Below are positions 1 through 64,000 of a DNA stretch of 64,000 bases, piece by piece. This DNA is from an uncultured Gammaproteobacteria bacterium (lineage in GTDB: Bacteria > Patescibacteriota > Microgenomatia > CAZETR01 > Amesbacteraceae). The position numbers were made by a program, and so were the translations under genes. Within the stretch, counting starts at the first letter, position 1. Each line of letters begins with the position of its first letter. Under the pieces are notes generated by a model, which was given only the letters and a program-made list of their open reading frames with translations, searched no databases and was not told where the DNA came from. The stretch spans positions 905,553 to 969,552 of the forward strand of contig CAZFGX010000001.1 of the NCBI GenBank assembly GCA_964518565.1. Direction: 5' to 3'.

Positions 1-106
1 ACAAATCCGCAAAATACACCACCGTCAGCACCGCGATAAATCCGACCAAAAATCCATGCCAATTCCACAATCCAGCCAAAATACACAATCCCAATATCGC
101 TGCCAT
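1..106 (-). CDS. membrane protein, N-terminal fragment (gene continues beyond window start)
   Basis: Reverse-strand ATG at 106..104 opens a hydrophobic ORF (MAAILGLCILAGLWNWHGFLVGFIAVLTVVYFADL...) that runs off the window start. It is not in the supplied ORF track because it is truncated. Confidence 0.3.
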   Translation of the reverse strand, partial: MAAILGLCILAGLWNWHGFLVGFIAVLTVVYFADL

Positions 107-297
107 GACAATCAGCTGCTTCTTTTCTGACCGTCGAAAAGCGCTCTCTAAATGGGGCAAATCCGTGTGAGTGACATAAGTTACACCTTCACGGTCGGTA
201 AACGGCAGGACCATCCGAAAATTCTACCAGTCAATACAAGCGATAGCCACCAAAAATTCATTTAAATAAAGTAAGAATCGAATAAGAAAATCTTCTA

Positions 298-1968
298 CTA
301 GCCAAAGGTAAAAGCAAATGCCCCAATCCCAGATGAAAATTCCAATCTCAACCGATGTTGACCAGATTTTTCCAATTTCACCAAATCATACAGTCGGTCA
401 GTATCCACTACTATATCTTGCAACTTTTCTCCATCCAACCACACATGCACCGTACCTATTCCAGCGGTCGGTGGTCGCATGACCAAAAACACTCGACTCG
501 CTACAAATTCATACTCCAACACCGCAGCCTGCCCACTAATTGCCGCTTCCGGGGTAATATTCCACTGTCCATCCAAACTAAAATGATTTACCTTCACTTT
601 CGGATTCAAACGAAATTGTTGCACTCCATCATCTGCCTTGCCCACCCCATCCAAATACAACATCCGTCTCGACCCCAAATATGTTTCTGGCGACAAAGCT
701 ACACGAGGCGTGTCGTCACTCATGCTACCCGATTTCAACCCATCCACCGTTTGCCCATTTTCTATCAGCAATGCCCGAATCGCGTCTTCAGTCTTATCAT
801 ATTCTCCTTCACCAAAATGGGTATAGCGAATTACCCCCTTGGCATCAATCAAATATTTTGCCGGCCAATATAAATTTTGATAAGCATTCCAGGTCGCATA
901 ATTATTATCCTGTGCCACTGGGTACAAGATGCCAAATTGTTGTATTGCTCGCTGCACATTTGCTGTCTCTTTTTCAAACGCAAACTCTGGTGTATGCACC
1001 CCCACTACTACAAATCCTTTATCTTTATATGTGTTATACCAGCTGGTCACATGTGGAAGCGTCCGAATACAATTGATACAGGTATATGTCCAAAAATCTA
1101 TCAATACCACCTTACCCCGCAACTCTGCCATGGTCAGCGGTTGTGTATTCAGCCACCGTTCAATGCCCACAAACTCCGGCGCCAGAGTCTTGCCCACTGG
1201 CAACGCCGTCTTACCAGTCAGCTCTCTCAATTCGTTTTGCACCGTAGTACTTTTTTCAAACCCACTCGTCACAACCGCCAAGCCTGGCAACCGTTCAAGA
1301 ATTTTTGCCTGCAATAACACATCGTAATGAAAATAAATTCCTACAGCCACGACTAGCATCACCACACCAAACACCTGCTGGATCTTACCCGTAAATCGGT
1401 TTATCAATTTTGTTCTTGCCAAAAACGCCTGCCCACCATACGAAAATGCAAACAACGGGACTCCTACACCAGCCACATATGCAATCGTCACGGCAATAGC
1501 TTGCACCCCCACTCCACCAGTTGCTGCCAAAGTAGCAATTGCTGCCAATATAGGCCCAGCACATGGGGACCACACTCCACCCAGCGACACTCCAGTCAAA
1601 AATCCTGGCCAAAATCCAGCCTGTTTTTCGTTTCCAGCTTTTCCAAACACATTAGCCAACTTTCCTACCAACAGCTCAAACCCTACTGCCAATCGTGGCA
1701 CGATCATCATCACTGCCAAAATCACCAATACCCCCACCGACACCAATCGCAATACTACCGGATCAATACCAAAAACCCTCACCAAAGCCGAAACAGTCAA
1801 CGTAAACACAGTAAAGCTACTCATCACCCCAAGAGTAATTCCTACAGATCGCACTCTTCCTCCACCTCCTGCCACACTAGCCGACAATACGATTGGCAAA
1901 ATTGGCCAAATACATGGTGCCAAAATTGTCACTAGTCCTGATAAAAATGCAAAAAATAATAACAACAT
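298..1968 (-). CDS. DipZ-like thiol:disulfide interchange protein (CcdA/DsbD membrane domain fused to TlpA/ResA-type thioredoxin and a C-terminal domain)
   Basis: 556 aa. N-terminal polytopic CcdA-like region with conserved Cys. Thioredoxin-like CxxC motif WTYTCINCIRTLPHV. The domain order matches mycobacterial DipZ. Confidence 0.75.
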   Translation of the reverse strand: MLLLFFAFLSGLVTILAPCIWPILPIVLSASVAGGGGRVRSVGITLGVMSSFTVFTLTVSALVRVFGIDPVVLRLVSVGVLVILAVMMIVPRLAVGFELLVGKLANVFGKAGNEKQAGFWPGFLTGVSLGGVWSPCAGPILAAIATLAATGGVGVQAIAVTIAYVAGVGVPLFAFSYGGQAFLARTKLINRFTGKIQQVFGVVMLVVAVGIYFHYDVLLQAKILERLPGLAVVTSGFEKSTTVQNELRELTGKTALPVGKTLAPEFVGIERWLNTQPLTMAELRGKVVLIDFWTYTCINCIRTLPHVTSWYNTYKDKGFVVVGVHTPEFAFEKETANVQRAIQQFGILYPVAQDNNYATWNAYQNLYWPAKYLIDAKGVIRYTHFGEGEYDKTEDAIRALLIENGQTVDGLKSGSMSDDTPRVALSPETYLGSRRMLYLDGVGKADDGVQQFRLNPKVKVNHFSLDGQWNITPEAAISGQAAVLEYEFVASRVFLVMRPPTAGIGTVHVWLDGEKLQDIVVDTDRLYDLVKLEKSGQHRLRLEFSSGIGAFAFTFG

Positions 1969-2024
1969 ATATTTTCCACCTCGCCCCTGTGCATCTTTGA
2001 CAGAGGCGAGAGAGTAAATTTTGC

Positions 2025-2633
2025 CTACTTCGGCATCAACACACTATCAATTACATGAGTGACTCCATTGCTAGAGATCACGTCAGCAATATCAATCATA
2101 GCTGATCCATTAATCCACCATTGACCTTTCTTCATAGTAAAAGTCAGCATCTGTCCATTCACAGTTTTCAGAGTCATTCCTTCTTTGATATCTGTAGAAC
2201 GATAGACTCCTGGCACTACGTGATAGGTCAATATACCAGTCAACTTCATTTTGTTTTCTGGCTTGAGCAGTGTTTCCACAGTGCCTGTTGGCAATTTAGC
2301 AAACGCCTCATTGGTTGGTGCAAAGACTGTAAAGGGTCCTTTACCTTTCAAGGTCTCTACCAGCCCAGCCGCTTTTACCGCAGCTACGACAGTGGTGTGA
2401 TCTTTTGAATTCATCGCATTATCGATGATGTCTTTATCTGCAGTCATCAATGCTCCTCCCACCATCACTCCCTCTTTTTGCATCATTTCTGTTGGCTCCA
2501 AGGTTTGCACAGTGTCATAGTCGGATGGATTCATTGCTCTATCTCCTTCTTTACTCGCTTTCATTACTGCAAATACACCAACAAACAACAAAACTAATAC
2601 AATCAAGATCAACATCAAATTTTTGTTATTCAT
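2025..2633 (-). CDS. fasciclin (FAS1) domain protein, secreted/membrane-anchored
   Basis: 202 aa. N-terminal signal/TM segment. FAS1 motifs TVFAPTNEAF and VTHVIDSVLMP. Confidence 0.8.
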   Translation of the reverse strand: MNNKNLMLILIVLVLLFVGVFAVMKASKEGDRAMNPSDYDTVQTLEPTEMMQKEGVMVGGALMTADKDIIDNAMNSKDHTTVVAAVKAAGLVETLKGKGPFTVFAPTNEAFAKLPTGTVETLLKPENKMKLTGILTYHVVPGVYRSTDIKEGMTLKTVNGQMLTFTMKKGQWWINGSAMIDIADVISSNGVTHVIDSVLMPK

Positions 2634-2665
2634 CGTTACTCACCTCCTCCCCAACTCTTTCTATT

Positions 2666-6137
<3,472 letters not shown>

Positions 6138-6141
<4 letters not shown>

Positions 6142-6446
6142 CGTTTACGCATCAAATTACTCGCTTCTCGTGGCCATTCACTTGTCTCTACCTTTTTTAT
6201 TCCGTTCTCTTCCATAATCTCATCTAGTCTTGTGGTATTCGTAGCTGCCAATTGTTTATAACTATAAATTCCAGCTTCAAACAATGCTTCTTCTACTTTT
6301 TTTGTTATCCCAAAAATTTGCTTCAGATCATCTGGCTCTGACGCAGTCGCAACCACTTCTTGTTTACCCACGCCTCGCCACAAATATCCCAACACAAAAG
6401 ATCCTGCCAACATCACAAATATTTCGATCAAATGTTTATTGAACAT
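6138..6446 (-). CDS. hypothetical small membrane protein with HhH-like C-terminus
   Basis: 102 aa. One N-terminal TM segment. C-terminal LKQIFGITKKVEEALFEAGIYSYKQLA resembles a helix-hairpin-helix. Confidence 0.4.
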
Positions 6447-6912
6447 ACACTTCTACTCGACGAGATTTAGCTTTTTCTTCTTCACTCGCAGTGGCTGATT
6501 GGCCTTCTATTCCTTTGGCTTCTACCATAATTTTTTCCGTCTCGACCCCCATCCCTACTAGTTTTTGCTTAATCACATTTGCTCGAGCCAAAGACATTTG
6601 TTGATACCCAGCAGTTCGCCCCAGGTTTGCACTATACCCAACCAGTCGTACCTTTTTATCGGAATTTTCTTTTACAAAACCGGCCACATCTTTTAAATAT
6701 TGGTCTACTTCAGCACCAGCTGTGTAGTTCACACTACTAGGCAAAAAATAAATTGCATGTGCATTACTAAATTTATTTTCCGCCTCTGTCACCACCTCTA
6801 CTTCAGAGCCAGTGGGCTGCTGGCATTGGCCCTTAATTTTACAAATATACCAATAAGCAGAAAATCCCATCCAGATAATAATTGCGGTCAACACCAAATT
6901 TCGTTTTGTCAT
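6436..6912 (-). CDS. OmpA/MotB-like peptidoglycan-binding domain protein
   Basis: 158 aa. N-terminal TM segment. OmpA-C-like core (RLVGYSANLGRTAGYQQMSLARANVIKQKL...RRVEV). Confidence 0.65.
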   Translation of the reverse strand: MTKRNLVLTAIIIWMGFSAYWYICKIKGQCQQPTGSEVEVVTEAENKFSNAHAIYFLPSSVNYTAGAEVDQYLKDVAGFVKENSDKKVRLVGYSANLGRTAGYQQMSLARANVIKQKLVGMGVETEKIMVEAKGIEGQSATASEEEKAKSRRVEVYVQ

Positions 6913-6967
6913 GCTTTAAATATTTAAACTATTTGCTGTAAATAATCAAGAGCCTATATAGTAGTAG

Positions 6968-7330
6968 ATGACTATGCCAAGCCGTTTTTATCAAAACACT
7001 GTCTGGACCAATCATGCTCTCCAGCGTCTCAGCGATCGTCGCTTGTCCCAGGACATGGCCTGGAAAGCTTTCCAATATCCAGACGAGGTCTTCCAAAAAT
7101 CCGATGGCTCAGCTCAATACAAACGTCGCTATGGTATTCACACTGTTTCAGTTATCGCCAAAAAAAATGACGCCCAAGAATGGGTCATCCTCTCTTGTTG
7201 GATGGACCCACCAGCCAAAGGCACCAAAGACGATTTCAAACGCCAACGCTACTATCGCTACAAAAATGCCGATCTCTGGACCAAGATTCGCATGCAAATC
7301 AATCGCTTATTGTTTGGTTTAGATTTCTAA
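6968..7330 (+). CDS. hypothetical protein
   Basis: 120-aa ORF with no recognised motif. Confidence 0.35.
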   Translation: MTMPSRFYQNTVWTNHALQRLSDRRLSQDMAWKAFQYPDEVFQKSDGSAQYKRRYGIHTVSVIAKKNDAQEWVILSCWMDPPAKGTKDDFKRQRYYRYKNADLWTKIRMQINRLLFGLDF

Positions 7331-7629
7331 TACACACTACAAATCAAGTTTTTCTCTCGAATCGTTGAATAGTCCAACAGCTGTTTTACACCCAATAAAA
7401 AATCCGGGTCATATGATGTGACATACTCTTTCCCTCGCCGCGGATGATCGTAACGCAATCGGGCGGAACTCAACGATAGCAAAAAGTCCTGCCACCATTC
7501 GGTCTCTCCATGCACATATACATCCGGCTCATCGCTCAAAATATGTACCATTCTTCCATAGACCAGCAGCCCACCCATATAAAAATCTTGTACGTCCAAA
7601 GTCTTGTTCATGTGTTCAGCGCGAATCAT
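7327..7629 (-). CDS. hypothetical protein
   Basis: 100-aa ORF with no recognised motif. Confidence 0.3.
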   Translation of the reverse strand: MIRAEHMNKTLDVQDFYMGGLLVYGRMVHILSDEPDVYVHGETEWWQDFLLSLSSARLRYDHPRRGKEYVTSYDPDFLLGVKQLLDYSTIREKNLICSVY

Positions 7630-7645
7630 GGCGCCGATTATACAC

Positions 7646-8815
7646 CTACGATACGAAGGTCAATGCCTTACCCGTGGCCGATCCTCGACCTGTCCGCCCA
7701 ATTCGATGAACATAATCATCATACGTCGCTGGTTCATCAAAATTGATCACATGTGACACCCCATCAATATCCAATCCTCGAGCCGCCACATCTGTCGCGA
7801 CCAAAATGTTCAGAGCATTGTCTTTAAATTGACGTAACACTTTTAGTCGTTGATTTTGAGATTTATTTCCATGAATCGATCCCGCCAAAAATCCATTTTT
7901 TTGTAACGCAATCGCCAGCTTTTCTACTCCCCACTTGGTTCTACCAAAAATAATCACTTTTCGAAATTCATCCTGGACTAACAACTCTCTCAATTTTTCC
8001 AATTTTTCATCCAAATCTCGCACACGAATCACATCCTGATGCACCTGTGACGAAGTCTCCCTCACTTTTACCGACACTTGCACAGGATCTTTGGCAAATG
8101 TCCGAATCAATTGGTCAATATCTTTAGACAGTGTTGCCGAAAAAAACAGCGATTGTCGCTCACTTGGCAACAACCCCAAAATAAATCGGATGTCATGAAT
8201 AAAGCCAATATCCAGCATTCTATCTACTTCATCCAACACCACAGTTTTATAAGCTTGCAAATTGACTGCCTTTCGCCCAATCAAATCCTTCAGCCGTCCT
8301 GGGGTACAAATCAGCACATGCGGTTGGCGTTGTAGCTCCCAAATTTGCTTATTCATACTTCCACCACCAATACAAAGTACTGAATAAATCCCCATTCCAG
8401 TAGTAAATCCTCGCAACTCATCTTGGATTTGGCTAGCCAACTCTCGTGTTGGCGCCATCACCAACAATCGTTCCTGTCGGTTTTGCAACATTTTATGAAT
8501 ACTTGGCAACAAAAACGCCGCTGTTTTCCCTGTGCCAGTATTAGCGATTCCCACTACATCACGACCAGCCAAAATAGGTTTCATTGCCTGATCTTGAATT
8601 GGAGTTGGATAGGTATAACCCTTTTTCCCAATCAAGCTCAACAGTCTTGGATCAAAACCAAAATCCGAAAACGTGTGGGTTGCCTCATATGCTACTTGTT
8701 CCACTTCTTGAACTTGGGTATTCACATATGCTCGAGGGTCTACACTACTACCACCAAAATTCCGCCGTGGTCGCGGCGAATTAAATCTTCGTGATGCTCG
8801 ATATGGTCGGTACAT
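7646..8815 (-). CDS. DEAD-box ATP-dependent RNA helicase
   Basis: 389 aa. Q-motif region, Walker A TGTGKTAAF, DEVD (DEAD variant), SAT, HRIGRTGR. Arg-rich N-terminal tail. Confidence 0.9.
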   Translation of the reverse strand: MYRPYRASRRFNSPRPRRNFGGSSVDPRAYVNTQVQEVEQVAYEATHTFSDFGFDPRLLSLIGKKGYTYPTPIQDQAMKPILAGRDVVGIANTGTGKTAAFLLPSIHKMLQNRQERLLVMAPTRELASQIQDELRGFTTGMGIYSVLCIGGGSMNKQIWELQRQPHVLICTPGRLKDLIGRKAVNLQAYKTVVLDEVDRMLDIGFIHDIRFILGLLPSERQSLFFSATLSKDIDQLIRTFAKDPVQVSVKVRETSSQVHQDVIRVRDLDEKLEKLRELLVQDEFRKVIIFGRTKWGVEKLAIALQKNGFLAGSIHGNKSQNQRLKVLRQFKDNALNILVATDVAARGLDIDGVSHVINFDEPATYDDYVHRIGRTGRGSATGKALTFVS

Positions 8816-8987
8816 AGAAATACAAAAAAATAACGTAAATTTCGATTATTTAAAGAGCCTTCGCATCAAAAACAAAAAACGAATACTGATATGCAAGGCA
8901 AATCGGAGCCGGAAATGAAGTAAAAAAATCTAAATTCTAATCTCTCAATTCAAACTCTACTACCCATTATATACCCCAACTGATCAA

Positions 8988-9449
8988 ATGTCAAAGCACT
9001 ATAGGATATATACACCTATTGAGCTTGGTGGTATCATCGTTCGTATGAAAGGGTTTCGTGATTTTATCCTCCGTGGCAATGTCGTCGATCTGGCCGTAGC
9101 CGTGGTCATCGGTGCCGCCTTCAACAATGTCGTCAATGCACTCGTCAAAGACCTGATTACTCCCCTAATTGGTGCCATTGGTGGCCAACCAGATTTTTCC
9201 AATTTTATGGTCACTATAAACGGCGCAGATTTTGCTATTGGCACCTTTATCAACGCCGTCATTTCCTTCCTGATCATTGCCGCTGTCGTCTATTTCCTAG
9301 TCGTCATGCCAATGTCCAAGTTAATGGCTACCTTAAAAAAATCTGAGCCCACAGCTGCTCCTACTGAAAAAATTTGCCCCGAATGTCTCAGTGCAGTACC
9401 TCTAGCTGCCAAACGCTGCAAATTCTGCACCTCTCCTCTAAAAAAATAG
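8988..9449 (+). CDS. mscL: large-conductance mechanosensitive channel MscL with C-terminal zinc-ribbon extension
   Basis: 153 aa. MscL signature GNVVDLAVAVVIGAAFNNVVNALVKDLITPLIG. Extra C-terminal CPEC...CKFC four-cysteine motif. Confidence 0.8.
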   Translation: MSKHYRIYTPIELGGIIVRMKGFRDFILRGNVVDLAVAVVIGAAFNNVVNALVKDLITPLIGAIGGQPDFSNFMVTINGADFAIGTFINAVISFLIIAAVVYFLVVMPMSKLMATLKKSEPTAAPTEKICPECLSAVPLAAKRCKFCTSPLKK

Positions 9450-9481
9450 CGCCCTCAGATTGCTCCTCAGGCGCCAACTGA

Positions 9482-9937
9482 CTATTTCCACAAAGCCAAC
9501 GCTATAGTAAATACTGTCAAACTTACATATATCGTTACGACAAGTGACAAATCGATAGAAAAACGAATAGTAATCAACTCATCTGGATCCATCTTTACCA
9601 CTCCTTGGCGCAATTTCTTCATCAACGTTTTGATTTCAGAAAATCCAGACAAAATAGGCGTCTTAAAAGAAAGGATCTTTTTGATTTGTCTAAAAACCCC
9701 TTCAAATGGTTCTCGTACATCGCCAGAGATCTGAGGATACCACTGCTGAAGCAGACGTATGAATAACCACAATAGACACACTAACAATCCGACCAATCCA
9801 TACGGCTGGCCAACTAAAACTAGAAAAACACAAAAAACAAATGAGCACCATGCCAGGCTATCGACCAACCACTGTGCAAACGTATACTTCTGCCTATCTG
9901 AACCATTGTCCATGTCTATACCTCCAAATATTCTCAA
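9482..9937 (-). CDS. hypothetical membrane protein
   Basis: 151 aa with three or more hydrophobic segments and no recognised motif. Confidence 0.4.
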   Translation of the reverse strand: MRIFGGIDMDNGSDRQKYTFAQWLVDSLAWCSFVFCVFLVLVGQPYGLVGLLVCLLWLFIRLLQQWYPQISGDVREPFEGVFRQIKKILSFKTPILSGFSEIKTLMKKLRQGVVKMDPDELITIRFSIDLSLVVTIYVSLTVFTIALALWK

Positions 9938-10079
9938 AGTACAACAAACTATGTTTTATCTCATAAAACAGCCATTTGTTTTTGAGTAAAACAGGTAAAT
10001 TATAACAAAACTTCTTTTTATCAAAATCTTACAAATTTTTTATACTCTTCTTATCTCACGGTTTTTTAATCAAAATTGT

Positions 10080-10622
10080 ATGAAAGCATATCGAACCGGA
10101 AAAATTCATTCCGAAAATTTCACTATCCCAATCAAATTGTATCCAGTTGTTAAAAAGCCGCCCAAGCTGGCCAAATTAATCGACAAAAAAATACACCCCT
10201 CTATAGGTCTGGACTACTTCTCCAAAAAAATTCTCACCTATCAACCCACAACCACATACACCAACAAATCCGTGTTTCCTATTCTCCAATTTTGCAATCT
10301 CAATCAAGTCGATTGGCGTTTATTAAACAAATCCTACTACGCCATACCCTGCAAAAAAACCGACGGCTGGTACGAAGCCCTTACCCATGTCTTATTTTAT
10401 ACAAAAAAGGCTGCTGTTATTGGATTTCCCACTCGAGCCTCAAATATATCTTCGGCTATTTTGATGAGCAATTCAGACTACTTACTTCTATTTCAACTCC
10501 ACAACTTCAACCAACTATCTCCTATTCCCCAATATTCCACTCCTATCTCAGATCCTCAAAAAAATCAGCTCCTACTAAAACAAGTGAATCAACAAACCAA
10601 ATGCTTTCCCTCACTAGATTAA
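10080..10622 (+). CDS. Ku-like protein (minimal/divergent Ku beta-barrel core)
   Basis: 180 aa. The N-terminus MKAYRTGKIHSENFTIPIKLYPV resembles bacterial Ku (…IWKGSISFGLVNIPVKLYSA). The central block NKSYYAIPCKKTDGWYEALTHVLFYTKKAAVIGF resembles Ku (DRSYFLEPD…KSYVLLAKTLAETDRMAIVHF). It is shorter than typical Ku (about 260-300 aa). Confidence 0.4.
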   Translation: MKAYRTGKIHSENFTIPIKLYPVVKKPPKLAKLIDKKIHPSIGLDYFSKKILTYQPTTTYTNKSVFPILQFCNLNQVDWRLLNKSYYAIPCKKTDGWYEALTHVLFYTKKAAVIGFPTRASNISSAILMSNSDYLLLFQLHNFNQLSPIPQYSTPISDPQKNQLLLKQVNQQTKCFPSLD

Positions 10623-10642
10623 TCTCAAACCGACTCGAAAAA

Positions 10643-10855
10643 TTATTGACCTGAATTTGGAGTATTAATATTTACATCCACCTTATCAGGCACTGAAATC
10701 TGAGGTGGTGTTGTAGCTCGTCGCAACATCGGCAAACCGTATACAAAGAACAAAAATCCCATGACCAAAACGATCAATAAAGCAACAATAGTCCCGACAC
10801 TATTGTCAGATCCTCCTGAGTTGTTTGCTGGTGGGGTGTTTACAATTGTTGTCAT
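10643..10855 (-). CDS. hypothetical small membrane protein
   Basis: 70 aa with a single TM (IVALLIVLVMGFLFFVYGL). Confidence 0.3.
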   Translation of the reverse strand: MTTIVNTPPANNSGGSDNSVGTIVALLIVLVMGFLFFVYGLPMLRRATTPPQISVPDKVDVNINTPNSGQ

Positions 10856-10928
10856 AAAAATTATCTATCTGTAGATTAAAACAACCACATAAAATACTCA
10901 TCAGAAAAATGTAAGGAAATTGTAAGTT

Positions 10929-11480
10929 TTACTTCTTTGTCGGCTTTGTCACCAACCACAAACCTATTCCACTTCCCACTATCGTTGCCAACCATGTACC
11001 TATCACCAGTCGCGTTACCATATCAATTCTCTTTTCCACCTCGCGCAAAGATCTGCCTACAGTCACATAACCTTTTTTCGCCCCATCAAACCACACAGTT
11101 ACGGTAGCCAATCTGAGGCCTGGCTTCGGTGCCCAAGTCACTCGATTTTGCCCATGGGCTTTGGCATACTCCAATACTCCACTCGGCAGTACTGGTGTTT
11201 TCCCATCAATCTGTGTCGTACTTCCCTGGACCACCCCCTGATCATCAAATACCAAAATAAACGGCGACAAACTTACACTCGGATCTACTGTTCCATCCAA
11301 AAACCATCCTGTCGAATATTTGCCCTCAAAACCTATCCATCGTGCCAAATCCTCGGCCATCTGCACCGGCACTTCGTTTGCTTCCTGTCGAATATTTTGC
11401 TGCATTGCTACAAAAACGGATCCCAAGATTCCCGAACTCACCAAAATGACCAATACCCATATTTTCATCCGCCAACTCAT
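10929..11480 (-). CDS. hypothetical membrane-anchored protein
   Basis: 183 aa with an N-terminal and a C-terminal TM segment. Unknown family. Confidence 0.45.
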   Translation of the reverse strand: MSWRMKIWVLVILVSSGILGSVFVAMQQNIRQEANEVPVQMAEDLARWIGFEGKYSTGWFLDGTVDPSVSLSPFILVFDDQGVVQGSTTQIDGKTPVLPSGVLEYAKAHGQNRVTWAPKPGLRLATVTVWFDGAKKGYVTVGRSLREVEKRIDMVTRLVIGTWLATIVGSGIGLWLVTKPTKK

Positions 11481-11506
11481 ACTCTATATAGAGAGTATAC
11501 ACAACT

Positions 11507-12058
11507 CTACGCGTTTGGATCTGGCGGCAAAAATTCTTCCCCACCCGAATTATCAAATGACTGTTCAGCCTTCAACCATTCTATATAGTCACACCCTGTG
11601 GCCTTCTTTGTCTCACGATCCCAGCCAGACGTACTACATTTTTTCATCTTTTTTCCAGCTGCCGTAGTAAACAACACTAATTTTTCTCCACATTTTGGAC
11701 ATACTTCATCTAGCTGTTCCGTTGTTCCATTTATCCATTCCACATAATCACACCCCGTAGCTTTCTTTGCCGCACTATCCCATCCTCCAGTACTACATTT
11801 TTTCATCTTTTTACCAAATCGTGTCACTTGGAGTACCAAAGGATTTCCACATTTCGGACAATTCTCATCCAGCACTTTTGGCTCCACCGCCAACCATTTT
11901 ACATAGTCACACCCTTCATTTTTTTTTGTTTCTTTATTCCAACTACCATTACTACACCGTTGCAATTTTCGCCCTGTCGGCGTTTCAGTTACATCACCCA
12001 GTGGTGAACCACATTTTGGACAAAGCTCTGCATCCATGGTGGAAAGCATATCACACAC
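11507..12058 (-). CDS. protein composed of three tandem topoisomerase-type C4 zinc-ribbon repeats
   Basis: 183 aa. Three units of about 58 aa, each CPKCG…(K)KMKKCS(T)GW(D)…KKATGCDY(V/I)EW, as in the topoisomerase I/YrdD DNA-binding zinc ribbons. The DNA shows the corresponding ~174-nt periodicity. Confidence 0.65.
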   Translation of the reverse strand: MCDMLSTMDAELCPKCGSPLGDVTETPTGRKLQRCSNGSWNKETKKNEGCDYVKWLAVEPKVLDENCPKCGNPLVLQVTRFGKKMKKCSTGGWDSAAKKATGCDYVEWINGTTEQLDEVCPKCGEKLVLFTTAAGKKMKKCSTSGWDRETKKATGCDYIEWLKAEQSFDNSGGEEFLPPDPNA

Positions 12059-12061
12059 CCA

Positions 12062-12472
12062 TTACCACGTCACCTGTTTTTTCATCCATTCTACAAATGT
12101 CTCCGGACAAGCCATAGTCGACAGCCTTCCTTGCTTCACCAGAGCAAAATCTGCAAACTGTTTTTCTCCTTTTACCTGAGCTAGACTCACTTGTTCACCT
12201 TCTGCAAACTTCTTCTCAAACCCTATTTTGGCTACCCAACTCGGCCTACTGTCTGCTGTATTTTCATAAGGCTCCCCTAGCACCTTGGCTATTCCTACAA
12301 TTCGTTTTTGTTCGCCCGAATGGTAAATAAATATGCGGTCTCCTGTTTTCCAAGACCGAATCACCGCTATCGCAGTATAGTTGTGTACCCCATCCCACAC
12401 CGTCTCTCCATCCCGCTCCAGATCTTCTATGGAATAAGTGCCCGGTTCAGTCTTGGCCAAAAAATAATTCAT
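12062..12472 (-). CDS. EVE (PUA-like) domain protein
   Basis: Start moved to the internal ATG at 12472 (MNYFLAKTEPGTYSIEDL…) from the longer 12694 ORF. EVE-type motifs YHSGEQKRIVGIAKV and WVAKIGF. Confidence 0.65.
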   Translation of the reverse strand: MNYFLAKTEPGTYSIEDLERDGETVWDGVHNYTAIAVIRSWKTGDRIFIYHSGEQKRIVGIAKVLGEPYENTADSRPSWVAKIGFEKKFAEGEQVSLAQVKGEKQFADFALVKQGRLSTMACPETFVEWMKKQVTW

Positions 12473-12533
12473 AGCCCTAATTGTAATATATCCACAAACA
12501 TCCACAACATGTGCACAACTGCCACGACATTGC

Positions 12534-12977
12534 GTGGATAACATGTGGATGATATCGTGTAGAAATATGGCATATATCAAAGTCCACATTGTCCCAAACC
12601 AAGAAATTTCTCTTGAAGGTGATGATCTCACAATCGAGCGTGTATTAGATAAATATTTCCCCCCCGCGCCAGTCGTCACGCAACCCACCACCAACTCTTC
12701 GCTCCACGACCTAGTTTACAAATCTTTACCCAAATCAGAAGCCGAATGGCTCATAATTTACGCATATTATCTAGATAAATCAGAATTTACTCGCCAAGAT
12801 ATTATTACGTCGTACAAATCCACGCAAAGATACACGCACAATCACAGTAAAAACCTAAGTTTCAATATAAAAACTTGTATCAAAAATTCTTGGATTCGTG
12901 CCATTTCAGCCTCCACATTTGCCCTTACCCCTACTGGCCAAAACCATATCCAGACTATTTTGTCTCGAAATGCATAA
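12534..12977 (+). CDS. hypothetical protein
   Basis: 147-aa ORF with no motif. The true start may be the internal MAYIKV. Confidence 0.3.
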   Translation: MDNMWMISCRNMAYIKVHIVPNQEISLEGDDLTIERVLDKYFPPAPVVTQPTTNSSLHDLVYKSLPKSEAEWLIIYAYYLDKSEFTRQDIITSYKSTQRYTHNHSKNLSFNIKTCIKNSWIRAISASTFALTPTGQNHIQTILSRNA

Positions 12978-13015
12978 AAAAAGGGCGGATAGCTTTACAG
13001 CCACCCGCCCAACGA

Positions 13016-13381
13016 TCAACTAATCGATTCAAACGCTTCAATCACCTCACGAGAAATATTTGAGTCCGGCTGTCCAAAATCCGTTATCGTAACTGATCCA
13101 CCAATAAGCGGGGCTTTCAAAGTGAAACGAATATGGACGCACCGTGGCTTCTGGCCATCCTCGCCTTCATGTTTCTGAAATTCACACCAATGAAACAATC
13201 GCCAGTTAAGCATCCGAGCATCATTCGCAATAGCATGAATTACATCAGTAAAACGAATCGTTAGTGTCGCATTTCCTTGCATCTCCAACTGTTTCACATA
13301 GACAGTGTTCCAATCAATCACATAGGCCACCTTGCCGCCAAACTCCTCCGTCCCATAATGGGTTATTCCTGTTGTTAACAT
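13016..13381 (-). CDS. hypothetical protein
   Basis: 121 aa. Strong SD AAGGAGGG 7 nt upstream of the ATG. Confidence 0.45.
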   Translation of the reverse strand: MLTTGITHYGTEEFGGKVAYVIDWNTVYVKQLEMQGNATLTIRFTDVIHAIANDARMLNWRLFHWCEFQKHEGEDGQKPRCVHIRFTLKAPLIGGSVTITDFGQPDSNISREVIEAFESIS

Positions 13382-13393
13382 ACAACCCTCCTT

Positions 13394-13777
13394 CTATCGT
13401 GGTGGGTCATTCGGTCGCAACGAAGCCCGAAATGCCCGAATCACTTCTTGGGGAATATCTGCCAGATCCAGATCCCGAACGTCTACCACATCTCCATTTT
13501 GACGCAATATCCACTCAATGCCGGTCACGCTACCGTCCTTATAAAGAAGTAGCACAAACCATCGCAAATTTGGGATCTTCTGATAGTCAGCACCAAAGGC
13601 CAATTCTACGACCGACCGAAACAAATACGTTGACGCACTATACATCGTCGTATTTCCTCTCGCTACGCGTTCTTGCAAAAACACTCGTGGTCCATCAGTA
13701 GCAAAAGCCGCCAACATTCCCCAATCACGCCCTGGAGTAGAAACTAATCCAGTTACCCAATGTTCAGCAATCTTCAT
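13394..13777 (-). CDS. hypothetical protein (possible paralog of 13016..13381)
   Basis: Start moved to the ATG at 13777 (MKIAEHW…), which follows SD GGAGGT. The C-terminus EVIRAF echoes EVIEAF in the neighbouring gene. Confidence 0.4.
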   Translation of the reverse strand: MKIAEHWVTGLVSTPGRDWGMLAAFATDGPRVFLQERVARGNTTMYSASTYLFRSVVELAFGADYQKIPNLRWFVLLLYKDGSVTGIEWILRQNGDVVDVRDLDLADIPQEVIRAFRASLRPNDPPR

Positions 13778-13950
13778 ACCATACCTCCAAATTTTGAATC
13801 GAAAATTGATTTGCAAAGTACTGCCGATATCAGCCTCGTATTGAGACCACACCAACTCGAACCCTTATTATATCAACAGCAGCCTCAAAATAAAACTATA
13901 GGTCATATGTTAAACTAGAAGAAATCTATTCAAAAGGAGGTGATATCAAA

Positions 13951-14184
13951 ATGAAAACCATGACTTGCAAACAAATGGGTGGACCATGCGACACTGCATT
14001 TACCGCCGACACCCCAGACGAAATGATGAATCTCGGTGCTGCTCACGTAATGGAAATGAAAGACAAAGATGCCGAACACGCAGCAGCAGCCAAAATGATG
14101 GAAGATGCCCGCACAAATCCCCAACTAGCCGAACAATGGGCAACCAAATTCCACGCCGACTTCGCCGCCCTGCCCGAAAACTAA
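13951..14184 (+). CDS. DUF1059 family small protein
   Basis: 77 aa, MKTMTCKQMGGPCDTAFTADT…; strong SD AAAGGAGGTG. Paralog at 34240..34476. Confidence 0.75.
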   Translation: MKTMTCKQMGGPCDTAFTADTPDEMMNLGAAHVMEMKDKDAEHAAAAKMMEDARTNPQLAEQWATKFHADFAALPEN

Positions 14185-14248
14185 TTTTTGCAAAAAAAAA
14201 TGGCGGAGAGAAAAGTCTCTCCGCCATAACCCGGAAACTAGCTACAAA

Positions 14249-16096
14249 TCAATTCGAACACGCACGGACAGCTTGGTTACACACCTTACCCACATTCACA
14301 TCTTTACTATCAGTACCTGCTAAACCATCCAAAGTTAAGGTGTCGCTCACCTTCGTAAGGGACATAATTTTGGCGGTAGGGCTGTCCTTGGACAACGAAA
14401 AAATCACACCCGGATACTGGACTAGCTGAAATTGGATTTCATTACCCAAGTCACTAATCCGAGACACCTCACCTTTATACAAAGTCACCCCAGCTGCCTT
14501 CTGCATGTCGGGCGAAGCATCACTATCCCCAGCAATTTGTCGTTGCAACTTAGCGTAAGCTTCATTTAGTGTTGGAGCAATGATCACCTTTGGAGCATCT
14601 GTGTTTGCGTATCGAGCTCGAAAGAATGCAAATCCCATGTGCTTTCCGCGCAAAGAATTTGCCTCATCTGGATCGACCAGCAAACAATAGACCACCTTCT
14701 CACCCAACACATCAGTCAGAATACAGTTATCCGCTTCGGCATCTTTTGCCATACCCGGAGTGTTGCGTACCCGTTCAGTCACCAATGTATCAATCGACTC
14801 AATAGTCGAAAGAGGAACTGGCGGCTTAATGGCAATCGCCTCCCCAGTACGAGGATCTACATACAAAATCCTGGCAATCTGTGTCCCCTTACTCTCATCA
14901 GTGAAAGTAATCTGATATGCCATTCGTGGCAATCGTGACACATAGTTGAACCGATCAATCTTCATTCGTCGGTCAAAATTCGTTTGAGGGCACCATGTAG
15001 CCTCTGAAAATTGTCCCCAAGCTTGTGCATACTTTTGCACATAATCCGGAGAAAAAATTCGATCCACATCTGCCGGCATGTCTGCCAACGAAGTCGTAGT
15101 AATTTGCCCAGTAAATGGATCCATCAACAGAGCTGAATCCATGGTATCGCCATCGACTCCCAAAGTCGGCTTCAAAACCCCAGCTGTATATATAGCTCGC
15201 CCATCATCCATCACTTCAATCCCCGGATCATCAGCAATTGCCTGATTCGGTAGTTCAAAATCATAGTACAAATGAGCCTTCAAGTTTTGACCACTCGAGA
15301 ATCGAATATCATAGACATATTTGATTTTCTGATCCAAAACGATAATCGGCTTTGACACCGAACGATTTGTCGCATCAATCAATATATATCCCGGCACCAT
15401 GCCACCTTTCTTAAAAAAGGTGTTAAACGACTTACCATCCAATCCTAGAACTTCACCCGCAACTTCACGCGGCTTCAGCTCAGCATGCCAGTACAAATGA
15501 CCATTGATAGTCTCCAAGTATGGATGCTCAGCCACATCTAGCCAACCACCCAAATCCTGTCCCATAACGTCCAGCGCATTTGCATAGGCTTCACGCTCTG
15601 AGCGCTGTGGCAGCTGGTCAAGCGGCACATCAAATCGGTAACCATCTTGCTGCTTGACCTTCAAAACTCCCGCAAACTGCTGGTTAATCTGGTCATAAGC
15701 CGAACCACAGATAAATGGCCTACTAGTGATAGGCCCCTGTGGATTAAAGATCGTAGCTCCTATCAGAAGAACAAACAACCCCACAAAAGCAATCATTTGA
15801 ATGATTAATGCCGATGGCGAACCATCACCATACGAACGGCCAGCAAGCCCAATCGCCTCAAGAACAATAAAAACAACAAGCGGCACAAAACTCAACCAAA
15901 AGTAATCCCCAAAAGGAAAAACCTTGAGATGGACGCTTGCATATCCAGTAATAATCCAGATAAGAAAAGCGTTAACCAATAAACCAGCAACTGACACAGT
16001 AATCGCCTTTACGACTCGCCCCTCCAAAATACCAAAGATCAAACTGATCAACGCTGGTATCAAGGGGAACGCAAACATCATTCCTGTTTGTGACAT
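14249..16096 (-). CDS. large polytopic membrane protein with big extracytoplasmic domain, unknown function
   Basis: 615 aa. About six N-terminal TM helices, then a ~450-aa soluble region. No recognised motif. Confidence 0.5.
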   Translation of the reverse strand: MSQTGMMFAFPLIPALISLIFGILEGRVVKAITVSVAGLLVNAFLIWIITGYASVHLKVFPFGDYFWLSFVPLVVFIVLEAIGLAGRSYGDGSPSALIIQMIAFVGLFVLLIGATIFNPQGPITSRPFICGSAYDQINQQFAGVLKVKQQDGYRFDVPLDQLPQRSEREAYANALDVMGQDLGGWLDVAEHPYLETINGHLYWHAELKPREVAGEVLGLDGKSFNTFFKKGGMVPGYILIDATNRSVSKPIIVLDQKIKYVYDIRFSSGQNLKAHLYYDFELPNQAIADDPGIEVMDDGRAIYTAGVLKPTLGVDGDTMDSALLMDPFTGQITTTSLADMPADVDRIFSPDYVQKYAQAWGQFSEATWCPQTNFDRRMKIDRFNYVSRLPRMAYQITFTDESKGTQIARILYVDPRTGEAIAIKPPVPLSTIESIDTLVTERVRNTPGMAKDAEADNCILTDVLGEKVVYCLLVDPDEANSLRGKHMGFAFFRARYANTDAPKVIIAPTLNEAYAKLQRQIAGDSDASPDMQKAAGVTLYKGEVSRISDLGNEIQFQLVQYPGVIFSLSKDSPTAKIMSLTKVSDTLTLDGLAGTDSKDVNVGKVCNQAVRACSN

Positions 16097-16116
16097 AACT
16101 CAATATCCTTTCCCAG

Positions 16117-16875
16117 CTAAGGCTGGGTAATCGAAAGCTCATTGTTAGGTTGTACACGATAGAGTGTCGACTTTTGCACTTGGCTCAACTCATCAATCGG
16201 TACAGTATCATCATTCACCTGCCATACATTTCCCTCCATATCAATTACAGATATTGTTCTTGGAAAAATTTTCGAGGTAAACGGCTGCCCCACATTCAAG
16301 ACATAGGTAAAACCGTTGTATACAAAAGTAGCCGAAGTCCGCAAAACGCTCACCGCCTGAAAATGCGCCGGATTATTTACCTTTTTCCAAGGCGCCTGTG
16401 ACGCAAATTTGAGACTGATATGTTTTGCATATTTCACACTTCGCTCGTCCAAAAATGCAAAATTCACCACATCTGGCTGATTTCGAAGCAGCAAAGCCTC
16501 CGAAGGAGACATCCACTCGATATCAGACCACATAGGCTTTTTTACAACATCAGTTGGTACGACATATACAGCTGGAAGTGCTGTCGGCGAAGCATACGGT
16601 TGAGACGGAGAAAACAAGTAGTCATATCCGTTTCTCACTTGAGAGAGTAACCCCACCAGGCAAACGACCAACAAAATTGCCGGCCACAAAGCCGAAACAC
16701 CTACCTGCCATACCCATGAAAGTTTTTGGCCGAAATCCATTTTCGGCAAAGAACGAGTTTTAGGCGCAGGCGAAGGTGTTTTTTCACCCTTAGCCTCAGC
16801 CAATTGTTGGTCAACAAAGTTTCTATACCATTCGTCAAACCGCTGGTTATACCTATCACGTAACCATTTCCACAT
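16117..16875 (-). CDS. membrane-anchored hypothetical protein
   Basis: 252 aa with a single TM near residue 55. Lies 20 bp upstream of 14249..16096, so the two are probably co-transcribed. Confidence 0.45.
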   Translation of the reverse strand: MWKWLRDRYNQRFDEWYRNFVDQQLAEAKGEKTPSPAPKTRSLPKMDFGQKLSWVWQVGVSALWPAILLVVCLVGLLSQVRNGYDYLFSPSQPYASPTALPAVYVVPTDVVKKPMWSDIEWMSPSEALLLRNQPDVVNFAFLDERSVKYAKHISLKFASQAPWKKVNNPAHFQAVSVLRTSATFVYNGFTYVLNVGQPFTSKIFPRTISVIDMEGNVWQVNDDTVPIDELSQVQKSTLYRVQPNNELSITQP

Positions 16876-17030
16876 ATAGATCTCCTTATAAAATTTGTAG
16901 CTAAATTCTCAAGGTACAAGACGCTTTATCCTCCAAAAACACGTAGAGTGAATTCTTAAGATAAAAGTGAGTAATTATACCATACTATAGGTCTATTTAC
17001 CATCGTAGAGTAATCGCATATTCTATTCTC

Positions 17031-17549
17031 ATGCCCCCACTCCAACTTCTAGTCGTCTTGGCCAAATTTCTCCTCCCCCTGCTATTTCTTACCCAACCTC
17101 TAGCCATCTGGGCCAATTATTTTCTAGACATCATCGATGGCGATCTGCTGCGATATCTGGGCATGTCTGAATACTGGTACCAGACCATAGACAAATCTGC
17201 CGATTACATTTCATATGTCTGTATGCTGCTTATGGCCAGAAAGTGGCGTATTCGCCAAACTGTGGTCTTTCTGTTTATCTATCGCACCTTTGGCCAACTC
17301 CTCTTCTTTATCACTCGAGACGAACAGATGTTTTTCCTGTTCCAAAACTTTTTGGAACCGTTACTTCTCATCTATGTCTTACTTATTGTAAAAACCAAAT
17401 CCGAATCCAAAGCCTATACCCTCTACCAAAAACATCGCACCTTCATTTGGATAGCTGTTATTTTCTACAAAGTAGTCAACGAATGGTATCTCCACATCGC
17501 CAATATCGATCTTTCCAGTATTTTCTTCGGTTTCAACGGCGGCAACTAA
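17031..17549 (+). CDS. hypothetical membrane protein
   Basis: 172 aa with several hydrophobic segments. Confidence 0.4.
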   Translation: MPPLQLLVVLAKFLLPLLFLTQPLAIWANYFLDIIDGDLLRYLGMSEYWYQTIDKSADYISYVCMLLMARKWRIRQTVVFLFIYRTFGQLLFFITRDEQMFFLFQNFLEPLLLIYVLLIVKTKSESKAYTLYQKHRTFIWIAVIFYKVVNEWYLHIANIDLSSIFFGFNGGN

Positions 17550-17567
17550 TTGTTTCTACGCTTCAAT

Positions 17568-18101
17568 TTAAAACGGATATCCTTTAAATCCATGCACACC
17601 TTTAAGCGCTGCCAATTCTCCCCCCAAGCTAAATGTGTGCCCTGCCACAAACCCCAACAACATGTCTGCCAACGTTTTCTTCCCCCACGCCCCTAAATCA
17701 ATTTCTTTTTCCAGATCTGCATCTACCAGACTAGCCACATAAGCATCTGTTGCAGCATACACAGCCTTCGCATAATCCCGCATTGCAACCATATTGATCT
17801 TCACAGACTTAGACCATGCTTCATTATTTTTCTCCCAATCTGCATCCATTGCTGGCATTGGCGTGCTCGCCCCAGTCTTATCTCTCCACATATCTGCAAA
17901 AAGTGGAGTCTTACCTTGAATCATACTATTTACAATTACATCTTCAGAAAAAATCAGATGAGCATACGTCGCCCCAAGTGGAAACGCCTTACCTCCTGGA
18001 TCCACATTGATATGAGCTTCAGAAATATCCGCCGCAGTTCCCTCAAAAACATCCCGCGCACTTTTGATCTGATTTTTTATTATCTGTAGCGCACTCAACA
18101 T
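17568..18101 (-). CDS. DinB/YfiT-like (DinB_2 superfamily) protein
   Basis: 177-aa four-helix-bundle-type sequence with spaced His residues (HLIFSED…HTFSLGGEL). Weak family call. Confidence 0.45.
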   Translation of the reverse strand: MLSALQIIKNQIKSARDVFEGTAADISEAHINVDPGGKAFPLGATYAHLIFSEDVIVNSMIQGKTPLFADMWRDKTGASTPMPAMDADWEKNNEAWSKSVKINMVAMRDYAKAVYAATDAYVASLVDADLEKEIDLGAWGKKTLADMLLGFVAGHTFSLGGELAALKGVHGFKGYPF

Positions 18102-18109
18102 ATATTTAA

Positions 18110-18514
18110 CTACTTAGTCCCTTTTGGTAAACTCTCACACGCTTCCCCATCCTTGTCTCCATCCAATCGGTTCAAGTCATTTCCTGTCCCTCCCACTTTT
18201 TGGAAAAATACCTGCGCTTTTGGTTGATCGGCAAAATCATCACAATTATATTTGTCTGCTTCTTTACCTTTTGTCGCATCAGTCGTCACATTTCCATCAG
18301 CATCAAACAATACATTCCCCTTAGCATCTCGAGCAACTTTAGATTCTTGCAACGACTCGCCCTTTAGCAGCTTTCCCAAATCAAAATCAGTATTAGACGC
18401 CTCGAGTCCAAATGCCCCCAAAAGGAGTGCAATTACTGGAATCAAAATAATTTTAATGGTCTTTTTAGCTCCCTCGCTTGACTCAGCTAGTGGTTTAAAT
18501 TTTGGAATATTCAT
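18110..18514 (-). CDS. Excalibur calcium-binding domain protein, secreted
   Basis: 134 aa. N-terminal signal/TM. C-terminal DGDKDGEACESLP matches the Excalibur DxDxDGxxCE motif. Confidence 0.6.
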   Translation of the reverse strand: MNIPKFKPLAESSEGAKKTIKIILIPVIALLLGAFGLEASNTDFDLGKLLKGESLQESKVARDAKGNVLFDADGNVTTDATKGKEADKYNCDDFADQPKAQVFFQKVGGTGNDLNRLDGDKDGEACESLPKGTK

Positions 18515-18622
18515 ATCACCACACCGAATACAGCATATAAACAGCGATCAAAATAAGTACTCCAATAACCACCAATCGAACAACTTTATTACCCCGTAAC
18601 TTTTGCATACCCTAAGTATATC

Positions 18623-18976
18623 TTATTCCCACGGCGTCATCAATTGGAAGTAGTTTCCGTCTGGATCTGCCAGTGTTGCTACCCACGCCTTACCCATCTC
18701 ATATGGCTCTTTTATCACGGTTGCCCCAGCTGCTTTCATCCGCTCAAATTCTTCCTTTACTTCAGCGATTTCAAAATTAAACATGACTCGTTGAGGTTGA
18801 TTGTTTTTCCCATGAACCTCAGAATGTGCTCCAATACCCAAAAATCCCTCTCCTACCGCCCAACCAGCCCAGCCCTCTTCCACCATATCTGGCTTCCTGT
18901 CCAAAACCTTTTCATAAAAATCCGCCATCACTTTTTGTTGATCAGTACCAATCATGACAGAACTTAATTTCAACAT
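18623..18976 (-). CDS. VOC/glyoxalase-bleomycin resistance family protein
   Basis: 117 aa. Glyoxalase-like betaalphabetabetabeta motifs (GATVIKEPYEMG…DPDGNYFQL). Confidence 0.6.
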   Translation of the reverse strand: MLKLSSVMIGTDQQKVMADFYEKVLDRKPDMVEEGWAGWAVGEGFLGIGAHSEVHGKNNQPQRVMFNFEIAEVKEEFERMKAAGATVIKEPYEMGKAWVATLADPDGNYFQLMTPWE

Positions 18977-19004
18977 TTCTTCATCCTATCACACCCTCGC
19001 TAAA

Positions 19005-19808
19005 TCACAAACACGTCTTCAACGCTCCAGTACTCAATCCTTTTTCAAAAGATTGTACCCGCTGTTTTGAAGATCCATGTGTCCAAGTCTCCGGATTAAT
19101 ATACCCGCCATACTTTTTCTGCACCCTATCATCCCCTACAGCCGCCGCAGCATCGATAGCTTCACTTATCTCCCCCGACTCGACCACCTTTCGCTCCTCC
19201 ACTGACTTAGCCCAAGCCCCTGCCAGACAATCTGCCTGCAATTCAGTCTGCACGCTTTCGTTGGCAGTTTGTGCCTTTTTCAAAAGTCCCAGCTGATACT
19301 GCACATGATGTCCCACTTCATGAGCCATCACATATGCTTCTGCCACATCTCCACCCTTGGCTCCCAATTGGCCAGTGAGTACATCAAAAAACGTTTCATC
19401 CAAATAAATTGTCTGATCCAACGGACAATAATGCGGCCCCATACTCGAATCGGCTCCACCACAATCAGACTGAGTAGCATCACGAAACAGCACCATTTTT
19501 GGCTCTACATATGTTTTATTCATCTGACGAAATTCTTTTTTCCACAAATCATTTGCAGATCCCAACACGCTACTCGCAAATAGTTTATATTCCGAATCCG
19601 GAGCCACTTGCTGTTCATTTGCTTGCTGCTCCATAACCTGCCCTCCCAACTGGCTCAACACATCACCCAAATTTCCTCCGCTAAAATAATTCAACGCCAC
19701 CAAAAGTATCACTCCCCCTATTCCTAGTCCTCCACCAATTCTGACTCGGGAATTTCCCCTGCGATCTTCTACCTCACCCCGAGTTTCAATTGCATCCCAA
19801 TCAGCCAT
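19005..19808 (-). CDS. YpfJ-family putative neutral zinc metallopeptidase
   Basis: 267 aa. N-terminal TM. HEXXH site (AHEVGHHVQ) in the YpfJ-like context. Confidence 0.65.
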   Translation of the reverse strand: MADWDAIETRGEVEDRRGNSRVRIGGGLGIGGVILLVALNYFSGGNLGDVLSQLGGQVMEQQANEQQVAPDSEYKLFASSVLGSANDLWKKEFRQMNKTYVEPKMVLFRDATQSDCGGADSSMGPHYCPLDQTIYLDETFFDVLTGQLGAKGGDVAEAYVMAHEVGHHVQYQLGLLKKAQTANESVQTELQADCLAGAWAKSVEERKVVESGEISEAIDAAAAVGDDRVQKKYGGYINPETWTHGSSKQRVQSFEKGLSTGALKTCL

Positions 19809-19842
19809 ATACCCAATTCTACAACCCCGAGTAAATATTCAG

Positions 19843-20583
19843 TTATTTCTTTTGAAGGAGTTTTTTTACTTTTTTTGCTCGCTCATATGCTGTCAAAAAT
19901 GGTGATACTGGTGGCCAAACAGGCTGGCTCGCCTCTCCTTGAATTTTTCTCAGCACATACACATTGTAGTACTCGCCCACCACATGAGTCTCTTGTGCAT
20001 TGAGCCGTTCAATAAACAATCGGTCGCGTTGGGACCACACCCCAACTCGCATTTTTTTCCACACCAACGGCATAATTTCTCGGTAATATTTACCCCATTC
20101 AATTACCATATCACCTAAATCTTTTCCCCTATTTCCCCATTCACCCACCCCTTTAGCCCACCACTGTGACAAAGCTTTAGGCAACTCAAAATTCACAAAC
20201 ACTTCTGGCGTCATTCCGCTCCAGTCTCGCGAATCTTTCGCATGAGGGTCAAAAATCTTGTGCTGCGCCAAAAATTGCTTTGCCACCGCATAATCCATCA
20301 AACCAATATGTGGTCGTAGCAATTCCTGTTGCTTCAAATGTTGCAAAATAACCCCTCGCGGATCTTTCTGTGCCAACGATTCATCTGCTCGCATTGTGGC
20401 TTCTAGCTCATCCGTAAAAATATCAGAAAATCTCCCCAAATATTTCACCGCAGAACTAAACAATTCAGCTCGAGGTTCGCTCATCTGCCAACCCAAAGAA
20501 ATCTCTATTTGTCGCTGTTTTGCCAGTCTCAATAAATTTGGCGAAATCTCGGCTCGGCCGGTTACCTGCTCTACTCTGCCCAT
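19843..20583 (-). CDS. hypothetical protein
   Basis: 246-aa ORF with no recognised motif. Confidence 0.4.
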   Translation of the reverse strand: MGRVEQVTGRAEISPNLLRLAKQRQIEISLGWQMSEPRAELFSSAVKYLGRFSDIFTDELEATMRADESLAQKDPRGVILQHLKQQELLRPHIGLMDYAVAKQFLAQHKIFDPHAKDSRDWSGMTPEVFVNFELPKALSQWWAKGVGEWGNRGKDLGDMVIEWGKYYREIMPLVWKKMRVGVWSQRDRLFIERLNAQETHVVGEYYNVYVLRKIQGEASQPVWPPVSPFLTAYERAKKVKKLLQKK

Positions 20584-20588
20584 AAAAG

Positions 20589-22358
20589 CTAATAAATATC
20601 AAAGCTGCGCAACAGCTTTTTATTCCCTTCTACCTGATATTTGAGCAGTTCAGAGTACAACCCTTTCCGTTTTGCCAGCTCGCCCGGTGTGCCCATATCT
20701 GCAATCGTCCCCTTTTCCAATACCACAATCCGATCCACGTTTTGAATCGTCGAAAAACGATGCGCAATAATAATCACCAACCGGTTTTTAAACAATTTTT
20801 CCAAAGCATCCTGTACCAATTTCTCAGATTTAGAATCCAGACTACTCGTCGCTTCATCCAAAATCAAGATCGGTTTATCATGCAAAATTGCCCGAGCAAT
20901 CTGCAATCGTTGTTTCTGTCCACCAGACAATTTTACCCCCCGCTCACCCACCTGAGCATCCAGCTTATCAGCAAACTTTTCCACAAATTCATCTGCATTT
21001 GCTTGTTTCAACGCTTTCCAAATTTGTGCATCACTCACCTCACCTACTCCATACGCCACATTTTCTCGCACAGTCGAAGAAAACAATTCATTGTCTTGAA
21101 ATACCAAGGCCATATGTTCCCGCACAAACGCATGATCCAACTGTGCATAAGATTTACTCGACAACAAAATCTTTCCACCCGTCGGTTCATACAGTTTCAA
21201 AATCAAATTGACCAAAGTTGTCTTACCCGCACCAGAATTTCCCACCAGTGCCACAGTCTCCTGTTTATCCAAGGTAAAGTTCAGATCTGTCAAAACCGGC
21301 GCCCCATCTTCATAGGCAAAGGCCACGTTATCAAATGTAATTGTCGGTTTCTTACCCACCCCAGTCACCGCTTTTGTCATAAACTTTTCTGTCTCTGGCA
21401 AATCCAATACTTCAAAAAACGCTTTCGAATCAGCTTCTGCCCGTTGCACCTGTTCCAAAATATAACTCATACCAAATAGTGGCCACCGCAACTGGTTCAA
21501 CAGTTGAATCACCAGTACCATTTCTCCCAAAGTAAATGTTCCCAAAAATGTATTGCGGAAAATCAAAAACAAAATCACCACAAACGCAATCTCCAGCCCA
21601 AACTGTCTCACAAAATTCAATATGTGATACTGTGTGGATTGACGATCATAAATCTGATTTATCTTTTCATATTGATCAGAAATATATGCCCATTCTCGCT
21701 GTTGTGTGTTATAGGTTTTTACCAGTTTAATATTGGCCACAGCTTCACCGATCCGTCCTCGGCTAGCATCCTCATGCACATTTTTCTTCTCTTGTAACAC
21801 TCCCCAACGCTTGGTCGAATAGGTCGAAATGGCAATATAGACGGGAAACACCGACAGGGCCAACAATCCAATGATCACGTTGTAATGTACCAGCACTCCA
21901 ATCCCAAAAATCGCTTGCAAAATAGCCGGCAAAATAAAATTGCTCATTGAACCCACAAATCCTTGAATAGACAAAATTCCCCGGTTCAGTTGATTGACAA
22001 TCTTCCCCGACAATTCCCCGTCAAAATATTTTTGCGGCAGCTGAAAAATCTTTTTGTAATAGACTTCGGTCAAATAGCGTCCTAGTCGCGAAGAAATATA
22101 ATCCCCAATTCGCTGATTCACTGCATCAAACACCACTCCACCGATATTGATACCCAAAATCAGCACAAACAACCAAATCAATTTCTGATAATCTCCACCC
22201 CCACCAGAAATCTGTTTGGACAGCTCATCCACCACATATTTGAGAGTTATGGGTGTCGCCTGCAACAAAACCGCTTGCAAAGTAATCAATACACATGCCA
22301 CCCCAATCCAGCGGTGGTACGGCCGCGCAAGTTTAATAATTTTCCAAATATTTTTCAT
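20589..22358 (-). CDS. ABC transporter, fused permease/ATP-binding exporter (MsbA-like)
   Basis: 589 aa. Six-TM N-terminal domain, Walker A GNSGAGKTT, ABC signature LSGGQKQRLQIARAIL, Walker B ILILDEATSSLD. Confidence 0.9.
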   Translation of the reverse strand: MKNIWKIIKLARPYHRWIGVACVLITLQAVLLQATPITLKYVVDELSKQISGGGGDYQKLIWLFVLILGINIGGVVFDAVNQRIGDYISSRLGRYLTEVYYKKIFQLPQKYFDGELSGKIVNQLNRGILSIQGFVGSMSNFILPAILQAIFGIGVLVHYNVIIGLLALSVFPVYIAISTYSTKRWGVLQEKKNVHEDASRGRIGEAVANIKLVKTYNTQQREWAYISDQYEKINQIYDRQSTQYHILNFVRQFGLEIAFVVILFLIFRNTFLGTFTLGEMVLVIQLLNQLRWPLFGMSYILEQVQRAEADSKAFFEVLDLPETEKFMTKAVTGVGKKPTITFDNVAFAYEDGAPVLTDLNFTLDKQETVALVGNSGAGKTTLVNLILKLYEPTGGKILLSSKSYAQLDHAFVREHMALVFQDNELFSSTVRENVAYGVGEVSDAQIWKALKQANADEFVEKFADKLDAQVGERGVKLSGGQKQRLQIARAILHDKPILILDEATSSLDSKSEKLVQDALEKLFKNRLVIIIAHRFSTIQNVDRIVVLEKGTIADMGTPGELAKRKGLYSELLKYQVEGNKKLLRSFDIY

Positions 22359-22385
22359 GTGGTCTGCAAATTATACCCGAAACGG

Positions 22386-22886
22386 CTATTTTATATCCAA
22401 AAGCACAAATCCTCTTTTAGTATCATATCCAAAATGATCCAAAGGCGAATCAGCCACTACACTAGACCGTTCTACTGGAATATCTACCCTATCACTTTTT
22501 AACCAATCCAATATCTCCTGACGATTTTTACTCATATTTACTTGTCGCATCTCACCTTCTTTTTGGTCTGCAGCATTCACTCTTTCTACATACTTAACCG
22601 TAGTAGCTCCCTCCCTTTTTAATTCAGCAATCTCTTCTTCCAGCATATTCACATTCCATCTAGGATTCACATGTATTGCTGCCATCACCTCTGACCCACG
22701 AGTAATCACAACTGGTACACACACCGCCACACCCGGAAATTCCAACAAATCATATTTCTCCTGACCAGGTTGCGGTTTCCACAACATCCCATCTGTCACC
22801 GTATACTCCCTCGGCTCACCATGAAAATCCACCTCTACAGTTGGCAGTCCTCGCTCAGACATAAAAAAACCGCCCATAAAATTCAA
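22386..22886 (-). CDS. hypothetical protein
   Basis: 166-aa ORF with no motif. Confidence 0.35.
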   Translation of the reverse strand: MNFMGGFFMSERGLPTVEVDFHGEPREYTVTDGMLWKPQPGQEKYDLLEFPGVAVCVPVVITRGSEVMAAIHVNPRWNVNMLEEEIAELKREGATTVKYVERVNAADQKEGEMRQVNMSKNRQEILDWLKSDRVDIPVERSSVVADSPLDHFGYDTKRGFVLLDIK

Positions 22887-23062
22887 TCAATTGCTCTGGT
22901 TCATCTGCCTGGATCTTAAAATAAGCAATGGCGTTCATGACCAATCTCAGTATAACAAAAAAATCCCCCCAGATTCCTCTGAGGGGATAATACATTTTAT
23001 TTCTTTTCCAGAAAAAACTTTAGTCGCACATGACCAAGTCATCTCTTCAAAAAAACTGACTT

Positions 23063-23398
23063 CTAACTCGCATTCTTTGCCGTAAACACATATGTTTTTT
23101 CCGGATAATCGCTGTGATCGGGCTGATGAACTTCTACATTCCAACCCTTACCTCGATACACATCAACAAACGTCTCAAACCATCCATGAGCATTAATATC
23201 TGCTAAAGGCACACCCGCACCAGTGACGCACTGATGCAACTCATGTTGGCCAAATCTGGCCACGCCCTGCTTTAACTTTAATCGCAACAATTGATTGATT
23301 GCACCAATCATAGCCGGCGAAATAGTTGCAGAACGCATTGCTTCCTCGGGACCAATTGCCCAATCTTCAGGATTACCACGATCTTTAAAATTACTCAT
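23063..23398 (-). CDS. small protein, member A of a four-paralog family in this locus
   Basis: 111 aa. SD GGAGGAATATG. C-terminal block W-x-F-x2-(V/L)Y-x3-GW-…-Y-F-x3-NA, shared with 25349..25675 and, more loosely, with 23422..23772 and 25692..26012. Confidence 0.5.
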   Translation of the reverse strand: MSNFKDRGNPEDWAIGPEEAMRSATISPAMIGAINQLLRLKLKQGVARFGQHELHQCVTGAGVPLADINAHGWFETFVDVYRGKGWNVEVHQPDHSDYPEKTYVFTAKNAS

Positions 23399-23421
23399 AT
23401 TCCTCCAAGGTCAAAAAATCA

Positions 23422-23772
23422 CTAGTAACGCTTAGCTTGAGATGTACGAACAGATTTTGGGTTTTTGTTTATAGGCGTAAACACATACACTGCGCCACCA
23501 CCAGCTCGTTGGTCTTGATATTCGATTTTCACATCCCATCCGTATTTTCCATACAATTCACTGAAATTCCACCAATTGTAATGATCTGCAGCCCCCAAGC
23601 TAAAATTCGGTTTTTCTTGAAGACATTCGACCAACGCGGATTTTGGTATTTTTGCTACACCTTCCCGAAAATAAATTCGGATCAACCCATCGATCACATC
23701 CACCATTTCCTGAGGAATTGGTTTCAATGAAGCCATTAATTCATCAGGAGTTATAGGTCTCGCCTGTTTCAT
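23422..23772 (-). CDS. small protein, member B of the four-paralog family
   Basis: Start moved to the ATG at 23772 (MKQARPI…), which follows SD GGAGGTGAATATG. Clear paralog of 25692..26012 (IPQEMVDVIDGLIR…WWNFSELYGKYGWDVKIEY versus IPDVMIDIINGLIR…WWNFDALYRFNGWDVSVK). Confidence 0.5.
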   Translation of the reverse strand: MKQARPITPDELMASLKPIPQEMVDVIDGLIRIYFREGVAKIPKSALVECLQEKPNFSLGAADHYNWWNFSELYGKYGWDVKIEYQDQRAGGGAVYVFTPINKNPKSVRTSQAKRY

Positions 23773-23804
23773 ATTCACCTCCAAAATACACAACCTAGGT
23801 AAAC

Positions 23805-24296
23805 TTACCGCCCAGTCGTCGGAATCGCAGTTGCAACCCGATGTATCACAGTCGGTCGAGGGGTACCCTCAATTTCAGTAATCGACCTCACACTCAACAA
23901 TTTACTTCCATGTGACCCGGGAATTCCTTGGCCACAAGTAGTGCTTATCTGTGAACCGCTAGAATCTCTCGTCACATATTCAATATCGGTATTTAACCAA
24001 TCTCGATATTCGTAAACAATTGTTGCATTTTCTTCCTGAACAATGCTTTTCAGTTTGTTTGCCAAATCTTCATCCAACGTACAAAACACATATGTATTGT
24101 CACCAAAAATCCACAGTTGCGTGAGTCCATTATTCAACGGTTCAACATTACTAATAACTCCCCGCCCGACTCCTGGCTTTTTTGCAATTCCATCACTCGT
24201 ATTCCCCTTTGGCGTCGAAAGACACGCCATACTCAAAAACAAAATGAGCATCAACCCAAAAAAATACTGTACCGTTCTATTTTTACCCATATTCAC
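23805..24296 (-). CDS. lipoprotein, unknown function
   Basis: 163 aa. Signal peptide with lipobox LSMAC. The start MNMG and the 5' UTR are identical to those of 25692..26012. Confidence 0.5.
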   Translation of the reverse strand: MNMGKNRTVQYFFGLMLILFLSMACLSTPKGNTSDGIAKKPGVGRGVISNVEPLNNGLTQLWIFGDNTYVFCTLDEDLANKLKSIVQEENATIVYEYRDWLNTDIEYVTRDSSGSQISTTCGQGIPGSHGSKLLSVRSITEIEGTPRPTVIHRVATAIPTTGR

Positions 24297-24431
24297 CTCT
24301 CAAATTTCAATGTACTGCGCCATGAAATTGCGCCTGCACATTGTACCTAAAAATAGCCCACAAATCAAAACTATAGGCCTTAATACCACAAAAAAGGGCC
24401 GCGAGCATTTCTGCCCCCGGCCATGTGTTAC

Positions 24432-25334
24432 TTAAGAAAAATTGCCCGGATTCGCCCAAGACTCAAAATCCACCCACGCCGCAAACAGTGGCATAGGGAT
24501 TCCTTGTCGGCTAATCCAAAACAAAAACGGTTGATCGATCACCATAGGGCGATCCAGCGATACTGACTCAAATGAAACAGAGATTCCTGCCGCACTTTCA
24601 GCTTTCGCTGCCTTGTGATTCATCTTCAACTTGCTCTGTTGCTTGGCCTCCACTACTCGAGCAATCTGGTCTATTTTAAATGTTTCGGTCCAGATCCCCT
24701 TCAACCAATCCAGCGAAGTATCCACGTTCAAATCCACCATCGGAAAATGCAATGCGGAAAATTCACCTGTTCGCTTCATGTCCCGCTGAGTTGCCCGAGC
24801 AAAAAGCGACAACTCAAATGGGGAAATTTCCGCGCCCAACTTACATGGCATCATATATGCCACATCGCGCGTATCTTTGGTCGCTACACTAGCAATCGAC
24901 AGGTGATCCAAGGAATAAAAGCTCAGCCCCCGTCGCTTCATGTACACCCCGTCATAGTCCTTTCCATTCTCTCCACGCAATTTCTGCTCAGAACCAGCTT
25001 GTTGCCATGTCAACAAGTGGGAGTAAATACATCCCAAATAAAACATCTCCTGATCCGGCTGAGGTTTGGCCGTCAGCTTAATGGAAAACCCATTATCTGC
25101 AAACCATTTGTTAATGATTTTGACATCCCAAGTCGACTTGCCTTTCATCAGCTTATCAGCTGTCAGTCCAGGGATATGTTGACGCACCTCCTTCATATAA
25201 TCCAAAAACACCAACTGCTCAAAAGGCATAGATTCTTTTGCCTGCCAAATGCTCCCAACTGGCAAAATGCCATCCACTTCGGCCTGTACCAACGCTCCAA
25301 CAATATCAAAAATCGAACTCACACGACTAGTCAT
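24432..25334 (-). CDS. serpin-like protein (short serine-protease-inhibitor homolog)
   Basis: 300 aa. The C-terminus carries a hinge-like NHKAAKAESAAGIS and the serpin signature …DRPMVIDQPFLFWI…PMPLF. Shorter than the usual ~380-420 aa serpin. Confidence 0.4.
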   Translation of the reverse strand: MTSRVSSIFDIVGALVQAEVDGILPVGSIWQAKESMPFEQLVFLDYMKEVRQHIPGLTADKLMKGKSTWDVKIINKWFADNGFSIKLTAKPQPDQEMFYLGCIYSHLLTWQQAGSEQKLRGENGKDYDGVYMKRRGLSFYSLDHLSIASVATKDTRDVAYMMPCKLGAEISPFELSLFARATQRDMKRTGEFSALHFPMVDLNVDTSLDWLKGIWTETFKIDQIARVVEAKQQSKLKMNHKAAKAESAAGISVSFESVSLDRPMVIDQPFLFWISRQGIPMPLFAAWVDFESWANPGNFS

Positions 25335-25348
25335 AATTATTTTCTCCT

Positions 25349-25675
25349 TTACTCAGCATTCTGTTTTACAAACGTGTAATATGGTGCAAAAACTTCTTGC
25401 CCTGGAACAGGTGTGTGATACGTACACATCCACCCTTTAGTGCAATACAACGGCTCAAAATTCAGCCACTGCTGATGAGCGTCCAACTCATCCTGACTCA
25501 GACCTTTATGAAAAATTTCCTCCATCAGCGTAGCCAAAGTAATGACCAACACTGGACCCTTAGTCAAAAACTCTGCCATCACCAAACGAAAATCCACTGC
25601 ATTCAACACTTCATCCGGAATTCTTTCTAAACTCTCATTCACCACAGTCGGATTTGTAGCCGAAAACGTCGCCAT
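25349..25675 (-). CDS. small protein, member C of the four-paralog family
   Basis: 108 aa. SD GGAGGTGAACAATG. C-terminal W-x-F-x-LY…GW…Y-F-x-NAE block like 23063..23398. Confidence 0.5.
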   Translation of the reverse strand: MATFSATNPTVVNESLERIPDEVLNAVDFRLVMAEFLTKGPVLVITLATLMEEIFHKGLSQDELDAHQQWLNFEPLYCTKGWMCTYHTPVPGQEVFAPYYTFVKQNAE

Positions 25676-25691
25676 TGTTCACCTCCAAAAG

Positions 25692-26012
25692 CTATCGTGG
25701 TCGTTTTCTTTCTGGTTTGGTTTTCCTCTCGGGTATAAATGTGTATCGTCCATCCTTCACACTCACATCCCAACCATTGAATCGATACAATGCGTCAAAA
25801 TTCCACCAGCCATAGCGATCTGCATCTTCAGATTGAATATCGTCAGCCAACAACTCCATCAATTCACCCTTGTTAAATGTAGCCTTACCGTCCCGAAACT
25901 CACGCCGAATCAATCCATTAATGATATCTATCATTACATCTGGAATCGGCAACACCTTCTCTTTCAAATCAGTCGGCCGTATTGGCCTCACCTTCTTCGT
26001 TCCCATATTCAC
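25692..26012 (-). CDS. small protein, member D of the four-paralog family
   Basis: 106 aa. Paralog of 23422..23772. Its 5' region is identical to that of lipoprotein 23805..24296. Confidence 0.5.
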   Translation of the reverse strand: MNMGTKKVRPIRPTDLKEKVLPIPDVMIDIINGLIRREFRDGKATFNKGELMELLADDIQSEDADRYGWWNFDALYRFNGWDVSVKDGRYTFIPERKTKPERKRPR

Positions 26013-26114
26013 CTCTTAAATTTCAATGTACTGCGCCCAATTGCGCGGTCAGCGGATTATACCTGAAACTATAGGTCTATTCAAAATTTACACATCTAAT
26101 GTTAGGATACACAC

Positions 26115-26555
26115 ATGGCCGCCGTTAGTACCTATATCAATTGCGCTCGTCAGACTCGTGAAGCCTTTGAATTCTATCGCTCCGTCTTCAAAACCGAATT
26201 TGTTGGTCAAACCATGACTTTTGGCCAAGTCCCCCAAGACCCTGCCCATCCTCTCGCCGATTCAGATAAAGATCTCATCATGCATATCGCCCTCCCCACA
26301 ATTGGTGGCCATGTTCTCCATGGTACCGATGCGCCAGAATCTATGGGCTTTCATCTCAAACCCGGAGACAACATCCATATCATGTTAGAACCCGATACTC
26401 GCGAAGAAGCAGATCGTCTATATACTGCTCTCTCCGCAGGTTCAAATGTCACCATGCCCATGCAAGACCAGTTTTGGGGTGACTACTTTGGCTCACTCAC
26501 TGATAAATTTGGCATCAACTGGATGATAAACCACCACACTACCCCAAATAACTAA
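26115..26555 (+). CDS. PhnB-like VOC family protein
   Basis: 146 aa. PhnB/3-demethylubiquinone methyltransferase-like fold signature (YINCARQTREAFEFYRSVF…FWGDYFGSLTDKFGINWMI). Confidence 0.55.
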   Translation: MAAVSTYINCARQTREAFEFYRSVFKTEFVGQTMTFGQVPQDPAHPLADSDKDLIMHIALPTIGGHVLHGTDAPESMGFHLKPGDNIHIMLEPDTREEADRLYTALSAGSNVTMPMQDQFWGDYFGSLTDKFGINWMINHHTTPNN

Positions 26556-26570
26556 ATCCAAACAATATCC

Positions 26571-26930
26571 ATGCGCAAAGAAACCCTTTTTATTCTGGCT
26601 TGCATCGGCGTAATCAGTCTGATTACCATTCTCTACAAATTCTCCACCCGCCCTTCCATGCCACCCACTCCACACCAAGGCTCCATTACTGGTGCCATCG
26701 AATGCCTCCCCCACAAAAACACTTCTGGTCCCCAAACTCTTGAATGTGCTTTTGGTCTGCGTGGTGACGACGACCAACACTATCTCCTTGTGTACAAACC
26801 TGCGACTCAAGACCATATTCCAGTCGGCCAACGCGTCAAAGTCTTTGGCGATATTACTGCCCAAACCCATCCAGTGTACGACATCATCGCCAAAATCTCT
26901 GTTTCAAACATCAAATCTCTAGGCAAATAA
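26571..26930 (+). CDS. membrane-anchored hypothetical protein
   Basis: 119 aa with an N-terminal TM. A hairpin follows at 26935..26960. Confidence 0.4.
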   Translation: MRKETLFILACIGVISLITILYKFSTRPSMPPTPHQGSITGAIECLPHKNTSGPQTLECAFGLRGDDDQHYLLVYKPATQDHIPVGQRVKVFGDITAQTHPVYDIIAKISVSNIKSLGK

Positions 26931-26970
26931 AAAAAGGCGGTTCGCTTTCGCTCCCCGCCTAAGAAAAAAA
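26929..26970. terminator. bidirectional hairpin terminator between convergent genes
   Basis: A-run, then AGGCGG (26935-40), a 14-nt loop, CCGCCT (26955-60), then an A/T run. Contains the repeated core TCGCTTTCGCTCCCC. Confidence 0.45.
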
Positions 26971-26990
26971 TCGGCTGTTAAATTATTTTT

Positions 26991-27461
26991 TTAACTCACT
27001 GGTAAAAACAAATTCGTCTTGGATGCATTACGGATACTTCCCACAGCAGGAGCATCTACCTCTCTATCTCGATGAGACAAGACCTGAATCCGAACTACAT
27101 CACTACCCACAGACAGTACTGATACTGGCACATTCACCACCCGACCAATACCATAATGCATCCATCGAGCTCGAAAACCCTTTGCAAACAGCTGCTCATC
27201 CACAGTAAAAAACAACGAGCTCAAAGCTACTGTTTGCATAGAATGCATCGGGGGCACATCGTGTCCAATCCAAGAATGAGGCAATACCCTGATCGACGCC
27301 ATACCCACCTCGCGCATGACATTAGACACACGCACCGGCACACACACCAAACGTCGATAACCCAAAAAAATCCATCTCGCTTCATCATCAATAGACAATT
27401 GAACCGTCCCATCAGCCAATATCTGTTGATTTCGACGTAAAATCGCCACAAATCTGTGCAT
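26991..27461 (-). CDS. hypothetical protein (first of a tandem triplet of ~155-aa proteins)
   Basis: Start moved to the ATG at 27461 (MHRFVAILRR…), which follows AGGAGGCGTTATGCA. This is the identical context used by 27470..27955. Confidence 0.4.
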   Translation of the reverse strand: MHRFVAILRRNQQILADGTVQLSIDDEARWIFLGYRRLVCVPVRVSNVMREVGMASIRVLPHSWIGHDVPPMHSMQTVALSSLFFTVDEQLFAKGFRARWMHYGIGRVVNVPVSVLSVGSDVVRIQVLSHRDREVDAPAVGSIRNASKTNLFLPVS

Positions 27462-27469
27462 AACGCCTC

Positions 27470-27955
27470 CTACAACACCGGCAATCTCAATTGAAACTTT
27501 GGCACACACACAGTTGCACCAATTTGGGGATTAAAAAGCCACATCGGCTTTATCAACCCAACTACAGAAATAATCACAGTATCGTCAGCATTGACTCGAA
27601 TGACCCTTGCCCAAGCTTGCGCCTCACCAGGCCAAGCAGGTTTATGCCAATACACGCCTTGATTCGCTTGCAAAGATTGGTCCACAGACCGCACCATAGC
27701 TCCCATTTTGTCGGTACACGTAAACAGAAATCTTCCAGCTACTACAATATTTTGATTCAAGAATTCATTTACTGGGGGCTCGGTCAAAAAATACAACACT
27801 TGCACGTGTAGTTCACCTCGGTCATTACATGGAACAACGACGACGCCAATACCCATATAAACCACTTCTTCTGTTGGCGGCTTTGTAAAATAAAACCCAA
27901 CGCGATCCCCAATTTCCAATTTCCGATACTCATCGTAACTCATCATCGTATGCAT
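27470..27955 (-). CDS. hypothetical protein (second of triplet)
   Basis: 161 aa. SD/start context AGGAGGCGTTATGCA. 8-bp gap to the neighbours on each side. Confidence 0.45.
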   Translation of the reverse strand: MHTMMSYDEYRKLEIGDRVGFYFTKPPTEEVVYMGIGVVVVPCNDRGELHVQVLYFLTEPPVNEFLNQNIVVAGRFLFTCTDKMGAMVRSVDQSLQANQGVYWHKPAWPGEAQAWARVIRVNADDTVIISVVGLIKPMWLFNPQIGATVCVPKFQLRLPVL

Positions 27956-27963
27956 AACGCCTC

Positions 27964-28421
27964 CTAATCAGCAATCAAAATAATCGACAACGGATCCACC
28001 GGAAATTCCTGCCCCACACCATAATAAAAGTGTCCACGTAATACGCGTTCGACCTTCAATGTTGCCGGTCGAAAACGCCGCTTGCCATGAGTGCAGTGCA
28101 CCATGCCTCGTTCTCCTTTTTCGTTCAGAAAATGGATAACTGGAGCCCCATTTGGCAATTTGTCCACTTCTTGTGGTTCCAGCATAATCCAGCGCAAATC
28201 CGTAAAAGAAGCCGAAATAGTTTGGCCAAACTCAAACGAATCAAGGCCTGGCACAGCGACACCTTCATAGCGTAGCAAGGCACACTGGTGATCACGATCC
28301 AATGACAAAATTCGCACTTTTCCAATCTTGCCGTCTTGCCACCCCTGCCGCTCTAACGCCAAGACCATGTTCGGCTTCAAAATGTCATATTCACTCGGAT
28401 AAACTTTCAGCGTAAACATAT
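27964..28421 (-). CDS. hypothetical protein (third of triplet)
   Basis: Start moved to the ATG at 28421 (MFTLKVYPSEYD…), which follows SD AAGGAGAG. 152 aa. Confidence 0.4.
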
Positions 28422-28540
28422 ATTCTCTCCTTAACAGCCAATTTTCAAAGTTCGAAAAGGCCAAAAAAGCGCATTGCTTCGCGGCCTTCACCACATGATA
28501 TTTTATCTCCCCCAGACCAGAAAATCAAACACTACAGGAT

Positions 28541-28575
28541 AAAAAAAGGGGCAGGTCGCTTTCGCTCCCCACCCC
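28541..28575. repeat. second copy of the A7-GG…TCGCTTTCGCTCCCC hairpin element
   Basis: aaaaaaaggggcaggTCGCTTTCGCTCCCCacccc shares a 15-nt core with 26942..26956. Read on the minus strand it gives a GC hairpin plus T-run, consistent with a terminator for 28604..28879. Confidence 0.4.
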
Positions 28576-28603
28576 AAACAAACCAAACTGCTTTTTGCTA
28601 CCA

Positions 28604-28879
28604 TTACAAATGGTAAAAATCACCAAACATAGCTACAAATTTGTCTCCAATCTTCACTTGTTCTTTTTTAGGAATAAATAGCCCTCTCTTGAGAAATTTT
28701 TCGACTTGTACCACCCGAGTATTCACCGCTTGTTCAGCCACAACCTTAACTTTCACCACTTGAAGAGTGCGACCTGCTCCAAAAATTACACATGCGAGAC
28801 TTCCCACTGTCAAAGCTTGCGCCTCTGGCCCAGTCATGGGCTTATACCCCTCTTTTTCACTCTTTGGTTGATTTGCCAC
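28604..28879 (-). CDS. hypothetical small protein
   Basis: 91 aa. Contains the TLQVVKVKVVAEQ motif, resembling KQVFRVKVVQ in the upstream gene. Confidence 0.4.
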   Translation of the reverse strand: MANQPKSEKEGYKPMTGPEAQALTVGSLACVIFGAGRTLQVVKVKVVAEQAVNTRVVQVEKFLKRGLFIPKKEQVKIGDKFVAMFGDFYHL

Positions 28880-28881
28880 AA

Positions 28882-29159
28882 TTACTCCTTCTCAAAGAAG
28901 ATTCCATCTGCATCAGACCAAACGATACAATTCAAATCGTAATCTGAATCATGCACCGCTGCTGAACCGATATGAATAATTTCCAAAATCTGGAAACTCC
29001 CCAGTGATTTAGGTGGCTGCACCACCTTCACACGAAACACTTGCTTCGTCGCTGGATCGTCACCGATAATCAAAATTACTGTTTGGCCAGCGTTCAAGGC
29101 TGCAAATTGTGCATCTGTGACGTTCGCGTACCGAGATCTGTCAAATGTAGCTAACATAG
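28882..29159 (-). CDS. hypothetical small protein
   Basis: Start moved to the ATG at 29159 (MLATFDRSRY…), which follows SD GGAGGG. 92 aa. First gene downstream of the 29255..29292 promoter. Confidence 0.4.
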
Positions 29160-29254
29160 CCCTCCAACAAAAAAAGCAATCTATTAATGTACGAACGAAA
29201 TACCTCGTCTTCTTGCAATCCAAAAATAGAAATACTTCGTTTTACAGCAAGTGA

Positions 29255-29292
29255 ATTAGTTCACTTGATATATCAATATTATAGCCAAAAAT
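29255..29292 (-). promoter_or_regulatory. sigma70-type promoter (TTGACT-N17-TATAAT) with downstream operator-like palindrome
   Basis: The minus strand reads TTGACTttacgcctatttttggcTATAAT. A perfect inverted repeat CAAGTGAA-N4-TTCACTTG (29244..29263) lies at about +7 to +26. Confidence 0.45.
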
Positions 29293-29319
29293 AGGCGTAA
29301 AGTCAAACTATAGGCCTAA

Positions 29320-29676
29320 TTAGGCTCGATCTACATTAGAATGTCGCGATTCATACACAAATCGCACCACATCTTCTACCACCTTCACAGATAACGGCTT
29401 TGAAAATGGCAATTGGAGTGTAGCTCGACCAGAAATTTTTGCCCCACCTAGATCCGGCATAGCCTTTGCCAGACCATCTGGTATTGGATAAATGGACAAA
29501 TATGTTTTCCACGCCCCAAAGTATACAATCGGCTTCCCATGTATCTTGTACCCAATAATGCCATAACTAATCGCCTCCTCTGCTTCAGGTATCATCTTCA
29601 AAATCACCTTACGTACCAAAACCAACCGTTCCTGTACATCTTTTGGGAAACTATCGATATACGCGTTTACTGTCAT
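29320..29676 (-). CDS. DUF1801 (YdhG-like) domain protein
   Basis: 118 aa. YdhG-like core (IIGYKIHGKPIVYFGAWKTYLSIYP). Confidence 0.55.
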   Translation of the reverse strand: MTVNAYIDSFPKDVQERLVLVRKVILKMIPEAEEAISYGIIGYKIHGKPIVYFGAWKTYLSIYPIPDGLAKAMPDLGGAKISGRATLQLPFSKPLSVKVVEDVVRFVYESRHSNVDRA

Positions 29677-29993
29677 AACAGATTTCCCAACTTCTTTTGT
29701 TTACTCAAAATCCCCTTGATCGACGGGCTCAATTCTTTATCTGTCCGATGAATACACCCAATCCAACAACATGGCCGCCGTTTTCCCTCCTTCAGTTGCC
29801 TCACTGTCCTTTTGACATGATCCTCGCGTGTTTTCTCCGTCTTTGGAAACAATACCCAACAAATCCACTCGTTCCTCGCCAGCGGCGTCAACCCTTCCCA
29901 TAATGCCAAAGATTTTGCGTCATCCCCCAAAGCCTTACCCAAATCCTCAGGCATAGTGTGTACTACTCCAGCTGATATTTGTGTCTGATTCAT
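29673..29993 (-). CDS. YdeI/OmpD-associated family protein
   Basis: 106 aa. Motif NEWICWVLFPKTEKTREDHVKRTV, typical of PF13376. Confidence 0.55.
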   Translation of the reverse strand: MNQTQISAGVVHTMPEDLGKALGDDAKSLALWEGLTPLARNEWICWVLFPKTEKTREDHVKRTVRQLKEGKRRPCCWIGCIHRTDKELSPSIKGILSKQKKLGNLL

Positions 29994-30002
29994 ATACCAA
30001 TT

Positions 30003-30425
30003 TTAGCGCACTTGGCCAGCCCCACCCACTTTTTCAGCTTTTTTCAAAATCTCCTTCAACACCTGCATATCAATATCTGCCAACTTCTTAAACCGAATAC
30101 AACTCTTACCAATACTCGCTTTTGGCAATTTGTCCTTATACTGCTCTGCAATATAAATACCATCTTCTATGGCACAAACATATACCGATATATAATTTTT
30201 CTGACTCGCCAAAGCCACCAGTGACCAATCTCCTTCTTTTCCCGAAGCATACCGATAATGATACGTCCCGTACCCAATCATTCCCGACAAAATATGTGGT
30301 TTCAAATCCGGAACCGTCTTTTGAATAAACGCATGCAACACTTCTACTTCTTTTCTCCTCGGCTCCTCAATTGCCAAAATATACTCCTCCGGCGTCTTGG
30401 CTAGTGTCGGTTTAAACATATTCAT
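30003..30425 (-). CDS. DUF1801 domain protein
   Basis: Start moved to the internal ATG at 30425 (MNMFKPTLAK…). YdhG-like pattern. Confidence 0.5.
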   Translation of the reverse strand: MNMFKPTLAKTPEEYILAIEEPRRKEVEVLHAFIQKTVPDLKPHILSGMIGYGTYHYRYASGKEGDWSLVALASQKNYISVYVCAIEDGIYIAEQYKDKLPKASIGKSCIRFKKLADIDMQVLKEILKKAEKVGGAGQVR

Positions 30426-30443
30426 ACCCCATAAGTATAAAAT

Positions 30444-31025
30444 ATGACTATGAATATCTCCAAAAATAATTATTACCAAGAAAAGCTATCCCAAATCATC
30501 GCCTCAAAGCAAACATATACAGAAATTGAATTTGAAGATTGTGAATTCTTCGAATGTCATTGGATAGATTGCACGTTTGAAAAATGCAAATTTATCAATT
30601 GCCGATTTCATGACTGCCTTATTAGTGCCACCCGACTGACCAATTCGCGCTTTAGAGAAACCATATTCAAAAACTGTAAAGTCATTGGTATTGATTGGAC
30701 TACGACACAAAGTCTTCAGTATCTTTCGTTTGAAAATTGCCAAATAAATTATTCAAACTTTCATGCTCTCTATTTATCTGAATTAAAAATTCTATCCTGC
30801 GAAGCAGTAGAGGTAGACTTCTCTGAAACAAATCTCACCCAAGCAATACTCACAAATACTGATTTCAATCAAAGTATTTTCTCAAAAACCAATCTGCATA
30901 AAGCCGATCTCCAAGGCGCCAAAAACTATTACATTGACCCTCGGCAAAACACCATCAAAGATGCCACTTTTTCACTCCCCGAAGCTCTTTCTCTCCTAGA
31001 AACGTTAGACATAATACTAAAATAA
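30444..31025 (+). CDS. pentapeptide repeat protein
   Basis: 193 aa with tandem A(D/N)LxX-type pentapeptides (CEFFECHWIDCTFEKCKFINCRFHDC…). Confidence 0.8.
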   Translation: MTMNISKNNYYQEKLSQIIASKQTYTEIEFEDCEFFECHWIDCTFEKCKFINCRFHDCLISATRLTNSRFRETIFKNCKVIGIDWTTTQSLQYLSFENCQINYSNFHALYLSELKILSCEAVEVDFSETNLTQAILTNTDFNQSIFSKTNLHKADLQGAKNYYIDPRQNTIKDATFSLPEALSLLETLDIILK

Positions 31026-31487
31026 TTATCGAAACACTCGCTGCTCCTTCAAAATTTTCAAAATCTTTCCTCGCGTACCCACCACTCTTCCAATCATCAC
31101 TCCGGCTGAAATCGCCATACTCATGCCTCCTACCATGGAAGCATAAAAGAAATAGCCAATAATTTGTCTTCGAACAATCACAAATGCTATATAAAGTACC
31201 AGTATCACAATTCCAAACGCATCCAATCGCGATACAATTTTTTTAGCATCATGGTCCCAAGATAAATGAAACATTCGCGCCACTCCAACTCCCAAAAAAA
31301 TTCCCATCACAACACCAAGCAATGCAAACCCCACAGTCACCATACCAAACAAAATTTCATACCCCACTACACCTAGCAACAAAAAGGACAGCACAAAATA
31401 CCACCGCATGCGGTTTTTCAGTTTCTTATCCAAATGCTTTTCCAGCATACGATGACGAATTCGTCTTCCCATGTCATAAATATACAA
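31026..31487 (-). CDS. hypothetical membrane protein
   Basis: 153 aa with three or four TM segments. Confidence 0.4.
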   Translation of the reverse strand: MYIYDMGRRIRHRMLEKHLDKKLKNRMRWYFVLSFLLLGVVGYEILFGMVTVGFALLGVVMGIFLGVGVARMFHLSWDHDAKKIVSRLDAFGIVILVLYIAFVIVRRQIIGYFFYASMVGGMSMAISAGVMIGRVVGTRGKILKILKEQRVFR

Positions 31488-31592
31488 GAATAAAAAAAGT
31501 GCTGTCTATTCCTAAACAGCGCTATGAAAAACTATTCCAAACTTGTCAATTTAATGTTTTGCGGACCCAAGTCAGAACCCAACTTACGATTG

Positions 31593-32264
31593 CTAACGAG
31601 TCAAAAGTAACAACCGTTTCACACCATTTTCAACTATACGTATATCTTTCTCATCATACGAATGATGCTTCATGTAAACTAAAACTTTCGTTTTCATTTC
31701 TTCAGTCCAACCTCGAAAATTAAAGGTGTCAACATACACTTCCTGACCGCCACTTCCTTTCATATAATTTCTTTCGTTGTTGTCAAAATAAAAAGGAATC
31801 TCAAGTTGGCGTAATACATCAATTACCCTTGCCATAGATCTGTCTTCGCCATCTTTTAATCCTCTATCAACCTTATTAAGCATCTTCTGGACGCCTGCTT
31901 TTGAAAAGGTCTCACCATATACTCGCTCTCGAAAATTCAAAGACAAACCCTTTCCATTCAATCTACCATATGCTGCATATATCCGAGGAAAATTATCAGG
32001 AAATAAAGTGCAAAGAATTTGATGGTTATAGTACACCGCCTTGGCTTCTTCAGGTGAAGATTCCTTATAACTCACTGCAACCAACTTATCTGGATCATTT
32101 TCCAATGCCGCTACAGCCATTCTTCCTCCCTCACCTACAAAATTCCAATCTGTTTTTAATAGTTGTGCTACATCATTACTCGACACATTTCCGCGCTCAA
32201 ACAAGTCTTGTAAAACAATTCGAGAATCAACAGATAAAGATTCTGATGAAAAAAGTTCGGGCAT
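31593..32264 (-). CDS. hypothetical protein, third gene of the DUF2975-XRE operon
   Basis: Start moved to the ATG at 32264 (MPELFSSES…), directly after the XRE gene stop. 223 aa, no motif. Confidence 0.4.
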   Translation of the reverse strand: MPELFSSESLSVDSRIVLQDLFERGNVSSNDVAQLLKTDWNFVGEGGRMAVAALENDPDKLVAVSYKESSPEEAKAVYYNHQILCTLFPDNFPRIYAAYGRLNGKGLSLNFRERVYGETFSKAGVQKMLNKVDRGLKDGEDRSMARVIDVLRQLEIPFYFDNNERNYMKGSGGQEVYVDTFNFRGWTEEMKTKVLVYMKHHSYDEKDIRIVENGVKRLLLLTR

Positions 32265-32268
32265 ACAT

Positions 32269-32472
32269 TTATTTCTTGTATTCCAAAATATCTCCCGGCT
32301 GACAGTCCAATGCTTTACAAATAGCTTCCAATGTTGAAAAACGAATTGCGCGCGCCTTATCATTTTTCAAAATCGACAAATTTGCCATCGTAATCCCCAC
32401 CTTGTCTGCTAGTTCCGTCACACTCATTTTTCGCCTTGCCAGCATCACGTCTAGATTAATCACAATTCCCAT
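32269..32472 (-). CDS. XRE-family helix-turn-helix transcriptional regulator (YozG-like)
   Basis: 67 aa with an HTH (MSVTELADKVGITMANLSILKN). Confidence 0.8.
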   Translation of the reverse strand: MGIVINLDVMLARRKMSVTELADKVGITMANLSILKNDKARAIRFSTLEAICKALDCQPGDILEYKK

Positions 32473-32476
32473 ATAT

Positions 32477-32953
32477 TTAAATCGTTAATTCATTTTCTGA
32501 TTTTAAATCCACTGCATTTTTGAATAGCTTTTCAAATACAGCCGCCGCAGTCGCAATCACGGCAATTGCAAACGACACCATAAACCCCAACATAATCGGC
32601 CCAGTAGGATCATCACCATTTGCAAAAAACCTTAAATATAACTGTGCCGCAACAATAAAACCAATTTGCAAAATAGAAACCAATTTAATATTCCGTAGTC
32701 TCTTCACTGCTTCCTTGGAAAACGCTCTATTCGCATCAATCAACTGCAACAATTTAAAAGCTTGAAACAGTCCTACAAAAAACGGTATTGATCCAATGTA
32801 TATATAGATAATTAGCGGATCAGCATAAATCTGCAACAGACTCAACCCTTGTGCCCGTCCTTCAGTCTGTGGAAATCTAATCATCATAGCCACTACTCCC
32901 ACGGCCACCATCAACAGCACCAATTTCAAAAAACCTGTTGTTCCTCGTTTCAT
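32477..32953 (-). CDS. DUF2975-family membrane protein
   Basis: 158 aa with four TM segments. Immediately upstream of a short XRE regulator, which is the usual DUF2975/YozG pairing. Confidence 0.65.
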   Translation of the reverse strand: MKRGTTGFLKLVLLMVAVGVVAMMIRFPQTEGRAQGLSLLQIYADPLIIYIYIGSIPFFVGLFQAFKLLQLIDANRAFSKEAVKRLRNIKLVSILQIGFIVAAQLYLRFFANGDDPTGPIMLGFMVSFAIAVIATAAAVFEKLFKNAVDLKSENELTI

Positions 32954-33055
32954 ATCATAATAATAATTGATTATTTATCGTTTGTCAATAAATTATTATT
33001 GATATACATAACATTACCTCTAAAATAGCTTATCAAATAAGCTATACTTCCATAT

Positions 33056-33958
33056 ATGCTTACCGAAGAAAAAATTCGTCAAACTGAAAACGTAGAAGTT
33101 CCCCCACCCTCCGCAGAACTATTCAACAAACTTACAAGAATCGAGTCTCTACCAGAAACAGAATCTTCAAAACAACTTAAAGACATTCTCAAACAAAAAT
33201 CCCAAGACATGCTAAAAGCGTGGCAAGACAGAGGTTTTATATCTACCCAAGAAGCAAACTCTGTCAGCACTGCTTGGGAGAATACCATTATATTAGACAG
33301 CCAAGGAATGGAAATGTTTGGCCAATATCAATCTTCTATTTTTGAAAAAGCCAAAATAGAATTAGACGCCAGAAATTCAGAACCAGAGATGGCCACCTTA
33401 GCCGAAAAAGCCAAAGCAATAATTGAATCTACAAAACTTACCTGCAAACAAGCTGGTGCTCTCACCTTTAGACCCAGCTCTATGCAAGCCGAAGAATCCA
33501 ACATCGACACACCTCTTCCCTCATTTATTCTTATAAACACAGATAAAACCACCACAGAAAATCCAGGAAAAATAAACGCTACTGCATTTGAAGAAACTGC
33601 CCACCTCATCAGCAAGTTAAGCCAATATCCAGAAGCCAACACCAAATGGCTAGAAGAAACCATGGCTCGAGTTGTAGCATTTGAAACTCCCTCTGCTCAT
33701 GGCGACCAAAACGAAAAAGATTCAAAGACAGCTGCAGATATACTCAGATATCATGACTACAAATTATTGTTTCATATAGTAAATAAACAAATTGGCGATA
33801 ACGGCGAAACCCTACTTCGGATGTTTTTTGGTCGAGAACCACTCAATAGTCCACTTGTTTCAAAAGCCGAAAAAGCCATCAAATCAGTAGACATGATCGC
33901 TCAAATAGTTGACGCTGGCATACCCCTCGACAACCTCCTCGAACAAAAGGATAAGTAA
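33056..33958 (+). CDS. hypothetical protein
   Basis: 300 aa, acidic/helical, no motif. Confidence 0.4.
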   Translation: MLTEEKIRQTENVEVPPPSAELFNKLTRIESLPETESSKQLKDILKQKSQDMLKAWQDRGFISTQEANSVSTAWENTIILDSQGMEMFGQYQSSIFEKAKIELDARNSEPEMATLAEKAKAIIESTKLTCKQAGALTFRPSSMQAEESNIDTPLPSFILINTDKTTTENPGKINATAFEETAHLISKLSQYPEANTKWLEETMARVVAFETPSAHGDQNEKDSKTAADILRYHDYKLLFHIVNKQIGDNGETLLRMFFGREPLNSPLVSKAEKAIKSVDMIAQIVDAGIPLDNLLEQKDK

Positions 33959-34239
33959 ACCTTATTTCCTGCTACAATTAATTTACGAAATGGTTGATTG
34001 CTTTGTATTATTGGCGATGGCAACAGTGGCCAAGGTTTCAATACTGCATCTGGCGGCATTGGACCTGGCCAATCCTACAACATCCAATCGTATATCAATA
34101 TAAATAAACCCAACGGCACATATTCAGGAGCCAATGTTGTGAAATATGGCGACAACTGTTCCACCACCAATGGCACAGTCATCGACACAGTCTCTTACAC
34201 TATTACCCTTACTGATTAATATTGTGTATAATAATTAGT

Positions 34240-34476
34240 ATGAAAACCATGACTTGCAAACAATTAGCCGGAGCCTGTGACTTGGAATTTCATGCCGAAA
34301 CTTTTGATGACATAGCCAAGCTTAGCCAACAACACGGCATGGAAATGTTTCAAAAAGGAGATGCTCCCCATCTGGAGGCTCAACAAAAAATGATGCAGCT
34401 TATGTCAGATCCTACTGCAATGCAAAAATGGATGGATGAAAAACGCGCCGAATTTGACGCCCTGCCCACTGCTTAA
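34240..34476 (+). CDS. DUF1059 family small protein
   Basis: Start at MKTMTCKQLAGACDLEFHAETFDDIAKL… Paralog of 13951..14184. Confidence 0.7.
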   Translation: MKTMTCKQLAGACDLEFHAETFDDIAKLSQQHGMEMFQKGDAPHLEAQQKMMQLMSDPTAMQKWMDEKRAEFDALPTA

Positions 34477-34781
34477 ACTTTTATCTCCAAAGTAAAACTT
34501 ATCTGTTTATTCACCTCCACCTTCTCCTTCTTTCTCACCTCTGCTTTAAGCGGTAAAAGATATGCATTCAGCTTTTTATCCGGAAAAATTGATGTCTCCC
34601 AAACAGTTTTCCCCAGAGTTACTTTTACCGCCAGTGACCCCCAACCTCTCTTAAAATCTCCAAATTGTTGCTTAATTTCTTTTGACATCTCCTCAGGTAT
34701 CGTCACAAAATACCAACCCGCCATGCTCGGATACACCCAAACGTCTGCCTGCAATTTATATCTTTTATTATCACTACTCAT
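34473..34781 (-). CDS. DUF1905 domain protein
   Basis: 102 aa. WVYPSMAGWYFVTIPEE…IFPDKKLNAYLLPLKAEVRK matches the DUF1905 pattern. Confidence 0.6.
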   Translation of the reverse strand: MSSDNKRYKLQADVWVYPSMAGWYFVTIPEEMSKEIKQQFGDFKRGWGSLAVKVTLGKTVWETSIFPDKKLNAYLLPLKAEVRKKEKVEVNKQISFTLEIKV

Positions 34782-35136
34782 TCTTATTTTTACTATTCAA
34801 TTTCACCGCTTCCTGAATCAATTTCACAAAAGCCTCCTCATCAATCTTGTCATTCTCGTGAATCAAAATTGCTCTGTGGGCGTTAATAATCCCTTTCGGG
34901 TCATAGTCTTTCAGTTCTACTCCTTTAGACAAGGTTAGTCTCAAATGTTGTTTATAAATCTCTCCTGTCGAAATAATTCCATTTTTACTCCATACCAAAT
35001 TTCCATCTGGATTAGACGGTTTTCTCCACTTCACCTCCTCCACAATTTCCGAATTGGCTTCGGCCATCAACTGCCGAATTTTTGTCATCACCTCTCCCCG
35101 CCAATCATTAGGTAATGGATAATCAATTTTTATCAT
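34774..35136 (-). CDS. DUF1801 (YdhG-like) domain protein
   Basis: 120 aa. Motif KWRKPSNPDGNLVWSKNGIISTGEIYKQHLRLTL. Confidence 0.45.
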   Translation of the reverse strand: MIKIDYPLPNDWRGEVMTKIRQLMAEANSEIVEEVKWRKPSNPDGNLVWSKNGIISTGEIYKQHLRLTLSKGVELKDYDPKGIINAHRAILIHENDKIDEEAFVKLIQEAVKLNSKNKNE

Positions 35137-35353
35137 AACGATTCCTTGGTTGTGAATTTGTTTTTAAAGACTCCAATAAAATCTTAGCATCTTTGCTAAT
35201 TGCCAAAACTGCCTCCTCAAAAACTTTTTTATTCACTTGTGACGGCTGTCTAAACCCCGACAACTTTCTCACAAATTGCAATGCAGCAGCAGATATTTCG
35301 TCTGCTGTTGCTGGCGGATCAAAATTGTAAAGTGTTTTTATACTTCTACACAT
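35123..35353 (-). CDS. DUF2277 domain protein
   Basis: 76 aa. MCRSIKTLYNFDPPATADEISAAALQFVRKLSGF matches the DUF2277 N-terminal consensus. Confidence 0.7.
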   Translation of the reverse strand: MCRSIKTLYNFDPPATADEISAAALQFVRKLSGFRQPSQVNKKVFEEAVLAISKDAKILLESLKTNSQPRNRYDKN

Positions 35354-35376
35354 AGTTATCAGTCATTATAAAACGT

Positions 35377-35637
35377 TTACTCCACATCAAATTTATCATT
35401 CGCCACACTCGGAGCCTTTATGACCAATAGTTCTGTATTAGGCTGAGCACTAATATTTCGCAATGCTGCTTCGGGATACACTACCAAAAAATCCCGCTGT
35501 TTTAGTTCTACTGTTTCTCCATTTATCTCCACCACGTACCCACCAGAAACAACTACATTCACCTCGACTCCTACTTTATGAAAATGTGCTTGATTTTCTT
35601 CAAAATGCGTCGGCAATTTTTTCCAAGCCACTTCCAT
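35377..35637 (-). CDS. cupin domain protein
   Basis: 86-aa small beta-barrel with His residues (HFHKVGVEVNVVVSGG). Confidence 0.5.
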   Translation of the reverse strand: MEVAWKKLPTHFEENQAHFHKVGVEVNVVVSGGYVVEINGETVELKQRDFLVVYPEAALRNISAQPNTELLVIKAPSVANDKFDVE

Positions 35638-35737
35638 CTCTTCAGTTGCTAAATCGGGAAAGCCCTTATCTCCTTAAAACCTACCCACAAAATATCCCTT
35701 CGTCGATTCAAAGTCGTCCACGGTTCCTTTTACAAAT

Positions 35738-36235
35738 TTATTCACCCGCATTTCGGATTGCTTCAAGATCAAGTTTTTTCATCGGCATAAACACTTTTGT
35801 AACAGCTTCCGCTTTTTTAGGATCACGCATATATTCATCCAAAATCCTTGGGGTTACTTGCCATGTGACACCAAATTTATCTGTACACCAACCACATTGT
35901 TCGGCTTCAGGTACAGCAGACAGTTTCTCCCAGAAAAAATCTATCTCTTCTTGAGTTTCACATTCGATAATATAAGAAGTTGCGCCATTAAGTTTGAATT
36001 GCTCCACAGGACCACCATTAAGAAACATAAAACTAATTCCATCAATATCACATTCCGCTGTCATGACAGACCCCTCTGGCCTGCCAGACACTTCTTCGCT
36101 GGCCTTTGGCGCTTTGGTAACATCTCCCATTTTAGCCTCGTGATTCCCTGGAGCCGAATTAAAAGTATCCATATAATACTTTACCGCCTCTTCACCATTG
36201 TTATTGGCAAACCAGATACATGTAATTAGTTTACT
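35738..36235 (-). CDS. PhnB-like VOC family protein
   Basis: Start moved to MSKLITCIWFANNNGEEAVKYY… (typical PhnB start). Motif GWCTDKFGVTWQV. Confidence 0.6.
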   Translation of the reverse strand, partial: SKLITCIWFANNNGEEAVKYYMDTFNSAPGNHEAKMGDVTKAPKASEEVSGRPEGSVMTAECDIDGISFMFLNGGPVEQFKLNGATSYIIECETQEEIDFFWEKLSAVPEAEQCGWCTDKFGVTWQVTPRILDEYMRDPKKAEAVTKVFMPMKKLDLEAIRNAGE

Positions 36236-36239
36236 CATT

Positions 36240-36665
36240 TTAGTTTGTACAAAACTCAATTATCCACTCAATCCCATATTTATCTCGAAACATTCCTGCA
36301 TAAGATCCCCAAGGACTCTCTCCCATCGGCCCCTCCACTTCTCCCTCAACCGACAATCCATCAAACCATTTCTGTGCTTGGTCTTTAGTATCCGCCTTCA
36401 CCAAAATTTTACTTCTATTCTCTCGCTCATTTACTTTGCCCAACACCTCTGGCACATCGTTAGCAATCAACAAATTATCTTTCCCAATCGGTAAGGCAAT
36501 ATACATGATTTTATTTTCCTCTTTCGGATCCACTGGAAATTCCGCCGTCGCAATATCTTTAAACCGCACAATCTTTTCGAACTCTCCCCCAAAAACAGAT
36601 TTATAAAAATCAAACGCCTCCTGCGCATTCCCGTTAAAATTGATCCAAGGATTCAAACTCGCCAT
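36240..36665 (-). CDS. PhnB-like VOC family protein
   Basis: 141 aa. INFNGNAQEAFDFYKSVFGG…WGSYAGMFRDKYGIEWII. Paralog of 26115..26555. Confidence 0.6.
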   Translation of the reverse strand: MASLNPWINFNGNAQEAFDFYKSVFGGEFEKIVRFKDIATAEFPVDPKEENKIMYIALPIGKDNLLIANDVPEVLGKVNERENRSKILVKADTKDQAQKWFDGLSVEGEVEGPMGESPWGSYAGMFRDKYGIEWIIEFCTN

Positions 36666-36735
36666 TCACAAATGATAACAAATTAAAGTAAAAAGACAAA
36701 AATAGTCCAATTAGAAATTATTTCACACAAATAGC

Positions 36736-37218
36736 TTAATTCTGATTAAGGAGTTCGTGAATAGTTTTAATTAACTCAACGTCCTCAATGTCGTATTGGC
36801 AGCTTCCAATAGACTCAACTCCACTCTGAGTAAAAATATAATACGTAACTTCTGGCCCATCGTATGCACTCGGACACATTTCTGTAAAAGGTTTGGATTT
36901 TATTTTCTCAAAATCTGTACTTTGAATTTCACTCGTAAGGATAGACAGTTCATTTTTGCCCAATTTCACACTCGACCCCTGACCATTTAAAGAATCGCCA
37001 TTTTTTCTAATAAAAGATTGAGAAAAACAAGGACCGTCTGGACACAACCCCCCCTCCGCATTTATCACGACCAAATAGTCACTTGAAGACTCTATCGTTT
37101 TTTTATCAATTGGAGTTCTGTTTGGGTAGAAATAAGTTTTGTATATGTAAAACAAACCGCAGACAGCAACCCCTAAGACCAGGAAAAACACTAATCGCCT
37201 TCTCATTAACCAAGCCAT
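36736..37218 (-). CDS. membrane-anchored hypothetical protein
   Basis: 160 aa with an N-terminal TM, in an AT-rich region. Confidence 0.35.
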   Translation of the reverse strand: MAWLMRRRLVFFLVLGVAVCGLFYIYKTYFYPNRTPIDKKTIESSSDYLVVINAEGGLCPDGPCFSQSFIRKNGDSLNGQGSSVKLGKNELSILTSEIQSTDFEKIKSKPFTEMCPSAYDGPEVTYYIFTQSGVESIGSCQYDIEDVELIKTIHELLNQN

Positions 37219-37322
37219 ATAACCAGAATATCACTTTTGAATTAATGTTTAACGAGTAGTGTGAGAATTAAAAATTCGAAGCTAAAATGTCTGGCTCCGC
37301 CTTTAAGAGGCTATCCGAATGT

Positions 37323-37811
37323 TTAATTTAGCAAATTATCATTCAGATCTATTTGCTTTTTGAGCTCCACAAAATAACTCCATTTTTTGTCCTGATCGGA
37401 AAGAGAATTATAAAAAGCCTTAATTGTTTTATGCATCTTCTTCCCAATAGATAAATGGGGCCAAGGTTTAGTTTTTGCTCCATACCGATTTCTGGTATAG
37501 GTTAAATGAGCAACCTGCTTATCAGCTTTTCTTGCAACAAACAACAAATCCTTCTTCATTGTTTTGTTTTGTTTAAAAGTAAATAGGTTAGATGAATAAT
37601 GATATGCGAACATGTCATCAGGTCGCCTAACTTTCATTCTCTTTGGATAGAAGAAATCAAGAAGGCTTCTGGCATGTATTGCAAATGCGTCAAGAAGAAT
37701 ATTAACTTCAATATGGTTTCTAGGAGTTAGTAAAAGTAATAAAGTTTGGTAGAACATCCAAATTTCATAATAAATATGCTCGGATGCCTTTTTTAACTTC
37801 CGTTTTGTCAT
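37323..37811 (-). CDS. hypothetical protein
   Basis: 162 aa, Lys-rich, in an AT-rich region adjacent to a tRNA. Confidence 0.35.
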   Translation of the reverse strand: MTKRKLKKASEHIYYEIWMFYQTLLLLLTPRNHIEVNILLDAFAIHARSLLDFFYPKRMKVRRPDDMFAYHYSSNLFTFKQNKTMKKDLLFVARKADKQVAHLTYTRNRYGAKTKPWPHLSIGKKMHKTIKAFYNSLSDQDKKWSYFVELKKQIDLNDNLLN

Positions 37812-37844
37812 GAGTATTATGAAGTTCGGATAACGTCTATAGTG

Positions 37845-38106
37845 CTCCCCCGCAGGGATTCGAACCCCGAACCTTTTCGTTACAAGAACCCTCGCATTAC
37901 TGCAAGGCTTGGACTATCTCATCGACCACATGGGCCGCCAGGTATATAGTCTCTACACATTTACTACATATATTTATATGTAGATTTAGCTCGGGATTGT
38001 CCTACAAATGTAGGAGTTCCCCGAATTAGCCTGATTTTTCCACTCGATGTTGCCACCAAGGGCTGCCAATTGACAGCGAATTGCTCTACCGTTGAGCTAC
38101 AGGGGA
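37845..38106 (-). tRNA. tRNA-Asn(GUU) interrupted by a ~190-nt putative group I intron
   Basis: Exon 1 (38106..38073): UCCCCUG-UA-GCUC-AACGGUA-GAGC-A-AUUCG-CUGU. Exon 2 (37882..37845): UAA-CGAAA-AGGUU-CGGGG-UUCGAAU-CCCUG-CGGGGGA-G. Joined, they give a standard cloverleaf with a U1-A72 start like E. coli tRNA-Asn, anticodon loop CUGUUAA and discriminator G. No CCA is encoded. Because both intron flanks carry a full loop, the splice position is ambiguous; an Asp(GUC) reading is possible but lacks the U-1/omegaG boundaries. Confidence 0.6.
37883..38072 (-). ncRNA. putative group I intron inserted in the tRNA anticodon loop (between positions 35 and 36)
   Basis: The 5' exon ends in U and the intron ends in G (omegaG). 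There is an R-like element AGAGACUAUA (plus 37945..37954) and an S-like element GAGAUAGUCC (plus 37911..37920) that could form P7 (GACUA/UAGUC). Several local hairpins. No ORF inside. Confidence 0.55.
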
Positions 38107-38227
38107 ATAAATTGTTAATGTAATTCACCTGTACCAACGGTTCCGTTGAGCTATCACGATCCCGCAATGCGGGAGAGAGATAGAGAAATTTAGCTTGGCT
38201 AAATTTCGATACAGGGGAATAAATTGT
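38098..38227. repeat. partial tandem duplication of the tRNA-Asn 5' end in its leader
   Basis: The 18-nt direct repeat tacaggggaataaattgt occurs at 38098..38115 and 38210..38227 (tRNA nt 1-9 plus 9 nt of leader). The D-arm block ccgttgagcta is duplicated at 38089..38099 and 38143..38153. Hairpins lie between (cccgcaatgcggg; aaatttagc-ttg-gctaaattt). Confidence 0.6.
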
Positions 38228-38280
38228 CAAACCACATTATACTGCACTCCAGCAAAACCTTGTAGAACCTACAAAAACCA

Positions 38281-38320
38281 CAAACACTCCTCACGGGCAG
38301 GAGTGTTCGTACAAAAAACA
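38281..38320 (-). terminator. rho-independent terminator downstream of the DUF378 gene
   Basis: The minus strand reads ACACTCCTgcccgtgAGGAGTGT (8-bp stem) followed by TTGTGGTTTTTGT. Confidence 0.6.
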
Positions 38321-38324
38321 ACGA

Positions 38325-38567
38325 CTATTTCTTTTTCTTCTTAGACTTCATGTCATTCATACACAACATGCAGGTTTTCATATGATTGGCCGCTTCCCAT
38401 ACAGCAGAAGCACCTACGGCTATATATACCAAACTTTCCAACACTGGCATCATGCCAAAAATCACATGCACCACATTCAATCCCAGCAGTCCAACGAGTC
38501 CCCAATTTACTCCACCAACAATAACCAAAATCCAAGTGACCATATGTAGTTGTTTCACATCTCTCAC
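38325..38567 (-). CDS. DUF378 family membrane protein
   Basis: 80 aa. HMVTWILVIVGGVNWGLVGLLGLNVVHVIFG matches the DUF378 consensus. Confidence 0.7.
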   Translation of the reverse strand: MRDVKQLHMVTWILVIVGGVNWGLVGLLGLNVVHVIFGMMPVLESLVYIAVGASAVWEAANHMKTCMLCMNDMKSKKKKK

Positions 38568-38695
38568 CCCCTCAAAAAATATCTATATCTACTATACACA
38601 TTCTTCACGCGATTCTCATCCAGATATCTTACGCCCCTCTTACCCAGGCTGGTTAGACTAAAAAATATGAAATTCAAAGGAGGTGAATACAACAA

Positions 38696-39259
38696 ATGAA
38701 AACAGTGTTAATCGTTCTAATTGGTGTAGTAATTCTCGGTGGTTTAGTCTGGTACGCCGCCGAAAGTCAAAATCAGACTCCCATGACCAATCAAACAGTG
38801 GACGCACCTAGCGACTACGATCTGTCCAACTCGCCTACCACCACCTCAACTCCACCTATGGGCACTACCAATATCAGCCCTACCAGCTCTGAAGCCATGA
38901 CCTCTTCGCCAGTCACAACCCAAGCGGTCACCAGCTTAGTGATCAAGCTTGGATCAGTCAACGATTCCGGTCAAACAGGTACCGCCACACTGACTGAATC
39001 AAACGGCAAGGTCACAGTCAAAATTATGCTCACTGGCACACCCACAGGCTCAGACGAACCTGCCCATATACACACAGGACAATGTCCAGACGTGGGTGAC
39101 GTAAAGTATCCTCTGGCCAACGTTAAAAATGGCCAATCCACGACCCAAATCAACGCCACGATCGCCCAACTGCAAAATCAATTGCCACTGGCAATCAATG
39201 TCCACAAATCCGCCGCGGAATCCAAAACCTATACTGCCTGCGGCGATCTAATCTTCTAA
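38696..39259 (+). CDS. secreted CHRD-like domain protein with Ser/Thr-rich linker
   Basis: 187 aa. Strong SD AAAGGAGGTG. Signal/TM segment, a long S/T/P-rich stretch, then AHIHTGQCPDVGDV…LAINVHKS. Confidence 0.4.
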   Translation: MKTVLIVLIGVVILGGLVWYAAESQNQTPMTNQTVDAPSDYDLSNSPTTTSTPPMGTTNISPTSSEAMTSSPVTTQAVTSLVIKLGSVNDSGQTGTATLTESNGKVTVKIMLTGTPTGSDEPAHIHTGQCPDVGDVKYPLANVKNGQSTTQINATIAQLQNQLPLAINVHKSAAESKTYTACGDLIF

Positions 39260-39265
39260 AAAATC

Positions 39266-39310
39266 GCGCCTCATATCATGCAAAAAAGCAAAATGAGGCG
39301 CATTTTTTTT
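39266..39310 (+). terminator. rho-independent terminator
   Basis: GCGCCTCAT (39268-76), a ~16-nt loop, ATGAGGCGC (39293-301), then T8. Confidence 0.7.
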
Positions 39311-39341
39311 CGCCAAGTCAGTATAATAACTCGCACATCCC

Positions 39342-40037
39342 GTGAATCCGCACAATCTTCACAACGCCAAAATATACGCCGAAAACAGTGCTGCCGCAGC
39401 CAATTTTTTAGCCACCAGCCAAGTCGTCCAATCAGCTCTTCGTCACTGGATCGAAAAATTTGTCTCCACCAACCCTATTCGCATACTCGAACTCGGCAGC
39501 AGTTCTCGTCTAGATCGCTGGCAAATTATTAGTCGCCAGACGACTCGCACATACGATATCGTTTTGTCAGACTTCACCCTCTCAGCCCTGCCTCAAGATC
39601 TGCCTTCCACCGATCAAATGAAACTTCGGGCTATTCAGCTAGATCTGCTCAAAGACAAATTTCCCAAATACCCCTTCAATCTTATTTTGGCTACCTACGT
39701 CTTTGATGCTATTTGGTTTCCTCAAGATCAATATATGAATCATATTCACTACCCCGGCGGGCTGATAGCCAAAGTCCAAGAAGCCTTCTCTACCTGTCTA
39801 GATCGGACTGGCATCTTTATGTCCATTGATCGCACCTCTACCAAATTTGTCCCTGAATATGAAATGTCTGGTACTGCTCGGTTCAAGACCGAAAATTATG
39901 AACTGGCCAAACAAGCGCTCTCCGGCCACGGATTTCGTGCAGATATTCTCAATCTCAATCATTTTCTCGAGCTCGCCGGTACCCGCCTACCCTTAGATTT
40001 ATCAGATCACTCCGTCTTAATCGTTACCAACAGCTGA
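39342..40037 (+). CDS. putative class I SAM-dependent methyltransferase-like protein
   Basis: 231 aa. Motif I-like ILELGSSS, acidic YDIVLSDFT, motif II-like FNLILATYVFDAIW. Weak call. Confidence 0.4.
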   Translation: MNPHNLHNAKIYAENSAAAANFLATSQVVQSALRHWIEKFVSTNPIRILELGSSSRLDRWQIISRQTTRTYDIVLSDFTLSALPQDLPSTDQMKLRAIQLDLLKDKFPKYPFNLILATYVFDAIWFPQDQYMNHIHYPGGLIAKVQEAFSTCLDRTGIFMSIDRTSTKFVPEYEMSGTARFKTENYELAKQALSGHGFRADILNLNHFLELAGTRLPLDLSDHSVLIVTNS

Positions 40038-40049
40038 TACAATATATCT

Positions 40050-40253
40050 ATGGCCAAAAGTCCTCGCCACAATCTCATCAAATATATCCTCGCCGGTGGC
40101 GCCCTCATCTTTTTTTGGCGCGGCATTTGGGGCTTAGCCGACTTATATCTCATCCCCCATATTCCAGCTGCCAGTTATATCGTCTCTGTCATTATTGGCA
40201 TTGTATTACTGGTTATCGACCACCGTTATCTCAAAGAATTACAAAACCACTAA
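40050..40253 (+). CDS. hypothetical small membrane protein
   Basis: 67 aa with two TM segments. Confidence 0.3.
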   Translation: MAKSPRHNLIKYILAGGALIFFWRGIWGLADLYLIPHIPAASYIVSVIIGIVLLVIDHRYLKELQNH

Positions 40254-40254
40254 C

Positions 40255-41187
40255 ATGCGTATTCTGATTACTGGCGGTGCCGGCTTTATTGGTTCACACA
40301 TCCAAGATGCGTTGATTGCTGCAGGTCACGAAGTGGCCATTCTCGATAGTCTCCGCTCCGGAAATACCTCCAATCTCCACCCGAAATCAGTCTTCCATCA
40401 AGTAGATATTCGAGACACACAAAAAGTACCCGAAATATTCAAATCTTTCATACCAGAAGCCGTTTTTCATCTAGCAGCTCAAAACGAAGTCCCTCATTCC
40501 ATGTCGCACCCCCAAGAAGACCTAGATATAAACATCGTCGGCGGATTCAATCTCCTAGAAGCCTGTCGTCAAACTGGTGTAAAAAAACTTATTTATTCAA
40601 ATACTGGCGGTGCCTACTATGGCGAAGTGCCCGAAAGTGCTCTCCCCATCACTGAAGACGAGCCCATCAAAAAACCCACCAGCTTCTACGGTGTCTCCAA
40701 AGCTACATTTGAACAATATCTCAAGCTCTACAGCACTGTCTTTGGCCTATCATATGTTTCTCTCCGTTATTCAAATGTCTACGGCCCTCGCCAAGCTGGC
40801 AACAAAGAAGCCGGCATTATTGCCATCTTCACCACCAAAATGCTCGCTGGAGAGACTCCCACCATCTTTGGCGACGGTGGCCACACCCGGGATTATGTCT
40901 ATGTAGCCGATGTCGTCGCCGCCAATCTAGCAGCTCTCGACTATTCTCAAAACGATTATTTCAACATCTGCACCAGCGTCGAGACGTCAAACAACCAAGT
41001 CTACGCCGCACTAGAATCCGTCCTCAAAACTGGCAAACCCGCCAATTACGGCCCCGATCGCCCTGGCGATGTCCGTCGCAATGTCCTCTCCAACACCAAA
41101 GCCAAAAAACTCCTCAACTGGTCTCCAAAAACAGATCTAGCATCCGGCGTCCACCAAACCGTCGAATTTTACCAGCACGCCAAATGA
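40255..41187 (+). CDS. NAD-dependent epimerase/dehydratase (UDP-glucose 4-epimerase-like)
   Basis: Start at MRILITGGAGFIGSHI (Rossmann GxxGxxG). Catalytic YGVSK (YxxxK). 310 aa. Confidence 0.85.
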   Translation: MRILITGGAGFIGSHIQDALIAAGHEVAILDSLRSGNTSNLHPKSVFHQVDIRDTQKVPEIFKSFIPEAVFHLAAQNEVPHSMSHPQEDLDINIVGGFNLLEACRQTGVKKLIYSNTGGAYYGEVPESALPITEDEPIKKPTSFYGVSKATFEQYLKLYSTVFGLSYVSLRYSNVYGPRQAGNKEAGIIAIFTTKMLAGETPTIFGDGGHTRDYVYVADVVAANLAALDYSQNDYFNICTSVETSNNQVYAALESVLKTGKPANYGPDRPGDVRRNVLSNTKAKKLLNWSPKTDLASGVHQTVEFYQHAK

Positions 41188-41588
41188 TTACCCTCGCCCA
41201 GTGGACCACTCTGCACCACCTCAATATCACTCCTCATACCTTTGACCAATCGACCCATACTGCCGCCCAAGCCGCTACTCAACTTGGCTGCGACATTGGC
41301 CAAATAGCCAAATCTATCGTCTTCAAAACCCCCGAAGGATTTGTTTTGGCTATTGGCCGTGGTGGCCAACAAATCGATCTGCCACATCCCAAAGCCTCTG
41401 CCCAAGAAGTGCTCTCTGCCACCGGTTACCAGATAGGCGGTGTCCCACCATTTGCCCTACCTCAGCCCTTCTTTGATCCCAAACTTCTCGACTACCCTAT
41501 CGTCTACGCCTCAGCCGGTACAGCCAATTCTGTCTTTGCCATTGCTCCCAAAAAACTTCTCGAATTCACCCAAGCCCAACTAATCTAG
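41184..41588 (+). CDS. YbaK/ProX-type aminoacyl-tRNA deacylase domain protein
   Basis: 134 aa. KSIVFK…GGVPPF motifs of the YbaK/ProRS-associated domain. Confidence 0.65.
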
Positions 41589-42671
41589 ATAATCCTGCAA
41601 TTTCTTCCGTCGTGATGGATGCTTCAGCTTTCGCAAAGCTTTCGCTTCGATTTGTCGAATACGTTCTCGAGTCACCCCAAACTCTCGTCCCACTTCTTCC
41701 AAAGTCATTGGGTTCTTACCTTCCAATCCAAATCGCATTTTCAGTACTTTCGCTTCCCGATCAGTCAATGTAGACAACACTTCATCGATATTTTCTTTCA
41801 ACAATTCTCGTGAAGCCTGTTCTATCGGTGACAATTGGGACGTGTCAGCAATAAAGTCTCCCAGCATCGAGTCTTCTTCATCACCCACTGGCGTTTCTAA
41901 GCTGGTCGTATCTTGAGCGATCTTCAAAATCTCTCGTACCCGAGTCGGCGTCATTCCATCTCCCATGACTTCAGCCACTTCTTCCGCTGTTGGCTCGCGA
42001 CCCAATTGCTGCATCAGCTGACGTTGAATCCGAATCAGTTTATTGATGGTTTCCACCATATGTACAGGAATACGAATGGTTCGAGCCTGATCCGCAATTG
42101 CCCGGGTAATCGCCTGGCGAATCCACCAGGTGGCATAGGTACTAAATTTAAATCCCTTTCGCCAATCATACTTCTCTACCGCCCGAATCAAGCCTTGATT
42201 TCCTTCCTGAATCAGGTCGAGTAAAGATAGTCCTCTCATCACATATTTTTTGGCGATAGATACGACTAAACGCAAATTACTTTCTGTCAGTTTTCGCTTC
42301 GCCTTCCGATCACCCTTTTCATTTTTCTGTGCCAAAGAAATTTCTTCTTCAGAAGACAGCAATGGAATCTTTCCGATCTCTCGCAAATACATCCGTACCG
42401 GATCCGTAGACACTCCACCTTCCACTTTGGTCAATGCCTCTATCTCTTTATCTAGTTCCACCAAAGATTTTTCATCCACTTCAGCTTCTTCTTCCGTTAC
42501 CGTTTCAAATACATCAATATTTTGTTCCAACAATTGTCGAAACAGCTCATCCAATTCTGCTACTCGATCTTCAGCGTCTGGAAATGCCTCCAAAATCTCA
42601 TCAATGGTCAAATAGCCTTGTTTTTTACCTGTTTGAATTAATTTTTCCATAATAAAACGGTTCTCAACCAA
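41580..42671 (-). CDS. rpoD: RNA polymerase sigma factor RpoD (sigma70)
   Basis: Regions 1.2-4 with [34 protein letters not shown] and the region 4 HTH. The ORF-track start is a TTG at 42671; an ATG alternative at 42650 gives MEKLIQ…. Confidence 0.9.
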
Positions 42672-42709
42672 AAAAAGCCCCTGTCAATAGGCTAGCCGAT
42701 TTTACCTGC

Positions 42710-44437
42710 CTACTTCCCCCGAGTCAACTCGGATAATTTTTTCACCAAATCGGCCGTTTTTCCCAAGCCATCCTCTTGTCCCGCCAACCGATCCAATTGT
42801 TCACGAATATCCACGATCTCCAGTTCTTGCACTGCTCGTTTCCATTCGTTTCGCACATCTTTGACCTGGTTATCAGCCAACAACACATCTTGCACCTGAC
42901 CCACCAGTTCAGCCGGTAATTTCCCCACCGCTTCACGAACACTAACGGCTGACATATCCAATTTTTCCAACACCCGCTTCCAAAAACTCGTCTGAACAAG
43001 TGCTCGCATATGAGTATCAGCAACCAATTCTAATGTTTCATATCCCAATGCCAACCCCACCACATATGCTTCCAAAACTTCTCGCCTACTCTTCTTACCC
43101 GCAACTTTTTTTACTTCAACCGCAGGAGCAGATACCGGCTTATTAGCCTTACCCAACTGTACTCGCACGTCTTCCTCTCGCACTCCCAAAGTTTGTGCCA
43201 ACAAATGTATGTAATGAGCTTTGACGATCTCATCTGAAATTTTAGAAATAACTGGCATCATCTCCTCACCAATTTTCTTTTTCCCTTGTACATCCAAACC
43301 AAATCGCTTCACTGCAGACTGTAAATAAAAATCATAAACTGGTATCGCTTCTTCTACAACTCGTTTCCACAAATCTGGATCCGCAATTGCCATCTCCCCT
43401 GGATCTTTATATGTTGTATTGTATGCCGCAAAATTTGTCACTTTCACAAACAGTCCCGCCTGAAAAGCAATATCAATTCCTCGTCGCGCAGCTGCATCAC
43501 CTGCCACATCCGCATCCAAAGACAAGACCACAGTCTCTGCCAAACGTCGAATCAGCTCTACTTGCCGTTCAGTCAATGCCGACCCTTTAATTGCCACTAC
43601 ATGCCGCACACCAGCCTGCCAACTGGCGATACTATCCAACTCCCCCTCCACCACCACTGCCACTCCCTCGCGTTTTATATCCGAACGATTCAAATCCAAT
43701 CCATACAACAATTCGCTCTTGTGATACAGCTCTGTCTCTGCCGTATTTACATACTTCGCTTCTTGACTAGCCTGATCACTTGGCAATACCCGTCCAGCAA
43801 ATCCCACCACCTGTCCTCGCTGATTTGCCAATGGAAACATCAACCGATTCCGGAATCGGTCAAAATATTTGCCCGTCCGCTCACTCTTCCCCACTAGTCC
43901 CACCGCCACAAGTTCCGCCACCTCATATCCTTTTTTCTTCACCGCAAACCCTTCCAAAAAATGCCAATCATTCGGCGCAAATCCCAGCTTATATCTCACC
44001 AGTGTTTCCCGAGTTATCCCCCGTGCCAAAATATATTCCAGTGCCGGCTTACCCATCGCGTGTTGCAGCAACAGCCAATGATATGCCTCAGCCACGACAG
44101 TGTTCACCGCCACCATTCGTTCCCGCTTCTTCTCATTATCATTTGGCGAGTAATGCTGCAGCTGTACCCCTACTCGTTTTGCCAAATACTGCAAACTCTC
44201 AGAAAAATTCATCCCTTCGATGTCCTCCATAAACCGAAAACAATCTCCTCCTTTTCCACATCCAAAACATTTATAGATCTGCAATTCCGTATTCACCATA
44301 AACGATGGCGATTTCTCACCATGAAACGGACACAGACCTTTGTAGTTGCGTCCAGCCTTTTTCAGTTGAACATATTCACCTACCAAGGTCACCATATCCA
44401 CTTTTTGTTTCACTTCTTCTACCTGATCCACTCCCAA
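42710..44437 (-). CDS. dnaG: DNA primase DnaG
   Basis: 575 aa. Zinc-ribbon CPFHGEKSPSF…CFGCG and TOPRIM (EGELD, DAD). Forms the dnaG-rpoD pair. Confidence 0.9.
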   Translation of the reverse strand: MGVDQVEEVKQKVDMVTLVGEYVQLKKAGRNYKGLCPFHGEKSPSFMVNTELQIYKCFGCGKGGDCFRFMEDIEGMNFSESLQYLAKRVGVQLQHYSPNDNEKKRERMVAVNTVVAEAYHWLLLQHAMGKPALEYILARGITRETLVRYKLGFAPNDWHFLEGFAVKKKGYEVAELVAVGLVGKSERTGKYFDRFRNRLMFPLANQRGQVVGFAGRVLPSDQASQEAKYVNTAETELYHKSELLYGLDLNRSDIKREGVAVVVEGELDSIASWQAGVRHVVAIKGSALTERQVELIRRLAETVVLSLDADVAGDAAARRGIDIAFQAGLFVKVTNFAAYNTTYKDPGEMAIADPDLWKRVVEEAIPVYDFYLQSAVKRFGLDVQGKKKIGEEMMPVISKISDEIVKAHYIHLLAQTLGVREEDVRVQLGKANKPVSAPAVEVKKVAGKKSRREVLEAYVVGLALGYETLELVADTHMRALVQTSFWKRVLEKLDMSAVSVREAVGKLPAELVGQVQDVLLADNQVKDVRNEWKRAVQELEIVDIREQLDRLAGQEDGLGKTADLVKKLSELTRGK

Positions 44438-44440
44438 ATC

Positions 44441-45862
44441 TTACCACTTGATCTCTACATCGCGATCGACAATCAAATCTGAAACAATCGACCCATTCCG
44501 AATCAATTGAAAACCAAAATTCTCAACCCCCGGCTGCCGTCGTACCAACAATCCATTAAATCGCTGGTTTCCCACCAACGAAACTTGCGCCTCAGCCTGT
44601 CCACTTGCCGGCACTCGCGCCCAAAATCCAATGAGTTGTAAATTATCTCTCCCTTCGACGTCATACTCACCTTCAGATCGACCTACCAAAATCGATGCGG
44701 GTTGTTTGCCTACTTCATGGCTTCGTCGTTTCAACACTTGCTCACCAATTCGCACATAATCCACCAAATATTCCTTACGCACCACCACTCGTGTATATAC
44801 TAAATAATCCCCACCCCAAAATACTGGCGGCCTAGGCGTAGAAAAGGGGTTATCATTCTGCCAATCAATAGTTATCTGATTCCTCACTCCATTATCCTCC
44901 ACCCAAAGCTCTTGTTTTATTTTTCGTCCCACTAATCCGTTGGCTTTATTCGCTCCCAAATTATTTTCCACGACATATAAATAATCTTCTCCACCGGATC
45001 TAGTATCCAGTCGTCCAGTCCAATCTTTTTGTTTCATCCAATCCTGAACCATTTTGTCATCAAACCACACCAAAATTTGCTTTTTTTGCAAATTGTCATA
45101 CACCAATCGGCCCAATCCAACCAACTGCTCCAAACGAGCCCTTTTTGTCGATTCCAACAAAGCGCTTCCCACTACACTGAGAAAATCCCGCTTGTTAGTA
45201 TTACCAGAAAAAGTCCGTGTTTCAGCATATTTTTGAGCAAGTGAATACAAATTATTTTCAGTGATAATCTCATCATATGTTTCTGTTTTTACTTGTCCAA
45301 ATATTCCCAACCATGCCGACAATAGATCGAAATTCACTGCCACCACACCATCCACCTGACTTTCTCCCCCTTGTTGAAAAAACCACCTCACCGCCGGACC
45401 AGCTACTTCAAAATCAGGATCCCAATTCGCGTCACGCAATTTCCACCACCCTTGTCCAAAAGCTTCTTGTATAGGATACGGCGGTTCTACATGTCCGACC
45501 AATTGCCCATCAGGTTGGTAAATATCTTCCACTTGTACCGGCTTCATACCTGAATTTTTAAATTCTAGCTTCACATATGTCCCCATAAACCCCCCGCTCG
45601 ACCGTAGTTCAGTATTATTTTGCAAAAGTACCAAATACACCCGATCCTGAAAAATTTTTTCCCACCAACCTGTCGTACACCGATTTGCAATCCGAAACGG
45701 CAATCCCTGATAGTCAGAGTCTTCTTGCAATATTTGTCGTACAGATCCCGCAATCACAAATCCACACCCGCCTATTACTACTACGCCAACCAAAAATAGA
45801 ATTGCGACTACTCCAAACACTCCATACACAATTTTACTCATCAATCTATCATAAACCATCAA
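44441..45862 (-). CDS. membrane-anchored DUF4012-like protein
   Basis: 473 aa. N-terminal TM then a large extracytoplasmic domain. The resemblance to DUF4012 is from memory only. Confidence 0.35.
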   Translation of the reverse strand: MMVYDRLMSKIVYGVFGVVAILFLVGVVVIGGCGFVIAGSVRQILQEDSDYQGLPFRIANRCTTGWWEKIFQDRVYLVLLQNNTELRSSGGFMGTYVKLEFKNSGMKPVQVEDIYQPDGQLVGHVEPPYPIQEAFGQGWWKLRDANWDPDFEVAGPAVRWFFQQGGESQVDGVVAVNFDLLSAWLGIFGQVKTETYDEIITENNLYSLAQKYAETRTFSGNTNKRDFLSVVGSALLESTKRARLEQLVGLGRLVYDNLQKKQILVWFDDKMVQDWMKQKDWTGRLDTRSGGEDYLYVVENNLGANKANGLVGRKIKQELWVEDNGVRNQITIDWQNDNPFSTPRPPVFWGGDYLVYTRVVVRKEYLVDYVRIGEQVLKRRSHEVGKQPASILVGRSEGEYDVEGRDNLQLIGFWARVPASGQAEAQVSLVGNQRFNGLLVRRQPGVENFGFQLIRNGSIVSDLIVDRDVEIKW

Positions 45863-46018
45863 AAATATTTTCTCTTTTGAAAAAAAATTTAATAAAAGTT
45901 ACACCTTTAAATAGATAAATTAATTATTTTTTGTACACAAAAAATACTCCCAGAAAAATAGCTAAATTAACTTTCCAAAATACCCAAAAGAAAAGCGAAA
46001 AATTGCTATACTATTTAT

Positions 46019-46519
46019 ATGTTGCCAATATTTGTTCGCGCCTTTCTGGTTTTTTTACCAGCCGGTATCGCCAACATGACTCCAATACTAGCTGCTCATA
46101 CTCCAGCCCTAAAAAAGTTCGCCACCCCTTTAGATTTTGGCCACCACTTTCACCATAAACGCATCTTTGGTGATCACAAAACCTGGCGCGGACTAATAAC
46201 TGGTGTATTCACCGGCACCCTCACCAGCTTATTTTTCGGTCTACCGATCAGCTATGGTCTATTAGTTAGTTTCGGCGCCTTGGCCGGAGATGCGATCAAA
46301 AGCTTTTTCAAACGCCGCTTTAATGTCGCCTCTGGCCGTTCTTGGTTTCCTTTTGATCAAGTCGACTTTATTCTCGGCGGTCTACTTCTCGCCGCCTTGC
46401 TTGGCTCAGCCAACCCCACCCGTGGATTGGAAGTCTACATTTTCCTTCTCTATTTCGGTCTCCATCTTATTTCCAGTTTTGTCGGTTATCTTTTAAAATT
46501 AAAATCTAGTCCAATATGA
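46019..46519 (+). CDS. CDP-archaeol synthase (CarS/DUF46) family protein
   Basis: 166-aa membrane protein with the signature FGDHKTWRGLITG and downstream GDAIKSFFKRR. Confidence 0.55.
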   Translation: MLPIFVRAFLVFLPAGIANMTPILAAHTPALKKFATPLDFGHHFHHKRIFGDHKTWRGLITGVFTGTLTSLFFGLPISYGLLVSFGALAGDAIKSFFKRRFNVASGRSWFPFDQVDFILGGLLLAALLGSANPTRGLEVYIFLLYFGLHLISSFVGYLLKLKSSPI

Positions 46520-47220
46520 AACGTCTCAGTGCCTATCTAGTTCATACATTGACTGCCACAGGCACCGTCTGCGGCCTACTTGCTCTCTATACCATTCATA
46601 CTCGAGAATACCAAACCACCTTCATCTTGCTGGCTATTGGTCTAATCATCGATGGTATAGACGGCACATTGGCTCGTAAAGTCGATATCAAACACTCCGG
46701 GGTCAAAATAGACGGTGCTCTCATGGACAATATTATCGACTACCTCACATATGCAATCGTCCCGGCCTTTTTCTTTCTTACCACCCCCTATTTATTACCC
46801 CAATGGCGCGTTCCAATAGCCGCAGCCATCGCCCTCTCCTCTGCTTTCCAGTTTAGCCAAACAGACGCCAAAACCGATGATCATTTCTTCAAAGGCTTCC
46901 CCGACTACTGGAACATTCTCATGTTCTACTTTTTCATTCTCAATCTCTCACCACTTCTAAATACTCTTATTGTCGGCCTCTGTATTCTGCTTGTCTTTAT
47001 TCCCATCAAATATGTCTACCCATCTCGACCAGATTATGTGACCAAATCCAAAATCATCAGGAAAACCATCAGCATTTCCACCTTAGTCTGGATTTTGTCT
47101 CTCTTTTTCTTACTTCTCTCTTTTCCCACATCCCATCGCACCACCCTCAACCTCAGTCTCCTCTACTGTGGCGCCTATGTCGCCATCAGCCTCTACCGCA
47201 CCTTCCGACCTCTAAAGTAA
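46516..47220 (+). CDS. CDP-alcohol phosphatidyltransferase family protein
   Basis: 234 aa. Motif DGIDGTLARK…GALMDNIIDY (D-G-x2-A-R…G-x3-D-x3-D). Overlaps the CarS-like gene by 4 bp. Confidence 0.7.
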   Translation: MKRLSAYLVHTLTATGTVCGLLALYTIHTREYQTTFILLAIGLIIDGIDGTLARKVDIKHSGVKIDGALMDNIIDYLTYAIVPAFFFLTTPYLLPQWRVPIAAAIALSSAFQFSQTDAKTDDHFFKGFPDYWNILMFYFFILNLSPLLNTLIVGLCILLVFIPIKYVYPSRPDYVTKSKIIRKTISISTLVWILSLFFLLLSFPTSHRTTLNLSLLYCGAYVAISLYRTFRPLK

Positions 47221-47310
47221 TGGCGGAGAGGGCGAGATTCGAACTCGCGGTGAACTTGCGCCCACACACGCTTTCCAAGCGTGCGCACTAGACCGCTATG
47301 CGACCTCTCC
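47221..47310 (-). tRNA. tRNA-Ser(GGA)
   Basis: Reverse complement: GGAGAGG-UC-GCAU…anticodon loop UUGGAAA, long variable arm, T-arm GCGAGUUCGAAUCUCGC, acceptor CCUCUCC-G-CCA. Confidence 0.8.
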
Positions 47311-47333
47311 AGGTTTAAACAACGAGACGTGCA

Positions 47334-47365
47334 ATATCGAATCTCATTCGATATGCGACCTCTCC
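47334..47365. repeat. leader copy of the tRNA-Ser(GGA) 5' end plus a 9-bp-stem hairpin
   Basis: tatgcgacctctcc at 47352..47365 repeats tRNA nt 1-14 (47297..47310). Palindrome atatcgaat-ctc-attcgatat at 47334..47354. Confidence 0.55.
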
Positions 47366-47407
47366 AAAAACATCTAATTTTACTCTACCAAATAAACCTC
47401 TAGCAAA

Positions 47408-48205
47408 TTAATGTAGATTTGCACCATACCCAAATGTATATAGCCAAGAAACAATTTGTCGAATTGGACTCGGCCATATAAGCGAAAACATATATCTATC
47501 TTCCACCATCCGTTTAGAATCTTCTATACGAATTACTGTCTCCATATCAGAGTGAATTCTGTGTTTCACCAGATCCCTATCTACATATACAAAACTTCCT
47601 GTCATTGCAGCGATTCTCCACCAAGCTTCCCAATCCAACGCGACTACCATATCATCGCGAAAAACAAATTTTCCCAATCGCGCTTTATGAAACATCACAC
47701 TTGGACATAAAATCGGACAACCCAATACCAACAAAGCCCGCTTCCGCCACAATTGACTAGCCCCACCCCAAATAAAAATTCCCGACAACAGCTGTTTAAT
47801 CAGCAAGCTAAAATATCCTCTCTTAGGATCAGTACGCAATTCAGAATATTTAGTAAAAATGATCAATGAGTTAGAACGTTGTCGTGCCGCCAACAAGCAA
47901 CATTCTGTATAGCTCGAATCATAGATATCATCTTGGTGCGCCAAGGTCACGTATTGTGTCTTGGCCAAAGCATAGGCTTTTGACCAATCTGGGCCAATAC
48001 CCTTCCCTGAATGGGGATACAATCTGAGACGATATTTTTCAGCAATTTTTTTTAAAAAAGGACTGGGAGTAGATGTAGAAATAAAAATTTCGCTTTTCAC
48101 TGTTTGTGCCAACAACGAGCGAATACAATCTTCCAAATAAACGGAGTCTTTATAAGCCAATACTACAAAACTATGTACGTAATCCATCAAAAACATATTA
48201 TACAA
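47408..48205 (-). CDS. glycosyltransferase family 2
   Basis: 265 aa. GT-A fold with DxD-like LAHQDDIYD. Confidence 0.65.
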   Translation of the reverse strand: MYNMFLMDYVHSFVVLAYKDSVYLEDCIRSLLAQTVKSEIFISTSTPSPFLKKIAEKYRLRLYPHSGKGIGPDWSKAYALAKTQYVTLAHQDDIYDSSYTECCLLAARQRSNSLIIFTKYSELRTDPKRGYFSLLIKQLLSGIFIWGGASQLWRKRALLVLGCPILCPSVMFHKARLGKFVFRDDMVVALDWEAWWRIAAMTGSFVYVDRDLVKHRIHSDMETVIRIEDSKRMVEDRYMFSLIWPSPIRQIVSWLYTFGYGANLH

Positions 48206-48229
48206 ACATTTTTGGTAAAATAATTCGTA

Positions 48230-48922
48230 ATGAAGCCAAAAATTTCGCTAATCATCCCCTGCTTTAACGAAGCAGAAAGCATAGGCTCAGTACTCAAGTC
48301 CATACCAAAAACAGCAAATATCGAAACAATAGTCATCGACAACAATTCACGAGACCAAACAGCAACTATTGCCAAAAAAATGGGAGCCAAAGTAATCTTT
48401 GAACCCAGACAAGGAAAGGGATATGCAGTGAGAACTGGAATAAAAAATATCGACAAAAAATCTGAATATGTTGTAATGCTTGACGGTGACAACACCTACA
48501 GACCAGAAGAAATATTTCGTCTAGTTGAACCACTACAAAATAATTTTTGCGATGTCATATTGGGTTCGCGCCTGAGTGGAAAAGTAAAACCAAACTCAAT
48601 GAAATTCCATAGCCGAGTCGGAAATTGGTTCTTTTCCTTTTTAGTTAGATTTTTTTACGTGACAAATGTTACAGATGTCCTCACGGGATACTTTGCCTGG
48701 AAAACTGATGCGATTAAAAAACTTCTTCCTGTATTAACCTCCCAAGGTTTTGAAATAGAAATGGAAATGATCACAAAAATGGCCAAAATGGGCTATGGCA
48801 TATACTCTGTTCCAATTACCTACGACAAAAGGATTGGCAAATCAAACCTAAGCAGTATAAAAGATGGAATAAAAATCTTTAAAGAATTTTTAAAAAATTT
48901 ACAATGGAAACCACAAAAATAA
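48230..48922 (+). CDS. glycosyltransferase family 2 (dolichyl-/polyprenyl-phosphate sugar transferase-like)
   Basis: 230 aa. ISLIIPCFNEAESI…MLDGDNTYRPEE. Confidence 0.8.
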   Translation: MKPKISLIIPCFNEAESIGSVLKSIPKTANIETIVIDNNSRDQTATIAKKMGAKVIFEPRQGKGYAVRTGIKNIDKKSEYVVMLDGDNTYRPEEIFRLVEPLQNNFCDVILGSRLSGKVKPNSMKFHSRVGNWFFSFLVRFFYVTNVTDVLTGYFAWKTDAIKKLLPVLTSQGFEIEMEMITKMAKMGYGIYSVPITYDKRIGKSNLSSIKDGIKIFKEFLKNLQWKPQK

Positions 48923-50109
48923 AAATTTTTTGGATAGTTCCACATTTAAATCTTTGGCAAGGGGGGTATAGATTTATCGCAGACTTATGCAAACAAACAT
49001 CAAATCAAATAACGACCACAATTGGTTACTCATCAGGAAAACAGGATTTAATTAGACATTTTGAACAAAGCAATGTCATAACAAAAAAAATTGGCGCTAT
49101 TGGAACAAATATCTTTTGGTATTGGGTACTAAGTCCACTATTTATTCTAGTTGAAATCATTTGTTCGTTAAAAACAACTAAAAATAACGACAAGGTAATC
49201 GCTTCACTTTTCCCCTCCATCTTCGTTTCCGCTGTATGCGCAAAAATATTTAAAAAAGATTTCATTCATTTTTGTTTTGTACCTTATCCATGGTTCTATG
49301 ACGAAAAATTTATCGACGAGCACAAATTTTATTTACGCGTCGCATTCAAGTTCTTAAGGTTTATATACACACCCTTAGATAAATGGGCTGCCAAATCTGC
49401 CAAAAAAACAATAACCCTGGATCCAATTAGTGCTGAACAAATCCATACGGTATATGGAATAAAAGCATTTCAAATTTCGTTAGGAATCGATACAAAACAT
49501 TTTCGGCCAATAAATAAAAAAAGAAATGAGATATATAAAAAATATTCATCTAATAAAATAATTTTTCATTCAACCGATTATTCACATTTAAAAAAAACAG
49601 AGAGAGTAATTGACATATTTACCGACGTTCAAAAAAAAATACCCAATACATTATTACTTATTAGTACTACCAGACCAGGAACCGCGGATGAAATTCGAAT
49701 TAAGAACAAAATAGTAAAACTAGGATTAAGCAAAAAAATTATTCTAACGGGAAAAATTGAGTATCAATTACTACCATACTACTTCTCAGCTGCAAGTTGT
49801 TACATTTCCCTTGCTGAAAATACCGCCATGTCAAATGTAAACTTACCTGTAAAGGAGGCGCTCGCCTGCGAAACAGCAGCAATAAGAACCCAAACCATAG
49901 TTCCAGATGTAACGAACAACAAATCCGGTTTCATAGTTAATCCCAATAACAAAAACCAAGTTATAAACAGAATCATGTATCTACTCAACAATCCGCTTCG
50001 TGCAAAAAAAATGGGCGTTTGGGGGAGGAAATCGATAATTCAACAATACTCATGGGAAAGAACTAGCGAAAAATTTGTTTCATTAATAGCTAATAACAAA
50101 AGTAATTAA
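48904..50109 (+). CDS. glycosyltransferase family 4 (GT-B)
   Basis: 401 aa. C-terminal GT-B region with the E-x7-E-like VKEALACETAAI. Confidence 0.6.
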   Translation: METTKIKIFWIVPHLNLWQGGYRFIADLCKQTSNQITTTIGYSSGKQDLIRHFEQSNVITKKIGAIGTNIFWYWVLSPLFILVEIICSLKTTKNNDKVIASLFPSIFVSAVCAKIFKKDFIHFCFVPYPWFYDEKFIDEHKFYLRVAFKFLRFIYTPLDKWAAKSAKKTITLDPISAEQIHTVYGIKAFQISLGIDTKHFRPINKKRNEIYKKYSSNKIIFHSTDYSHLKKTERVIDIFTDVQKKIPNTLLLISTTRPGTADEIRIKNKIVKLGLSKKIILTGKIEYQLLPYYFSAASCYISLAENTAMSNVNLPVKEALACETAAIRTQTIVPDVTNNKSGFIVNPNNKNQVINRIMYLLNNPLRAKKMGVWGRKSIIQQYSWERTSEKFVSLIANNKSN

Positions 50110-50842
50110 CTGTCCCCACAAGCAAAATATTACGGTAATGTTTTTTTAAAATTTTTGAGATTGAATTAAATTTATCACGATCAAGTGATTCAAAAAACAA
50201 ATATTTAGGCTTGTATTTAGAAAAGTCTAAGCCTATTAAGGCCTCAAGCTCATAACCTTCCAAATCAAGAGAGAGAAAATCTATTTGCCTAATTTTGCAC
50301 TGATCAAATAACTTAGTAAGAGTAATAGTAGGTACAGTATAAGAATATTTACGAACAAACGGGGACCCAGAATTCCAAAATGAAATATGATTTTTTATTT
50401 GAGCATCCGACATAGAATTTCTAACAACAGAAGACAAGCCTGAATAAAGTATTTCAATAAAAGAATTTTTGAAATACTTCGAAACCAAGGCAAATTGAAA
50501 AACCAAAGACCGGTTTCTATTCATTTTACATAACAATGCTTCTTTAGTATTTGGCTCAATTAATATTCCCCGCCACCCCAGTGCTTTTTCTAAAAAATAT
50601 GTATTACTTAAAAAAACCCCATTTGCAGCACCAGCTTCCACAAAAAAACCATCCCTAAAATTTAAGAATTTATTGAAAACGAGTTGAAAATCTTTTTCTT
50701 CGGTATGAGAAAAATAATAAATTCCAAATCGTTCAAAAAATGGCCGAAAGATAGTTACCTTTATCCAATAAATTCTATGAGGAATAAAATTCAATAGTAT
50801 TCGAAAAAAAATCTTCACGTTAATCAAAGCATAAATAATCAA
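50090..50842 (-). CDS. FkbM-family methyltransferase
   Basis: 250 aa. FVEAGAANGVFLSNTYFLEK…IDFLSLDLEGYE. Confidence 0.65.
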   Translation of the reverse strand: MIIYALINVKIFFRILLNFIPHRIYWIKVTIFRPFFERFGIYYFSHTEEKDFQLVFNKFLNFRDGFFVEAGAANGVFLSNTYFLEKALGWRGILIEPNTKEALLCKMNRNRSLVFQFALVSKYFKNSFIEILYSGLSSVVRNSMSDAQIKNHISFWNSGSPFVRKYSYTVPTITLTKLFDQCKIRQIDFLSLDLEGYELEALIGLDFSKYKPKYLFFESLDRDKFNSISKILKKHYRNILLVGTVNYFCY

Positions 50843-51554
50843 TGGAATTAATTTTTTGAATGGTTGAATAGTATCTTTTTAATAATGTGGCGACTTGTAC
50901 AAATTTATCTTTTGTTTGCGCCTCAAAAAGTAAAAATCTTGGTTTATATCTCGAAAAGTCTAAACCGGTCAACGCTTCATATTCGTAGCCTTCAACATCT
51001 AATGACAAAAAATCAATTTTTGAAATTCCACTTTGACGAATAATGTCATTCAAAGTCATCGCAGGCACAGTTCGCTCACCACGAACAGTCCATGGAGAAA
51101 CAGACCTAATTTTTTCAATATGAACCTTTTTCGATACATCATCCATCGCTCCACTAACCACACTCCCCAATCCCGCTTGAGAAATAGAAATAGAGGATCT
51201 TCGAAAATTTTTACCAACTAAAGCGCATGAAAAAACTGTCGAGCGCTTTCTATTTTTATTACACAAAGCAGCGTATTCAGGAATAGGTTCAACCAAAACA
51301 CCATGCCAATGACGAAATTTTTCCAGAAAATATGTATTACTAAATAAAACACCATCCCATGCCCCTGCTTCAAGGAAAACACCATTTTCAAAATTAAAAT
51401 GTTCATCAATTAATTTATCCAAACCCATTATTTCCATCCTTGAAAACCAAGTTAATCCAAACATTTCCGCAAAAGGTCTCAAAAACGCAGCCTTTATTCT
51501 ATAGTAAACATTAAACAAAACGGTAGAAAAGCGACCAGTTTTATTTATAGCCAT
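50820..51554 (-). CDS. FkbM-family methyltransferase (tandem paralog)
   Basis: 244 aa. FLEAGAWDGVLFSNTYFLEK…IDFLSLDVEGYE. About 50% identical to its neighbour. Confidence 0.65.
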   Translation of the reverse strand: MAINKTGRFSTVLFNVYYRIKAAFLRPFAEMFGLTWFSRMEIMGLDKLIDEHFNFENGVFLEAGAWDGVLFSNTYFLEKFRHWHGVLVEPIPEYAALCNKNRKRSTVFSCALVGKNFRRSSISISQAGLGSVVSGAMDDVSKKVHIEKIRSVSPWTVRGERTVPAMTLNDIIRQSGISKIDFLSLDVEGYEYEALTGLDFSRYKPRFLLFEAQTKDKFVQVATLLKRYYSTIQKINSIDYLCFD

Positions 51555-52953
51555 ACCACAAAAACAAATATTGCAAAATAAAAATATACATCAAAACAAA
51601 CAATAGAACCAAAATGAGATAATAAATTTTCATCCTTGAAGCCAAAATAGTAATTTTTGATTTTGCCGCAAATGGTGCAGCAGCTATTAACAACAAAGGT
51701 ACAAAATATTTACCTTGTACGCCATTTACCCACACGACATCTGCTGCGGTATTCGCTATAAATAAATACATATAAAGCAAGATAACCGACGAAACAACAC
51801 CAAAAACCAACAATCTTTTCTCTACTAAATAAAATGAAAATTTATCAACTACTCCATCCATCCACAATCCCAATACAGACATAAGTCCTAAAACAACAAC
51901 TCCCATTCCAAAATAAAAACGTACATCCAATCCTAGATAACCAAAAAATTCAGCCGGCAAAAAAGCAATAGTCATAGCAGATGTGTACAACGATGCTTTA
52001 ATAAAAATCAAAGGATGAAAAATTATTTGTTTTATTTGATACAACTGATCAAAACGGAAATCTGTGCCCTCTAGCAAATGCACATTTGATTCTTGAAAAA
52101 ACGTGTACTGATCCATCCGAGTGGCATTATTTACAGATGGATGAAACAAAAATACACTAGTCAAATAATAAAAAATTATTCCTAGAACCAAAATATTGAC
52201 TCCGATCAATAACTTTCTAAGCAAGAAAAATTTCTGAAAAAGTAAAAAGCTAAATACAAAAAAAATAGGGTAATAAAACGGTTTCAAAATAACTGCCGCT
52301 ATACCAGGCAAACAACACATCAACCACCATTTAGATATTGACCGAAAACGTATAAGTCTCAAAAAAACCGCAAACAATAAAAAAAGTCCCGGAGTTGAAA
52401 GTGAGTCATAACTAATAGTTGCAAAATGTAGTAAAACTACCGGCAATAAACCAAGCGCAAAAAATAGTCGTTTAAAATCAGGCGTAATACGAATCGCAGC
52501 AGCAACCAACAATAGACCAAATACTGAATTAAACACTCTTCCAAAATACAATTCATGAATTGGCGATAAACTAAAAAAATGAGCCAAAAAAATTCCAACT
52601 GCTGCTGCAGTATGACCATACAAAGGCGCTCCACAGACTAATGTCCTGACTGATTGATATGAAGAATCAGGCAGAGACTGGTATGAAAAAACTCGAGTCC
52701 AGTCAAATCCAGGCGGTGGAACAACCATAGATTTATCCAGTCCCATTTGCTCAATCAAATGTAATCGATTTTTTGAAATCAGATGCTGACCATCGTTACA
52801 AAAAACATGACCTTCTACCAATGCACTTGCAGCCAAATAATGTCTTTGCTCGTCAGGAATACGAAACGGAGGAATAAATATAGCAAAAAACACACAAGCC
52901 AAACCACCAAACACCAAATAAATGACAGGCAATTTTTTTTCAAAAACTCTCAT
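51541..52953 (-). CDS. DUF2142-like polytopic membrane protein (putative GT-C-type glycosyltransferase)
   Basis: 470 aa with more than ten TM segments. N-terminal PDEQRHY motif. Confidence 0.45.
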   Translation of the reverse strand: MRVFEKKLPVIYLVFGGLACVFFAIFIPPFRIPDEQRHYLAASALVEGHVFCNDGQHLISKNRLHLIEQMGLDKSMVVPPPGFDWTRVFSYQSLPDSSYQSVRTLVCGAPLYGHTAAAVGIFLAHFFSLSPIHELYFGRVFNSVFGLLLVAAAIRITPDFKRLFFALGLLPVVLLHFATISYDSLSTPGLFLLFAVFLRLIRFRSISKWWLMCCLPGIAAVILKPFYYPIFFVFSFLLFQKFFLLRKLLIGVNILVLGIIFYYLTSVFLFHPSVNNATRMDQYTFFQESNVHLLEGTDFRFDQLYQIKQIIFHPLIFIKASLYTSAMTIAFLPAEFFGYLGLDVRFYFGMGVVVLGLMSVLGLWMDGVVDKFSFYLVEKRLLVFGVVSSVILLYMYLFIANTAADVVWVNGVQGKYFVPLLLIAAAPFAAKSKITILASRMKIYYLILVLLFVLMYIFILQYLFLWYGYK

Positions 52954-54464
52954 TTTGACGGCGCAGCATAAATAATAGCCGTTTTATCCTCGTAGACATT
53001 GTGCCACCCTGCCTCCTCAAGTGTATGTAAAAACTGCACCGGTTCCTTATAATTCAAAAATTGTAGAACCATATTTGGCACAGGAAAGTTTAACAAGCTC
53101 GAAGTCTTTACTCCAGGTTTAGGCCACAACACTCTCTGTATTTTATATTTTTCAAAATATGGTTGAAAATTTCCTTTTTCCGAAATATCTATGATATCTG
53201 CAAATGCCGATAGACTCTCCTCTTCTGGAGCCATATCTCTTTTCCAAATAGCCATTCGTCCATCAATAAATACTTTTTTCTCTGGATATTGCCAGATCAA
53301 ATACCCTCCCCATCCATATTCAGCCAACAAATTACCTTCAAATGGATGCTCCTTCAAATACTCAATCGCTCCAATAGGATAATATCGACTTCTATTCGGA
53401 TCGGCCAATTGACTCACTAGTTGCCAACCACACACCCACACAAAAAATAACCCAGCAATCCCCAGCAACACTCCAAAAAATATTTTTGCCCGCGCCAAAT
53501 TACCCGCCACCAACCGTTCAAACTCAGCAAACACTTTGGGCCACAAAAACAAAAACAGCACCGCAAATAATGCTACATGACGAGTACTCAATATTGCTTC
53601 CAATATAATCGCTCCTATAAGCAACCCTGTCCAAGACGAAAATCTGGATCGAAAATACCAGTATCCAAATCCCAAAAGTACTGCTGCAAAAATAAACGCG
53701 GGTTCGAAATTAAACACTGAAGGCATCCACTCGATAATGTAAGTGCGCATTTGGTTCCCCCACAAAGTCATACCCACTTCCCGCCACAATTCAAATCCAT
53801 AGGGAGTTAACAACGTCACAACCAAACCAGTTACCCAGGCTAATAAATCTTTCCACAAAATCCTTTTTTTCATCCAAGATTCCACCACTGCCGTCATCGC
53901 CCACACCGCCAATCCCACAATAAACCCTCCGTGTAAATTTGCCCAAAACCAAATACACGTAACCAATGCAAGATATCTCAACCTTGAGGTCCAATGTAAC
54001 ACCCGAAGAAAAATTGCAAACAACAACCAATCTACTACCTGTGTTCGTACAGAAAATCTCAACAAAAACATTGGCGCAGCCAACAACAAACCCAATACCG
54101 ATCGCAAAGAATATTCGGGGTAAACAGCCACCAAAACGGTCAAAACCACAATTGCTGCATATAATCCAGCCAAAACCGTCATTCCCAATTTCGGATAAAC
54201 TATTGCCCAAATCACATCTGACAACCAAGCATGATCCACATAGGGATAACTTGGCATGGTGTAGGAAAATGGGTCTGTTTTTGGAATCTGTCGATGTTGC
54301 ACAACATAATTTCCCGTCATCAAATGCCAACCAAAATCTGGATCCAGTCGCACTGCCGCCTGAACAGAAAATATTCCAAAAATTATTATCAATAAAAGCC
54401 ACCACATCCATTTCATAAGTAAAACTAAGTATACGTTACTCTCGAACAAAAATTTGTGCTTCAC
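52950..54464 (-). CDS. polytopic membrane protein, putative GT-C-fold glycosyltransferase
   Basis: 504 aa. N-terminal block RLDPDFGWHLMTGNY…PKTDPFSYTMPSYPYVDHAWL, then about ten TM segments and a C-terminal soluble domain. Confidence 0.45.
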   Translation of the reverse strand: MKHKFLFESNVYLVLLMKWMWWLLLIIIFGIFSVQAAVRLDPDFGWHLMTGNYVVQHRQIPKTDPFSYTMPSYPYVDHAWLSDVIWAIVYPKLGMTVLAGLYAAIVVLTVLVAVYPEYSLRSVLGLLLAAPMFLLRFSVRTQVVDWLLFAIFLRVLHWTSRLRYLALVTCIWFWANLHGGFIVGLAVWAMTAVVESWMKKRILWKDLLAWVTGLVVTLLTPYGFELWREVGMTLWGNQMRTYIIEWMPSVFNFEPAFIFAAVLLGFGYWYFRSRFSSWTGLLIGAIILEAILSTRHVALFAVLFLFLWPKVFAEFERLVAGNLARAKIFFGVLLGIAGLFFVWVCGWQLVSQLADPNRSRYYPIGAIEYLKEHPFEGNLLAEYGWGGYLIWQYPEKKVFIDGRMAIWKRDMAPEEESLSAFADIIDISEKGNFQPYFEKYKIQRVLWPKPGVKTSSLLNFPVPNMVLQFLNYKEPVQFLHTLEEAGWHNVYEDKTAIIYAAPSK

Positions 54465-55911
54465 TATCTTTATATTCCTCGATCCAACCGTTTTGTAACA
54501 AATAACTCGAGAATTGTTCTATATCTGCAGCTGGATAAACACCTATTCGTTTCCAAAATCTATCTTTCCAAGACTCCTCTGAAACCACTGGCCAAAGAAC
54601 TCGTCGTATATTAAATTTATCAAACAATTGACGAGAGTTTCCATTTCGAATCGATAAATAATCCCACATAGCATACTGACTCTCCGCTGCATTAGCCCGC
54701 CATTGACTCCAGGAACCTTCTCTCCAAGACGGCATTCTTCCATCAATAAACATTTTTCTCTCGGGGTATTGCCAGATCAAATATCCTCCCCATTGATAAG
54801 CCGCAAACAAGTTTCCTTGAATATTTTGGTTTTTTAAAAAATTCACAGCCTCAACTGGATACCCAAAAAATCTTCCTTGACCAATAGTCTGAATAAAATT
54901 CCAGCTCGCCTGTAAATCAATAACCAAAGCGACCCCTACTAAAATGCCTCCAAACACATTCATTCTATGTTTCGCTACTGAGTTATTGTTCATCTCATCG
55001 GCAAAATGTTTTAAAATTGACCCAGAAACCCATATAGCAACGAGCACAAAAAATGCCGCATGTCGCACACTCAAACAGCTCATTATTAATGTAACCAAAA
55101 ACAAACCTAATTGCTCCGCAGACAATCGACGCTTCCATATCCACACCAAGGCGGCAGAAAATGCAAGAATCATCATAGTACCAAACTCTAAATATTTATA
55201 TATCGGTTGCCATTCTTGAATAAATTTCGGCAAATTTTTATCACTCATTTGCATCCATACCTCCGTCCAAATCCGATAACCATACGGAGTAATAAATGTC
55301 GCCAAAACAACAAAAATACCAATCAATAGATCAATAAATACAATTCGTTTTTGTCGAAAAAATTTCACCAAACTAAAAAATCCCACCACTCCTACTCCCC
55401 AAACCACGCTTCCATGCATATTAGACCAAAACAAAAACAATATTGGTAAACTCCATCGCCATTTGCGCCAATTCGCGTCAGCAAAAATCTTCAAAACCAA
55501 AGCAAAAAATACCCAGCTCAAAACCTGGGGCCGTATTCCTGCACGATTCCACAAAACAGAGACTCCTAAAAATACAGGGATGACAAAAAATTGCCAGTCA
55601 TGTCTATTAATCACCAAAAAGAGCGCCACTGTCGCAATCAGAGCAAATAATATTGCCAATCCACCAAAACCAATCGTATCGTATCCCACAGCCAAACCCA
55701 AATTCGTTAGCCATTCATGATCGACAAATGGAAAACTAGGCATTGTATAAGAAAACGGGTCAATCTTTGGCACTCGACCTTCTTGCAAAACATGCTTTCC
55801 CAGCTGGTAATGCCAACCAAAATCTGGATCCAATCGAAAAAATCCCGCCACCCAAAATACAGCTGCGATAAAAAAAATTCCCACCCAAAATCCCGCCAAT
55901 CGAAGATTCAT
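54436..55911 (-). CDS. polytopic membrane protein, paralog of 52950..54464
   Basis: 491 aa. RLDPDFGWHYQLGKH…PKIDPFSYTMPSFPFVDHEWL. Same architecture as its neighbour. Confidence 0.45.
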   Translation of the reverse strand: MNLRLAGFWVGIFFIAAVFWVAGFFRLDPDFGWHYQLGKHVLQEGRVPKIDPFSYTMPSFPFVDHEWLTNLGLAVGYDTIGFGGLAILFALIATVALFLVINRHDWQFFVIPVFLGVSVLWNRAGIRPQVLSWVFFALVLKIFADANWRKWRWSLPILFLFWSNMHGSVVWGVGVVGFFSLVKFFRQKRIVFIDLLIGIFVVLATFITPYGYRIWTEVWMQMSDKNLPKFIQEWQPIYKYLEFGTMMILAFSAALVWIWKRRLSAEQLGLFLVTLIMSCLSVRHAAFFVLVAIWVSGSILKHFADEMNNNSVAKHRMNVFGGILVGVALVIDLQASWNFIQTIGQGRFFGYPVEAVNFLKNQNIQGNLFAAYQWGGYLIWQYPERKMFIDGRMPSWREGSWSQWRANAAESQYAMWDYLSIRNGNSRQLFDKFNIRRVLWPVVSEESWKDRFWKRIGVYPAADIEQFSSYLLQNGWIEEYKDSEAQIFVRE

Positions 55912-55983
55912 AGCTAAAGTATACGGGACAAATGGTAAAATTAAGGCCTAAAACTAGGCTGTCGGAAGACACATTCACAATTT

Positions 55984-56055
55984 GCTCTCGTAGCTCAATG
56001 GATAGAGTAACAGTTTGCGGAACTGTTGATGCAGGTTCGATTCCTGCCGGGAGCA
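55984..56055 (+). tRNA. tRNA-Arg (anticodon reads GCG)
   Basis: GCUCUCG-UA-GCUC-AAUGGAUA-GAGU-A-ACAGU-UUGCGGA-ACUGU-UGAU-GCAGG-UUCGAUU-CCUGC-CGGGAGC-A. The D-arm matches E. coli tRNA-Arg. The 3' end is CCCA, so CCA is not cleanly encoded. Confidence 0.7.
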
Positions 56056-56065
56056 CCCAACCTTT

Positions 56066-56155
56066 GGAGAGGTGCAGGAGTGGTTGATCTGGCCGCTCTC
56101 GAAAAGCGGTAGGGCGGTAACGTCCTCGTGGGTTCAAATCCCACCCTCTCCGCCA
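56066..56155 (+). tRNA. tRNA-Ser(CGA)
   Basis: GGAGAGG acceptor, anticodon loop CUCGAAA, long variable arm, T-arm GUGGGUUCAAAUCCCAC, then CCUCUCC-G-CCA. Confidence 0.8.
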
Positions 56156-56163
56156 CGCCAAAT

Positions 56164-56235
56164 GCCCTCATAGCTCAACGGATAGAGTACCAGTTTCCGG
56201 AACTGATGATGATGGTTCAATTCCATCTGAGGGCA
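56164..56235 (+). tRNA. tRNA-Arg(CCG)
   Basis: GCCCUCA-UA-GCUC-AACGGAUA-GAGU…anticodon loop UUCCGGA…T-loop UUCAAUU…UGAGGGC-A. No CCA encoded. Confidence 0.75.
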
Positions 56236-56763
56236 CTACTTCACCAATTTAGCTTCCGATAATGGAAACTTATCTCCCAACCACTTCCCCATTTTATCCA
56301 TATCCGTATCAGCTGGTCGTTCATGCAAAAGTAAAGTGTTCATGACTTTTTCGACCTGCATAGGCTTTGTCTCCCCGAGCGGTACAACAACCCGTCCCAC
56401 AATCTCAGCTGGTGTCTCCAAACACAACAATTCATGCTCCCATTTTGTCTCCATCCACCACCGAGTAAACACGTTCCATTCATACAATTTTCCCGCTATA
56501 CGCAATCCTCTACTCGTAATTTTATAGTCAATCAATTCCGCCGGCACCACAGACCAGGTGTAATACGCAAACACCAATGCTGCTACGACAGCGATGAGCA
56601 TCCATTCTCCTGCCGTAATTAAAATCACTCCCACCAAAAAAGCAATTACCAATGGCAAAGTCATAAACCCCTTACCTTTTTTTTGATACGGCCGCGCTGG
56701 CGCCCGCCATTCTAAATAAATTTGTTCTTGTATTGGAGTGTTTACCGAAGCACGATCTTCCAT
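56236..56763 (-). CDS. hypothetical membrane protein
   Basis: 175 aa with two central TM segments. Confidence 0.4.
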   Translation of the reverse strand: MEDRASVNTPIQEQIYLEWRAPARPYQKKGKGFMTLPLVIAFLVGVILITAGEWMLIAVVAALVFAYYTWSVVPAELIDYKITSRGLRIAGKLYEWNVFTRWWMETKWEHELLCLETPAEIVGRVVVPLGETKPMQVEKVMNTLLLHERPADTDMDKMGKWLGDKFPLSEAKLVK

Positions 56764-56776
56764 TGATTTAAATATA

Positions 56777-57679
56777 TCACACCGACTTCTCTAGTCGCTG
56801 CTGGACTTTCAGCTCACAAATCTGACTACAAGAGCTCAAGTGTTTTAGCTCACAATTCTCACACCCCACAAACAACTCATCACATCCAAACGCCGCACAA
56901 TCAACCAATCTCGTAACACTCTTTTTACAATATATACATGTAGATATCACGACTGGATTTACTTTATTTACCGCCACATGCAATCTCTTATCAAACACAA
57001 ACATCTCACCCTCAAAATATTTCCCCCCCGTCTTTTCCCCATATTGAAAAATCCCCCCATGTAGTTGACGGACCTTTTTAAATCCCCTCTCTTTCAAATA
57101 AGCCGATGCCTTCTCGCATCTGACCCCACCCGTACAGTATGTCACCACTTGCTTGTCTTTATATTTACCCAAACTATTCTCTACAAAAGCTGGAAAATCT
57201 CTAAAATTATCCAGTTTCGGTGTAATCGCATTCTTAAACTTTCCTACACTCATCTCATAATCATTTCTAGCGTCAACCAGCACCACATCTTCACCGTTCT
57301 CATATAGCTTCTCCAGTTCCTCTGGTTCAATATAATCAGCCCTGTTGGCAATATCTACATCGGTTCCTGTCTTTTTAACCCCCAACGTCACGATTTCGTC
57401 TCTCACCACGACTCTCAATTTTGGAAACACTTGTTCGCCGGCATAAGACACCTTCCATTCCATATCCGCAAACTCTATTCTCATATTCGTCTCCTCCATA
57501 TATACTTCTACATTTTTCTCCTCACCCGCCACCGTCCCATTCATCCCTTCAGTCGATACGATTATCCTGCCTTTCAAACCCAACCGTTCACACAGTCCTC
57601 TCTGCCATCCACGCACCTCTTCCGGATTTTCCAAAGAAATATATTTGTAATATAGCAAAATTTTAAATTGGTTTACCAT
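56777..57679 (-). CDS. rhodanese-domain protein, TrhO/YceA (UPF0176) family
   Basis: Start moved to the internal ATG at 57679 (MVNQFKILLYYKY…). Rhodanese active-site region YCTGGVRCEKASAYL. C-terminal CxxC…C cluster. Confidence 0.7.
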   Translation of the reverse strand: MVNQFKILLYYKYISLENPEEVRGWQRGLCERLGLKGRIIVSTEGMNGTVAGEEKNVEVYMEETNMRIEFADMEWKVSYAGEQVFPKLRVVVRDEIVTLGVKKTGTDVDIANRADYIEPEELEKLYENGEDVVLVDARNDYEMSVGKFKNAITPKLDNFRDFPAFVENSLGKYKDKQVVTYCTGGVRCEKASAYLKERGFKKVRQLHGGIFQYGEKTGGKYFEGEMFVFDKRLHVAVNKVNPVVISTCIYCKKSVTRLVDCAAFGCDELFVGCENCELKHLSSCSQICELKVQQRLEKSV

Positions 57680-57732
57680 AATTTCATATTTTATCAGCTT
57701 CAAGGTAAAATACTCCAAACCAGTCCATTTCA

Positions 57733-57819
57733 GGAGAGGTCGCATAGTGGCCTAGTGCGGAGGTCTTGAAAACCTCTGTGGCGGCAACGTCACCGTGGGT
57801 TCGAATCCCACCCTCTCCG
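57733..57819 (+). tRNA. tRNA-Ser(UGA)
   Basis: GGAGAGG-UC-GCAU…anticodon loop CUUGAAA, long variable arm, GUGGGUUCGAAUCCCAC-CCUCUCC-G. Confidence 0.8.
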
Positions 57820-57839
57820 CAAAAAACCAAGCCACATCT

Positions 57840-57924
57840 GGAGGGGTCGCATAGTGGCCGAGTGCAGCGGTTTACTAAACCGCCATATCGCAAGATATCG
57901 CGAGTTCGAATCTCGCCCCCTCCG
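57840..57924 (+). tRNA. type II (Ser-like) tRNA whose anticodon reads ACU
   Basis: GGAGGGG-UC-GCAU-AGUGGCCGA-GUGC-A-GCGGU-UUACUAA-ACCGC, hairpin variable arm, GCGAG-UUCGAAU-CUCGC-CCCCUCC-G. A34 is unexpected for a bacterial tRNA-Ser (normally GCU). Confidence 0.55.
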
Positions 57925-58148
57925 CAGAAGGTCTTCGGTTGCTCCAAGACCCATCTACTATGCTCGATTAGCCCTATGTGGCTTGCTAAAAAGACGCTAA
58001 GAATCGCAAGTATCCCAAACATAGCCTGTAATGTATAAAATCGCCTAAATGGCCCTCAAGGTATTTGCGCTCGGTTCTAAGCTTTTGATGAAAAGAGCTG
58101 CTTTAGCCCTACGTTAGTGAAAAATCCTCGTTCTAATCTCGTTTTTCC

Positions 58149-58796
58149 TTACTTGAAGTTAAATGTGGGGAGTATTTGATCAGTAATTGCTTTATTTGCT
58201 GGAGTCGGAGGAAGAGTTGAGACAGAAAACAGCTTATTGCCTTTTAAAACGATAGTTATATATCGTGTTTTTGGTCCTAGAATAAGACCTTCAATTCCTT
58301 TATAGCCATCAATCGTAGTTTCTTTAATGCTCGCTGGATCCATTTCTGTTTTTGTTCGTTCTAAATCTTGTTCAGTCGCATCTTTATATTGTTCATATAA
58401 ACCATACATTTGATACTCAGGATTATTCTCTGTGCCTTTGGTTAGAAAGAACCCAGCAGTTCGGATGCTTCCTGCGTTATCAGCAATTTCTTTACGGTAA
58501 ACGAGATCTTTGGGATGTTGAAGGGACAATCCGATTTCATCTATCATTTCTGATTGCAGATCGGGGCTGGTAGGTACTTGCTTAGTAAAGTTCCTGCCGT
58601 CAGGAGTTTTACATTGCTCAGGATAGCTCTCCATGATGGGGTATCCCGCTTGAGCACATTCCTCAAAAGTACTAATACTCTGTACTTTTGAAATTTTCTG
58701 ATATTTCCACACAACAACACTAGCGATAAGGAGAACGACGAAAACTGCGATGAGTTTGATATTTTTATTCATCATCATACGTATGTATTGTATCAA
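58149..58796 (-). CDS. membrane-anchored hypothetical protein
   Basis: 215 aa with an N-terminal TM. Confidence 0.4.
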   Translation of the reverse strand: MIQYIRMMMNKNIKLIAVFVVLLIASVVVWKYQKISKVQSISTFEECAQAGYPIMESYPEQCKTPDGRNFTKQVPTSPDLQSEMIDEIGLSLQHPKDLVYRKEIADNAGSIRTAGFFLTKGTENNPEYQMYGLYEQYKDATEQDLERTKTEMDPASIKETTIDGYKGIEGLILGPKTRYITIVLKGNKLFSVSTLPPTPANKAITDQILPTFNFK

Positions 58797-58802
58797 TTTT
58801 TG

Positions 58803-60116
58803 TCAGATAAGGCTAAGCTGTCTGTCTCTCAGGCTGAATTTCGAATTTACACCTTTGAGGATTTTGAGTCTTTCCTCTGGAGTTCCAAATTGAAGAACGT
58901 GGAGTAAATATTCTTTGAGCATTTCGGTATGTGTTTCGCTATATTCTCTCGGACTCTGGTCGCCTGTGTTATGAGGAGTGATTTCTACTCTGGGTATATA
59001 GTCACTAATCACGTTTGCTTTGAAATGTTGCAGTCTTTTTACTTCTACTTCAAACTCTTGCATCAGATATGAGGTGTTTAGTTTGATTTTTGGTAGATAA
59101 CCGATTAGTTGTTTGATCAACTCTTGCTCTGTAATGTATGGCTCGGGGCAATCATATTTCTTGATGCGATTACAGTGATAATAAATGTGCGAATTTACTA
59201 TGTTTGCTTTCGTTCTTCGGTATTTTAGTTCAGCGGTTACACTTCCACCGCACGACCCGCAGATACAAATTTTCTTGAACGGAAACAGTTGTTTATTCCA
59301 TTGTCTCGGTGCAACTTGAAGTTGAATTTGCACCCTTTCAAATAACGCTTTTGTGATGAGTGGTTCATAGGTTCCTTTGTACCAGATATTTCCGTACTGA
59401 AACTCGCCGTAGTAAAAAGCGTTTTGGAGAGCAACGTAGATTTTACTCAGAGGCATTTTGCATCCACTCTTTGTGGTAAATCCTATGTCATCCAACCATT
59501 TCTTGACCATCCGTCCTGAGAATCCTTGATCGGCAACCTTATGAAATATTTGTTTGATAACTGGTGCTCGTTCAGGATCGAGTTCCACCGTTGATATCCG
59601 GTTTACTTTTAGGACATTTCTATACCCAATTGGTGCAACTCCAGGTCTGATTCCAATCTGACATTTATTGCGTAACCCTCGTTTAACATTCACACCTCGA
59701 TTATCATTCTCCAGCTTTGCTTGTGAGCAGAGAATCATCAGTAAGAATTTCTCGTTGGGATTATCGGTAAACGATTGAGAGTAGGTTTTGATATGGGTCA
59801 GTTTTCCTTGATCCATTAAATCAACAATTCGTCCTAAATCTCCAGCATTTCGAGATAACCGATCAGGAGCCCATGTGAGAATACTGTTGTATCGTCCTTC
59901 AGTTACTCCAAGCAGAAGATTGTTAAACTCTGGTCGTTGGCCCGATTCTTTGGCTGAGTGGCTTTCTGTAATTGTCTCAGTAATATCAAGTTTTTCTCGC
60001 TTTGCAAGAAGTTGCATTTCTTTAAGTTGACCGTCAATCGACATTGCTTGCCGTTCATCCGATTCGCTTGATTTACGGGCGTATAAGCAGTATTTCAGCC
60101 TGGTAGCATCTTTCAT
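58803..60116 (-). CDS. large serine recombinase (resolvase/invertase catalytic domain + recombinase domain + zinc ribbon)
   Basis: Start moved to MKDATRLKYCLYARKSSESDE… (catalytic Ser in YARKSS). Downstream DRLSRN and a C-terminal CxxC…C ribbon. 438 aa. Confidence 0.8.
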   Translation of the reverse strand: MKDATRLKYCLYARKSSESDERQAMSIDGQLKEMQLLAKREKLDITETITESHSAKESGQRPEFNNLLLGVTEGRYNSILTWAPDRLSRNAGDLGRIVDLMDQGKLTHIKTYSQSFTDNPNEKFLLMILCSQAKLENDNRGVNVKRGLRNKCQIGIRPGVAPIGYRNVLKVNRISTVELDPERAPVIKQIFHKVADQGFSGRMVKKWLDDIGFTTKSGCKMPLSKIYVALQNAFYYGEFQYGNIWYKGTYEPLITKALFERVQIQLQVAPRQWNKQLFPFKKICICGSCGGSVTAELKYRRTKANIVNSHIYYHCNRIKKYDCPEPYITEQELIKQLIGYLPKIKLNTSYLMQEFEVEVKRLQHFKANVISDYIPRVEITPHNTGDQSPREYSETHTEMLKEYLLHVLQFGTPEERLKILKGVNSKFSLRDRQLSLI

Positions 60117-60207
60117 CAGGTACAAGGTACCGCAAAGGTTCTGGAAGTCTAGTCGGGGAATACTATAACCCCGCGATGAAAACCTCCAACCTTTAAGGAC
60201 TCTCTTT

Positions 60208-60402
60208 TTACTTACTAGTCCAAGCAAAAAAATGAGTTATTAAAGTAAAACCGAGGGCAATCCATCCGACAATTGCTGGTAAAAATGCATTGCCAACCAG
60301 GTAGTGCTGCAATAAAATTGCCGCACCAAATCCTCCAACTGCGTGGGAAAGACTTGATAACATAACGTGCTTTGACCAATAATTTATAGGTTTTTCAATC
60401 AT
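60208..60402 (-). CDS. small two-TM membrane protein (paralog of 62091..62285)
   Basis: 64 aa. YWSKHVMLSSLSHAVGGFGAAILLQ…, about 65% identical to its paralog. Confidence 0.45.
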   Translation of the reverse strand: MIEKPINYWSKHVMLSSLSHAVGGFGAAILLQHYLVGNAFLPAIVGWIALGFTLITHFFAWTSK

Positions 60403-60404
60403 TT

Positions 60405-60917
60405 TTATACACCTCCTTTCTTAATTTTATTTTTGTTATAATTTTTCAGTATTCTCCAGGAAATATATGTAGAGAAAATTGCTACGGTTATGCTTGTAAA
60501 TATATCAATCGGATGATGCACCTCTGCAAGTATCCGCGCAAAACCCACAAGTAATCCTAATAGAAATAAGACTGATCCTAAGCGTTTATTAAAAACGAAT
60601 ACTATCGAGGCAATACTCATCACAAGTAATGTGTGATCTGATGGAAATCCATTATTTGCTGCATGAGGAATAAGAGGCTTTACATGTTCGACTACGAAAG
60701 GTCGTGGATTATAGAACAACCTCCCAAGAATATTGGCAATAATAAAGGCAAGAGGTAAGGTAAGAAGCACTAATTTGAGGATATCTTTTCTTGCTGTTTG
60801 GTTTGTAAAAACTACTGCAGTGATTGCAATCAAAGTGATGACTATATAAAGATAATTTGCTAAAAGAATGATAATTGAGTTAATCATAGTTCTTAAGAGT
60901 AATTGCCTCATCCGCAA
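60405..60917 (-). CDS. PAP2-family phosphatase (type 2 phosphatidic acid/undecaprenyl-PP phosphatase-like)
   Basis: 170 aa. Membrane protein with the PSDH and SxH…R-type motifs (GFPSDHTLLV). Confidence 0.65.
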   Translation of the reverse strand: MRMRQLLLRTMINSIIILLANYLYIVITLIAITAVVFTNQTARKDILKLVLLTLPLAFIIANILGRLFYNPRPFVVEHVKPLIPHAANNGFPSDHTLLVMSIASIVFVFNKRLGSVLFLLGLLVGFARILAEVHHPIDIFTSITVAIFSTYISWRILKNYNKNKIKKGGV

Positions 60918-62094
60918 CTACTTTTCCCCATGTTTGCTTCATAAAAAAGAGAGCAAACGCATGAAGTTTCATCAGTTTCATAACTTGATTTCTTGCCCAT
61001 AATTCAAAGGGAGACCCTGGAACAACTGTACGCAGAAGCTTAATATTTTTCTGTTTTTGTTCTACAAATGGCCGAAGCTCTTTTTCATACGCTGGAAAAG
61101 CAATCTTGTAATCACCATCCGCTGCTTTTAGCTCGCCAGCGAGGATATATGCACCGACCATTGCCAACTGTGAGCCATAACCAGTAAGTAGGGTTGGACA
61201 GTATCCTGCATCTCCGACTAAAGCAACGCGTCCTTTTGACCAAGTATCCATCTGCACTTGACTGACAACGTCAAAGAAGAAATCCTTAGTTGTTTTCATG
61301 GATTCAAGCAAGCTTGGTATCTCCCATTCCTTCTCTGGAAATAATTCAGAAAGTAGCTGTTTTTGCCTCTCGGTATCATGGAAATCATATTTCAGTTGTG
61401 TTTCATGTCTCAGGGTAAAAACGGCTATAACCCCTCCCTCTTTCAAGTGGTAGAGTGTCACGCTTTTGCCAGGCATGGTATAAAAACTAACTTCCCCATA
61501 GCGCGATGGGTGATTGGGTATAGTAAATGCTGCAACATAATGCCCCATATACTGCTTGAAGCGTGATTCATCACCAAAGACAAGCGTACGTACTTCTGAA
61601 TGTAGCCCATCAGCTCCTATAACCAAATCGAATTTTCTGCTCTTGCCGCTTTCAAAGGTAGCGTTTACGTCCTCAGCATCTTCAGCAAGCTTCTTTATTG
61701 GATCTCCAAAAATGTAGTCAACAGTATCTTTTGTATAGTCATATAAAATCCGTGCCAAGTCGGCCCTTCGCATGTAGGTAATCTGCCGACCTGTAATTTC
61801 TTTTGTCAGCTCTCCCACATTCATGACTGATATGGGTTTATTGTCCTTATCAACAAAAGTCCATTGATACCCTTCAAACCGTTCTTTCTCTACCTGAGGC
61901 CACACACCCATTCGTTCAAGCACTTCGACCCCTCTTTTGCCATCCAGTCCAAAGATATATCCGCCTTGTCTGGGAACAGGTGATTTCTCAACTACAGTCG
62001 GGTTGAAGCCGTATTTTTTAAGCCAATAGGCAAGTGTTGGGCCAGCAATACCAGCTCCTGAGATGAGTATGTTTTTATTTGTCATATTTTTCAC
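60880..62094 (-). CDS. FAD-dependent monooxygenase (group A flavin monooxygenase, TetX/UbiH-like fold)
   Basis: 404 aa. N-terminal GAGIAGPTLAYWL dinucleotide fold, DLVIGADGLHSEVR, GDAGYCPTLLTGYGSQLA. Confidence 0.8.
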   Translation of the reverse strand: MKNMTNKNILISGAGIAGPTLAYWLKKYGFNPTVVEKSPVPRQGGYIFGLDGKRGVEVLERMGVWPQVEKERFEGYQWTFVDKDNKPISVMNVGELTKEITGRQITYMRRADLARILYDYTKDTVDYIFGDPIKKLAEDAEDVNATFESGKSRKFDLVIGADGLHSEVRTLVFGDESRFKQYMGHYVAAFTIPNHPSRYGEVSFYTMPGKSVTLYHLKEGGVIAVFTLRHETQLKYDFHDTERQKQLLSELFPEKEWEIPSLLESMKTTKDFFFDVVSQVQMDTWSKGRVALVGDAGYCPTLLTGYGSQLAMVGAYILAGELKAADGDYKIAFPAYEKELRPFVEQKQKNIKLLRTVVPGSPFELWARNQVMKLMKLHAFALFFMKQTWGKVVADEAITLKNYD

Positions 62095-62285
62095 TTACTC
62101 CTATGAGCGATTACATGAGTTATCAGGGTAAACCCGAGGGCTACCCACCCAACTACAACTGGCACGAATACATCACCAGCTATATAGTTCTGCAAAACCA
62201 CTGCTGCTCCAAAACCTCCGGCGGTATGGGACAAACTTGACAAAACAACATGCTTTGACCAATATTTAATAGCATTTTCAAACAT
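62091..62285 (-). CDS. small two-TM membrane protein (paralog of 60208..60402)
   Basis: 64 aa. Overlaps the upstream monooxygenase stop by 4 bp. Confidence 0.45.
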   Translation of the reverse strand: MFENAIKYWSKHVVLSSLSHTAGGFGAAVVLQNYIAGDVFVPVVVGWVALGFTLITHVIAHRSK

Positions 62286-62302
62286 TTTTATTCACCTCCT
62301 TC

Positions 62303-63517
62303 CTATAACTTTTCATAGTCTTTTAAGACAAATGATTCACGAAACATTTTCCCATAAGTCATTCTTGCTACAGGGCGAGACAGTAAAGGCGAAGATAAAA
62401 GTTTTAATACATGATTTCTTATCCAGAGTAAAATAGCGCTATCTGGGACAAGTTGCATTCCTGTTCCTCGTGCTTCTTTTGTTTTTTGTTCTACAAAGGG
62501 CTTAAATTCTTGCTCGTATGCAGCAAAGGCGGTCTTATAATCACCGTCTGCTGCTTTGAGTTCTCCTGCCAATATATATGCTCCGATGAGAGATAAACTC
62601 ACACCCCATGCAGATAAAGGGGTGGGGTATCCTGCATCGCCAACAAGAACAACCCGACCTTTTGACCACTTGTCAATTTGAATAAGATTGGCTGAATCAA
62701 ACAGAAAATCCTGCACTTTCTTTGCTTGCTCAAGAATTTCTGGCATCGGCTTCCAGTGAAATTTTGAGAACTCTTCTGCAAACAATTTCTTTTGCGTATC
62801 AATATCGTGGTGATCAATTTTAAATTTTTCAGTTCGTCTAAAAACTGCGTAGACCATTGCGCGGTTATTGGCAAAGCCAAAGAGGGAGATAAATTTTCCA
62901 GGTGTGGTAAATGAGATGTTTGTCCCGATTTTTGTTGGGTAGTCTACCCAAAACGAAACTTGATAGTATCCCATGTAATGGGCTATGTGGGACTCTTCTC
63001 CAAAGACTAAAGAACGTACCTTTGAGTGAATACCATCTGCTCCTATAACAAGATCGAATCTCCTTGTTTTTCCGCTTTCCAATACAACCTCTACACTGTC
63101 TGTGTCTTCTTTCATTGATTGAATAGAGTCACCAAAAATATATTCCACATTTTCTTTTGTTTTGTCATATAAAATCTTGGCCAAATCCACTCTTAAAATC
63201 TGGGTTTGTGCTCGACTTGGGTCATCAAAAGTTTCTTTAAACATCCGCTCTATATCCACTTTTGCTGCAACTTCATTTGCTTCATTCATAAACAACATCT
63301 CTTTGGGACTATATTGTTTTTCTCTGACTTGATCCATGATACCCATTTGCTCTGCAACCTTTATGCCAGTCCCACGAAAATCGACTAAATATCCGCCTTC
63401 ACGAGGTTTAGGTGCATGTTCTACCACAGTAGGGTTAAACCCATACTTTTTGAGCCAATACGCCAAAGATGGGCCTGCAATACCTGCTCCTGAAATAAGA
63501 ATGTTTTTGTTTGTCAT
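62303..63517 (-). CDS. FAD-dependent monooxygenase (paralog of 60880..62094)
   Basis: Start moved to MTNKNILISGAGIAGPSLAYWL…. Same motif set; about 50% identical to its paralog. Confidence 0.8.
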   Translation of the reverse strand: MTNKNILISGAGIAGPSLAYWLKKYGFNPTVVEHAPKPREGGYLVDFRGTGIKVAEQMGIMDQVREKQYSPKEMLFMNEANEVAAKVDIERMFKETFDDPSRAQTQILRVDLAKILYDKTKENVEYIFGDSIQSMKEDTDSVEVVLESGKTRRFDLVIGADGIHSKVRSLVFGEESHIAHYMGYYQVSFWVDYPTKIGTNISFTTPGKFISLFGFANNRAMVYAVFRRTEKFKIDHHDIDTQKKLFAEEFSKFHWKPMPEILEQAKKVQDFLFDSANLIQIDKWSKGRVVLVGDAGYPTPLSAWGVSLSLIGAYILAGELKAADGDYKTAFAAYEQEFKPFVEQKTKEARGTGMQLVPDSAILLWIRNHVLKLLSSPLLSRPVARMTYGKMFRESFVLKDYEKL

Positions 63518-63518
63518 A

Positions 63519-64000
63519 CTATGATGCCCTACTTCGTAGTAGCCGAACGCCATTTAACACCACAAGCACTTCACCAAATTCATCAATAAATAATATGTGA
63601 CTAACAGATAACAGCATAAAGACTGCCAAAATCATCATGCTCACTTGTAGGACAGTTGAAAAGAGTAGGTTTTGTTTAACGATCTGCTTTGCATAATAGG
63701 AGAGGCGAATTGCTTCAGGAATTTTGCTTAAGTCATCACCCATGATGGCAACGTCGGCCGCTTCCAGTGCTGCGTCAGTTCCGGCTGTTCCCATTGCCAT
63801 ACCCACAGAGCTTTCCGCAAGAGCCGGCGCATCATTAATGCCATCACCAACCATGACTACATGACCATATTTCTTTTTCAACTCCTTAATTTTTTCTACT
63901 TTTTGATCTGGCTTGAGTTCAGCAAAAATCGTATCTACCCCAAGTGACCTACCTATCTGTTCTCCAACTAAGGTATGGTCACCAGTAAGCATGACTGTTT
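63519..64000 (-). CDS. heavy-metal-translocating P-type ATPase, C-terminal part (N-terminus beyond window)
   Basis: The hinge motif VGDGINDAPAL and the final two TM helices. The gene clearly continues past coordinate 64000. Confidence 0.85.
   Translation of the reverse strand, partial: TVMLTGDHTLVGEQIGRSLGVDTIFAELKPDQKVEKIKELKKKYGHVVMVGDGINDAPALAESSVGMAMGTAGTDAALEAADVAIMGDDLSKIPEAIRLSYYAKQIVKQNLLFSTVLQVSMMILAVFMLLSVSHILFIDEFGEVLVVLNGVRLLRSRAS

Follow-up and report, generated by a model that had tools for sequence, protein, structure and literature searches.

The gene described here encodes a miniature Ku homologue (P0001) and is a lone plus-strand gene with minus-strand genes on both sides. 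Its coordinates and those of its parts are given in Table 1, and the whole 64,000-nt stretch of DNA that was analysed is referred to below as the window. Upstream lie the genes for MscL and a 143-aa membrane protein; downstream lie those for a 70-aa and a 179/183-aa membrane protein, a three-zinc-ribbon protein of the Top1 type and an EVE-domain protein. The motifs quoted in an earlier note, which had read the ORF as a Ku-like protein, are present in its translation, and its start codon coincides with the start position of canonical Ku. The identity of the 114 nt before the ORF to the orthologous locus, L003, exceeds the conservation of synonymous sites, and scanning of this region revealed a sigma-70-like promoter match (TTATCA-17-TATACT, 10018–10046), which is a match to the consensus only. 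A Shine-Dalgarno motif was not found before the ORF; as about 60% of the inspected window genes also lack one, its absence is uninformative on expression. In several other genes (33031–33058 and 45994–46021, plus strand), a TATACT −10-like hexamer was seen about 7 nt before the ATG with no Shine-Dalgarno motif, suggesting leaderless mRNAs. The base composition, GC content and strong strand skew of the Ku-like gene match those of the other plus-strand genes, so the gene looks native. A tblastn search of the window detected no second Ku copy.

Table 1 Coordinates of the miniature Ku gene, its upstream region and the segments of the encoded protein (Mtb, Mycobacterium tuberculosis)
Feature	Coordinates	Strand	Remarks
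Region upstream of the Ku-like gene	9966..10079	+	~96% identity to the orthologous L003 locus
Complete ORF, miniature Ku homologue P0001	10080..10622	+	180 aa plus stop; ATG start
Residues 1–23, N-terminal beta-hairpin 1	10080..10148	+	MKAYRTGKIHSENFTIPIKLYPV; corresponds to Mtb Ku 1–23, including Y21
Residues 24–62, Lys-rich remnant of the DNA-encircling bridge	10149..10265	+	~22-residue gap between residues 50 and 51 (nt 10229/10230)
Residues 63–141, Ku beta-barrel core with helix 3	10266..10502	+	segment matching the Pfam and TIGRFAM Ku models
Residues 142–180, short P/Q/T-rich tail	10503..10619	+	one predicted helix, 159–172

The content of the window is of a housekeeping kind (enolase, iPGM, DnaG, RpoD, tRNAs and glycosyltransferases). 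A search with the enolase gave no match above ~61% identity, the matches being spread over many phyla; the contig size of ~1.0 Mb and the gene content might hint at CPR/Patescibacteria, though this is no more than a guess. The GC skew of the plus strand is −0.27 over positions 1–64000, a very strong strand asymmetry, with a coding-strand skew of +0.2 to +0.49 in minus-strand genes, on which strand most genes lie, and of −0.1 to −0.46 in plus-strand genes. Several further features were recorded. The 143-aa membrane protein gene adjoining the Ku-like gene upstream (9482–9913, minus strand) gave a dS of 1.9 and a dN of 0.75 against L003, and the genes flanking it are nearly identical to those of L003 (dS 0.12–0.33); the gene is thus hyperdivergent, which suggests a hotspot of recombination or diversification at this place. 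At 11507–12694 (minus strand), a 183-aa protein built of three C4 zinc ribbons of the Top1 type in tandem (PF01396, 36.6 bits), which also shows faint similarity to the NAD-ligase ZBD, adjoins the EVE-domain protein (PF01878, 108 bits), and the two could form a nucleic-acid-binding pair. A tRNA gene at 37843–38106 (minus strand) is split by a group I intron (Rfam RF00028, 71.2 bits at 37890–38082); the acceptor-stem halves match (TCCCCTG ... CGGGGGA), the D and T arms are present, and a partial copy of the start of the 5′ exon (caatttattcccctgta) lies about 110 nt upstream. ARAGORN made no call for this gene; under the usual U...G rule for splice sites, its anticodon may be GUU. Within a cluster of Ser/Arg tRNAs (55983–56236 and 57733–57925), ARAGORN called a tRNA-Ser at 57840–57925 (plus strand) with the unusual anticodon ACT, GCT being the norm. 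Adjoining this cluster is a large serine recombinase (58149–60227, minus strand; Resolvase, Recombinase and zinc ribbon, 474 aa), next after which comes a 215-aa ORF without a Pfam match, and an integrated element may have its boundary here. The genes in a low-GC block at 48230–52953 (32–34%, compared with ~42–47% elsewhere) comprise those for glycosyltransferases, a DUF2142 membrane protein and two FkbM methyltransferases. They probably form a cluster for cell-surface glycans that either was acquired horizontally or evolves fast. Large ORFs of 615, 504 and 491 aa at 14249–16096 and 52950–55911 (minus strand) had no Pfam match at all.

A search of Pfam showed that P0001 matches the Ku family PF02735 with 31.9 bits (E = 1.5e-7), above the gathering threshold of 25 bits, the match being confined to residues 63–141 (profile positions 79–167 of 190); no Pfam family besides Ku was found at E values up to 10. 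Two relatives were identified, namely P0002, an orthologue with 89% identity, and P0003, a protein of 193 aa with 46% identity. P0002 scored 27.5 bits on PF02735. P0003 scored 70.9 bits over profile positions 5–175 and matched Mtb Ku with E = 7e-8, and these scores of P0003 make the link of the family to Ku secure. A PDB search with the single P0001 sequence was marginal (E ~0.8), and a profile of the three family sequences aligned over positions 1–149 end to end with the B. subtilis Ku core (9VNQ, chain 1–173; E = 3.7e-7). The structure of P0001 was modelled with AF2 as a monomer from a five-sequence alignment (mean pLDDT 71, pTM 0.65). The model was confident (pLDDT 80–88) for residues 1–25 and 63–140, with seven strands and helix 96–107, and the seven-strand Ku beta-barrel is complete in it. 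Foldseek comparison with the PDB returned only Ku chains as top matches (B. subtilis Ku at 7e-10, Mtb Ku and human Ku80). Taken together, these results demonstrate that P0001 is homologous to Ku and belongs to its superfamily by both Pfam and fold. The earlier note had proposed the PF02735 search and a structure prediction as checks on its claim of a Ku-like protein, and both bear the claim out, with a match above threshold in the first and the Ku barrel in the second.

The family is very small. A word-indexed search of 5.8 billion proteins with the protein and the family profile retrieved only P0002 and P0003 besides P0001, so that the family amounts to three sequence clusters in that collection, and an exhaustive HMMER search of 1.84 billion representatives returned the same two relatives and no others. 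Canonical Kus (P0004 and P0005) surfaced in the family searches only at E ~1.4. No relatives were found in GTDB species genomes, JGI metagenome contigs or IMG/VR, and none of the 39 metagenome loci picked up with a degenerate DNA pattern for DWRLLNxxYY encoded a relative by tblastn.

Parts of the canonical Ku fold are kept in P0001 and other parts are lost. Hairpin 1 was modelled with strands at residues 5–10 and 15–22 (pLDDT 85–88) and is also recovered in alignments to canonical Ku. The barrel core consists of strands 65–73, 82–90, 110–117, 123–130 and 135–140 and helix 96–107 (pLDDT 79–87). In the tail, the predicted helix, which the AF2 model gives with low confidence (pLDDT ~50), corresponds in the alignment to the first helix of the ‘sling’ of Ku. 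In Mtb Ku, hairpin 1 comprises residues 11–31, the bridge of three hairpins residues 23–91 and the sling residues 167–227, with pillar helix 4 at 194–210 and the LigD-binding helix 7 at 252–273 (PMC12784962). The remnant in P0001 occupies the place of the 69-residue canonical bridge, and the three bridge hairpins are incomplete compared with Mtb Ku 23–91. Profile alignment placed a single gap of 22 residues opposite residues 51–72 of the Mtb and B. subtilis Kus, and MAFFT distributed the missing ~22–23 residues over 13 + 10 columns; this internal deletion goes beyond what the earlier note had described. Lost with the segment are two DNA contacts of Mtb Ku, R58 and R62, the residue E65, which takes part in a salt bridge between the subunits, and C51, one half of the CxxC motif; this motif, together with His35, forms a probable metal site at the bridge (PMC12658125). 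Thus, two of the eight hydrogen-bonding DNA contacts of Mtb Ku (R58 and R62) fall in the deleted segment, and only one of the eight, Y21, is identical in P0001. The remnant was modelled with a pLDDT of ~50–62 and contains 8–9 K/R residues versus 2–3 D/E residues in both orthologues. P0003 retains the deleted segment and has a nearly full-length bridge; the pLDDT of the bridge in its AF2 model was 30–45, too low to give the secondary structure of the deleted hairpin. At the C-terminus, P0001, like P0002 and P0003, stops just past the first sling helix and is without the pillar helix, which is one of three dimer-interface elements, and without the minimal and extended C-terminal regions. All three family members are without a counterpart to ~65 alignment columns at the C-terminus of canonical Ku. 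As neither a minimal nor an extended C-terminus is present, P0001 has no known LigD-binding element.

These losses bear on whether P0001 could be a canonical Ku of the NHEJ pathway, partnered by an ATP-dependent ligase of the LigD type whose gene lies at another place in the genome. Pfam scans of the 64 kb window, covering the genes at 1–12.7 kb and the ORFs of at least 187 aa beyond, found no ATP-dependent ligase, and the remaining ORFs are no candidates because they are too small; this agrees with the statement of the earlier note that no such gene lies nearby. A canonical role would fit with P0001 being a true Ku homologue, and the window is 64 kb of a contig of ~1.0 Mb. In addition, ku and ligD are not always neighbours in bacteria, so a distant ligase gene would not be out of keeping with such a role. 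Neighbourhoods of ku and ligD have been analysed (PMC7719229), and the same work reports that NHEJ correlates with large genomes, which argues against a canonical role on a contig of ~1.0 Mb. The minimal C-terminus, absent from P0001, is needed for both LigD binding and stimulation (McGovern et al. 2016, PMC4889933). In the same survey of prokaryotic Kus, cores of 187–311 residues were always followed by a C-terminal region of 19–173 residues, and the whole of P0001, at 180 aa, is shorter than the smallest of these cores. Furthermore, P0001 scored 38.6 bits on the bacterial Ku equivalog model TIGR02772 (Ku_bact), the cutoff of which is 150, and matched positions 88–184 of 259 only. P0001 therefore lies outside the bacterial NHEJ Ku equivalog, scoring below its cutoff and having neither a complete bridge nor a LigD-binding C-terminus, and we regard a canonical role in end joining as improbable.

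The orthologue P0002 at L003, which comes from an independent sample, is equal in length to P0001 and has identical neighbours. The two genes differ at 56 of 543 nt, with 25 synonymous and 19 non-synonymous codons, and no indel, frameshift, stop or length change separates them. The dN/dS ratio, which like the other conservation statistics is that of one close pair since only three family sequences exist, was 0.18 (Nei-Gojobori; Fisher p = 1.6e-9). By segment, omega was lowest in the barrel (0.12), followed by the N-terminal hairpin (0.13), the tail (0.15) and the bridge remnant (0.27, still under neutrality, p = 0.005). The bridge remnant is the fastest-evolving part, with 10 of the 19 replacements (p = 0.003); residues 63–141 of the barrel have three replacements in 79 residues. 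The same comparison gave a dN/dS of 0.07 for the neighbouring MscL gene and of 0.05 for the 70-aa gene. The ORF of P0003 is complete within its contig and has the C-terminal truncation in common with P0001, implying that the short form is old and predates the split of the lineages. The contig of P0003 is 931 bp long and gives no context, as it has no neighbours in common with the window. These comparisons of sequences indicate that the miniature Ku is a genuine, lineage-restricted gene under purifying selection, and its product is probably functional.

Another suggestion of the earlier note was that the gene is a decaying pseudogene, that is, a non-functional fragment of a former Ku. The C-terminal truncation and internal deletion, the weak scores on curated Ku models and the tiny taxonomic distribution would all be expected of such a relic. 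However, the low dN/dS, the absence of frameshifts, stops and length changes relative to the orthologue, the conserved synteny, the start codon at the canonical position, the conserved upstream region with its promoter-like site and the intact P0003 with the same C-terminal truncation all speak against decay. The pseudogene reading was rejected, as the selection test effectively refutes it, and a relic is extremely improbable.

Mu Gam is a protein of ~174 aa. The similar size of P0001 and the fact that phages carry Ku homologues would be in line with a Gam-like protein of a phage or mobile element, or with a component of anti-phage defence, a role that the earlier note had offered as an example of repurposing. 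The search of a viral structure library (BFVD) did yield matches, including a mycobacteriophage Ku, but all of them were full-length phage Kus of 270–284 aa. PADLOC-DB v2 gave no match for P0001 or the products of the five genes nearest to it, and for the DEAD-box RNA helicase at 7646–8815 it gave generic SF2-helicase similarity only; PHROGs gave no match for P0001 or for five or six proteins encoded around it. Likewise, P0001 has no Gam match in Pfam at E values up to 10 and the family was not found in IMG/VR. The near neighbours are chromosomal (MscL, the DEAD-box helicase, enolase and iPGM), their synteny is kept in the relative, and the GC content and strand skew of the gene are native. 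The defence-system and phage-origin readings were rejected on the lack of PADLOC and PHROGs matches and on the housekeeping context, and an origin or role of this kind is very unlikely. The repurposing of the Ku barrel in a more general sense keeps its standing and is taken up below.

P0001 has a pI of 9.71 and a net charge of +14, the highest positive charge per residue among 51 ORFs of the window. The pI values of P0002 and P0003 are 9.73 and 9.96, compared with 4.8 for the canonical Ku P0004. As the proteome here is basic overall (median pI 8.2), the charge is only moderate evidence for the role of P0001. On balance, and with some reserve, we consider P0001 probably to be a LigD-independent binder of nucleic acid, most likely of dsDNA ends, outside the canonical Ku-LigD pathway. 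Binding of nucleic acid is suggested by the basic charge, the intact barrel and hairpin 1, and the finding that a Ku reduced to its core still forms a DNA-binding ring dimer (McGovern et al. 2016, PMC4889933). The loss of the LigD-recruiting arm and of part of the bridge suggests that P0001 probably binds DNA alone and not in standard end joining. In such a mechanism, P0001 would probably form a homodimer via the barrel and the remaining bridge strands and would protect or hold DNA ends in this small-genome bacterium, the sealing of the ends being left to a housekeeping ligase such as LigA; by analogy, its action might resemble that of the engineered B. subtilis ‘Ku core’ or of phage Mu Gam. 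The stripped-down NHEJ end-binding protein envisaged in the earlier note is thus the best supported of its suggestions as regards end binding, given the intact barrel and hairpin, the purifying selection and the basic charge, but not as regards NHEJ proper, for which the LigD-recruiting region and part of the bridge are missing.

Several observations speak against end binding. The deleted part of the bridge holds R58, R62, E65 and half of the CxxC motif, only Y21 is identical among the eight Mtb Ku contacts, the pillar helix is absent from the dimer interface, the bridge remnant evolves fastest and is modelled with low confidence, and the basic proteome weakens the argument from charge. SPOC domains and INTS13/14 are eukaryotic bridge-less Ku-type barrels that act as protein-interaction modules. 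P0001 could likewise be a repurposed Ku barrel that does not encircle DNA, either a SPOC-like interaction module for a protein or other ligand or a non-ring binder of nucleic acid (for example, RNA or internal DNA sites). The damage to two of the three dimer-interface elements, the lack of conservation at most DNA-contact positions of Mtb Ku and the concentration of replacements in the bridge remnant would be consistent with this. However, P0001 has no sequence match to SPOC or to any non-Ku family at E values up to 10, and the remaining half of the bridge is Lys-rich and constrained, with its charge conserved. Moreover, the highest charge density in the window suits the binding of nucleic acid better than that of peptides, and P0003, a member of the same family, has a nearly full-length bridge. 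We therefore hold repurposing of this kind to be unlikely, though it is the main alternative.

It is conceivable, if tentative, that P0001 represents a natural Ku that no longer closes a ring or recruits a ligase. It would then bind DNA as an open or clamp-like protein, or be a barrel in transition to a SPOC-like, non-threading module. If this were true, the protein would stand for a new functional class of Ku-derived proteins and would define a minimal tolerated Ku scaffold. ‘Ku-only’ genomes are rare, and a 180-residue Ku under purifying selection, with no C-terminal arm and a shortened bridge, is found here in an unexpected setting, an apparent genome of ~1 Mb. If P0001 binds DNA ends, it would set a lower limit, found in nature, for Ku scaffolds that work, would be a cellular counterpart of Mu Gam and could serve as a very small end-protection tool. 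If it binds no DNA ends, it would document how, in bacteria, a DNA ring can turn into a plain barrel of the Ku type.

Compared with bacterial Ku (PF02735/TIGR02772; M. tuberculosis Rv0937c and B. subtilis YkoV; PDB 8V53, 9I91 and 9VNQ), which is ~260–310 aa in length, P0001 has 180 aa and is probably the smallest naturally maintained Ku described. It differs in the lack of ~22 bridge residues (Mtb Ku 51–72, with R58, R62, E65 and C51), of the CxxC motif, of pillar helix 4 and of the minimal and extended C-termini, in a score far under the equivalog cutoff and in having no ligase gene nearby; it is also basic (pI 9.7), whereas the canonical Ku compared (P0004) is acidic (pI 4.8). P0001 shows no detected sequence similarity to SPOC (PF07744) or INTS13/14, and unlike these bridge-less barrels it still has the N-terminal hairpin of Ku and half of a basic bridge. 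Both by structure and by profile, P0001 is matched best by the engineered B. subtilis ‘Ku core’, also a Ku without the C-terminal region, which forms a ring-shaped, DNA-binding dimer that is unable to bind or stimulate LigD (PMC4889933; 9VNQ). By analogy, we propose that P0001 behaves in the same way. However, the bridge of the engineered core is complete and its pillar and sling are present (227 residues, 9VNQ), and P0001 is ~45 residues shorter and lacks a bridge hairpin. P0001 is similar in size to phage Mu Gam, and like Mu Gam it would have a stand-alone function in end binding and protection, without a dedicated LigD. Mu Gam has been reported to promote end joining with the own ligase of its host E. 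coli (Bhattacharyya 2018, cited in PMC6525309). In contrast to Mu Gam (PF07352), P0001 has no Gam sequence match in Pfam or PHROGs and lies in a chromosomal, non-phage context, and it appears to be a cellular Ku that was reduced independently, outside the Gam family.

Follow-up and report, generated by a model that had tools for sequence, protein, structure and literature searches.

Five nearly unique small-protein genes in two probable transcription units of a small-genome bacterium, one product modelled as a tandem SH3/Tudor-like barrel

What do five adjacent small genes of no recognised family do behind a near-consensus sigma70 promoter that is followed by a perfect palindrome? The first-pass annotation of the 64,000-nucleotide stretch analysed here (the window) had taken them for a single repressor-controlled operon and a candidate defence or stress module. 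The locus consists of five genuine, nearly unique small protein-coding genes, G1 to G5 (Table 1), as evidenced by their codon use and, for G3, G4 and G5, by the selection they have undergone relative to a second lineage. The codon-usage log-likelihood is positive in the annotated frame only for all five genes (0.17-0.32 per codon), with scores similar to those of housekeeping genes, and the GC content, extreme GC skew and codon usage of the locus are those of the surrounding chromosome. The host is a small-genome bacterium (1.0 Mb).

The transcription of these genes as one five-gene operon is made doubtful by what separates G2 from G3. Because a strong intrinsic terminator (T1) stands behind G2, two units are likelier than a single operon, and the spacing of 184 nt from there to G3 argues in the same direction. 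The locus thus probably comprises two transcription units, G1-G2 and G3-G4-G5, or else one attenuated unit. Both T1 and the second terminator, T2, have the G+C-rich hairpin with a U-run directly behind it that defines intrinsic (Rho-independent) terminators; the 14-mer GGGAGCGAAAGCGA and the U-run are common to the two and found nowhere else in the window, and the apical part of the hairpins is identical. The second unit would be reached by read-through of T1 or from the weak candidate promoter downstream of it.

Table 1. Positions of the features described in the text, in coordinates of the window and in order along the minus strand.
Feature	Position	Strand	Description
12-nt perfect palindrome GCCTAATTAGGC	29325..29314	minus	overlaps TAA stop of upstream DUF1801 gene (29320..29676)
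Copy of recurrent promoter-associated motif, AGGCCTATAGTTTGA (RRCCTATAGT)	29317..29303	minus	overlaps -35 box
Predicted sigma70-type promoter	29306..29278	minus	TTGACT 29306..29301, 17-nt spacer, TATAAT 29283..29278; 11/12 match
Second perfect 12-nt palindrome TTGATATATCAA	29276..29265	minus	between -10 box and inverted repeat; absent from the first-pass annotation
5' leader, ~115 nt	29272..29158	minus	three predicted hairpins; third pairs GGAGGG ribosome-binding site with U-run
Perfect inverted repeat CAAGTGAA-CTAA-TTCACTTG	29267..29248	minus	~+5..+24 of predicted transcript
G1	29157..28882	minus	91 aa, acidic (pI 4.7), soluble; ribosome-binding site GGAGGG ahead of ORF
G2	28879..28604	minus	91 aa, basic (pI 9.7); GTG start 2 nt past G1 stop
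T1, intrinsic terminator	28575..28541	minus	hairpin GGGGUGGGGAGCGAAAGCGACCUGCCCC then U7, -20.5 kcal/mol; downstream of G2
Weak candidate promoter for G3-G5	28528..28500	minus	TTGATT-N17-TAAAAT, 9/12 match; putative
G3	28419..27964	minus	151 aa; ATG start after AAGGAG
G4	27955..27470	minus	161 aa; two modelled SH3/Tudor-like beta-barrels (residues 18-79, 100-158)
G5	27461..26991	minus	156 aa, very basic (pI 10.7)
T2, intrinsic terminator	26960..26926	minus	hairpin AGGCGGGGAGCGAAAGCGAACCGCC then U7, -14.2 kcal/mol

The first unit encodes the two proteins of about 92 residues that had been credited with a common motif, and the motif is indeed present, as RVKVV in one and KVKVV in the other. The ribosome-binding site of G2, GAGAAGGAG, sits inside the 3' end of G1. 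An all-against-all BLAST comparison detected no similarity among the five proteins; G1 and G2 are nevertheless 33% identical, and their hhalign profile score was reached by none of 120 column shuffles, which supports their paralogy. In this regard, the description of the locus as a multi-copy cassette holds for G1 and G2 and for a tandem G4 duplicate in the relative described below, whereas the likeness between G4 and G5 is suggestive only. With type II toxin-antitoxin pairs, G1 and G2 have in common their size, adjacency and opposite charge, but neither matched a toxin-antitoxin family in Pfam, NCBIfam or PADLOC, and mutual paralogy of the partners is atypical for such a pair. In neither protein did the searches detect a DNA-binding family, helix-turn-helix or other.

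The tight spacing ascribed to the last three genes is borne out, with gaps of 8 nt, and so are the two identical start contexts, since TAGGAGGCGTTATGCA occurs at both the G3/G4 and the G4/G5 junction. Within this unit each stop codon lies inside the ribosome-binding site of the next gene (TAGGAGG-N4-ATG), and G3, G4 and G5 would therefore be made in a fixed ratio. The same three genes recur in the same order in a relative from wastewater metagenomes (wastewater project PRJEB14051), where the order G3' - P0002 - P0007 - G5' was read across the ENA contigs L002/L003 and L005/L006, joined by an overlap of exactly 240 nt. There the junctions consist of TAGGAGG, 4 or 5 nt and ATG, and an extra tandem G4 paralog is present, P0002 and P0007 being the two G4 homologs.

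Identity to the relative is about 50-59% for G3, G4 and G5, and dN is far below dS (pN 0.26-0.33 against a saturated pS of 0.66-0.76). Particularly, the last 54 residues of G3 are 58% identical to the product of the gene upstream of the relative's G4 homolog (pN 0.29 vs pS 0.66), and the N-terminal 58 residues of G5 are 50% identical to the product of the gene downstream of P0007. So far as the saturation of pS lets one judge, selection thus appears to be ordinary purifying selection rather than diversifying. Within the unit itself, hhalign aligned G5 collinearly with the G4 family over 133 columns, at a P of about 0.06-0.07; a score reached by 8 of 120 shuffles is not significant, and G5 is possibly a diverged G4 paralog. 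No signal was obtained with hhalign and shuffle controls for G3 against G4 or G5.

That none of the proteins belongs to a recognised family was confirmed, as searches of all five against Pfam, NCBIfam, PADLOC and PHROGs returned sub-threshold noise only, and no catalytic or known domain was found in them. In a collection of 5.8 billion protein clusters (1.84 billion representatives), the only relatives of G4 are P0002 and P0007; G3 and G5 match only themselves there, with no relative over their full length. Sequence searches of the PDB gave no match below E 0.1, JGI metagenomes searched with the G4 family and with G1 gave none, and none of the five proteins was matched in the 2.9 million viral contigs of IMG/VR. 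In addition, tblastn with the five proteins concatenated found nothing, even at E 0.1, in 50,697 phage and 72,556 plasmid records. PADLOC-DB 2.0 contained no match to G1-G5 at E up to 1 and none to ten neighbouring proteins at E <=0.01; PHROGs likewise gave no hits for those neighbours, and for the five genes its matches covered 20 residues with E no lower than 0.018.

A few faint signals from these searches can be recorded as noise. G1 shows weak matches to DUF7397 and to phrog_2766, each with E 0.018 over 20 residues and sub-threshold, and DUF1419 on G5 and SH3_15 on G4 are of the same kind. A scan of genome contigs with the G4 alignment also returned a Chthonomonadales MAG (L004), which was rejected: the match arose through the word IGDRVGFY, in a frame that is non-coding and overlaps a pilC-like gene of a high-GC genome.

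Structure prediction was more informative for G4. An earlier model from 2 sequences (pLDDT 56) had been taken as a lead only; the AlphaFold model considered here (pLDDT 77.7, pTM 0.53) contains two five-stranded barrels and fits the SH3/Tudor-like superfold, which is characterised by a highly bent antiparallel barrel of five strands with a 3-10 turn before the last of them. Foldseek places tandem Agenet and tandem Tudor domains and the tandem SH3-like domain of KIN17 at the top of its matches to the model, at E values starting from 3.3e-4. G4 is thus modelled as a tandem SH3/Tudor-like barrel, and it is the one protein of the five to which this fold was assigned, from that model. SH3/Tudor-like barrels are found in proteins with very different functions, and the fold by itself therefore gives G4 no function.

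The closest structural parallels differ from G4 in one respect or another. Its barrels resemble the N-terminal SH3-like barrel of the Bacillus kinase-associated protein B, KapB (PDB 1y71), but sequence identity is only 8% and the Pfam KapB family is not matched. KapB is a lipoprotein in which one barrel is followed by a helical hairpin; unlike it, G4 is a tandem barrel without signal peptide or lipobox. Likeness extends to the eukaryotic tandem Tudor, Agenet, SAWADEE and MBT readers of the 'Royal family' (for example 7yta, 53BP1 2g3r, SETDB1) and to KIN17 (9coj), but the rmsd over both domains is 9-14 A, which means that the domain packing is either not shared with these proteins or left unfixed by the model, given its pTM. 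The Pfam models for Tudor, Agenet, PWWP and MBT match neither G4 nor its two homologs, even with E values up to 1 admitted, so that homology to the Royal family finds no significant sequence-profile match. In the three-member alignment, W103 is the only invariant Trp of the G4 family and the sole invariant aromatic residue of the C-terminal barrel (W108 and W115 of G4 are lost in P0007), and since W103 alone is invariant, no aromatic cage is evident from the alignment. A histone-reading role is not expected either, because the proteins are bacterial.

Bacterial small barrels such as PSHCP (6nnb), the R67/DfrB dihydrofolate reductase (1vie) and the KOW domains of NusG/Spt5 have no sequence relation to G4. 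They are single-domain and either broadly conserved or plasmid-borne, whereas the G1-G5 cluster is chromosomal and nearly unique. The SH3 repeat domain of Mind bomb (Pfam SH3_15, PF18346) scored 13.4 bits on G4 (E 0.096) against a threshold of 24, and did not match either homolog at all.

How is the locus transcribed and regulated? TTGACT-N17-TATAAT does occur on the minus strand, as the first-pass annotation had it, but further upstream than the 29255..29292 it gave (Table 1). The element is correctly oriented and falls within the 162 nt of intergenic sequence that precede G1, and a gene for the primary sigma factor RpoD, with regions 1.1 to 4, is located at 41580..42671 of the window. Near-consensus hexamers, their spacing, the gene downstream and a genome with RpoD together define a predicted sigma70-dependent promoter. 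The window contains 4 sequences that match at 11/12 or better, where about 2 are expected; with a count so near expectation, the call therefore rests on intergenic position and orientation, not on statistics. The predicted promoter of the locus is of an ordinary but strong sigma70 type. It is one of a family of similar promoters found locally and shares about 75% identity across some 50 nt with a paralogous one 5 kb away (24381..24340). The other members of this family lack the inverted repeat, and the sibling at 24381..24340 has neither the 8-4-8 repeat nor the 12-nt palindrome.

The perfect repeat CAAGTGAA-N4-TTCACTTG reported downstream of the -10 box is present and starts 10 nt after it. 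The window has 16 perfect inverted repeats whose arms are 8 or longer and whose loops do not exceed 8, against 7.3 +/- 2.5 expected; a repeat directly behind the -10 box is unlikely by chance, in a judgement made post hoc. The upstream 12-nt palindrome GCCTAATTAGGC is likewise real, but its supposed significance is not upheld, given 20 perfect 12-nt palindromes in the window where 14.7 +/- 3.9 are expected.

The repeat could be read as a 5' hairpin of the mRNA or as a DNA operator. A true operator would serve a repressor encoded elsewhere, or the basic G2 acting on its own unit, whatever the proteins do. A palindrome overlapping +1 is in the classic position of a repressor operator, and here a perfect 8-4-8 dyad lies at the predicted start site, abutted by the second palindrome TTGATATATCAA, where only about 0.005 such repeats would be expected by chance per 40-nt stretch; G2, for its part, is both basic and a product of the first unit. 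Against this reading, neither G1 nor G2 carries a detected DNA-binding family, no regulator gene lies within or adjoining the unit, and the nearest helix-turn-helix gene (32269..32472) is part of a separate DUF2975-HTH pair. The repeat is unique within the window, its half-site is likewise found nowhere else in the 64 kb, and no other promoter there carries it, including the paralogous one. Operators overlapping +1 are known, for example, from Aca-controlled anti-CRISPR promoters and from LacI/TetR-type roadblocks, and the locus resembles them in having a strong promoter, then a perfect palindrome, then small orphan genes. It differs from them in that the unit neither contains nor adjoins an HTH or regulator gene, the context is not that of a mobile element and the site has no further copy. 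We consider a true operator doubtful, if still a serious contender.

A further point against the operator is that the repeat is predicted to form a stable hairpin right at the 5' terminus of a leader whose overall structure is significant. As RNA with its flanks it is predicted to fold at -9.2 kcal/mol, and it constitutes the first hairpin of the leader fold. Stem-loops at the 5' terminus can stabilise transcripts, as in the E. coli ompA and B. subtilis aprE leaders. Like these, the locus has a predicted hairpin, with a perfect stem of 8 bp and a loop of 4 nt, only a few nucleotides from where the transcript is predicted to begin, and a long leader of predicted structure behind it. The balance tips slightly towards a 5'-terminal stem-loop that would influence the stability or translation of the mRNA, and away from a repressor operator.

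The leader as a whole has a minimum free energy of -35.1 kcal/mol (z = -3.7), and none of 200 shuffles folds as well. Rfam searches of the whole locus at permissive thresholds, leader included, gave no family match. In the predicted fold a CUUUUU stretch pairs with GGAGGG, and the ribosome-binding site is predicted to be mostly paired from 15 to 50 C. A fourU-type RNA thermometer was considered and found no support in the predicted melting, the probability of the site being unpaired rising from 0.09 at 15 C to 0.19 at 42 C without a sharp transition.

These findings allow us to propose, tentatively and at somewhat less than even confidence, that the locus comprises two adjacent units of lineage-restricted genes for small, soluble, non-enzymatic beta-barrel proteins that would act as a binding or adaptor complex. 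In the first unit, a housekeeping-type sigma70 promoter would drive a structured leader of about 115 nt, G1 and G2, ending at T1, and the inverted repeat behind the -10 box would work in the mRNA as a 5'-terminal stem-loop. The acidic G1 and the basic G2, which are paralogs, would be translationally coupled and may form a charge-complementary heterodimer. G3, G4 and G5 may assemble into a hetero-oligomeric binding or adaptor complex; complex formation is read solely from the gene arrangement. Either a protein or a nucleic acid would come into question as ligand, the latter being favoured by the basic charge of G2 and G5, and the cluster may have evolved by tandem duplication and rapid divergence.

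A bolder form of the same idea would make the system, so far undescribed in bacteria, wholly one of SH3/Tudor-like barrels, with a stoichiometric G3/G4/G5 tandem-barrel hetero-oligomer and a charge-complementary G1/G2 pair of single-domain proteins reading a specific cellular or foreign macromolecule, for instance a peptide or a nucleic acid that carries a modification. A dedicated operator or leader would gate its promoter, and it would be a new kind of non-enzymatic reader or adaptor, confined to a small-genome wastewater lineage. To this we give little credence.

Other functions can be weighed against the binding or adaptor complex. The genes might form an array of fast-evolving immunity proteins, antitoxin-like proteins or anti-defence binders directed against foreign toxins or host systems, with G1 and G2 as a toxin-antitoxin-like pair. 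The small orphan proteins, the tandem paralogs whose copy number differs between relatives, the opposite charges of G1 and G2 and the place of the five genes within a run of about 13 orphan genes would suit such an array. However, the neighbourhood has neither toxin nor secretion-system nor mobile-element genes and no polymorphic-toxin domain, no toxin-antitoxin family was matched, and selection appears purifying rather than diversifying, so far as saturation permits, all of which makes the array improbable.

The proposal of a defence or stress module fares worse still. It would have a tightly repressed five-gene anti-phage or stress cassette, held by a repressor on the CAAGTGAA-N4-TTCACTTG operator and freed by a signal. 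Its appeal lies in a strong promoter with a perfect palindromic site of 20 bp behind it, at +5..+24, where roadblocks typically sit, in fast-evolving proteins of no recognised family, and in the many small accessory 'stress/detox' families nearby (DUF1801, glyoxalase/PhnB, DinB). Yet none of the five proteins or the ten neighbours matched PADLOC or PHROGs, and the five contain no nuclease, ATPase, NTase, TIR, protease or other effector-type, enzymatic or sensor domain and no membrane segment. The cluster is, moreover, split by a strong terminator, has no adjacent regulator gene and a half-site that is unrepeated in 64 kb, and its promoter resembles local ones that lack the repeat; its codon usage and GC skew are native, and mobile-element genes are absent from its surroundings. 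We regard such a module as very unlikely. Least probable of all is that the genes, now serving the host in no way, are cargo left over from a phage or other mobile element that has decayed. Their orphan status, the faint matches of G1 to DUF7397 and phrog_2766 and a serine recombinase and a tRNA cluster about 30 kb away might point to this, but that recombinase is the nearest one, the viral, phage and plasmid searches were empty, composition is chromosomal, and purifying selection and a conserved gene order are seen against a relative at about 59% identity.

Orphan operons of this type are common in small-genome uncultivated bacteria, and considered without a phenotype the locus would not greatly surprise a specialist. 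What changes is the status of five 'hypothetical proteins', which now appear as real, selected and non-enzymatic products that belong to no known defence system, with an SH3/Tudor-like fold modelled for G4. The regulatory reading is revised as well, towards two transcription units and a palindrome that may act as RNA instead of as a DNA site. If the complex is real, it would offer a bacterial example of multi-subunit assemblies built purely of Tudor/SH3-like barrels, and of orphan genes that arise in a reduced genome as tandem copies rapidly diverge.

Two further features of the surroundings deserve mention. G1 to G5 belong to a run of about 13 orphan genes that extends from 22.3 to 29.2 kb of the window. 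Additionally, the RRCCTATAGT motif that overlaps the -35 box of the locus has 6 matches in the window against 1.64 expected, 5 of which lie upstream of minus-strand genes.

G1-G5, five small genes numbered in order of transcription, are shown to be real, selected and translationally coupled, and they encode soluble proteins without a recognisable enzyme domain. The minus strand carries every element of the locus.

Coordinates of the G1-G5 genes and associated signals within the window
Feature	Coordinates	Strand	Remarks
G1	28882..29157	minus	91 aa
G2	28604..28879	minus	91 aa; GTG start 2 nt past G1 stop
G3	27964..28419	minus	151 aa
G4	27470..27955	minus	161 aa
G5	26991..27461	minus	156 aa
G1 promoter, TTGACT-N17-TATAAT	29306..29278	minus	sequence read
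Perfect repeat, CAAGTGAA-CTAA-TTCACTTG	29267..29248	minus	sequence read
12-nt palindrome, GCCTAATTAGGC	29325..29314	minus	overlaps stop codon of upstream DUF1801 gene
T1, terminator after G2	28575..28541	minus	hairpin of -20.5 kcal/mol, then seven U; 29 nt past G2

After training on ten housekeeping genes from the window, a codon-usage model gives all five genes positive scores solely in the annotated frame (0.17-0.32 per codon), against 0.22-0.33 for held-out real genes; in every gene the five alternative frames score negative. As the first-pass annotation had described, G3, G4 and G5 are tightly spaced, with gaps of 8 nt and identical contexts at both junctions; since each junction reads TAGGAGGCGTTATGCA, the TAG stop also opens the ribosome-binding site of the gene that follows.

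The order G3-G4-G5 is kept in one relative, found in wastewater metagenomes (PRJEB14051), which carries one extra tandem copy of G4. Its two G4 homologs, P0002 (59% identity) and P0007 (36% identity, E 4.5e-24, found when 1.84 billion representatives were scanned in full with HMMER), lie on short ENA contigs that overlap by exactly 240 nt. Joined, these contigs encode the last 54 aa of a G3 homolog, P0002, P0007 and the first 58 aa of a G5 homolog, in that order, and every junction consists of TAGGAGG, a spacer of 4 or 5 nt, and ATG. Two of these contigs begin with Illumina adapter sequence AGACGTGTGCTCTTCCGATCT (L002, 1..21; L005, 1..19), an assembly artefact. Because non-synonymous divergence of G3, G4 and G5 from the relative is 0.26-0.33 against a saturated synonymous 0.66-0.76, purifying selection acts on all three genes, whose order is conserved.

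The family distribution is extremely narrow. G1-G5 are all singletons at 90% identity and have been seen only in one NCBI contig (1,001,365 bp) and a Logan assembly, which matches the window at 100% identity; full-length relatives of G3 and G5 are absent among 5.8 billion protein clusters, and JGI metagenomes, IMG/VR, and phage and plasmid records gave no match. A single match in GTDB species representatives was rejected as spurious.

None of the profile libraries searched returned a recognisable enzyme domain for any of the five proteins, in keeping with the earlier view that they belong to no recognised family, and reading of the sequences revealed neither signal peptide nor membrane segment. 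G1 is acidic (pI 4.7), G2 and G5 basic (9.7 and 10.7). In the AlphaFold2 model of G4, built on a three-sequence alignment (mean pLDDT 77.7, pTM 0.53), residues 18-79 and 100-158 each form a five-stranded barrel whose last strand is preceded by a short 3-10 turn. G4 is modelled as a tandem SH3/Tudor-like barrel; profile and PDB sequence searches fail to place its sequence in families of that fold. All the sequence families in the cluster are previously unseen, and the model gives one of them, G4, a well-known fold.

The proposal of a multi-copy cassette stands in part. BLAST detects no similarity among G1-G5, but hhalign comparisons controlled by 120 column shuffles support paralogy of G1 and G2 (33% identity over 64 columns, a score reached in 0/120 shuffles). 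A relation of the G4 family to G5 is only suggested: the two are collinear over 133 columns, including a common C-terminal K-x-x-L-x-LPV, at a level reached by 8/120 shuffles. G3 gave no signal under the same controls. The cluster expands through tandem duplication and rapid divergence.

Regarding transcription, the five genes do stand in a row as first proposed, but the strong terminator T1 makes two units more fitting than a five-gene operon. Since T1 follows G2, and the 184-nt gap to G3 holds as sole promoter candidate a weak TTGATT-N17-TAAAAT (9/12 match), we interpret the locus as two units, G1-G2 and G3-G4-G5; the latter would be expressed by read-through of T1 or from that weak promoter. 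A similar terminator, T2 (-14.2 kcal/mol), follows G5 and shares with T1 a U-run and the exact 14-mer GGGAGCGAAAGCGA, found in no other place in the 64 kb. A further 11/12 sigma70 match, TTGACA-N17-TGTAAT at 28785..28813 (-), within the G2 coding sequence and upstream of T1, is probably due to chance.

A consensus sigma70 promoter sequence for G1 is present, at a position other than that first assigned. Statistics alone are insufficient here (four matches of at least 11/12 in the window, about 2 expected), and its credibility comes from its intergenic location, its correct orientation and a genome with a primary RpoD. It is not special among local promoters, being ~75% identical over ~50 nt to that at 24381..24340. 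The motif RRCCTATAGT(T/A)T lies immediately 5' of either the -35 or the -10 box in five minus-strand promoter regions (29317, 26078, 24380, 16994 and 13905) and could represent a promoter element specific to this genome or a factor-binding site (6 matches, 1.64 expected; level reached by 1/100 shuffles). The 12-nt palindrome, initially singled out, carries no weight, as such palindromes occur at chance level (20 in the window, 14.7 +/- 3.9 expected).

The perfect repeat after the -10 box had been taken for a repressor site. The window contains 16 perfect repeats whose arms span at least 8 nt and whose loop does not exceed 8 nt (7.3 +/- 2.5 expected), and chance would rarely place one directly downstream of a -10 box (~0.005 per given 40-nt stretch, a post hoc estimate). 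The repeat occurs once in the window, it and the palindrome are both absent from sibling promoters there, and no regulator gene was found beside the locus. As RNA, it forms the first hairpin of a ~115-nt leader whose fold (-35.1 kcal/mol, z = -3.7) was equalled by 0/200 shuffles, and whose third hairpin is predicted to pair the ribosome-binding site with a U-run; the leader has no Rfam match, and its predicted melting appears unlike that of a thermometer. We rate a 5' RNA hairpin as a slightly more probable candidate role for the repeat than an operator.

As to function, G3, G4 and G5 would be produced in fixed ratios and assemble into a hetero-oligomeric complex for binding or as an adaptor. 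A charge-complementary pair would be formed by G1 and G2, and nucleic acid may be contacted by the basic proteins. The suggestion that the cluster serves defence or stress lacks support, as the proteins have no recognisable enzyme domain and ten neighbours have no PADLOC hit (nor a meaningful PHROGs hit). No evidence was found for a defence module, nor for an immunity or antitoxin array. Mobile-element cargo likewise found no evidence; the locus matches the rest of the chromosome in GC content, skew and codon usage. What the first-pass annotation observed is largely correct, its operon reading and palindrome being the points to revise.

The window is chromosomal (enolase, iPGM, DEAD helicase, RpoD, DnaG and DUF4012 are present), with extreme GC skew (-0.2 to -0.4), and the locus lies among small accessory genes at about 17 to 38 kb (DUF1801, glyoxalase/PhnB, DUF1905, DinB, cupin, pentapeptide protein), part of which is a run of ~13 orphan genes. 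The orphan run that holds G1-G5 also includes three small paralogs (23422..23793, 25349..25675 and 25692..26012, all -) that share WWNF..LY..GW, the closest pair at 42% identity (E 4e-23). A 36-nt duplication (24286..24321 and 26002..26037, 97% identity) covers the 5' UTR, ribosome-binding site and first codons (MNMG...) of the otherwise unrelated genes 23805..24296 and 25692..26012, which suggests copying of promoter/leader/start modules between cassettes. A 125-aa minus ORF (26493..26870), annotated as coding in the Logan record, overlaps a 119-aa plus ORF (26571..26930) with an N-terminal membrane anchor; codon usage gave an ambiguous result for this pair, so either may be the real gene.

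Further away, an 11/12 sigma70 match (TTGACA-N17-TATTAT, 32960..32988, -) ends only 6 nt before the DUF2975 start codon (ATG at 32953), suggesting a leaderless mRNA; a 67-aa HTH_26 gene follows. A group I catalytic intron at 37890..38082 (-) (Rfam RF00028, 71 bits, E 4.6e-16), where ARAGORN called no tRNA, has a 162-aa ORF (37323..37811) just downstream. The 48000..52000 block, low in GC (0.32-0.34 vs about 0.43 elsewhere) and weaker in skew, may be horizontally acquired. The ARAGORN call of a tRNA-Ser with the unusual anticodon ACT at 57840..57925 (+) may be wrong, or the tRNA atypical. For the first 58 kb, where the minus strand carries most long ORFs, skew stays at -0.2 to -0.4; it then falls to about 0, and there a large serine recombinase (58803..60227) adjoins a tRNA-Ser/tRNA-Arg cluster (55983..57925) and the region looks like an integrated element.

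Follow-up and report, generated by a model that had tools for sequence, protein, structure and literature searches.

A compact group I intron in the anticodon of a tRNA-Asn(GUU) gene from a probable Patescibacteria host

In a 64-kb stretch of bacterial DNA, referred to as the window throughout, two segments that look like the halves of a tRNA lie 190 nt apart, and neither default ARAGORN nor the Rfam tRNA model calls a tRNA at this locus (37845–38106). This raises the question of whether the halves belong to one interrupted gene and, if so, which tRNA it encodes and what kind of element has split it. A first-pass annotation made from the sequence had proposed a tRNA-Asn(GUU) carrying a compact group I-like intron in its anticodon loop. 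With high confidence we now read the locus as a tRNA-Asn(GUU) gene, most likely of a Patescibacteria host, that is split at U35/U36 by a compact, presumably self-splicing group I intron of 190 nt.

The split tRNA gene and its intron

Joining the two exons in silico yielded a 72-nt cloverleaf, which ARAGORN identified as tRNA-Asn(GTT), the host tRNA that had been proposed. The halves are separated by the 190 nt reported before and form a 7-bp acceptor stem (TCCCCTG/CGGGGGA); its pairing, described as perfect in the first-pass annotation, includes one U.G wobble. The anticodon stem UUCG/CGAA contains the expected 4 bp plus an A.A mismatch at 27-43 that had gone unmentioned, and the T arm reads CGGGG-TTCGAAT-CCCTG in the ARAGORN drawing, again as described. 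The acceptor end of the product carries U1-A72 and G73, which are typical of bacterial tRNA-Asn. Exon 1 ends with C32, U33, G34 and U35 and exon 2 starts with U36, A37 and A38, which places the insertion in the anticodon loop as suggested, at anticodon site 35/36 (U35|U36). A TATAAT motif upstream of the gene is likely its -10 box: related loci show gaTATAAT or ggTATAAT about 20–25 nt upstream of the tRNA 5’ end. A consensus promoter scan does not report the motif at 38241–38236 because a -35 element is lacking.

The search with the Rfam group I intron model RF00028, on which the initial proposal had been made to depend, returned a significant match on the minus strand at 38082–37890 with 71.2 bits at a gathering score of 50 (E 4.6e-16). 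The match covers the full model (1–253) and is the single above-threshold RF00028 match in the 64-kb window. Our own search pattern was not matched once when the window was shuffled 100 times, and the intron signal is well past chance. One weak RF00028 match elsewhere (37066–37386, minus strand, 16.4 bits, E 0.37) lies in the ORFs 36736–37218 and 37323–37811 and was treated as a chance hit.

We assigned the helices by hand using the Rfam alignment as guide (Table 1). With its complete P1–P9 core the intron is a full group I member, so that the earlier classification can be kept and its qualifier “-like” dropped. The U at the end of exon 1 pointed out before is U38073, which pairs with G38066 in P1. 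Since this splice-site pair is the sole U.G wobble of P1, the 5’ splice site was placed after 38073. The terminal G noticed at first reading is G37883, located directly before UAACGAAA of exon 2. The two elements that had been suggested as R/S-like strands of P7, AGAGACUAUA (37953–37944) and GAGAUAGUCC (37920–37911), indeed contain the helix strands GACUAU and AUAGUC. Only 3 nt separate P7 from the 3’ strand of P3, and there is no P7.1/P7.2. In an alignment of 12 compact relatives (A1, see below) the P2 loop bases G, A and A fall into the invariant columns G54, A56 and A57, and the P9 loop bases G207, A209 and A210 are invariant as well. The intron is too short to leave room for a homing endonuclease ORF, and none was found: the sole overlapping ORF (37964–38230, 88 aa) has no Pfam match even at E ≤ 1, in agreement with the first-pass annotation.

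Two further structural candidates were rejected. A P10 of 3 bp is possible between UAA of exon 2 and UUG of the guide, but it is not conserved in the nearest relative (L097) and is not claimed here. A protein-spliced bulge-helix-bulge intron would usually be short and sit at 37/38, whereas the window has a complete 190-nt group I ribozyme at 35/36 in a bacterial genome.

Table 1. Coordinates of the tRNA gene, the intron helices and the upstream elements in the window
Feature	Position	Strand	Description
TATAAT	38241–38236	-	likely -10 box; read from sequence; relatives alike
Structured leader	38230–38107	-	between likely -10 box and tRNA; based on repeats and fold
tRNA-Asn exon 1	38106–38073	-	34 nt; nt 1–35 in standard numbering; ends ...CGCUGU including G34 and U35
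Group I intron	38072–37883	-	190 nt, from C+1 to terminal omega-G 37883; RF00028
P1	38077–38072 / 38067–38062	-	exon GCUGU plus intron C with internal guide GGCAGC; Rfam alignment
P2	38060–38043	-	CUUGGUG-GCAA-CAUCGAG, GNRA tetraloop; read from sequence
P3	38034–38030 / 37942–37938	-	UCAGG / CCUGG; encloses P4, P5 and P6/P6a
P4	38024–38019 / 37996–37991	-	UCGGGG / UCCCGA; Rfam-guided hand fold
P5	38015–38010 / 38005–38000	-	UCCUAC / GUAGGA; Rfam-guided hand fold
P6/P6a	37990–37957	-	P6a of 8 bp, A/U-rich
P7	37951–37946 / 37917–37912	-	GACUAU / AUAGUC; pseudoknot with P3; presumed guanosine-binding helix; encloses P8
P8	37936–37933 / 37927–37924	-	GGCC / GGUC; 4-bp stem
P9	37906–37891	-	CUUGCA-GUAA-UGCGAG, GNRA tetraloop; followed by 7-nt tail GGUUCUU and omega-G
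tRNA-Asn exon 2	37882–37845	-	38 nt; starts UAA (U36, A37, A38); discriminator G73 last; no encoded CCA

Covariation among relatives and alternative readings

Related loci were collected from species-representative genomes with a pattern in which the 3’ strand of P7 is followed, after a short gap, by G|UAA and then by a T-loop spaced as in a tRNA. The comparison with related tRNA-Asn loci that had been recommended showed that no fewer than 99 of the first 120 matches listed carry this insertion; upon in-silico splicing and analysis with ARAGORN they gave tRNA-Asn(GTT) with CUGU|UAA exon ends. Intron lengths among the matches listed range from 179 to about 580 nt. Of 18 diverse loci scored with RF00028, 16 came out at or above the gathering score. 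For comparison of the junction we also looked for an intron-less tRNA-Asn in the fetched related loci, and none was present there. A metagenome scan for the exact sublineage with a P1 plus P3 pattern gave 0 matches.

Twelve compact relatives with introns of 179–203 nt were aligned with MAFFT (alignment A1) and the pairing predicted for the window was evaluated column by column. Overall 88.9% of the cells hold standard pairs in comparison to 76.6% in shuffles. In 34 pairs both partners have changed, and the covariation score of 0.340 (0.127 in shuffles) was reached in none of 500 shuffles; sliding the partner strands reduced pairing to 36–54%. P3 is 100% paired with three of its five pairs changed on both sides, P4 is 91.5% paired and contains compensatory changes, P8 covaries, and P9 is 97% paired with compensatory changes in 6/6 pairs. 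P7 is invariant in all 12 relatives. P2 reaches 51% only because MAFFT misregisters this variable hairpin. The splice-site pair is UG in 12/12 relatives (columns 35/48), and the P1 pair next to it covaries as CG, AU and UA. In the tRNA itself, pairing reaches 100% in the acceptor, D and T stems and includes compensatory changes across both exons. T1, the CTGT at the end of exon 1 and the ...GGAG end of exon 2 are invariant in the compact relatives; so is GTAA at the 3’ junction, although G|TAA was part of the search pattern and its conservation in the fetched loci does not count as independent evidence.

Size variation in the family is almost wholly confined to the segment between P7 and P7’. 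This spacing measures 28 nt in the window, 26–40 nt in the compact class and 58–94 nt in typical members of 230–290 nt, and the segment following P7’ stays constant at 29–31 nt across the family. The window intron is a trimmed form of the family without extra helices between P7 and P3’.

A trimmed intron might also be a decaying one. If it no longer spliced, the locus would be a tRNA-Asn pseudogene and the functional tRNA-Asn would come from a second gene elsewhere; only 64 kb of the genome are visible, and the leader described below, with its duplication and inversion scar, bears witness to local rearrangement. However, every core helix is intact with no core pair broken, and the window intron agrees with all of the approximately 100 invariant columns of the compact class. 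Relatives just as compact are conserved in several CPR classes, among them a 196-nt intron that splices in vitro. Searches of the rest of the 64-kb window and of some 800 kb from related loci detected no further tRNA-Asn. Decay is therefore a very unlikely explanation.

The identity of the tRNA depends on where the boundaries are drawn. GU occurs at both of them (..CU|GU..UCU|UGUAA), so that shifting each by two bases turns the same locus into a tRNA-Thr(UGU) with the intron at 33/34 and a likewise 7-nt loop, CUUGUAA. Such loci are frequently annotated in this way by ARAGORN/tFind, as was the case for 8 of 15 published tRNA-Asn loci (Nakagawa et al. 2026, PMC13011429). ARAGORN in intron mode miscalled the window locus too, in this case as Tyr(gta) with a 173-nt intron. 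A shifted intron would, however, end in U instead of G, and its 5’ splice-site U38075 would pair with an A in P1, losing the U.G wobble. The threonine assignment also conflicts with U1-A72 and G73, which are invariant in the family, and with the sequenced spliced products of homologues, which show the junction at 35/36 (PMC13011429). We consider it highly improbable.

That the two halves are a tRNA fragment and a distinct structured RNA with no relation to it, joined by chance or misassembly, would account for the missing tRNA calls of default ARAGORN and the Rfam tRNA model and for nothing else, and is excluded for all practical purposes by the RF00028 match over the full model, by the covariation of the acceptor stem across both halves in relatives and by two independent assemblies with identical sequence.

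Host genome, published class and distribution

The window is part of a bacterial chromosome and encodes enolase, iPGM, a DsbD-like protein, DnaG, RpoD and a DUF4012 protein; its GC skew of about -0.3 is unusually strong. Loci labelled Collierbacteria, Paceibacterota, Andersenbacteria and Parcubacteria share the gene order dnaG-rpoD-tRNA-Asn(intron) with the window, and RpoD is 68–76% identical to the best of the CPR-labelled loci. The intron DNA is closest to two copies from Gottesmanbacteria (L097 and L078). Gene order and RpoD similarity point to a host among the Patescibacteria, probably in the class Microgenomatia. Elsewhere in public data, traces occur only in Logan assemblies of SRR29476910 and SRR29476927, where two contigs span the tRNA locus with 100% identity. 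A phage origin had been suspected from the tRNA clusters and was rejected, as megablast gave no phage match and enolase, iPGM, DnaG and RpoD are encoded.

Some features of the surroundings were recorded along the way. In the tRNA-Ser at 57840–57925 (plus strand) position 34 of the anticodon loop UU-ACU-AA is an A, although one would expect a GCU isoacceptor here; Ser(GGA), Ser(CGA) and Ser(UGA) are present in the window as well. This tRNA-Ser(ACU) adjoins a gene for a large serine recombinase (58803–60227, minus strand). In 58001–64000, just past the tRNA-Ser pair and the recombinase gene, the GC skew changes abruptly from about -0.3 to values of about 0 / -0.1, suggesting an integrated mobile element. 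The region 48001–52000 has a low GC content (0.32–0.34) and encodes DUF2142-type membrane proteins.

Introns of tRNA genes have been catalogued in 21 classes (Williams 2020, bioRxiv 10.1101/2020.01.27.920355), among them ‘Asn.4Ug’ according to Nakagawa et al. (PMC13011429). The latter authors (mSystems; preprint 2025) surveyed 95 complete Patescibacteria genomes and reported that group I introns interrupt 15 tRNA-Asn(GUU) and 3 tRNA-Asp(GUC) genes at 35/36. One Asn and one Asp intron self-spliced in vitro in a GTP-dependent manner, sequencing of the products confirmed the 35/36 junction, and an omega-G-to-C change blocked exon ligation (PMC13011429). The window intron is a further example of this published and experimentally validated class, and the class itself is not new. 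The published introns measure 184–894 nt (mean 257), with endonuclease genes only in those above 500 nt (PMC13011429). The description of the window intron as unusually small is correct in so far as 190 nt lies at the small end of this range; with relatives of 179–196 nt in existence the size is not exceptional. Of the 28 introns at 35/36, 25 were assigned to subgroup IA (PMC13011429); the extra helices P7.1/P7.2 of this subgroup are not found in the window intron.

For a direct comparison the published intron sequences were taken from Tables S3 and S4 of PMC13011429 (alignment A2). Counted over alignment columns, the window intron is 73% identical to the 184-nt Asp intron of a Microgenomatia genome (GCA_030583725.1), 67% identical to the 196-nt Asp intron of another (GCA_001029755.1), which was spliced in vitro, and 53–54% identical to Asn introns of 222 and 234 nt that carry P7.1. 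The two Asp(GUC) introns share with the window the insertion position, the CUGU end of the 5’ exon, the compact form without P7.1/P7.2 and the near-identical core strings GGCTAATTCGGGGAA, AATCCCGAGCTAAATC, AAATGTGTAGAGACTATATACC and AGATAGTCC. They differ in the hairpin sequences of P2, P5, P6a and P8 and in the host tRNA, which is Asp with a 3’ exon starting CAC... instead of Asn with UAA... By sequence comparison, the window holds a compact Microgenomatia-type intron in a tRNA-Asn gene, both hosts offering a CUGU 5’ exon. The Patescibacteria tRNA-Asn(GUU) introns at 35/36, such as the 234-nt intron of GCA_016700035.1 that was spliced in vitro, agree with the window in host tRNA, site, U.G pair, omega-G and GNRA loops L2 and L9. 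Most of them lack an endonuclease gene, some carrying HNH endonuclease genes (PMC13011429). The published Asn introns that we compared contain an insert of 40–60 nt (P7.1-type) between P7 and P3’, which is absent from the window.

Two other bacterial tRNA introns offer themselves for comparison. The intron of Azoarcus pre-tRNA-Ile(CAU), reportedly described by Reinhold-Hurek and Shub in 1992, is said to be about 205 nt long and to have long served as a minimal group I ribozyme. It resembles the window intron in being a small bacterial anticodon-loop intron limited to P1–P9, with GNRA loops on P2 and P9 and no ORF, and differs in host tRNA, site and subgroup (IC3). At 190 nt the window intron is the shorter of the two, and its lineage has been classed as IA (PMC13011429). 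The cyanobacterial and plastid tRNA-Leu(UAA) intron, represented by the 249-nt intron of Nostoc PCC 7120 that was the positive control in PMC13011429, is likewise a self-splicing group I intron in the anticodon loop of a bacterial tRNA; it differs from the window intron in its site (34/35), its subgroup (IC3) and its larger size.

Within the wider family several observations reach beyond the window. The shortest intron listed, 179 nt in a tRNA-Asn of Candidatus Yanofskybacteria (MGKE01000007.1, locus L120, 5293–5477; site 35/36, RF00028 60.5 bits), is below the 184-nt minimum of the 2026 survey (PMC13011429), its P5 being down to a few base pairs. Among the first 120 matches the labels include CPR, Acidobacteriota, Nitrospirota, Cyanobacteriota, Elusimicrobiota, Planctomycetota, Methylomirabilota, Chloroflexota, Clostridia and others, and the tRNA-Asn 35/36 intron family occurs under at least 15 phylum-level labels as deposited, of which some MAG labels are evidently unreliable (e.g. 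‘Gammaproteobacteria’, ‘Pseudomonadales’, ‘Woesearchaeota’). Eight loci (L051, L061, L127, L137, L138, L150, L159 and L160) gave tRNA-Lys(UUU/CUU) instead of tRNA-Asn after in-silico splicing, a hint from sequence that tRNA-Lys may carry a related intron at the equivalent position. Three IMG/VR contigs of 436, 470 and 8 kb contain introns (L125 1948–2178, L135 1928–2126 and L132 4235–4424) that score 55–93 bits with RF00028 and splice in silico to tRNA-Asn(GTT) at 35/36. On the 436- and 470-kb contigs the intron lies inside dense tRNA arrays, that of L125 packing more than 30 tRNAs into 15 kb. The 35/36 Asn intron family thus also occurs in putative huge-phage genomes, a possible route between phyla.

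Structured leader, proposed splicing and implications

Downstream of the likely -10 box, the highly structured stretch leading up to the tRNA is built from partial copies, direct and inverted, of the gene’s own 5’ region. A 21-nt direct repeat (38230–38210 and 38118–38098) comprises leader sequence together with nt 1–9 of the tRNA. Behind the upstream repeat come a TA-flanked 56-nt insert of two hairpins, a second copy of TAGCTCAACGG and then, in inverted orientation, a copy of the tRNA 5’ end. TATAAT is located at the distance usual in relatives from the upstream duplicate, not from the real tRNA. Folded alone, the leader block of about 100 nt forms a four-way junction (-40.6 kcal/mol, z = -5.7). 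When the complete transcript of 388 nt is folded, the real exon 1 instead becomes the partner of the inverted copy, and the tRNA 3’ end that of the upstream repeat. According to these folds the leader may compete with the tRNA and P1 fold, which may make maturation less simple than in the relatives. The leader is absent from the 11 nearest relatives, and an Rfam E-value scan of 37000–39000 assigned it to no family, returning chance-level matches to mir-1010 and mascRNA and the 16-bit RF00028 match only. Because two independent assemblies reproduce the sequence, we take the leader to be real, and the simplest reading is a lineage-specific rearrangement scar. It is improbable that the leader is a functional RNA which mimics and masks the tRNA and gates splicing or RNase P processing. 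In that case the inverted copy would sequester exon 1 and thus P1, and the direct copy of the acceptor strand would pair with the tRNA 3’ end; the leader would then gate what may be the sole tRNA-Asn, in a genome poor in protein regulators.

For the tRNA-Asn(GUU) intron, maturation would proceed along the group I pathway. The primary transcript would fold into the P1–P9 ribozyme, and the internal guide GGCAGC would pair with the end of exon 1, presenting the U.G wobble. The first attack, after U38073, would come from an external guanosine in the P7 site; the terminal G37883 would then replace this guanosine there, and the freed 3’-OH of exon 1 would attack after G37883. The joined exons would form the 72-nt tRNA, which still awaits 5’ processing and CCA addition. 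Homologues with 67% (Asp-196) and 54% (Asn-234) identity to the window intron splice in vitro (PMC13011429), and by analogy the window copy is probably active in vivo. Within the 64 kb of genome seen, this locus is the only tRNA-Asn gene, and it may be the only one of the cell. Lacking an endonuclease gene, the intron is presumably immobile and inherited vertically.

The natural variants of 179–190 nt without P7.1/P7.2 are shorter than the minimal ribozyme from Azoarcus with its about 205 nt; a literature search for ‘smallest group I intron’ gave no relevant support. For the window itself the practical value is one of annotation: tRNA finders at default settings miss the tRNA-Asn gene, so that the genome would seem to be without tRNA-Asn, an effect that distorts completeness estimates of Patescibacteria, a point already made in PMC13011429. 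Beyond the window, the 35/36 Asn intron is spread across draft genomes, and also across tRNA arrays of putative huge phages, far more widely than the 28 cases reported from complete genomes.

Follow-up and report, generated by a model that had tools for sequence, protein, structure and literature searches.

Self-splicing introns have already been described in the gene considered here: group I introns at position 35/36 of tRNA-Asn(GUU) were reported in Patescibacteria (Nakagawa et al., mSystems 2026; PMC13011429), with self-splicing demonstrated in vitro for other members of the tRNA-Asn intron type. In that study, limited mobility was inferred for these introns because most of them lack an internal endonuclease gene; intron-internal HNH genes were the sole endonuclease genes reported, and the study makes no mention of upstream duplications of the tRNA 5′ end, of GIY-YIG genes or of free-standing endonuclease genes. 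Two further systems bear on the present locus. In fungal mitochondria, free-standing GIY-YIG and LAGLIDADG genes are found together with partial duplications of neighbouring genes (PMC7487136), and in collaborative (trans) homing, as known from mobE and I-TevIII of phage T4, an intron without an ORF is served by a neighbouring free-standing endonuclease (PMC2790892, PMC3984707).

In the window, by which we mean the whole 64-kb stretch of DNA analysed (G+C ~42%, with a strongly negative GC skew, which fits a small genome of the Patescibacteria type), the minus strand carries a tRNA-Asn(GUU) gene (38106-37845) interrupted by a 190-nt group I intron. The intron matches Rfam family RF00028 at 38082-37890 over the full model (71.2 bits, gathering score 50, E = 4.6e-16), and its splice junctions read CTGT / caatt...cttg / TAACG, such that the 5′ exon ends in U and the intron in G. 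Because the group I intron interrupts the gene, ARAGORN did not call the unspliced form at the feature coordinates; when given the joined exons it called tRNA-Asn(gtt), with a canonical cloverleaf. The gene is complete and intact, and together with its intron it belongs to the type already published (PMC13011429), being short, ORF-less, inserted after CTGT and invisible to standard tRNA finders. Upstream of it lies a leader that contains broken copies of the gene's own 5′ end, referred to here as pseudo-copies. In the direction of transcription, the features of the locus are as follows.

38279..38311, minus strand: terminator-like hairpin, a 13-bp stem followed by GTTTTTGT, which ends the upstream DUF378 gene (Pfam assignment) and delimits the tRNA transcription unit on its upstream side
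38236..38241, minus strand: TATAAT, a -10-like box 17 nt upstream of pseudo-copy nt 1, without a good -35 element; putative promoter
38210..38230, minus strand: pseudo-copy 1, leader TTGACAATTTAT followed by tRNA nt 1-9 (TCCCCTGTA), from repeat comparison
38185..38207, minus strand: hairpin 1, GAAATTTAGC/GCTAAATTTC, a perfect 10-bp stem with a 3-nt loop, present in both minimum free energy (MFE) structures
38160..38174, minus strand: hairpin 2, TCCCGC-ATT-GCGGGA, a perfect 6-bp stem, single copy in the window
38143..38159, minus strand: pseudo-copy 2, TCGTGA followed by TAGCTCAACGG (tRNA nt 8-18; TAGCTCAACGG itself occupies 38143-38153)
38123..38142, minus strand: AA spacer and inverted partial copy of the tRNA 5′ end, CCGTTGGTACAGGTGAAT (p = 0.002 against shuffles)
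38107..38118, minus strand: leader of the functional copy, 12 nt, TTAACAATTTAT
38073..38106, minus strand: tRNA-Asn exon 1 (nt 1-35 in tRNA numbering), ending in CTGT
37883..38072, minus strand: group I intron (RF00028), 190 nt, without an ORF, at anticodon-loop position 35/36
37845..37882, minus strand: tRNA-Asn exon 2 (37882-37846) and the discriminator base, from the sequence and the fold of the joined exons

The initial annotation had reported an 18-nt exact direct repeat in this leader; the repeat, ACAATTTATTCCCCTGTA, comprises 9 nt of leader and tRNA nt 1-9 and is indeed present at 38098-38115 and 38210-38227. If one mismatch is allowed the repeat extends to 21 nt, at a spacing of 112 nt; the leader of pseudo-copy 1, TTGACAATTTAT, differs from the real leader, TTAACAATTTAT, at a single position. 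The chance of an 18-mer recurring within a few hundred bases is about 1e-8, and a search for the same 18-mer elsewhere found no further copy in the 64-kb window with up to three mismatches; the repeat thus stands far above chance expectation. Nor does the sequence appear as a conserved leader at the locus of the most similar tRNA (L082), which has an ordinary leader with no duplication. The two perfect hairpins between the copies (38185-38207 and 38160-38174) were likewise as described, and the D-arm block does recur, at 38143-38153, though not at the claimed distance of 114 nt: its start lies 47 nt before that of the genuine tRNA, with an offset of 54 nt from the matching block in the gene.

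Three further elements had escaped that first description: a third palindrome, CAACGG-AA-CCGTTG (38135-38148), with which the inverted partial copy starts; the inverted copy itself (38123-38140), the reverse complement of approximately nt -3 to 18 with small gaps; and the position of pseudo-copy 1, which directly follows TATAAT, at the place where a normal tRNA would start relative to a -10 box. A TATAAT or TAAAAT box is found at a comparable short distance upstream in many other tRNA-Asn loci, consistent with a promoter role here, and the TATAAT of the window was absent from the output of a promoter consensus scan that demanded both hexamers. The copies are therefore met in the order direct, inverted, direct, with a palindromic junction between pseudo-copy 2 and the inverted copy; a second junction carries a 4-nt filler, TACA, between the inverted copy and the real leader, and an insert with the two hairpins (48–54 nt) is also present. 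Taken as a 56-nt segment, the insert was considered as a MITE or insertion sequence. It is flanked by TA/TA but has no terminal inverted repeats, and the assignment was rejected because the insert is unique: allowing up to three mismatches, the 64-kb window contains it only once (hairpin 2 is also unique). The second block may differ in ancestry from the first: CGTGATAGCTCAACGG, which is TCGTGA plus TAGCTCAACGG, matches nt 3-18 of tRNA-Asn genes from other lineages with the acceptor TCCGTGA, and its score of 27 against a shuffled-control maximum of 25 gives a weak hint that this piece might be of foreign origin.

The upstream copy is unable to make a tRNA. It stops at nt 18, neither a 3′ half nor an intron remnant follows, and nothing points to a complete second gene. 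The proposal in the initial annotation that an intron had homed into a duplicated gene, which then decayed, is accordingly only loosely right: the whole second gene falls away, while a link with the biology of introns and homing endonucleases is plausible, on the basis of free-standing endonuclease genes at the same position in other genomes. Its more general reading of the locus as a recombination footprint agrees with what we find, namely a displaced, broken 5′ end, with similar footprints at the same gene in other genomes.

These footprints emerged from a pattern search that took in one genome for each species and yielded at least 119 loci. An intron-bearing tRNA-Asn is present in most of them, and for about 87 the positions of the 3′ exon and of the intron end could be assigned. 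The hosts of the listed loci are mostly Patescibacteria, but also include Bacteroidota, Acidobacteriota and others. The leader and exon 1 of each gene were aligned locally against the gene's own upstream 600 nt, with a cut-off of z > 4, and a direct 5′ pseudo-copy was detected at 18/117 loci from other species among the matches listed, against only 3/117 among the matches listed for the inverted orientation at the same cut-off. One further direct pseudo-copy, at -829, brings the total to 19/117 among the matches listed, and additional ones were found on one contig from a metagenome (L122) and one of viral origin (L151). The copies carry 4–12 nt of leader and most often break off at tRNA nt 9-13, where break points cluster. 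GC-rich hairpins interrupt them, after which many resume and reach nt 31-34, the intron insertion site. Within these modules, perfect GC-rich hairpins occur at 3.7 per kb, compared with 0.6 per kb elsewhere, a six-fold enrichment. Among the modules listed, 13, including that of the window, have no ORF between pseudo-copy and gene, and 6 have one. A significant inverted copy is found in 6/13 of these ORF-less modules (window included) versus 0/6 of the ORF-bearing ones, and in two loci (L076 and L086) it covers nt 20-34, the 5′ splice site included.

The hairpins of some modules are more conserved than their surroundings. TCAGCCAAAGGCTGA is identical in L083 and L102, although the GIY-YIG proteins of these loci are only 51% identical, and L012 carries a compensated form of the hairpin, TCTGCC..GGCAGA. 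In three Daviesbacteria the double hairpin is ~92% conserved, with a compensatory A/T swap, whereas the adjacent spacer is not conserved. Conservation with compensatory changes in these other lineages leaves room for a function, which is possible at either the RNA or the DNA level. Compensatory conservation of this kind is not expected of a neutral scar. A separate, conserved element upstream of the Daviesbacteria modules, GATGATAAAAT, was considered as the remnant of an endonuclease ORF and rejected, since tblastn recovered no remnant in L074 or L118; it can equally well be read as an extended -10 box of the kind often seen ahead of these tRNAs.

Endonuclease genes are frequent neighbours of the intron-bearing gene. 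A GIY-YIG, HNH or LAGLIDADG-like ORF lies within 1 kb at 30/119 loci among the matches listed, and 32/34 of the HMM hits among the matches listed lie no more than 1 kb from the gene. A free-standing endonuclease gene of the GIY-YIG or LAGLIDADG-like kind adjoins 8/19 of the pseudo-copy loci. At five of these (L008, L012, L083, L102 and L109), a GIY-YIG ORF of 83–88 aa (PF01541, E = 1e-15 to 1e-18) sits between pseudo-copy and gene, an arrangement also seen in the metagenome contig L122; the encoded proteins (~85 aa) consist of the catalytic domain only, and their site-specific homing activity is putative. The LAGLIDADG-like family (~225 aa) combines an N-terminal helix-turn-helix with a C-terminal part that resembles LAGLIDADG proteins, the best PDB match being I-DmoI at only E = 0.036. 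Its members lie directly upstream of the gene in 11 loci among the matches listed; a truncated ORF of this family separates pseudo-copy from gene in L045, and in L053 and L088 such an ORF flanks the pseudo-copy. HNH ORFs (phrog_2255, E = 6e-29) flank the gene in 10 loci among the matches listed, and HNH ORFs are also present on 6 of the 14 viral contigs with an intron-bearing gene. In L042, the 3′ end of the endonuclease ORF holds TTCCGCGATAGC, the 5′ end of another tRNA-Asn type, while the resident gene is of the TCCCCTG type; a foreign pseudo-exon inside the ORF indicates that the ORF was transferred together with part of an exon. Beyond the endonuclease ORFs located downstream of the gene (L012, L022, L033, L062 and L101) there was no 3′ pseudo-exon among the 3′-exon hits and no obvious copy. 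The 64-kb window itself yielded no endonuclease ORF or remnant with HMMs for the three families.

Placed beside the fungal mitochondrial cases (PMC7487136), the ORF-bearing loci show the same combination of an ORF next to a gene and a truncated pseudo-copy of that gene's end (L008, L012, L083, L102, L109, L045, L053 and L088). A partial duplicate of the host gene at the border of a putative cassette is found in the window, and together with an ORF in these eight loci and in L042. The differences are that the mitochondrial examples involve protein genes of an organelle, whereas here a tRNA gene of bacteria is the host, with copies only tens of nucleotides in length and accompanied by GC-rich hairpins, and that the window has no ORF. 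The likeness to collaborative homing is that a conserved gene harbours a group I intron without an ORF and that, at related loci, an endonuclease gene adjoins it; cleavage of the host allele could be prevented by the intron. However, the window lacks an endonuclease gene, the proteins at the other loci are putative endonucleases, and no pseudo-exons have been described for the phage systems.

We searched for close relatives of the locus through homologues of the flanking proteins and through a metagenome scan, and none was found in these collections. Homologues of the 162-aa protein encoded just downstream are at most 63% identical, and none lies next to a tRNA; they are found in type I restriction-modification operons or beside integrases. 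For the DUF378 protein encoded upstream, identity likewise does not exceed 63%, and no tRNA is present at the loci of its homologues. The metagenome scan for the window's exact anticodon stem recovered five real tRNA-Asn intron loci, none of which is a close relative.

We consider it somewhat more probable than not, at roughly 55%, that break repair or template switching at an endonuclease hot spot left the upstream copy behind as a non-coding scar, free of ORFs and co-transcribed with the gene as a long structured leader. In this history, the start of the tRNA-Asn gene would once have lain ~17 nt downstream of its promoter. The 5′ part of the gene would then have suffered a break, or a template switch during replication, around nt 9-18, giving rise to the direct, inverted, direct arrangement and leaving the original leader and 5′ end behind at the promoter. 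That original piece would now be split by the double-hairpin insert (48–54 nt) and be followed by the inverted copy, and a fresh copy of the leader and nt 1-18 would run into the intact, intron-containing gene. The gene would presently be transcribed with a stably folding leader of ~125 nt, which RNase P would have to remove, and the intron would then self-splice to yield a normal tRNA-Asn. Attack by a free-standing homing endonuclease is the most likely trigger in this genome, because the gene is a recurrent target of such enzymes; since the window has no endonuclease ORF, the link is drawn by analogy only, and the window would represent an ORF-less product or relic of such an attack. The feature itself is probably a neutral scar.

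How closely such scars are tied to introns is a separate matter. In the same window, an intronless tRNA-Ser(GGA) gene has a 15-nt exact upstream copy (47352-47366 versus 47297-47311) followed by a palindrome, and an intronless tRNA-Gln in L105 also has an upstream 5′ pseudo-copy. With pseudo-copies at two intronless tRNAs, and a control set of only 27 tRNAs, many of them in tandem arrays, the link to introns is not proven; pseudo-copies may be a general trait of tRNA genes in these bacteria that has nothing to do with introns or endonucleases. At neither gene was the direct, inverted, direct pattern significant (p = 0.58 for tRNA-Ser(GGA) and p = 0.057 for the L105 tRNA-Gln).

A more far-reaching proposal, which we put forward tentatively and rate below even odds, is that the pseudo-exons form the borders of widespread selfish cassettes that target tRNA genes, in which endonucleases would move ORF-less introns in trans. 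Free-standing GIY-YIG, LAGLIDADG-like or HNH genes might bring along, or regenerate, a replacement 5′ exon, and the GC-rich hairpins might confer immunity to self-cleavage, serve as recognition sites for the nuclease or stabilise the mRNA. The window would be an ORF-less derivative of such a cassette, and Patescibacteria as well as other phyla would be affected.

Quasi-palindrome template switching and inverted triplication form a class of replication-based rearrangement, and an endogenous error of this sort, without any endonuclease and retained by drift in a small, repair-poor genome, is an unlikely origin of the leader. The window has what such an event leaves, the same segment in direct, inverted and direct order, with the near-perfect palindromic junction CAACGG-AA-CCGTTG, and it has no endonuclease gene; the 15-nt copy and palindrome at the intronless tRNA-Ser(GGA), and the copy of the same kind at the L105 tRNA-Gln, point in the same direction. 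However, tRNA-Ser has no significant inverted copy (p = 0.58). Neither the extra double-hairpin insert nor the possibly foreign-type second block is explained by replication error, and the association with endonuclease loci elsewhere, where pseudo-exons are physically joined to endonuclease ORFs, is not part of the model either.

The leader could instead be a functional regulatory RNA composed of decoy, anti-sequence and target, the pairing balance of which would tune tRNA maturation or splicing; the inverted copy would block folding of the tRNA unless captured first by the decoy, and at other loci it could mask the 5′ splice site, which the inverted copies of L076 and L086 do span. Predicted folds give this idea some substance. 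For the leader alone, the prediction is a stable fold with a four-way junction (-41.4 kcal/mol, z = -5.5), and when exon 1 is added the predicted MFE fold switches, such that the inverted copy pairs with the real 5′ end (-49.4 kcal/mol); in the RNA, the inverted copy can thus pair either with pseudo-copies 1 and 2 or with the real 5′ end. The compensatory substitutions in the hairpins of related modules, and the six-fold enrichment of GC-rich hairpins, also fit. Nevertheless, stable folding follows automatically from the presence of direct and inverted repeats, no sequence or structure is common to the modules across lineages, the closing stem is missing in several of them, and only 6/19 modules have an inverted copy at all. 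Parts of the pseudo-exons decay, to judge from cases such as L118, in which the pseudo-copy differs from its own gene at several positions. A known RNA family was ruled out by strict and permissive Rfam scans, the leader having no match at the gathering score and only chance-level hits (E ≥ 0.6) in the permissive scan. A regulatory role for the leader as a whole is thus rather improbable.

Transfer RNA genes are classic integration sites for mobile elements. The initial annotation had likened the repeat to an att-site scar, according to which an integrase-driven element entered the tRNA-Asn gene and was later lost, and the direct repetition of part of a tRNA gene is indeed a likeness. The 162-aa gene just downstream, with its homologues beside integrases and in type I restriction-modification operons, and a lower G+C across 30–38 kb could be taken in its favour. 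Such att repeats, however, usually involve the 3′ part of the tRNA gene and bound a kilobase-scale element with an integrase, whereas here the 5′ end and leader are repeated, the copies are 112 nt apart and the inverted copy and hairpins between them would not be made by a simple att crossover. No integrase family was found among the seven neighbouring ORFs scanned against Pfam, and the 3′-terminal 24-mer of the tRNA has no second copy in the window at up to three mismatches. We therefore reject the att-site reading, as very improbable. Chance similarity or an assembly artefact, which has nothing in its favour beyond being a general possibility, can be set aside with near certainty, as the 18-nt exact and 11-nt matches lie far above chance and two further Logan assemblies, independent and from other runs, match all 519 nt of the region at 100% identity, which makes an artefact of assembly unlikely.

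The feature of the window is modest in itself, and the recurrent pattern of pseudo-exon, hairpin and endonuclease is the more interesting lead. A free-standing endonuclease-like gene at about one-quarter, and a displaced 5′ pseudo-exon at about one-sixth, of the listed intron-bearing tRNA-Asn loci are absent from the published account of these introns (PMC13011429), as is the fusion of a foreign pseudo-exon to an endonuclease gene seen at one locus. Pseudo-copies and long structured leaders can, in addition, confuse tRNA annotation. If the pattern is confirmed, the trans-mobilisation of tRNA introns in genome-reduced bacteria would become directly testable, and sequence scars such as this one would provide a record of past invasions.

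Displaced partial copies of a tRNA 5' end are not limited to the intron-bearing tRNA-Asn gene, because an intronless gene of the same window has one too:

47310-47221, minus strand: tRNA-Ser(GGA), intronless

Here, 15 nt covering positions -1 to +14 are duplicated exactly on the minus strand (copy 47366-47352, original 47311-47297), with a spacing of 55 nt between copy and original. The upstream copy is immediately preceded by a promoter-like TTGCTA-N18-TAAAAT and followed by the palindrome ATATCGAA-TGAGA-TTCGATAT. A separate observation concerns another serine tRNA on the plus strand (57840-57925), which lies 20 nt downstream of a tRNA-Ser(TGA) and whose anticodon loop, TTACTAA, gives the anticodon ACT in place of the GCT usual for AGY codons. 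The resulting A34 is unusual, and is a candidate for deamination to inosine.

At comparison loci from other species, the small GC-rich hairpins that lie within the upstream pseudo-exons (modules of L083, L102 and L012, and of L053, L074 and L118) are kept across species with compensatory changes, such as TCAGCC/GGCTGA versus TCTGCC/GGCAGA, or GGGAGTC/GACTCCC versus GGGTGTC/GACACCC. Divergence is seen in the sequence beside them and in the linked proteins. The majority of these hairpins start with TC and end with GA, as does the tRNA-Asn acceptor stem. At a further locus, L047, hairpins of the TCCGCC/GGCGGA type alternate with two fragments resembling tRNA (gggaatccctg...cgagcta) 200-330 nt upstream of tRNA-Asn; the fragments may be additional tRNA pseudo-fragments studded with hairpins, in this case on the opposite strand.

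On the other flank of tRNA-Asn in the window lies a protein gene:

37323-37811, minus strand: gene for a 162-aa protein, directly downstream of tRNA-Asn

The protein was without a Pfam family, and its homologues (50-63% identity) are found either between hsdS and hsdR in type I restriction-modification operons or directly 3' of a phage-type integrase. Around this gene, G+C is reduced to 0.38-0.40 across 30-38 kb (30000-38000), and this region is possibly an island, of the defence or mobile kind, adjoining the tRNA-Asn 3' end, but no repeat of that 3' end was found in the window. GC skew across the window (1-64000) is strongly negative and almost uniform over 58 kb, at about -0.2 to -0.4, and shifts to about 0 to -0.1 beyond that point. 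Three Stahlbacteria/WOR-3-type MAGs (L033, L062 and L101) carry a tandem repeat of roughly 85-90 nt (gttattatttttcttaa...gatacctttttga...), in one to three or more copies, between the tRNA-Asn 3' end and a GIY-YIG ORF downstream.

Intron-bearing tRNA-Asn genes are also present on 14 viral contigs from IMG/VR (L138-L151), six of which have HNH ORFs starting 240-440 nt past the tRNA start, inside or just beyond the intron. One of the 14, L151, has a 5' pseudo-copy upstream of tRNA-Asn as well (z = 8.7).

At locus L042, a LAGLIDADG-like ORF has TTCCGCGATAGC within its 3' end, at roughly -50 to -30 nt relative to tRNA-Asn; this sequence is a tRNA-Asn 5' end of a type known from other lineages, and the resident tRNA-Asn, 36 nt downstream of it, begins TCCCCTG. 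ORFs of the same family run into the tRNA at L087 and L103, where the protein ends ...SAIAQW. Judging from these sequences, it looks as if the LAGLIDADG-like ORF and part of exon 1 were transferred together between genomes, and the evidence for this appears to be direct.

Follow-up and report, generated by a model that had tools for sequence, protein, structure and literature searches.

Direct and inverted partial copies of tRNA 5' ends in the leaders of tRNA-Ser(GGA) and tRNA-Asn(GTT) of an uncultured CPR bacterium

Two tRNA genes preceded by copies of their own 5' ends

We examined a stretch of 64,000 nucleotides of a metagenomic contig, here called the window, that carries seven tRNA genes. 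The source is an ultra-small, Microgenomates/Amesbacteria-like bacterium of the candidate phyla radiation (CPR). One of these, tRNA-Ser(GGA), lies at 47221..47310 on the minus strand and is recognized by both ARAGORN and the Rfam tRNA model (56 bits). An earlier note on this DNA had described an upstream repeat of the first 14 nt of the gene. The 14-mer TATGCGACCTCTCC is indeed present without mismatch at both 47297-47310 and 47352-47365, and the identity extends to 15 nt (47297-47311 and 47352-47366), with a start-to-start spacing of 55 nt. The upstream copy, TGGAGAGGTCGCATA (47352..47366, minus strand), comprises leader base -1 and tRNA positions 1-14 and is referred to below as the decoy. 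When the repeat is extended, 17 of 18 positions are identical (47294-47311 versus 47349-47366). With up to two mismatches allowed, the 14-mer has four matches in the 64-kb window versus 0.25 expected, a count that none of 100 shuffles reached. The two matches outside this locus fall on the opposite strand, at the 5' ends of the tRNA-Ser(TGA) and tRNA-Ser(ACT) genes.

The leader of tRNA-Ser(GGA) also contains a hairpin, ATATCGAAT-GAG-ATTCGATAT, at 47334..47354 on the minus strand (ATATCGAAT-ctc-ATTCGATAT in plus-strand letters), with a 3-nt loop. Its 9-bp stem is perfect, as had been reported, but the hairpin does not sit just before the copy; 3 nt are common to hairpin and decoy. An imperfect extension gives 19-nt arms (47324-47342 and 47346-47364) that are 79% complementary. 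Part of this extension is TGCACGTCTC (47324..47333, minus strand), an inverted repeat that represents a degenerate reverse complement of decoy positions 2-11 and lengthens the hairpin to approximately 17 bp. Between this segment and the gene lies the proximal leader GTTGTTTAAACCT (47311..47323, minus strand), which contains the self-complementary GTTTAAAC. By direct alignment, the proximal leader resembles the leader that precedes the decoy (TGTTT...T), with TGTTT----TTGGAGAGG... aligned with TGTTTAAACCTGGAGAGG.... Read toward the gene, the order is TGTTTTTGGAGAGGTCGCATA, TCGAAT-GAG-ATTCGA, TATTGCACGTCTC (the degenerate reverse complement of the copy), GTTGTTTAAACCT, and the real gene, which is the third, direct copy of the 5' region. 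Of the 40 nt that separate the repeats, about 25 are identified as local sequence by sensitive alignment of the leader with its gene.

A promoter-like site, TTGCTA-18-TAAAAT, is found at 47377..47406 on the minus strand and ends 10 nt before the decoy. With 9 of 12 consensus matches it constitutes weak evidence for a promoter, and two such sites were found versus 0.7 expected on consensus matches only. A consensus scan revealed no promoter-like site between the decoy and the tRNA. With promoter-like sequence confined to the region upstream of the decoy, the entire block is expected to be transcribed within the pre-tRNA leader.

The second case is tRNA-Asn(GTT), located at 37845..38106 on the minus strand. 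ARAGORN misses this gene because a group I intron at position 35/36 splits it (RF00028, 71 bits, 37890-38082, minus strand). Once the exons flanking the Rfam-detected intron are joined in silico, ARAGORN calls tRNA-Asn(GTT) with its 5' end at 38106. A class of tRNA-Asn genes split by group I introns has recently been described in Patescibacteria (bioRxiv 10.1101/2025.07.03.662931), and the present gene resembles its members both in the location of the intron at 35/36 and in escaping ARAGORN. It differs in its upstream partial duplications, of which the passages searched in that preprint make no mention.

An exact 18-nt copy, ACAATTTATTCCCCTGTA, made up of nine leader nucleotides and tRNA-Asn positions 1-9, occupies 38210..38227 on the minus strand. 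The two occurrences (38227-38210 and 38115-38098) are 112 nt apart, and the upstream one begins 8 nt past a perfect TATAAT box (38241-38236). This copy is interrupted by a 56-nt insert (38154..38209, minus strand) containing the hairpins GAAATTTAGC-caa-GCTAAATTTC and CCCGC-att-GCGGG, of which we found no second copy in the window or in the fetched loci. The direct copy then resumes with TAGCTCAACGG (38143..38153, minus strand), which matches tRNA-Asn positions 8-18 at 11 of 11 nucleotides, for an estimated chance expectation of approximately 0.002. Next comes a reverse-complement copy of the leader and the tRNA-Asn 5' region, ACCGTTG-G-TACAGGTGAATTACATT (38117..38141, minus strand), which covers the leader and positions 1-20. 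The complete order is ACAATTTATTCCCCTGTA, the 56-nt insert, TAGCTCAACGG, AA, CCGTTG-G-TACAGGTGAATTACATT, A, and the real leader and gene. Approximately 37 of the 94 nt between the Asn repeats are local sequence in the sensitive alignment.

Neither arrangement is accidental. The Ser leader is identical base for base in the Logan assemblies of three sequencing runs, and one Logan assembly reproduces the entire Asn locus identically. Together with the shuffle tests, these identical independent assemblies (three runs) rule out a chance repeat or an assembly artefact.

Inverted copies and predicted folding of the leaders

When each leader is aligned sensitively with its gene, both loci show the same order: a direct copy, a reverse-complement copy, and the real gene. 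That two independent minus-strand tRNAs have one architecture had been proposed before, and our analysis bears this out for tRNA-Ser(GGA) and the intron-split tRNA-Asn(GTT). Since the likeness is far beyond chance, a common generating process is likely.

The evidence for the inverted copy is strong at the Asn locus but no more than suggestive at the Ser locus. The Asn copy reaches significance in both the sensitive alignment (p = 0.01) and a strict alignment (p < 0.004). For Ser, p = 0.003 was obtained in one alignment, which includes the self-palindrome GTTTAAAC, and p = 0.14 in a stricter alignment; the extra pairing beyond the perfect stem gave p = 0.017 versus random genomic 11-mers and p = 0.10 versus flank shuffles. 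The direct copies are 100% identical (15/15 and 18/18), whereas the inverted copies are approximately 70-80% identical. Palindromic centres are located at the junctions of both blocks, CAACGG-aa-CCGTTG for Asn and AAT-gag-ATT and GTTTAAAC for Ser. In the window as a whole, there are six distinct perfect hairpins of at least 9 bp versus 1.0 expected, two of which are in the Ser and Asn leaders.

We then considered how these segments could fold as RNA. The perfect Ser hairpin is predicted to fold at -6.3 kcal/mol (z -2.4) and the Ser leader alone at -18.9 kcal/mol (z -3.0). The Asn leader alone is predicted to form a four-way junction in which the inverted copy is paired with the upstream copy (-40.6 kcal/mol, z -6.3). 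The Asn antisense segment can pair equally with the true tRNA 5' end (-18.2 kcal/mol, z -3.9); the corresponding pairing of the Ser antisense segment (-12.0 kcal/mol) is not significant. In the predicted fold of the whole pre-tRNA-Ser, the decoy is paired with the 3' acceptor strand in place of the true 5' strand. Because the decoy displaces the true 5' strand in this fold, an unpaired decoy would be harmful.

Distribution among other tRNA loci

The earlier note had suggested screening tRNA genes for upstream copies of their own 5' ends. Among the seven tRNAs of the window, such copies are present at Ser and Asn and absent from the other five, all of which are on the plus strand. To extend the comparison, a metagenome scan with the 5' half of tRNA-Ser(GGA) recovered 33 stretches, some near-identical and none from the same strain. 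At 32 other metagenomic loci with an identical tRNA-Ser(GGA) 5' half, an upstream copy is found only in contig L109, where 13-15 nt are repeated at -78, just past a promoter-like sequence, and are followed by a hairpin. In 63 non-redundant tRNA upstream regions, and leaving out copies explained by a neighbouring tRNA, significant direct copies occur only at Ser, Asn, and L109, and weakly at L084; the Asn leader alone has a significant inverted copy. The feature therefore appears at two of seven tRNAs in the window versus about 1 in 50 elsewhere. Its absence from the five other tRNAs of the window and from 31 of the 32 loci with an identical 5' half speaks against the systematic processing signal that had been proposed.

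Three distant loci that are syntenic with the Ser locus (tRNA-Ser(GGA), DnaG, and sigma-70; L102, L106, and L107) have plain leaders with no upstream copy. Close relatives were not recovered, in that the neighbouring DUF4012 protein has no database match above approximately 50% identity except itself. A permissive covariance-model search of both leaders against Rfam 15 returned only chance-level matches (E of at least 1). Copies of the Ser and Asn inserts were found in none of the window, the fetched loci, and the viral contigs, and a search with up to three mismatches for a distant third copy of the repeat, as expected at an island boundary, was negative. The one viral contig with the tRNA-Ser(GGA) 5' end carries a complete tRNA-Ser(GGA) gene and not a fragment. 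No copies of the 3' ends of tRNA-Ser(GGA) and tRNA-Asn(GTT) were found.

Other CPR contigs do show related arrangements, there affecting the 3' end of tRNA-Ser(GGA). In L104, L105, L113, and L094, copies of the 3' end of the gene bracket inserts of 86-170 nt. An inverted copy lies between the direct copies in L105 and L094; in L105 and L113, CCA is carried by the downstream copy and not by the gene; and in L091 there are two inverted pseudo-tRNA copies downstream. Short-range direct and inverted partial copies of tRNA-gene ends thus recur in CPR bacteria. A search for an insert family shared across the 5' and 3' cases gave only one weak similarity, between L109 and L113. One could imagine a CPR process that affects 5' ends in the window and L109 as well as 3' ends in L104, L105, L094, L113, and L091. 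That such a process repeatedly places short direct and inverted tRNA-end copies beside the gene, with the products co-opted in the window as decoy/anti-decoy leader switches tuning how individual tRNAs mature, is a speculation that we regard as very unlikely to be correct.

Two further observations were made in the fetched loci. In L098 (approximately 1190-1290, reverse strand), tRNA-Ser(GGA) is apparently broken in the T loop by an unrelated G+C-rich sequence, maybe an intron or an insertion. In the Planctomycetota contig L036 (845-931 and approximately 5447), tRNA-Leu(TAA) positions 1-38 are directly repeated 4.5 kb upstream, which could reflect a 5'-type integrated element or a second, split gene.

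Origin of the leader blocks and their surroundings

The systematic roles proposed for these leaders are not supported by our results, and the blocks are most likely an ordinary, if neat, mutational scar. Specifically, we propose that they are miniature direct-inverted-direct triplications left by replication template switching and tolerated by pairing between decoy and antisense segment, an account to which we attach roughly even confidence. Approximately 25-30 bp, covering an originally short leader together with the initial 14-20 nt of the tRNA, would have been recopied nearby in both orientations by template switching at short inverted repeats and later remodelled. The likely turn-around points are the D-arm quasi-palindrome CAACGG-aa-CCGTTG for Asn and the A+T-rich leader palindrome GTTTAAAC for Ser. 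The whole block would then be transcribed as part of the pre-tRNA leader and discarded by RNase P. On synthesis, the decoy and the antisense segment would pair with each other, leaving neither to compete with the acceptor stem or the 5' half, and the predicted folds suggest that this self-neutralising pair may be the reason the form persists. On this account, the Ser and Asn blocks have no conserved function.

A single template-switch event is known to produce both perfect stems and reverse-complement repeats (PMC8794818). Both blocks have the expected reverse-complement copy between two direct copies, significantly for Asn and suggestively for Ser, and at the junctions of both there are palindromic centres or short inverted repeats. 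The same direct-inverted-direct order, palindromic junctions, and new perfect stems are found in larger template-switch mutations and inverted triplications, such as the Salmonella tandem inversion duplication and yeast ODIRA. Published inverted triplications are kilobases long, whereas here tens of bases are involved, the copies are unequally diverged, and extra sequence is unexplained. Several observations count against the template-switch account. One event followed by neutral decay should give equal divergence, so the perfect direct copies and the 20-30% diverged inverted copies argue against it. The significance of the Ser inverted copy is marginal. The sharp edges of the direct repeats are more like those of a recombination core or a target-site duplication. 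Local copying does not explain the 56-nt Asn insert or the Ser core TCGAAT-GAG-ATTCGA, and it also leaves unexplained the TCG that follows the copy in all three 5' cases (Ser, Asn, and L109) and the TA|TCGAA shared by Ser and Asn.

These sharp edges could instead reflect a decayed attachment-site scar, which we consider unlikely but deserving of weight. An element that targeted the 5' part of the tRNA would have brought a replacement 5' end, the displaced 5' fragment staying next to its own promoter, and would since have been deleted almost entirely, so that only 40-94 nt remain between attL and attR. Integrative elements that target tRNA 5' ends are known but rare (PMC6563490, PMC9897764), and element integration is known to leave partial tRNA genes behind (PMC9897764). 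The perfect, sharp-edged repeats of 15-18 nt made of a tRNA end are typical of integrase identity blocks, and at both loci one copy of the repeat is part of an intact gene while the other is an orphan fragment, as in attL/attR pairs. The upstream copies have a native-looking context, a T-rich leader just past a promoter, like that in L102 and L098; foreign-looking DNA flanks both tRNAs; and other CPR contigs (L104, L105, L113, and L094) have short inserts between tRNA 3'-end repeats. What tells against this origin is the DNA between the repeats. It amounts to only 40 and 94 nt, with the repeats 55 and 112 nt apart and not kilobases, and contains neither an integrase nor an element; Pfam scans of neighbouring ORFs detected no tyrosine integrase near either tRNA, and this, with the short spacing, likewise weighs against the site-specific recombinase target suggested earlier. 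The repeats lack a third copy at a distance, the inserts are without match in viral contigs, and it is the 5' end that is affected, where integration usually involves the 3' end. Integration does not predict that the target should recur as a reverse complement between the repeats, and near-complete deletion would be needed independently in several cases.

The hairpin-rich inserts raise the possibility that a small MITE-like or REP-like mobile element entered a partly duplicated tRNA 5' end and in doing so duplicated TA or a longer target. In all three 5' cases the inserts break the upstream copy just after TA or T and start with TCG, and the two cases in the window share TCGAA. This explanation nevertheless seems to us highly improbable, as the insert ends lack terminal inverted repeats, neither insert has a second copy in the 64-kb window or the fetched loci, and no sequence relationship links the inserts of one case to those of another.

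A different view is that the leaders have a lineage-specific function. Decoy, antisense segment, and true 5' end would act as a three-part RNA switch that alternates between 1:2 and 2:3 pairing, and the hairpin with the following GUUGUUU could serve as a weak attenuator, tuning the maturation or the level of two tRNAs. The alternative pairings exist in silico, a U-rich stretch follows the extended Ser hairpin, the perfect stems and direct repeats could reflect selection, and the feature is frequent in the window relative to other loci. Known attenuators and leader switches likewise have three consecutive segments between promoter and gene, the middle one of which pairs with either neighbour; here, in contrast, there is no canonical terminator, conservation, or known effector, and the downstream gene is a tRNA and not a protein operon. 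The attenuator mentioned in the earlier note survives only as a possible weak effect of the extended hairpin and GUUGUUU, since a scan of 47150-47550 identified no terminator-like site. Unlike the G+C-rich stem and T run of an intrinsic terminator, the perfect part of the Ser stem contains two G-C pairs, and the sequence after the stem is GTTGTTT. The arrangement shows no conservation among orthologous or identical tRNAs of other CPR genomes and matches no Rfam family, an inverted duplication gives strong folding automatically, and we know of no regulatory ligand or factor for a decoy/antisense tRNA leader switch. Taken together, we judge a functional switch to be quite unlikely.

Several other candidates were set aside. 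The only recombinase in the window is a large serine recombinase with Resolvase, Recombinase, and zinc-ribbon domains (58803-60227, minus strand), located 11 kb away; to our knowledge, members of this family do not make 15-18-nt target duplications. An attachment site of this enzyme, a casposon-like 15-bp target duplication, and ectopic integration of a CRISPR spacer were all rejected, as there are no terminal inverted repeats and the duplication lengths vary. An internally deleted pseudo-tRNA, with the D loop joined to the T loop, was suggested by TCGAAT and a 9-mer in common with the T arm and was rejected because the 3' part does not follow.

If the template-switch reading is true, these leaders are natural examples of a single replication error that makes a long perfect RNA stem beside an essential gene, and they would show why only the self-neutralising form, decoy plus antisense segment, survives. 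If the leader is used, it would be a way of controlling tRNA maturation that is, as far as we know, unreported. In either case, tRNA-end fragments of this type can mislead both tRNA annotation and the detection of islands by tRNA-end repeats in small uncultured genomes.

The surroundings of the two genes have several features of their own. Between the 3' end of tRNA-Ser(GGA) and DUF4012-DnaG-sigma-70 lie a CarS-like gene and a CDP-alcohol phosphatidyltransferase (46019-47220, plus strand). The best homologues of the latter, at 48% identity, are from Legionella and Chloroflexi, and neither protein has a homologue in the syntenic CPR loci. A low-GC block (48000-53000, GC 0.30-0.35) between divergent tRNA genes encodes glycosyltransferases, two FkbM methyltransferases, and a DUF2142 membrane protein, and looks like a horizontally acquired surface-glycan island. 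The gene at 14249-16096 has a terminator at 14200-14227, a perfect 12-bp hairpin (ATGGCGGAGAGA-aaag-TCTCTCCGCCAT) with a T8 run after it on the minus strand. An arm of this hairpin matches 11 nt of the tRNA-Ser(GGA) 3' end and flank (47219-47229), perhaps by chance.

The window also contains a tRNA-Ser with anticodon ACT (57840-57925, plus strand), 19 nt after tRNA-Ser(TGA), and no tRNA-Ser(GCT); serine tRNAs do not usually have A at the wobble position. From 1 to 58000, the plus-strand GC skew is very strong, mostly -0.2 to -0.4, and nearly all genes are on the minus strand. Just 3' of this Ser tRNA pair, at 58-61 kb, the skew jumps from -0.36 to approximately 0 in the region of the large serine recombinase, which probably marks an integrated element.
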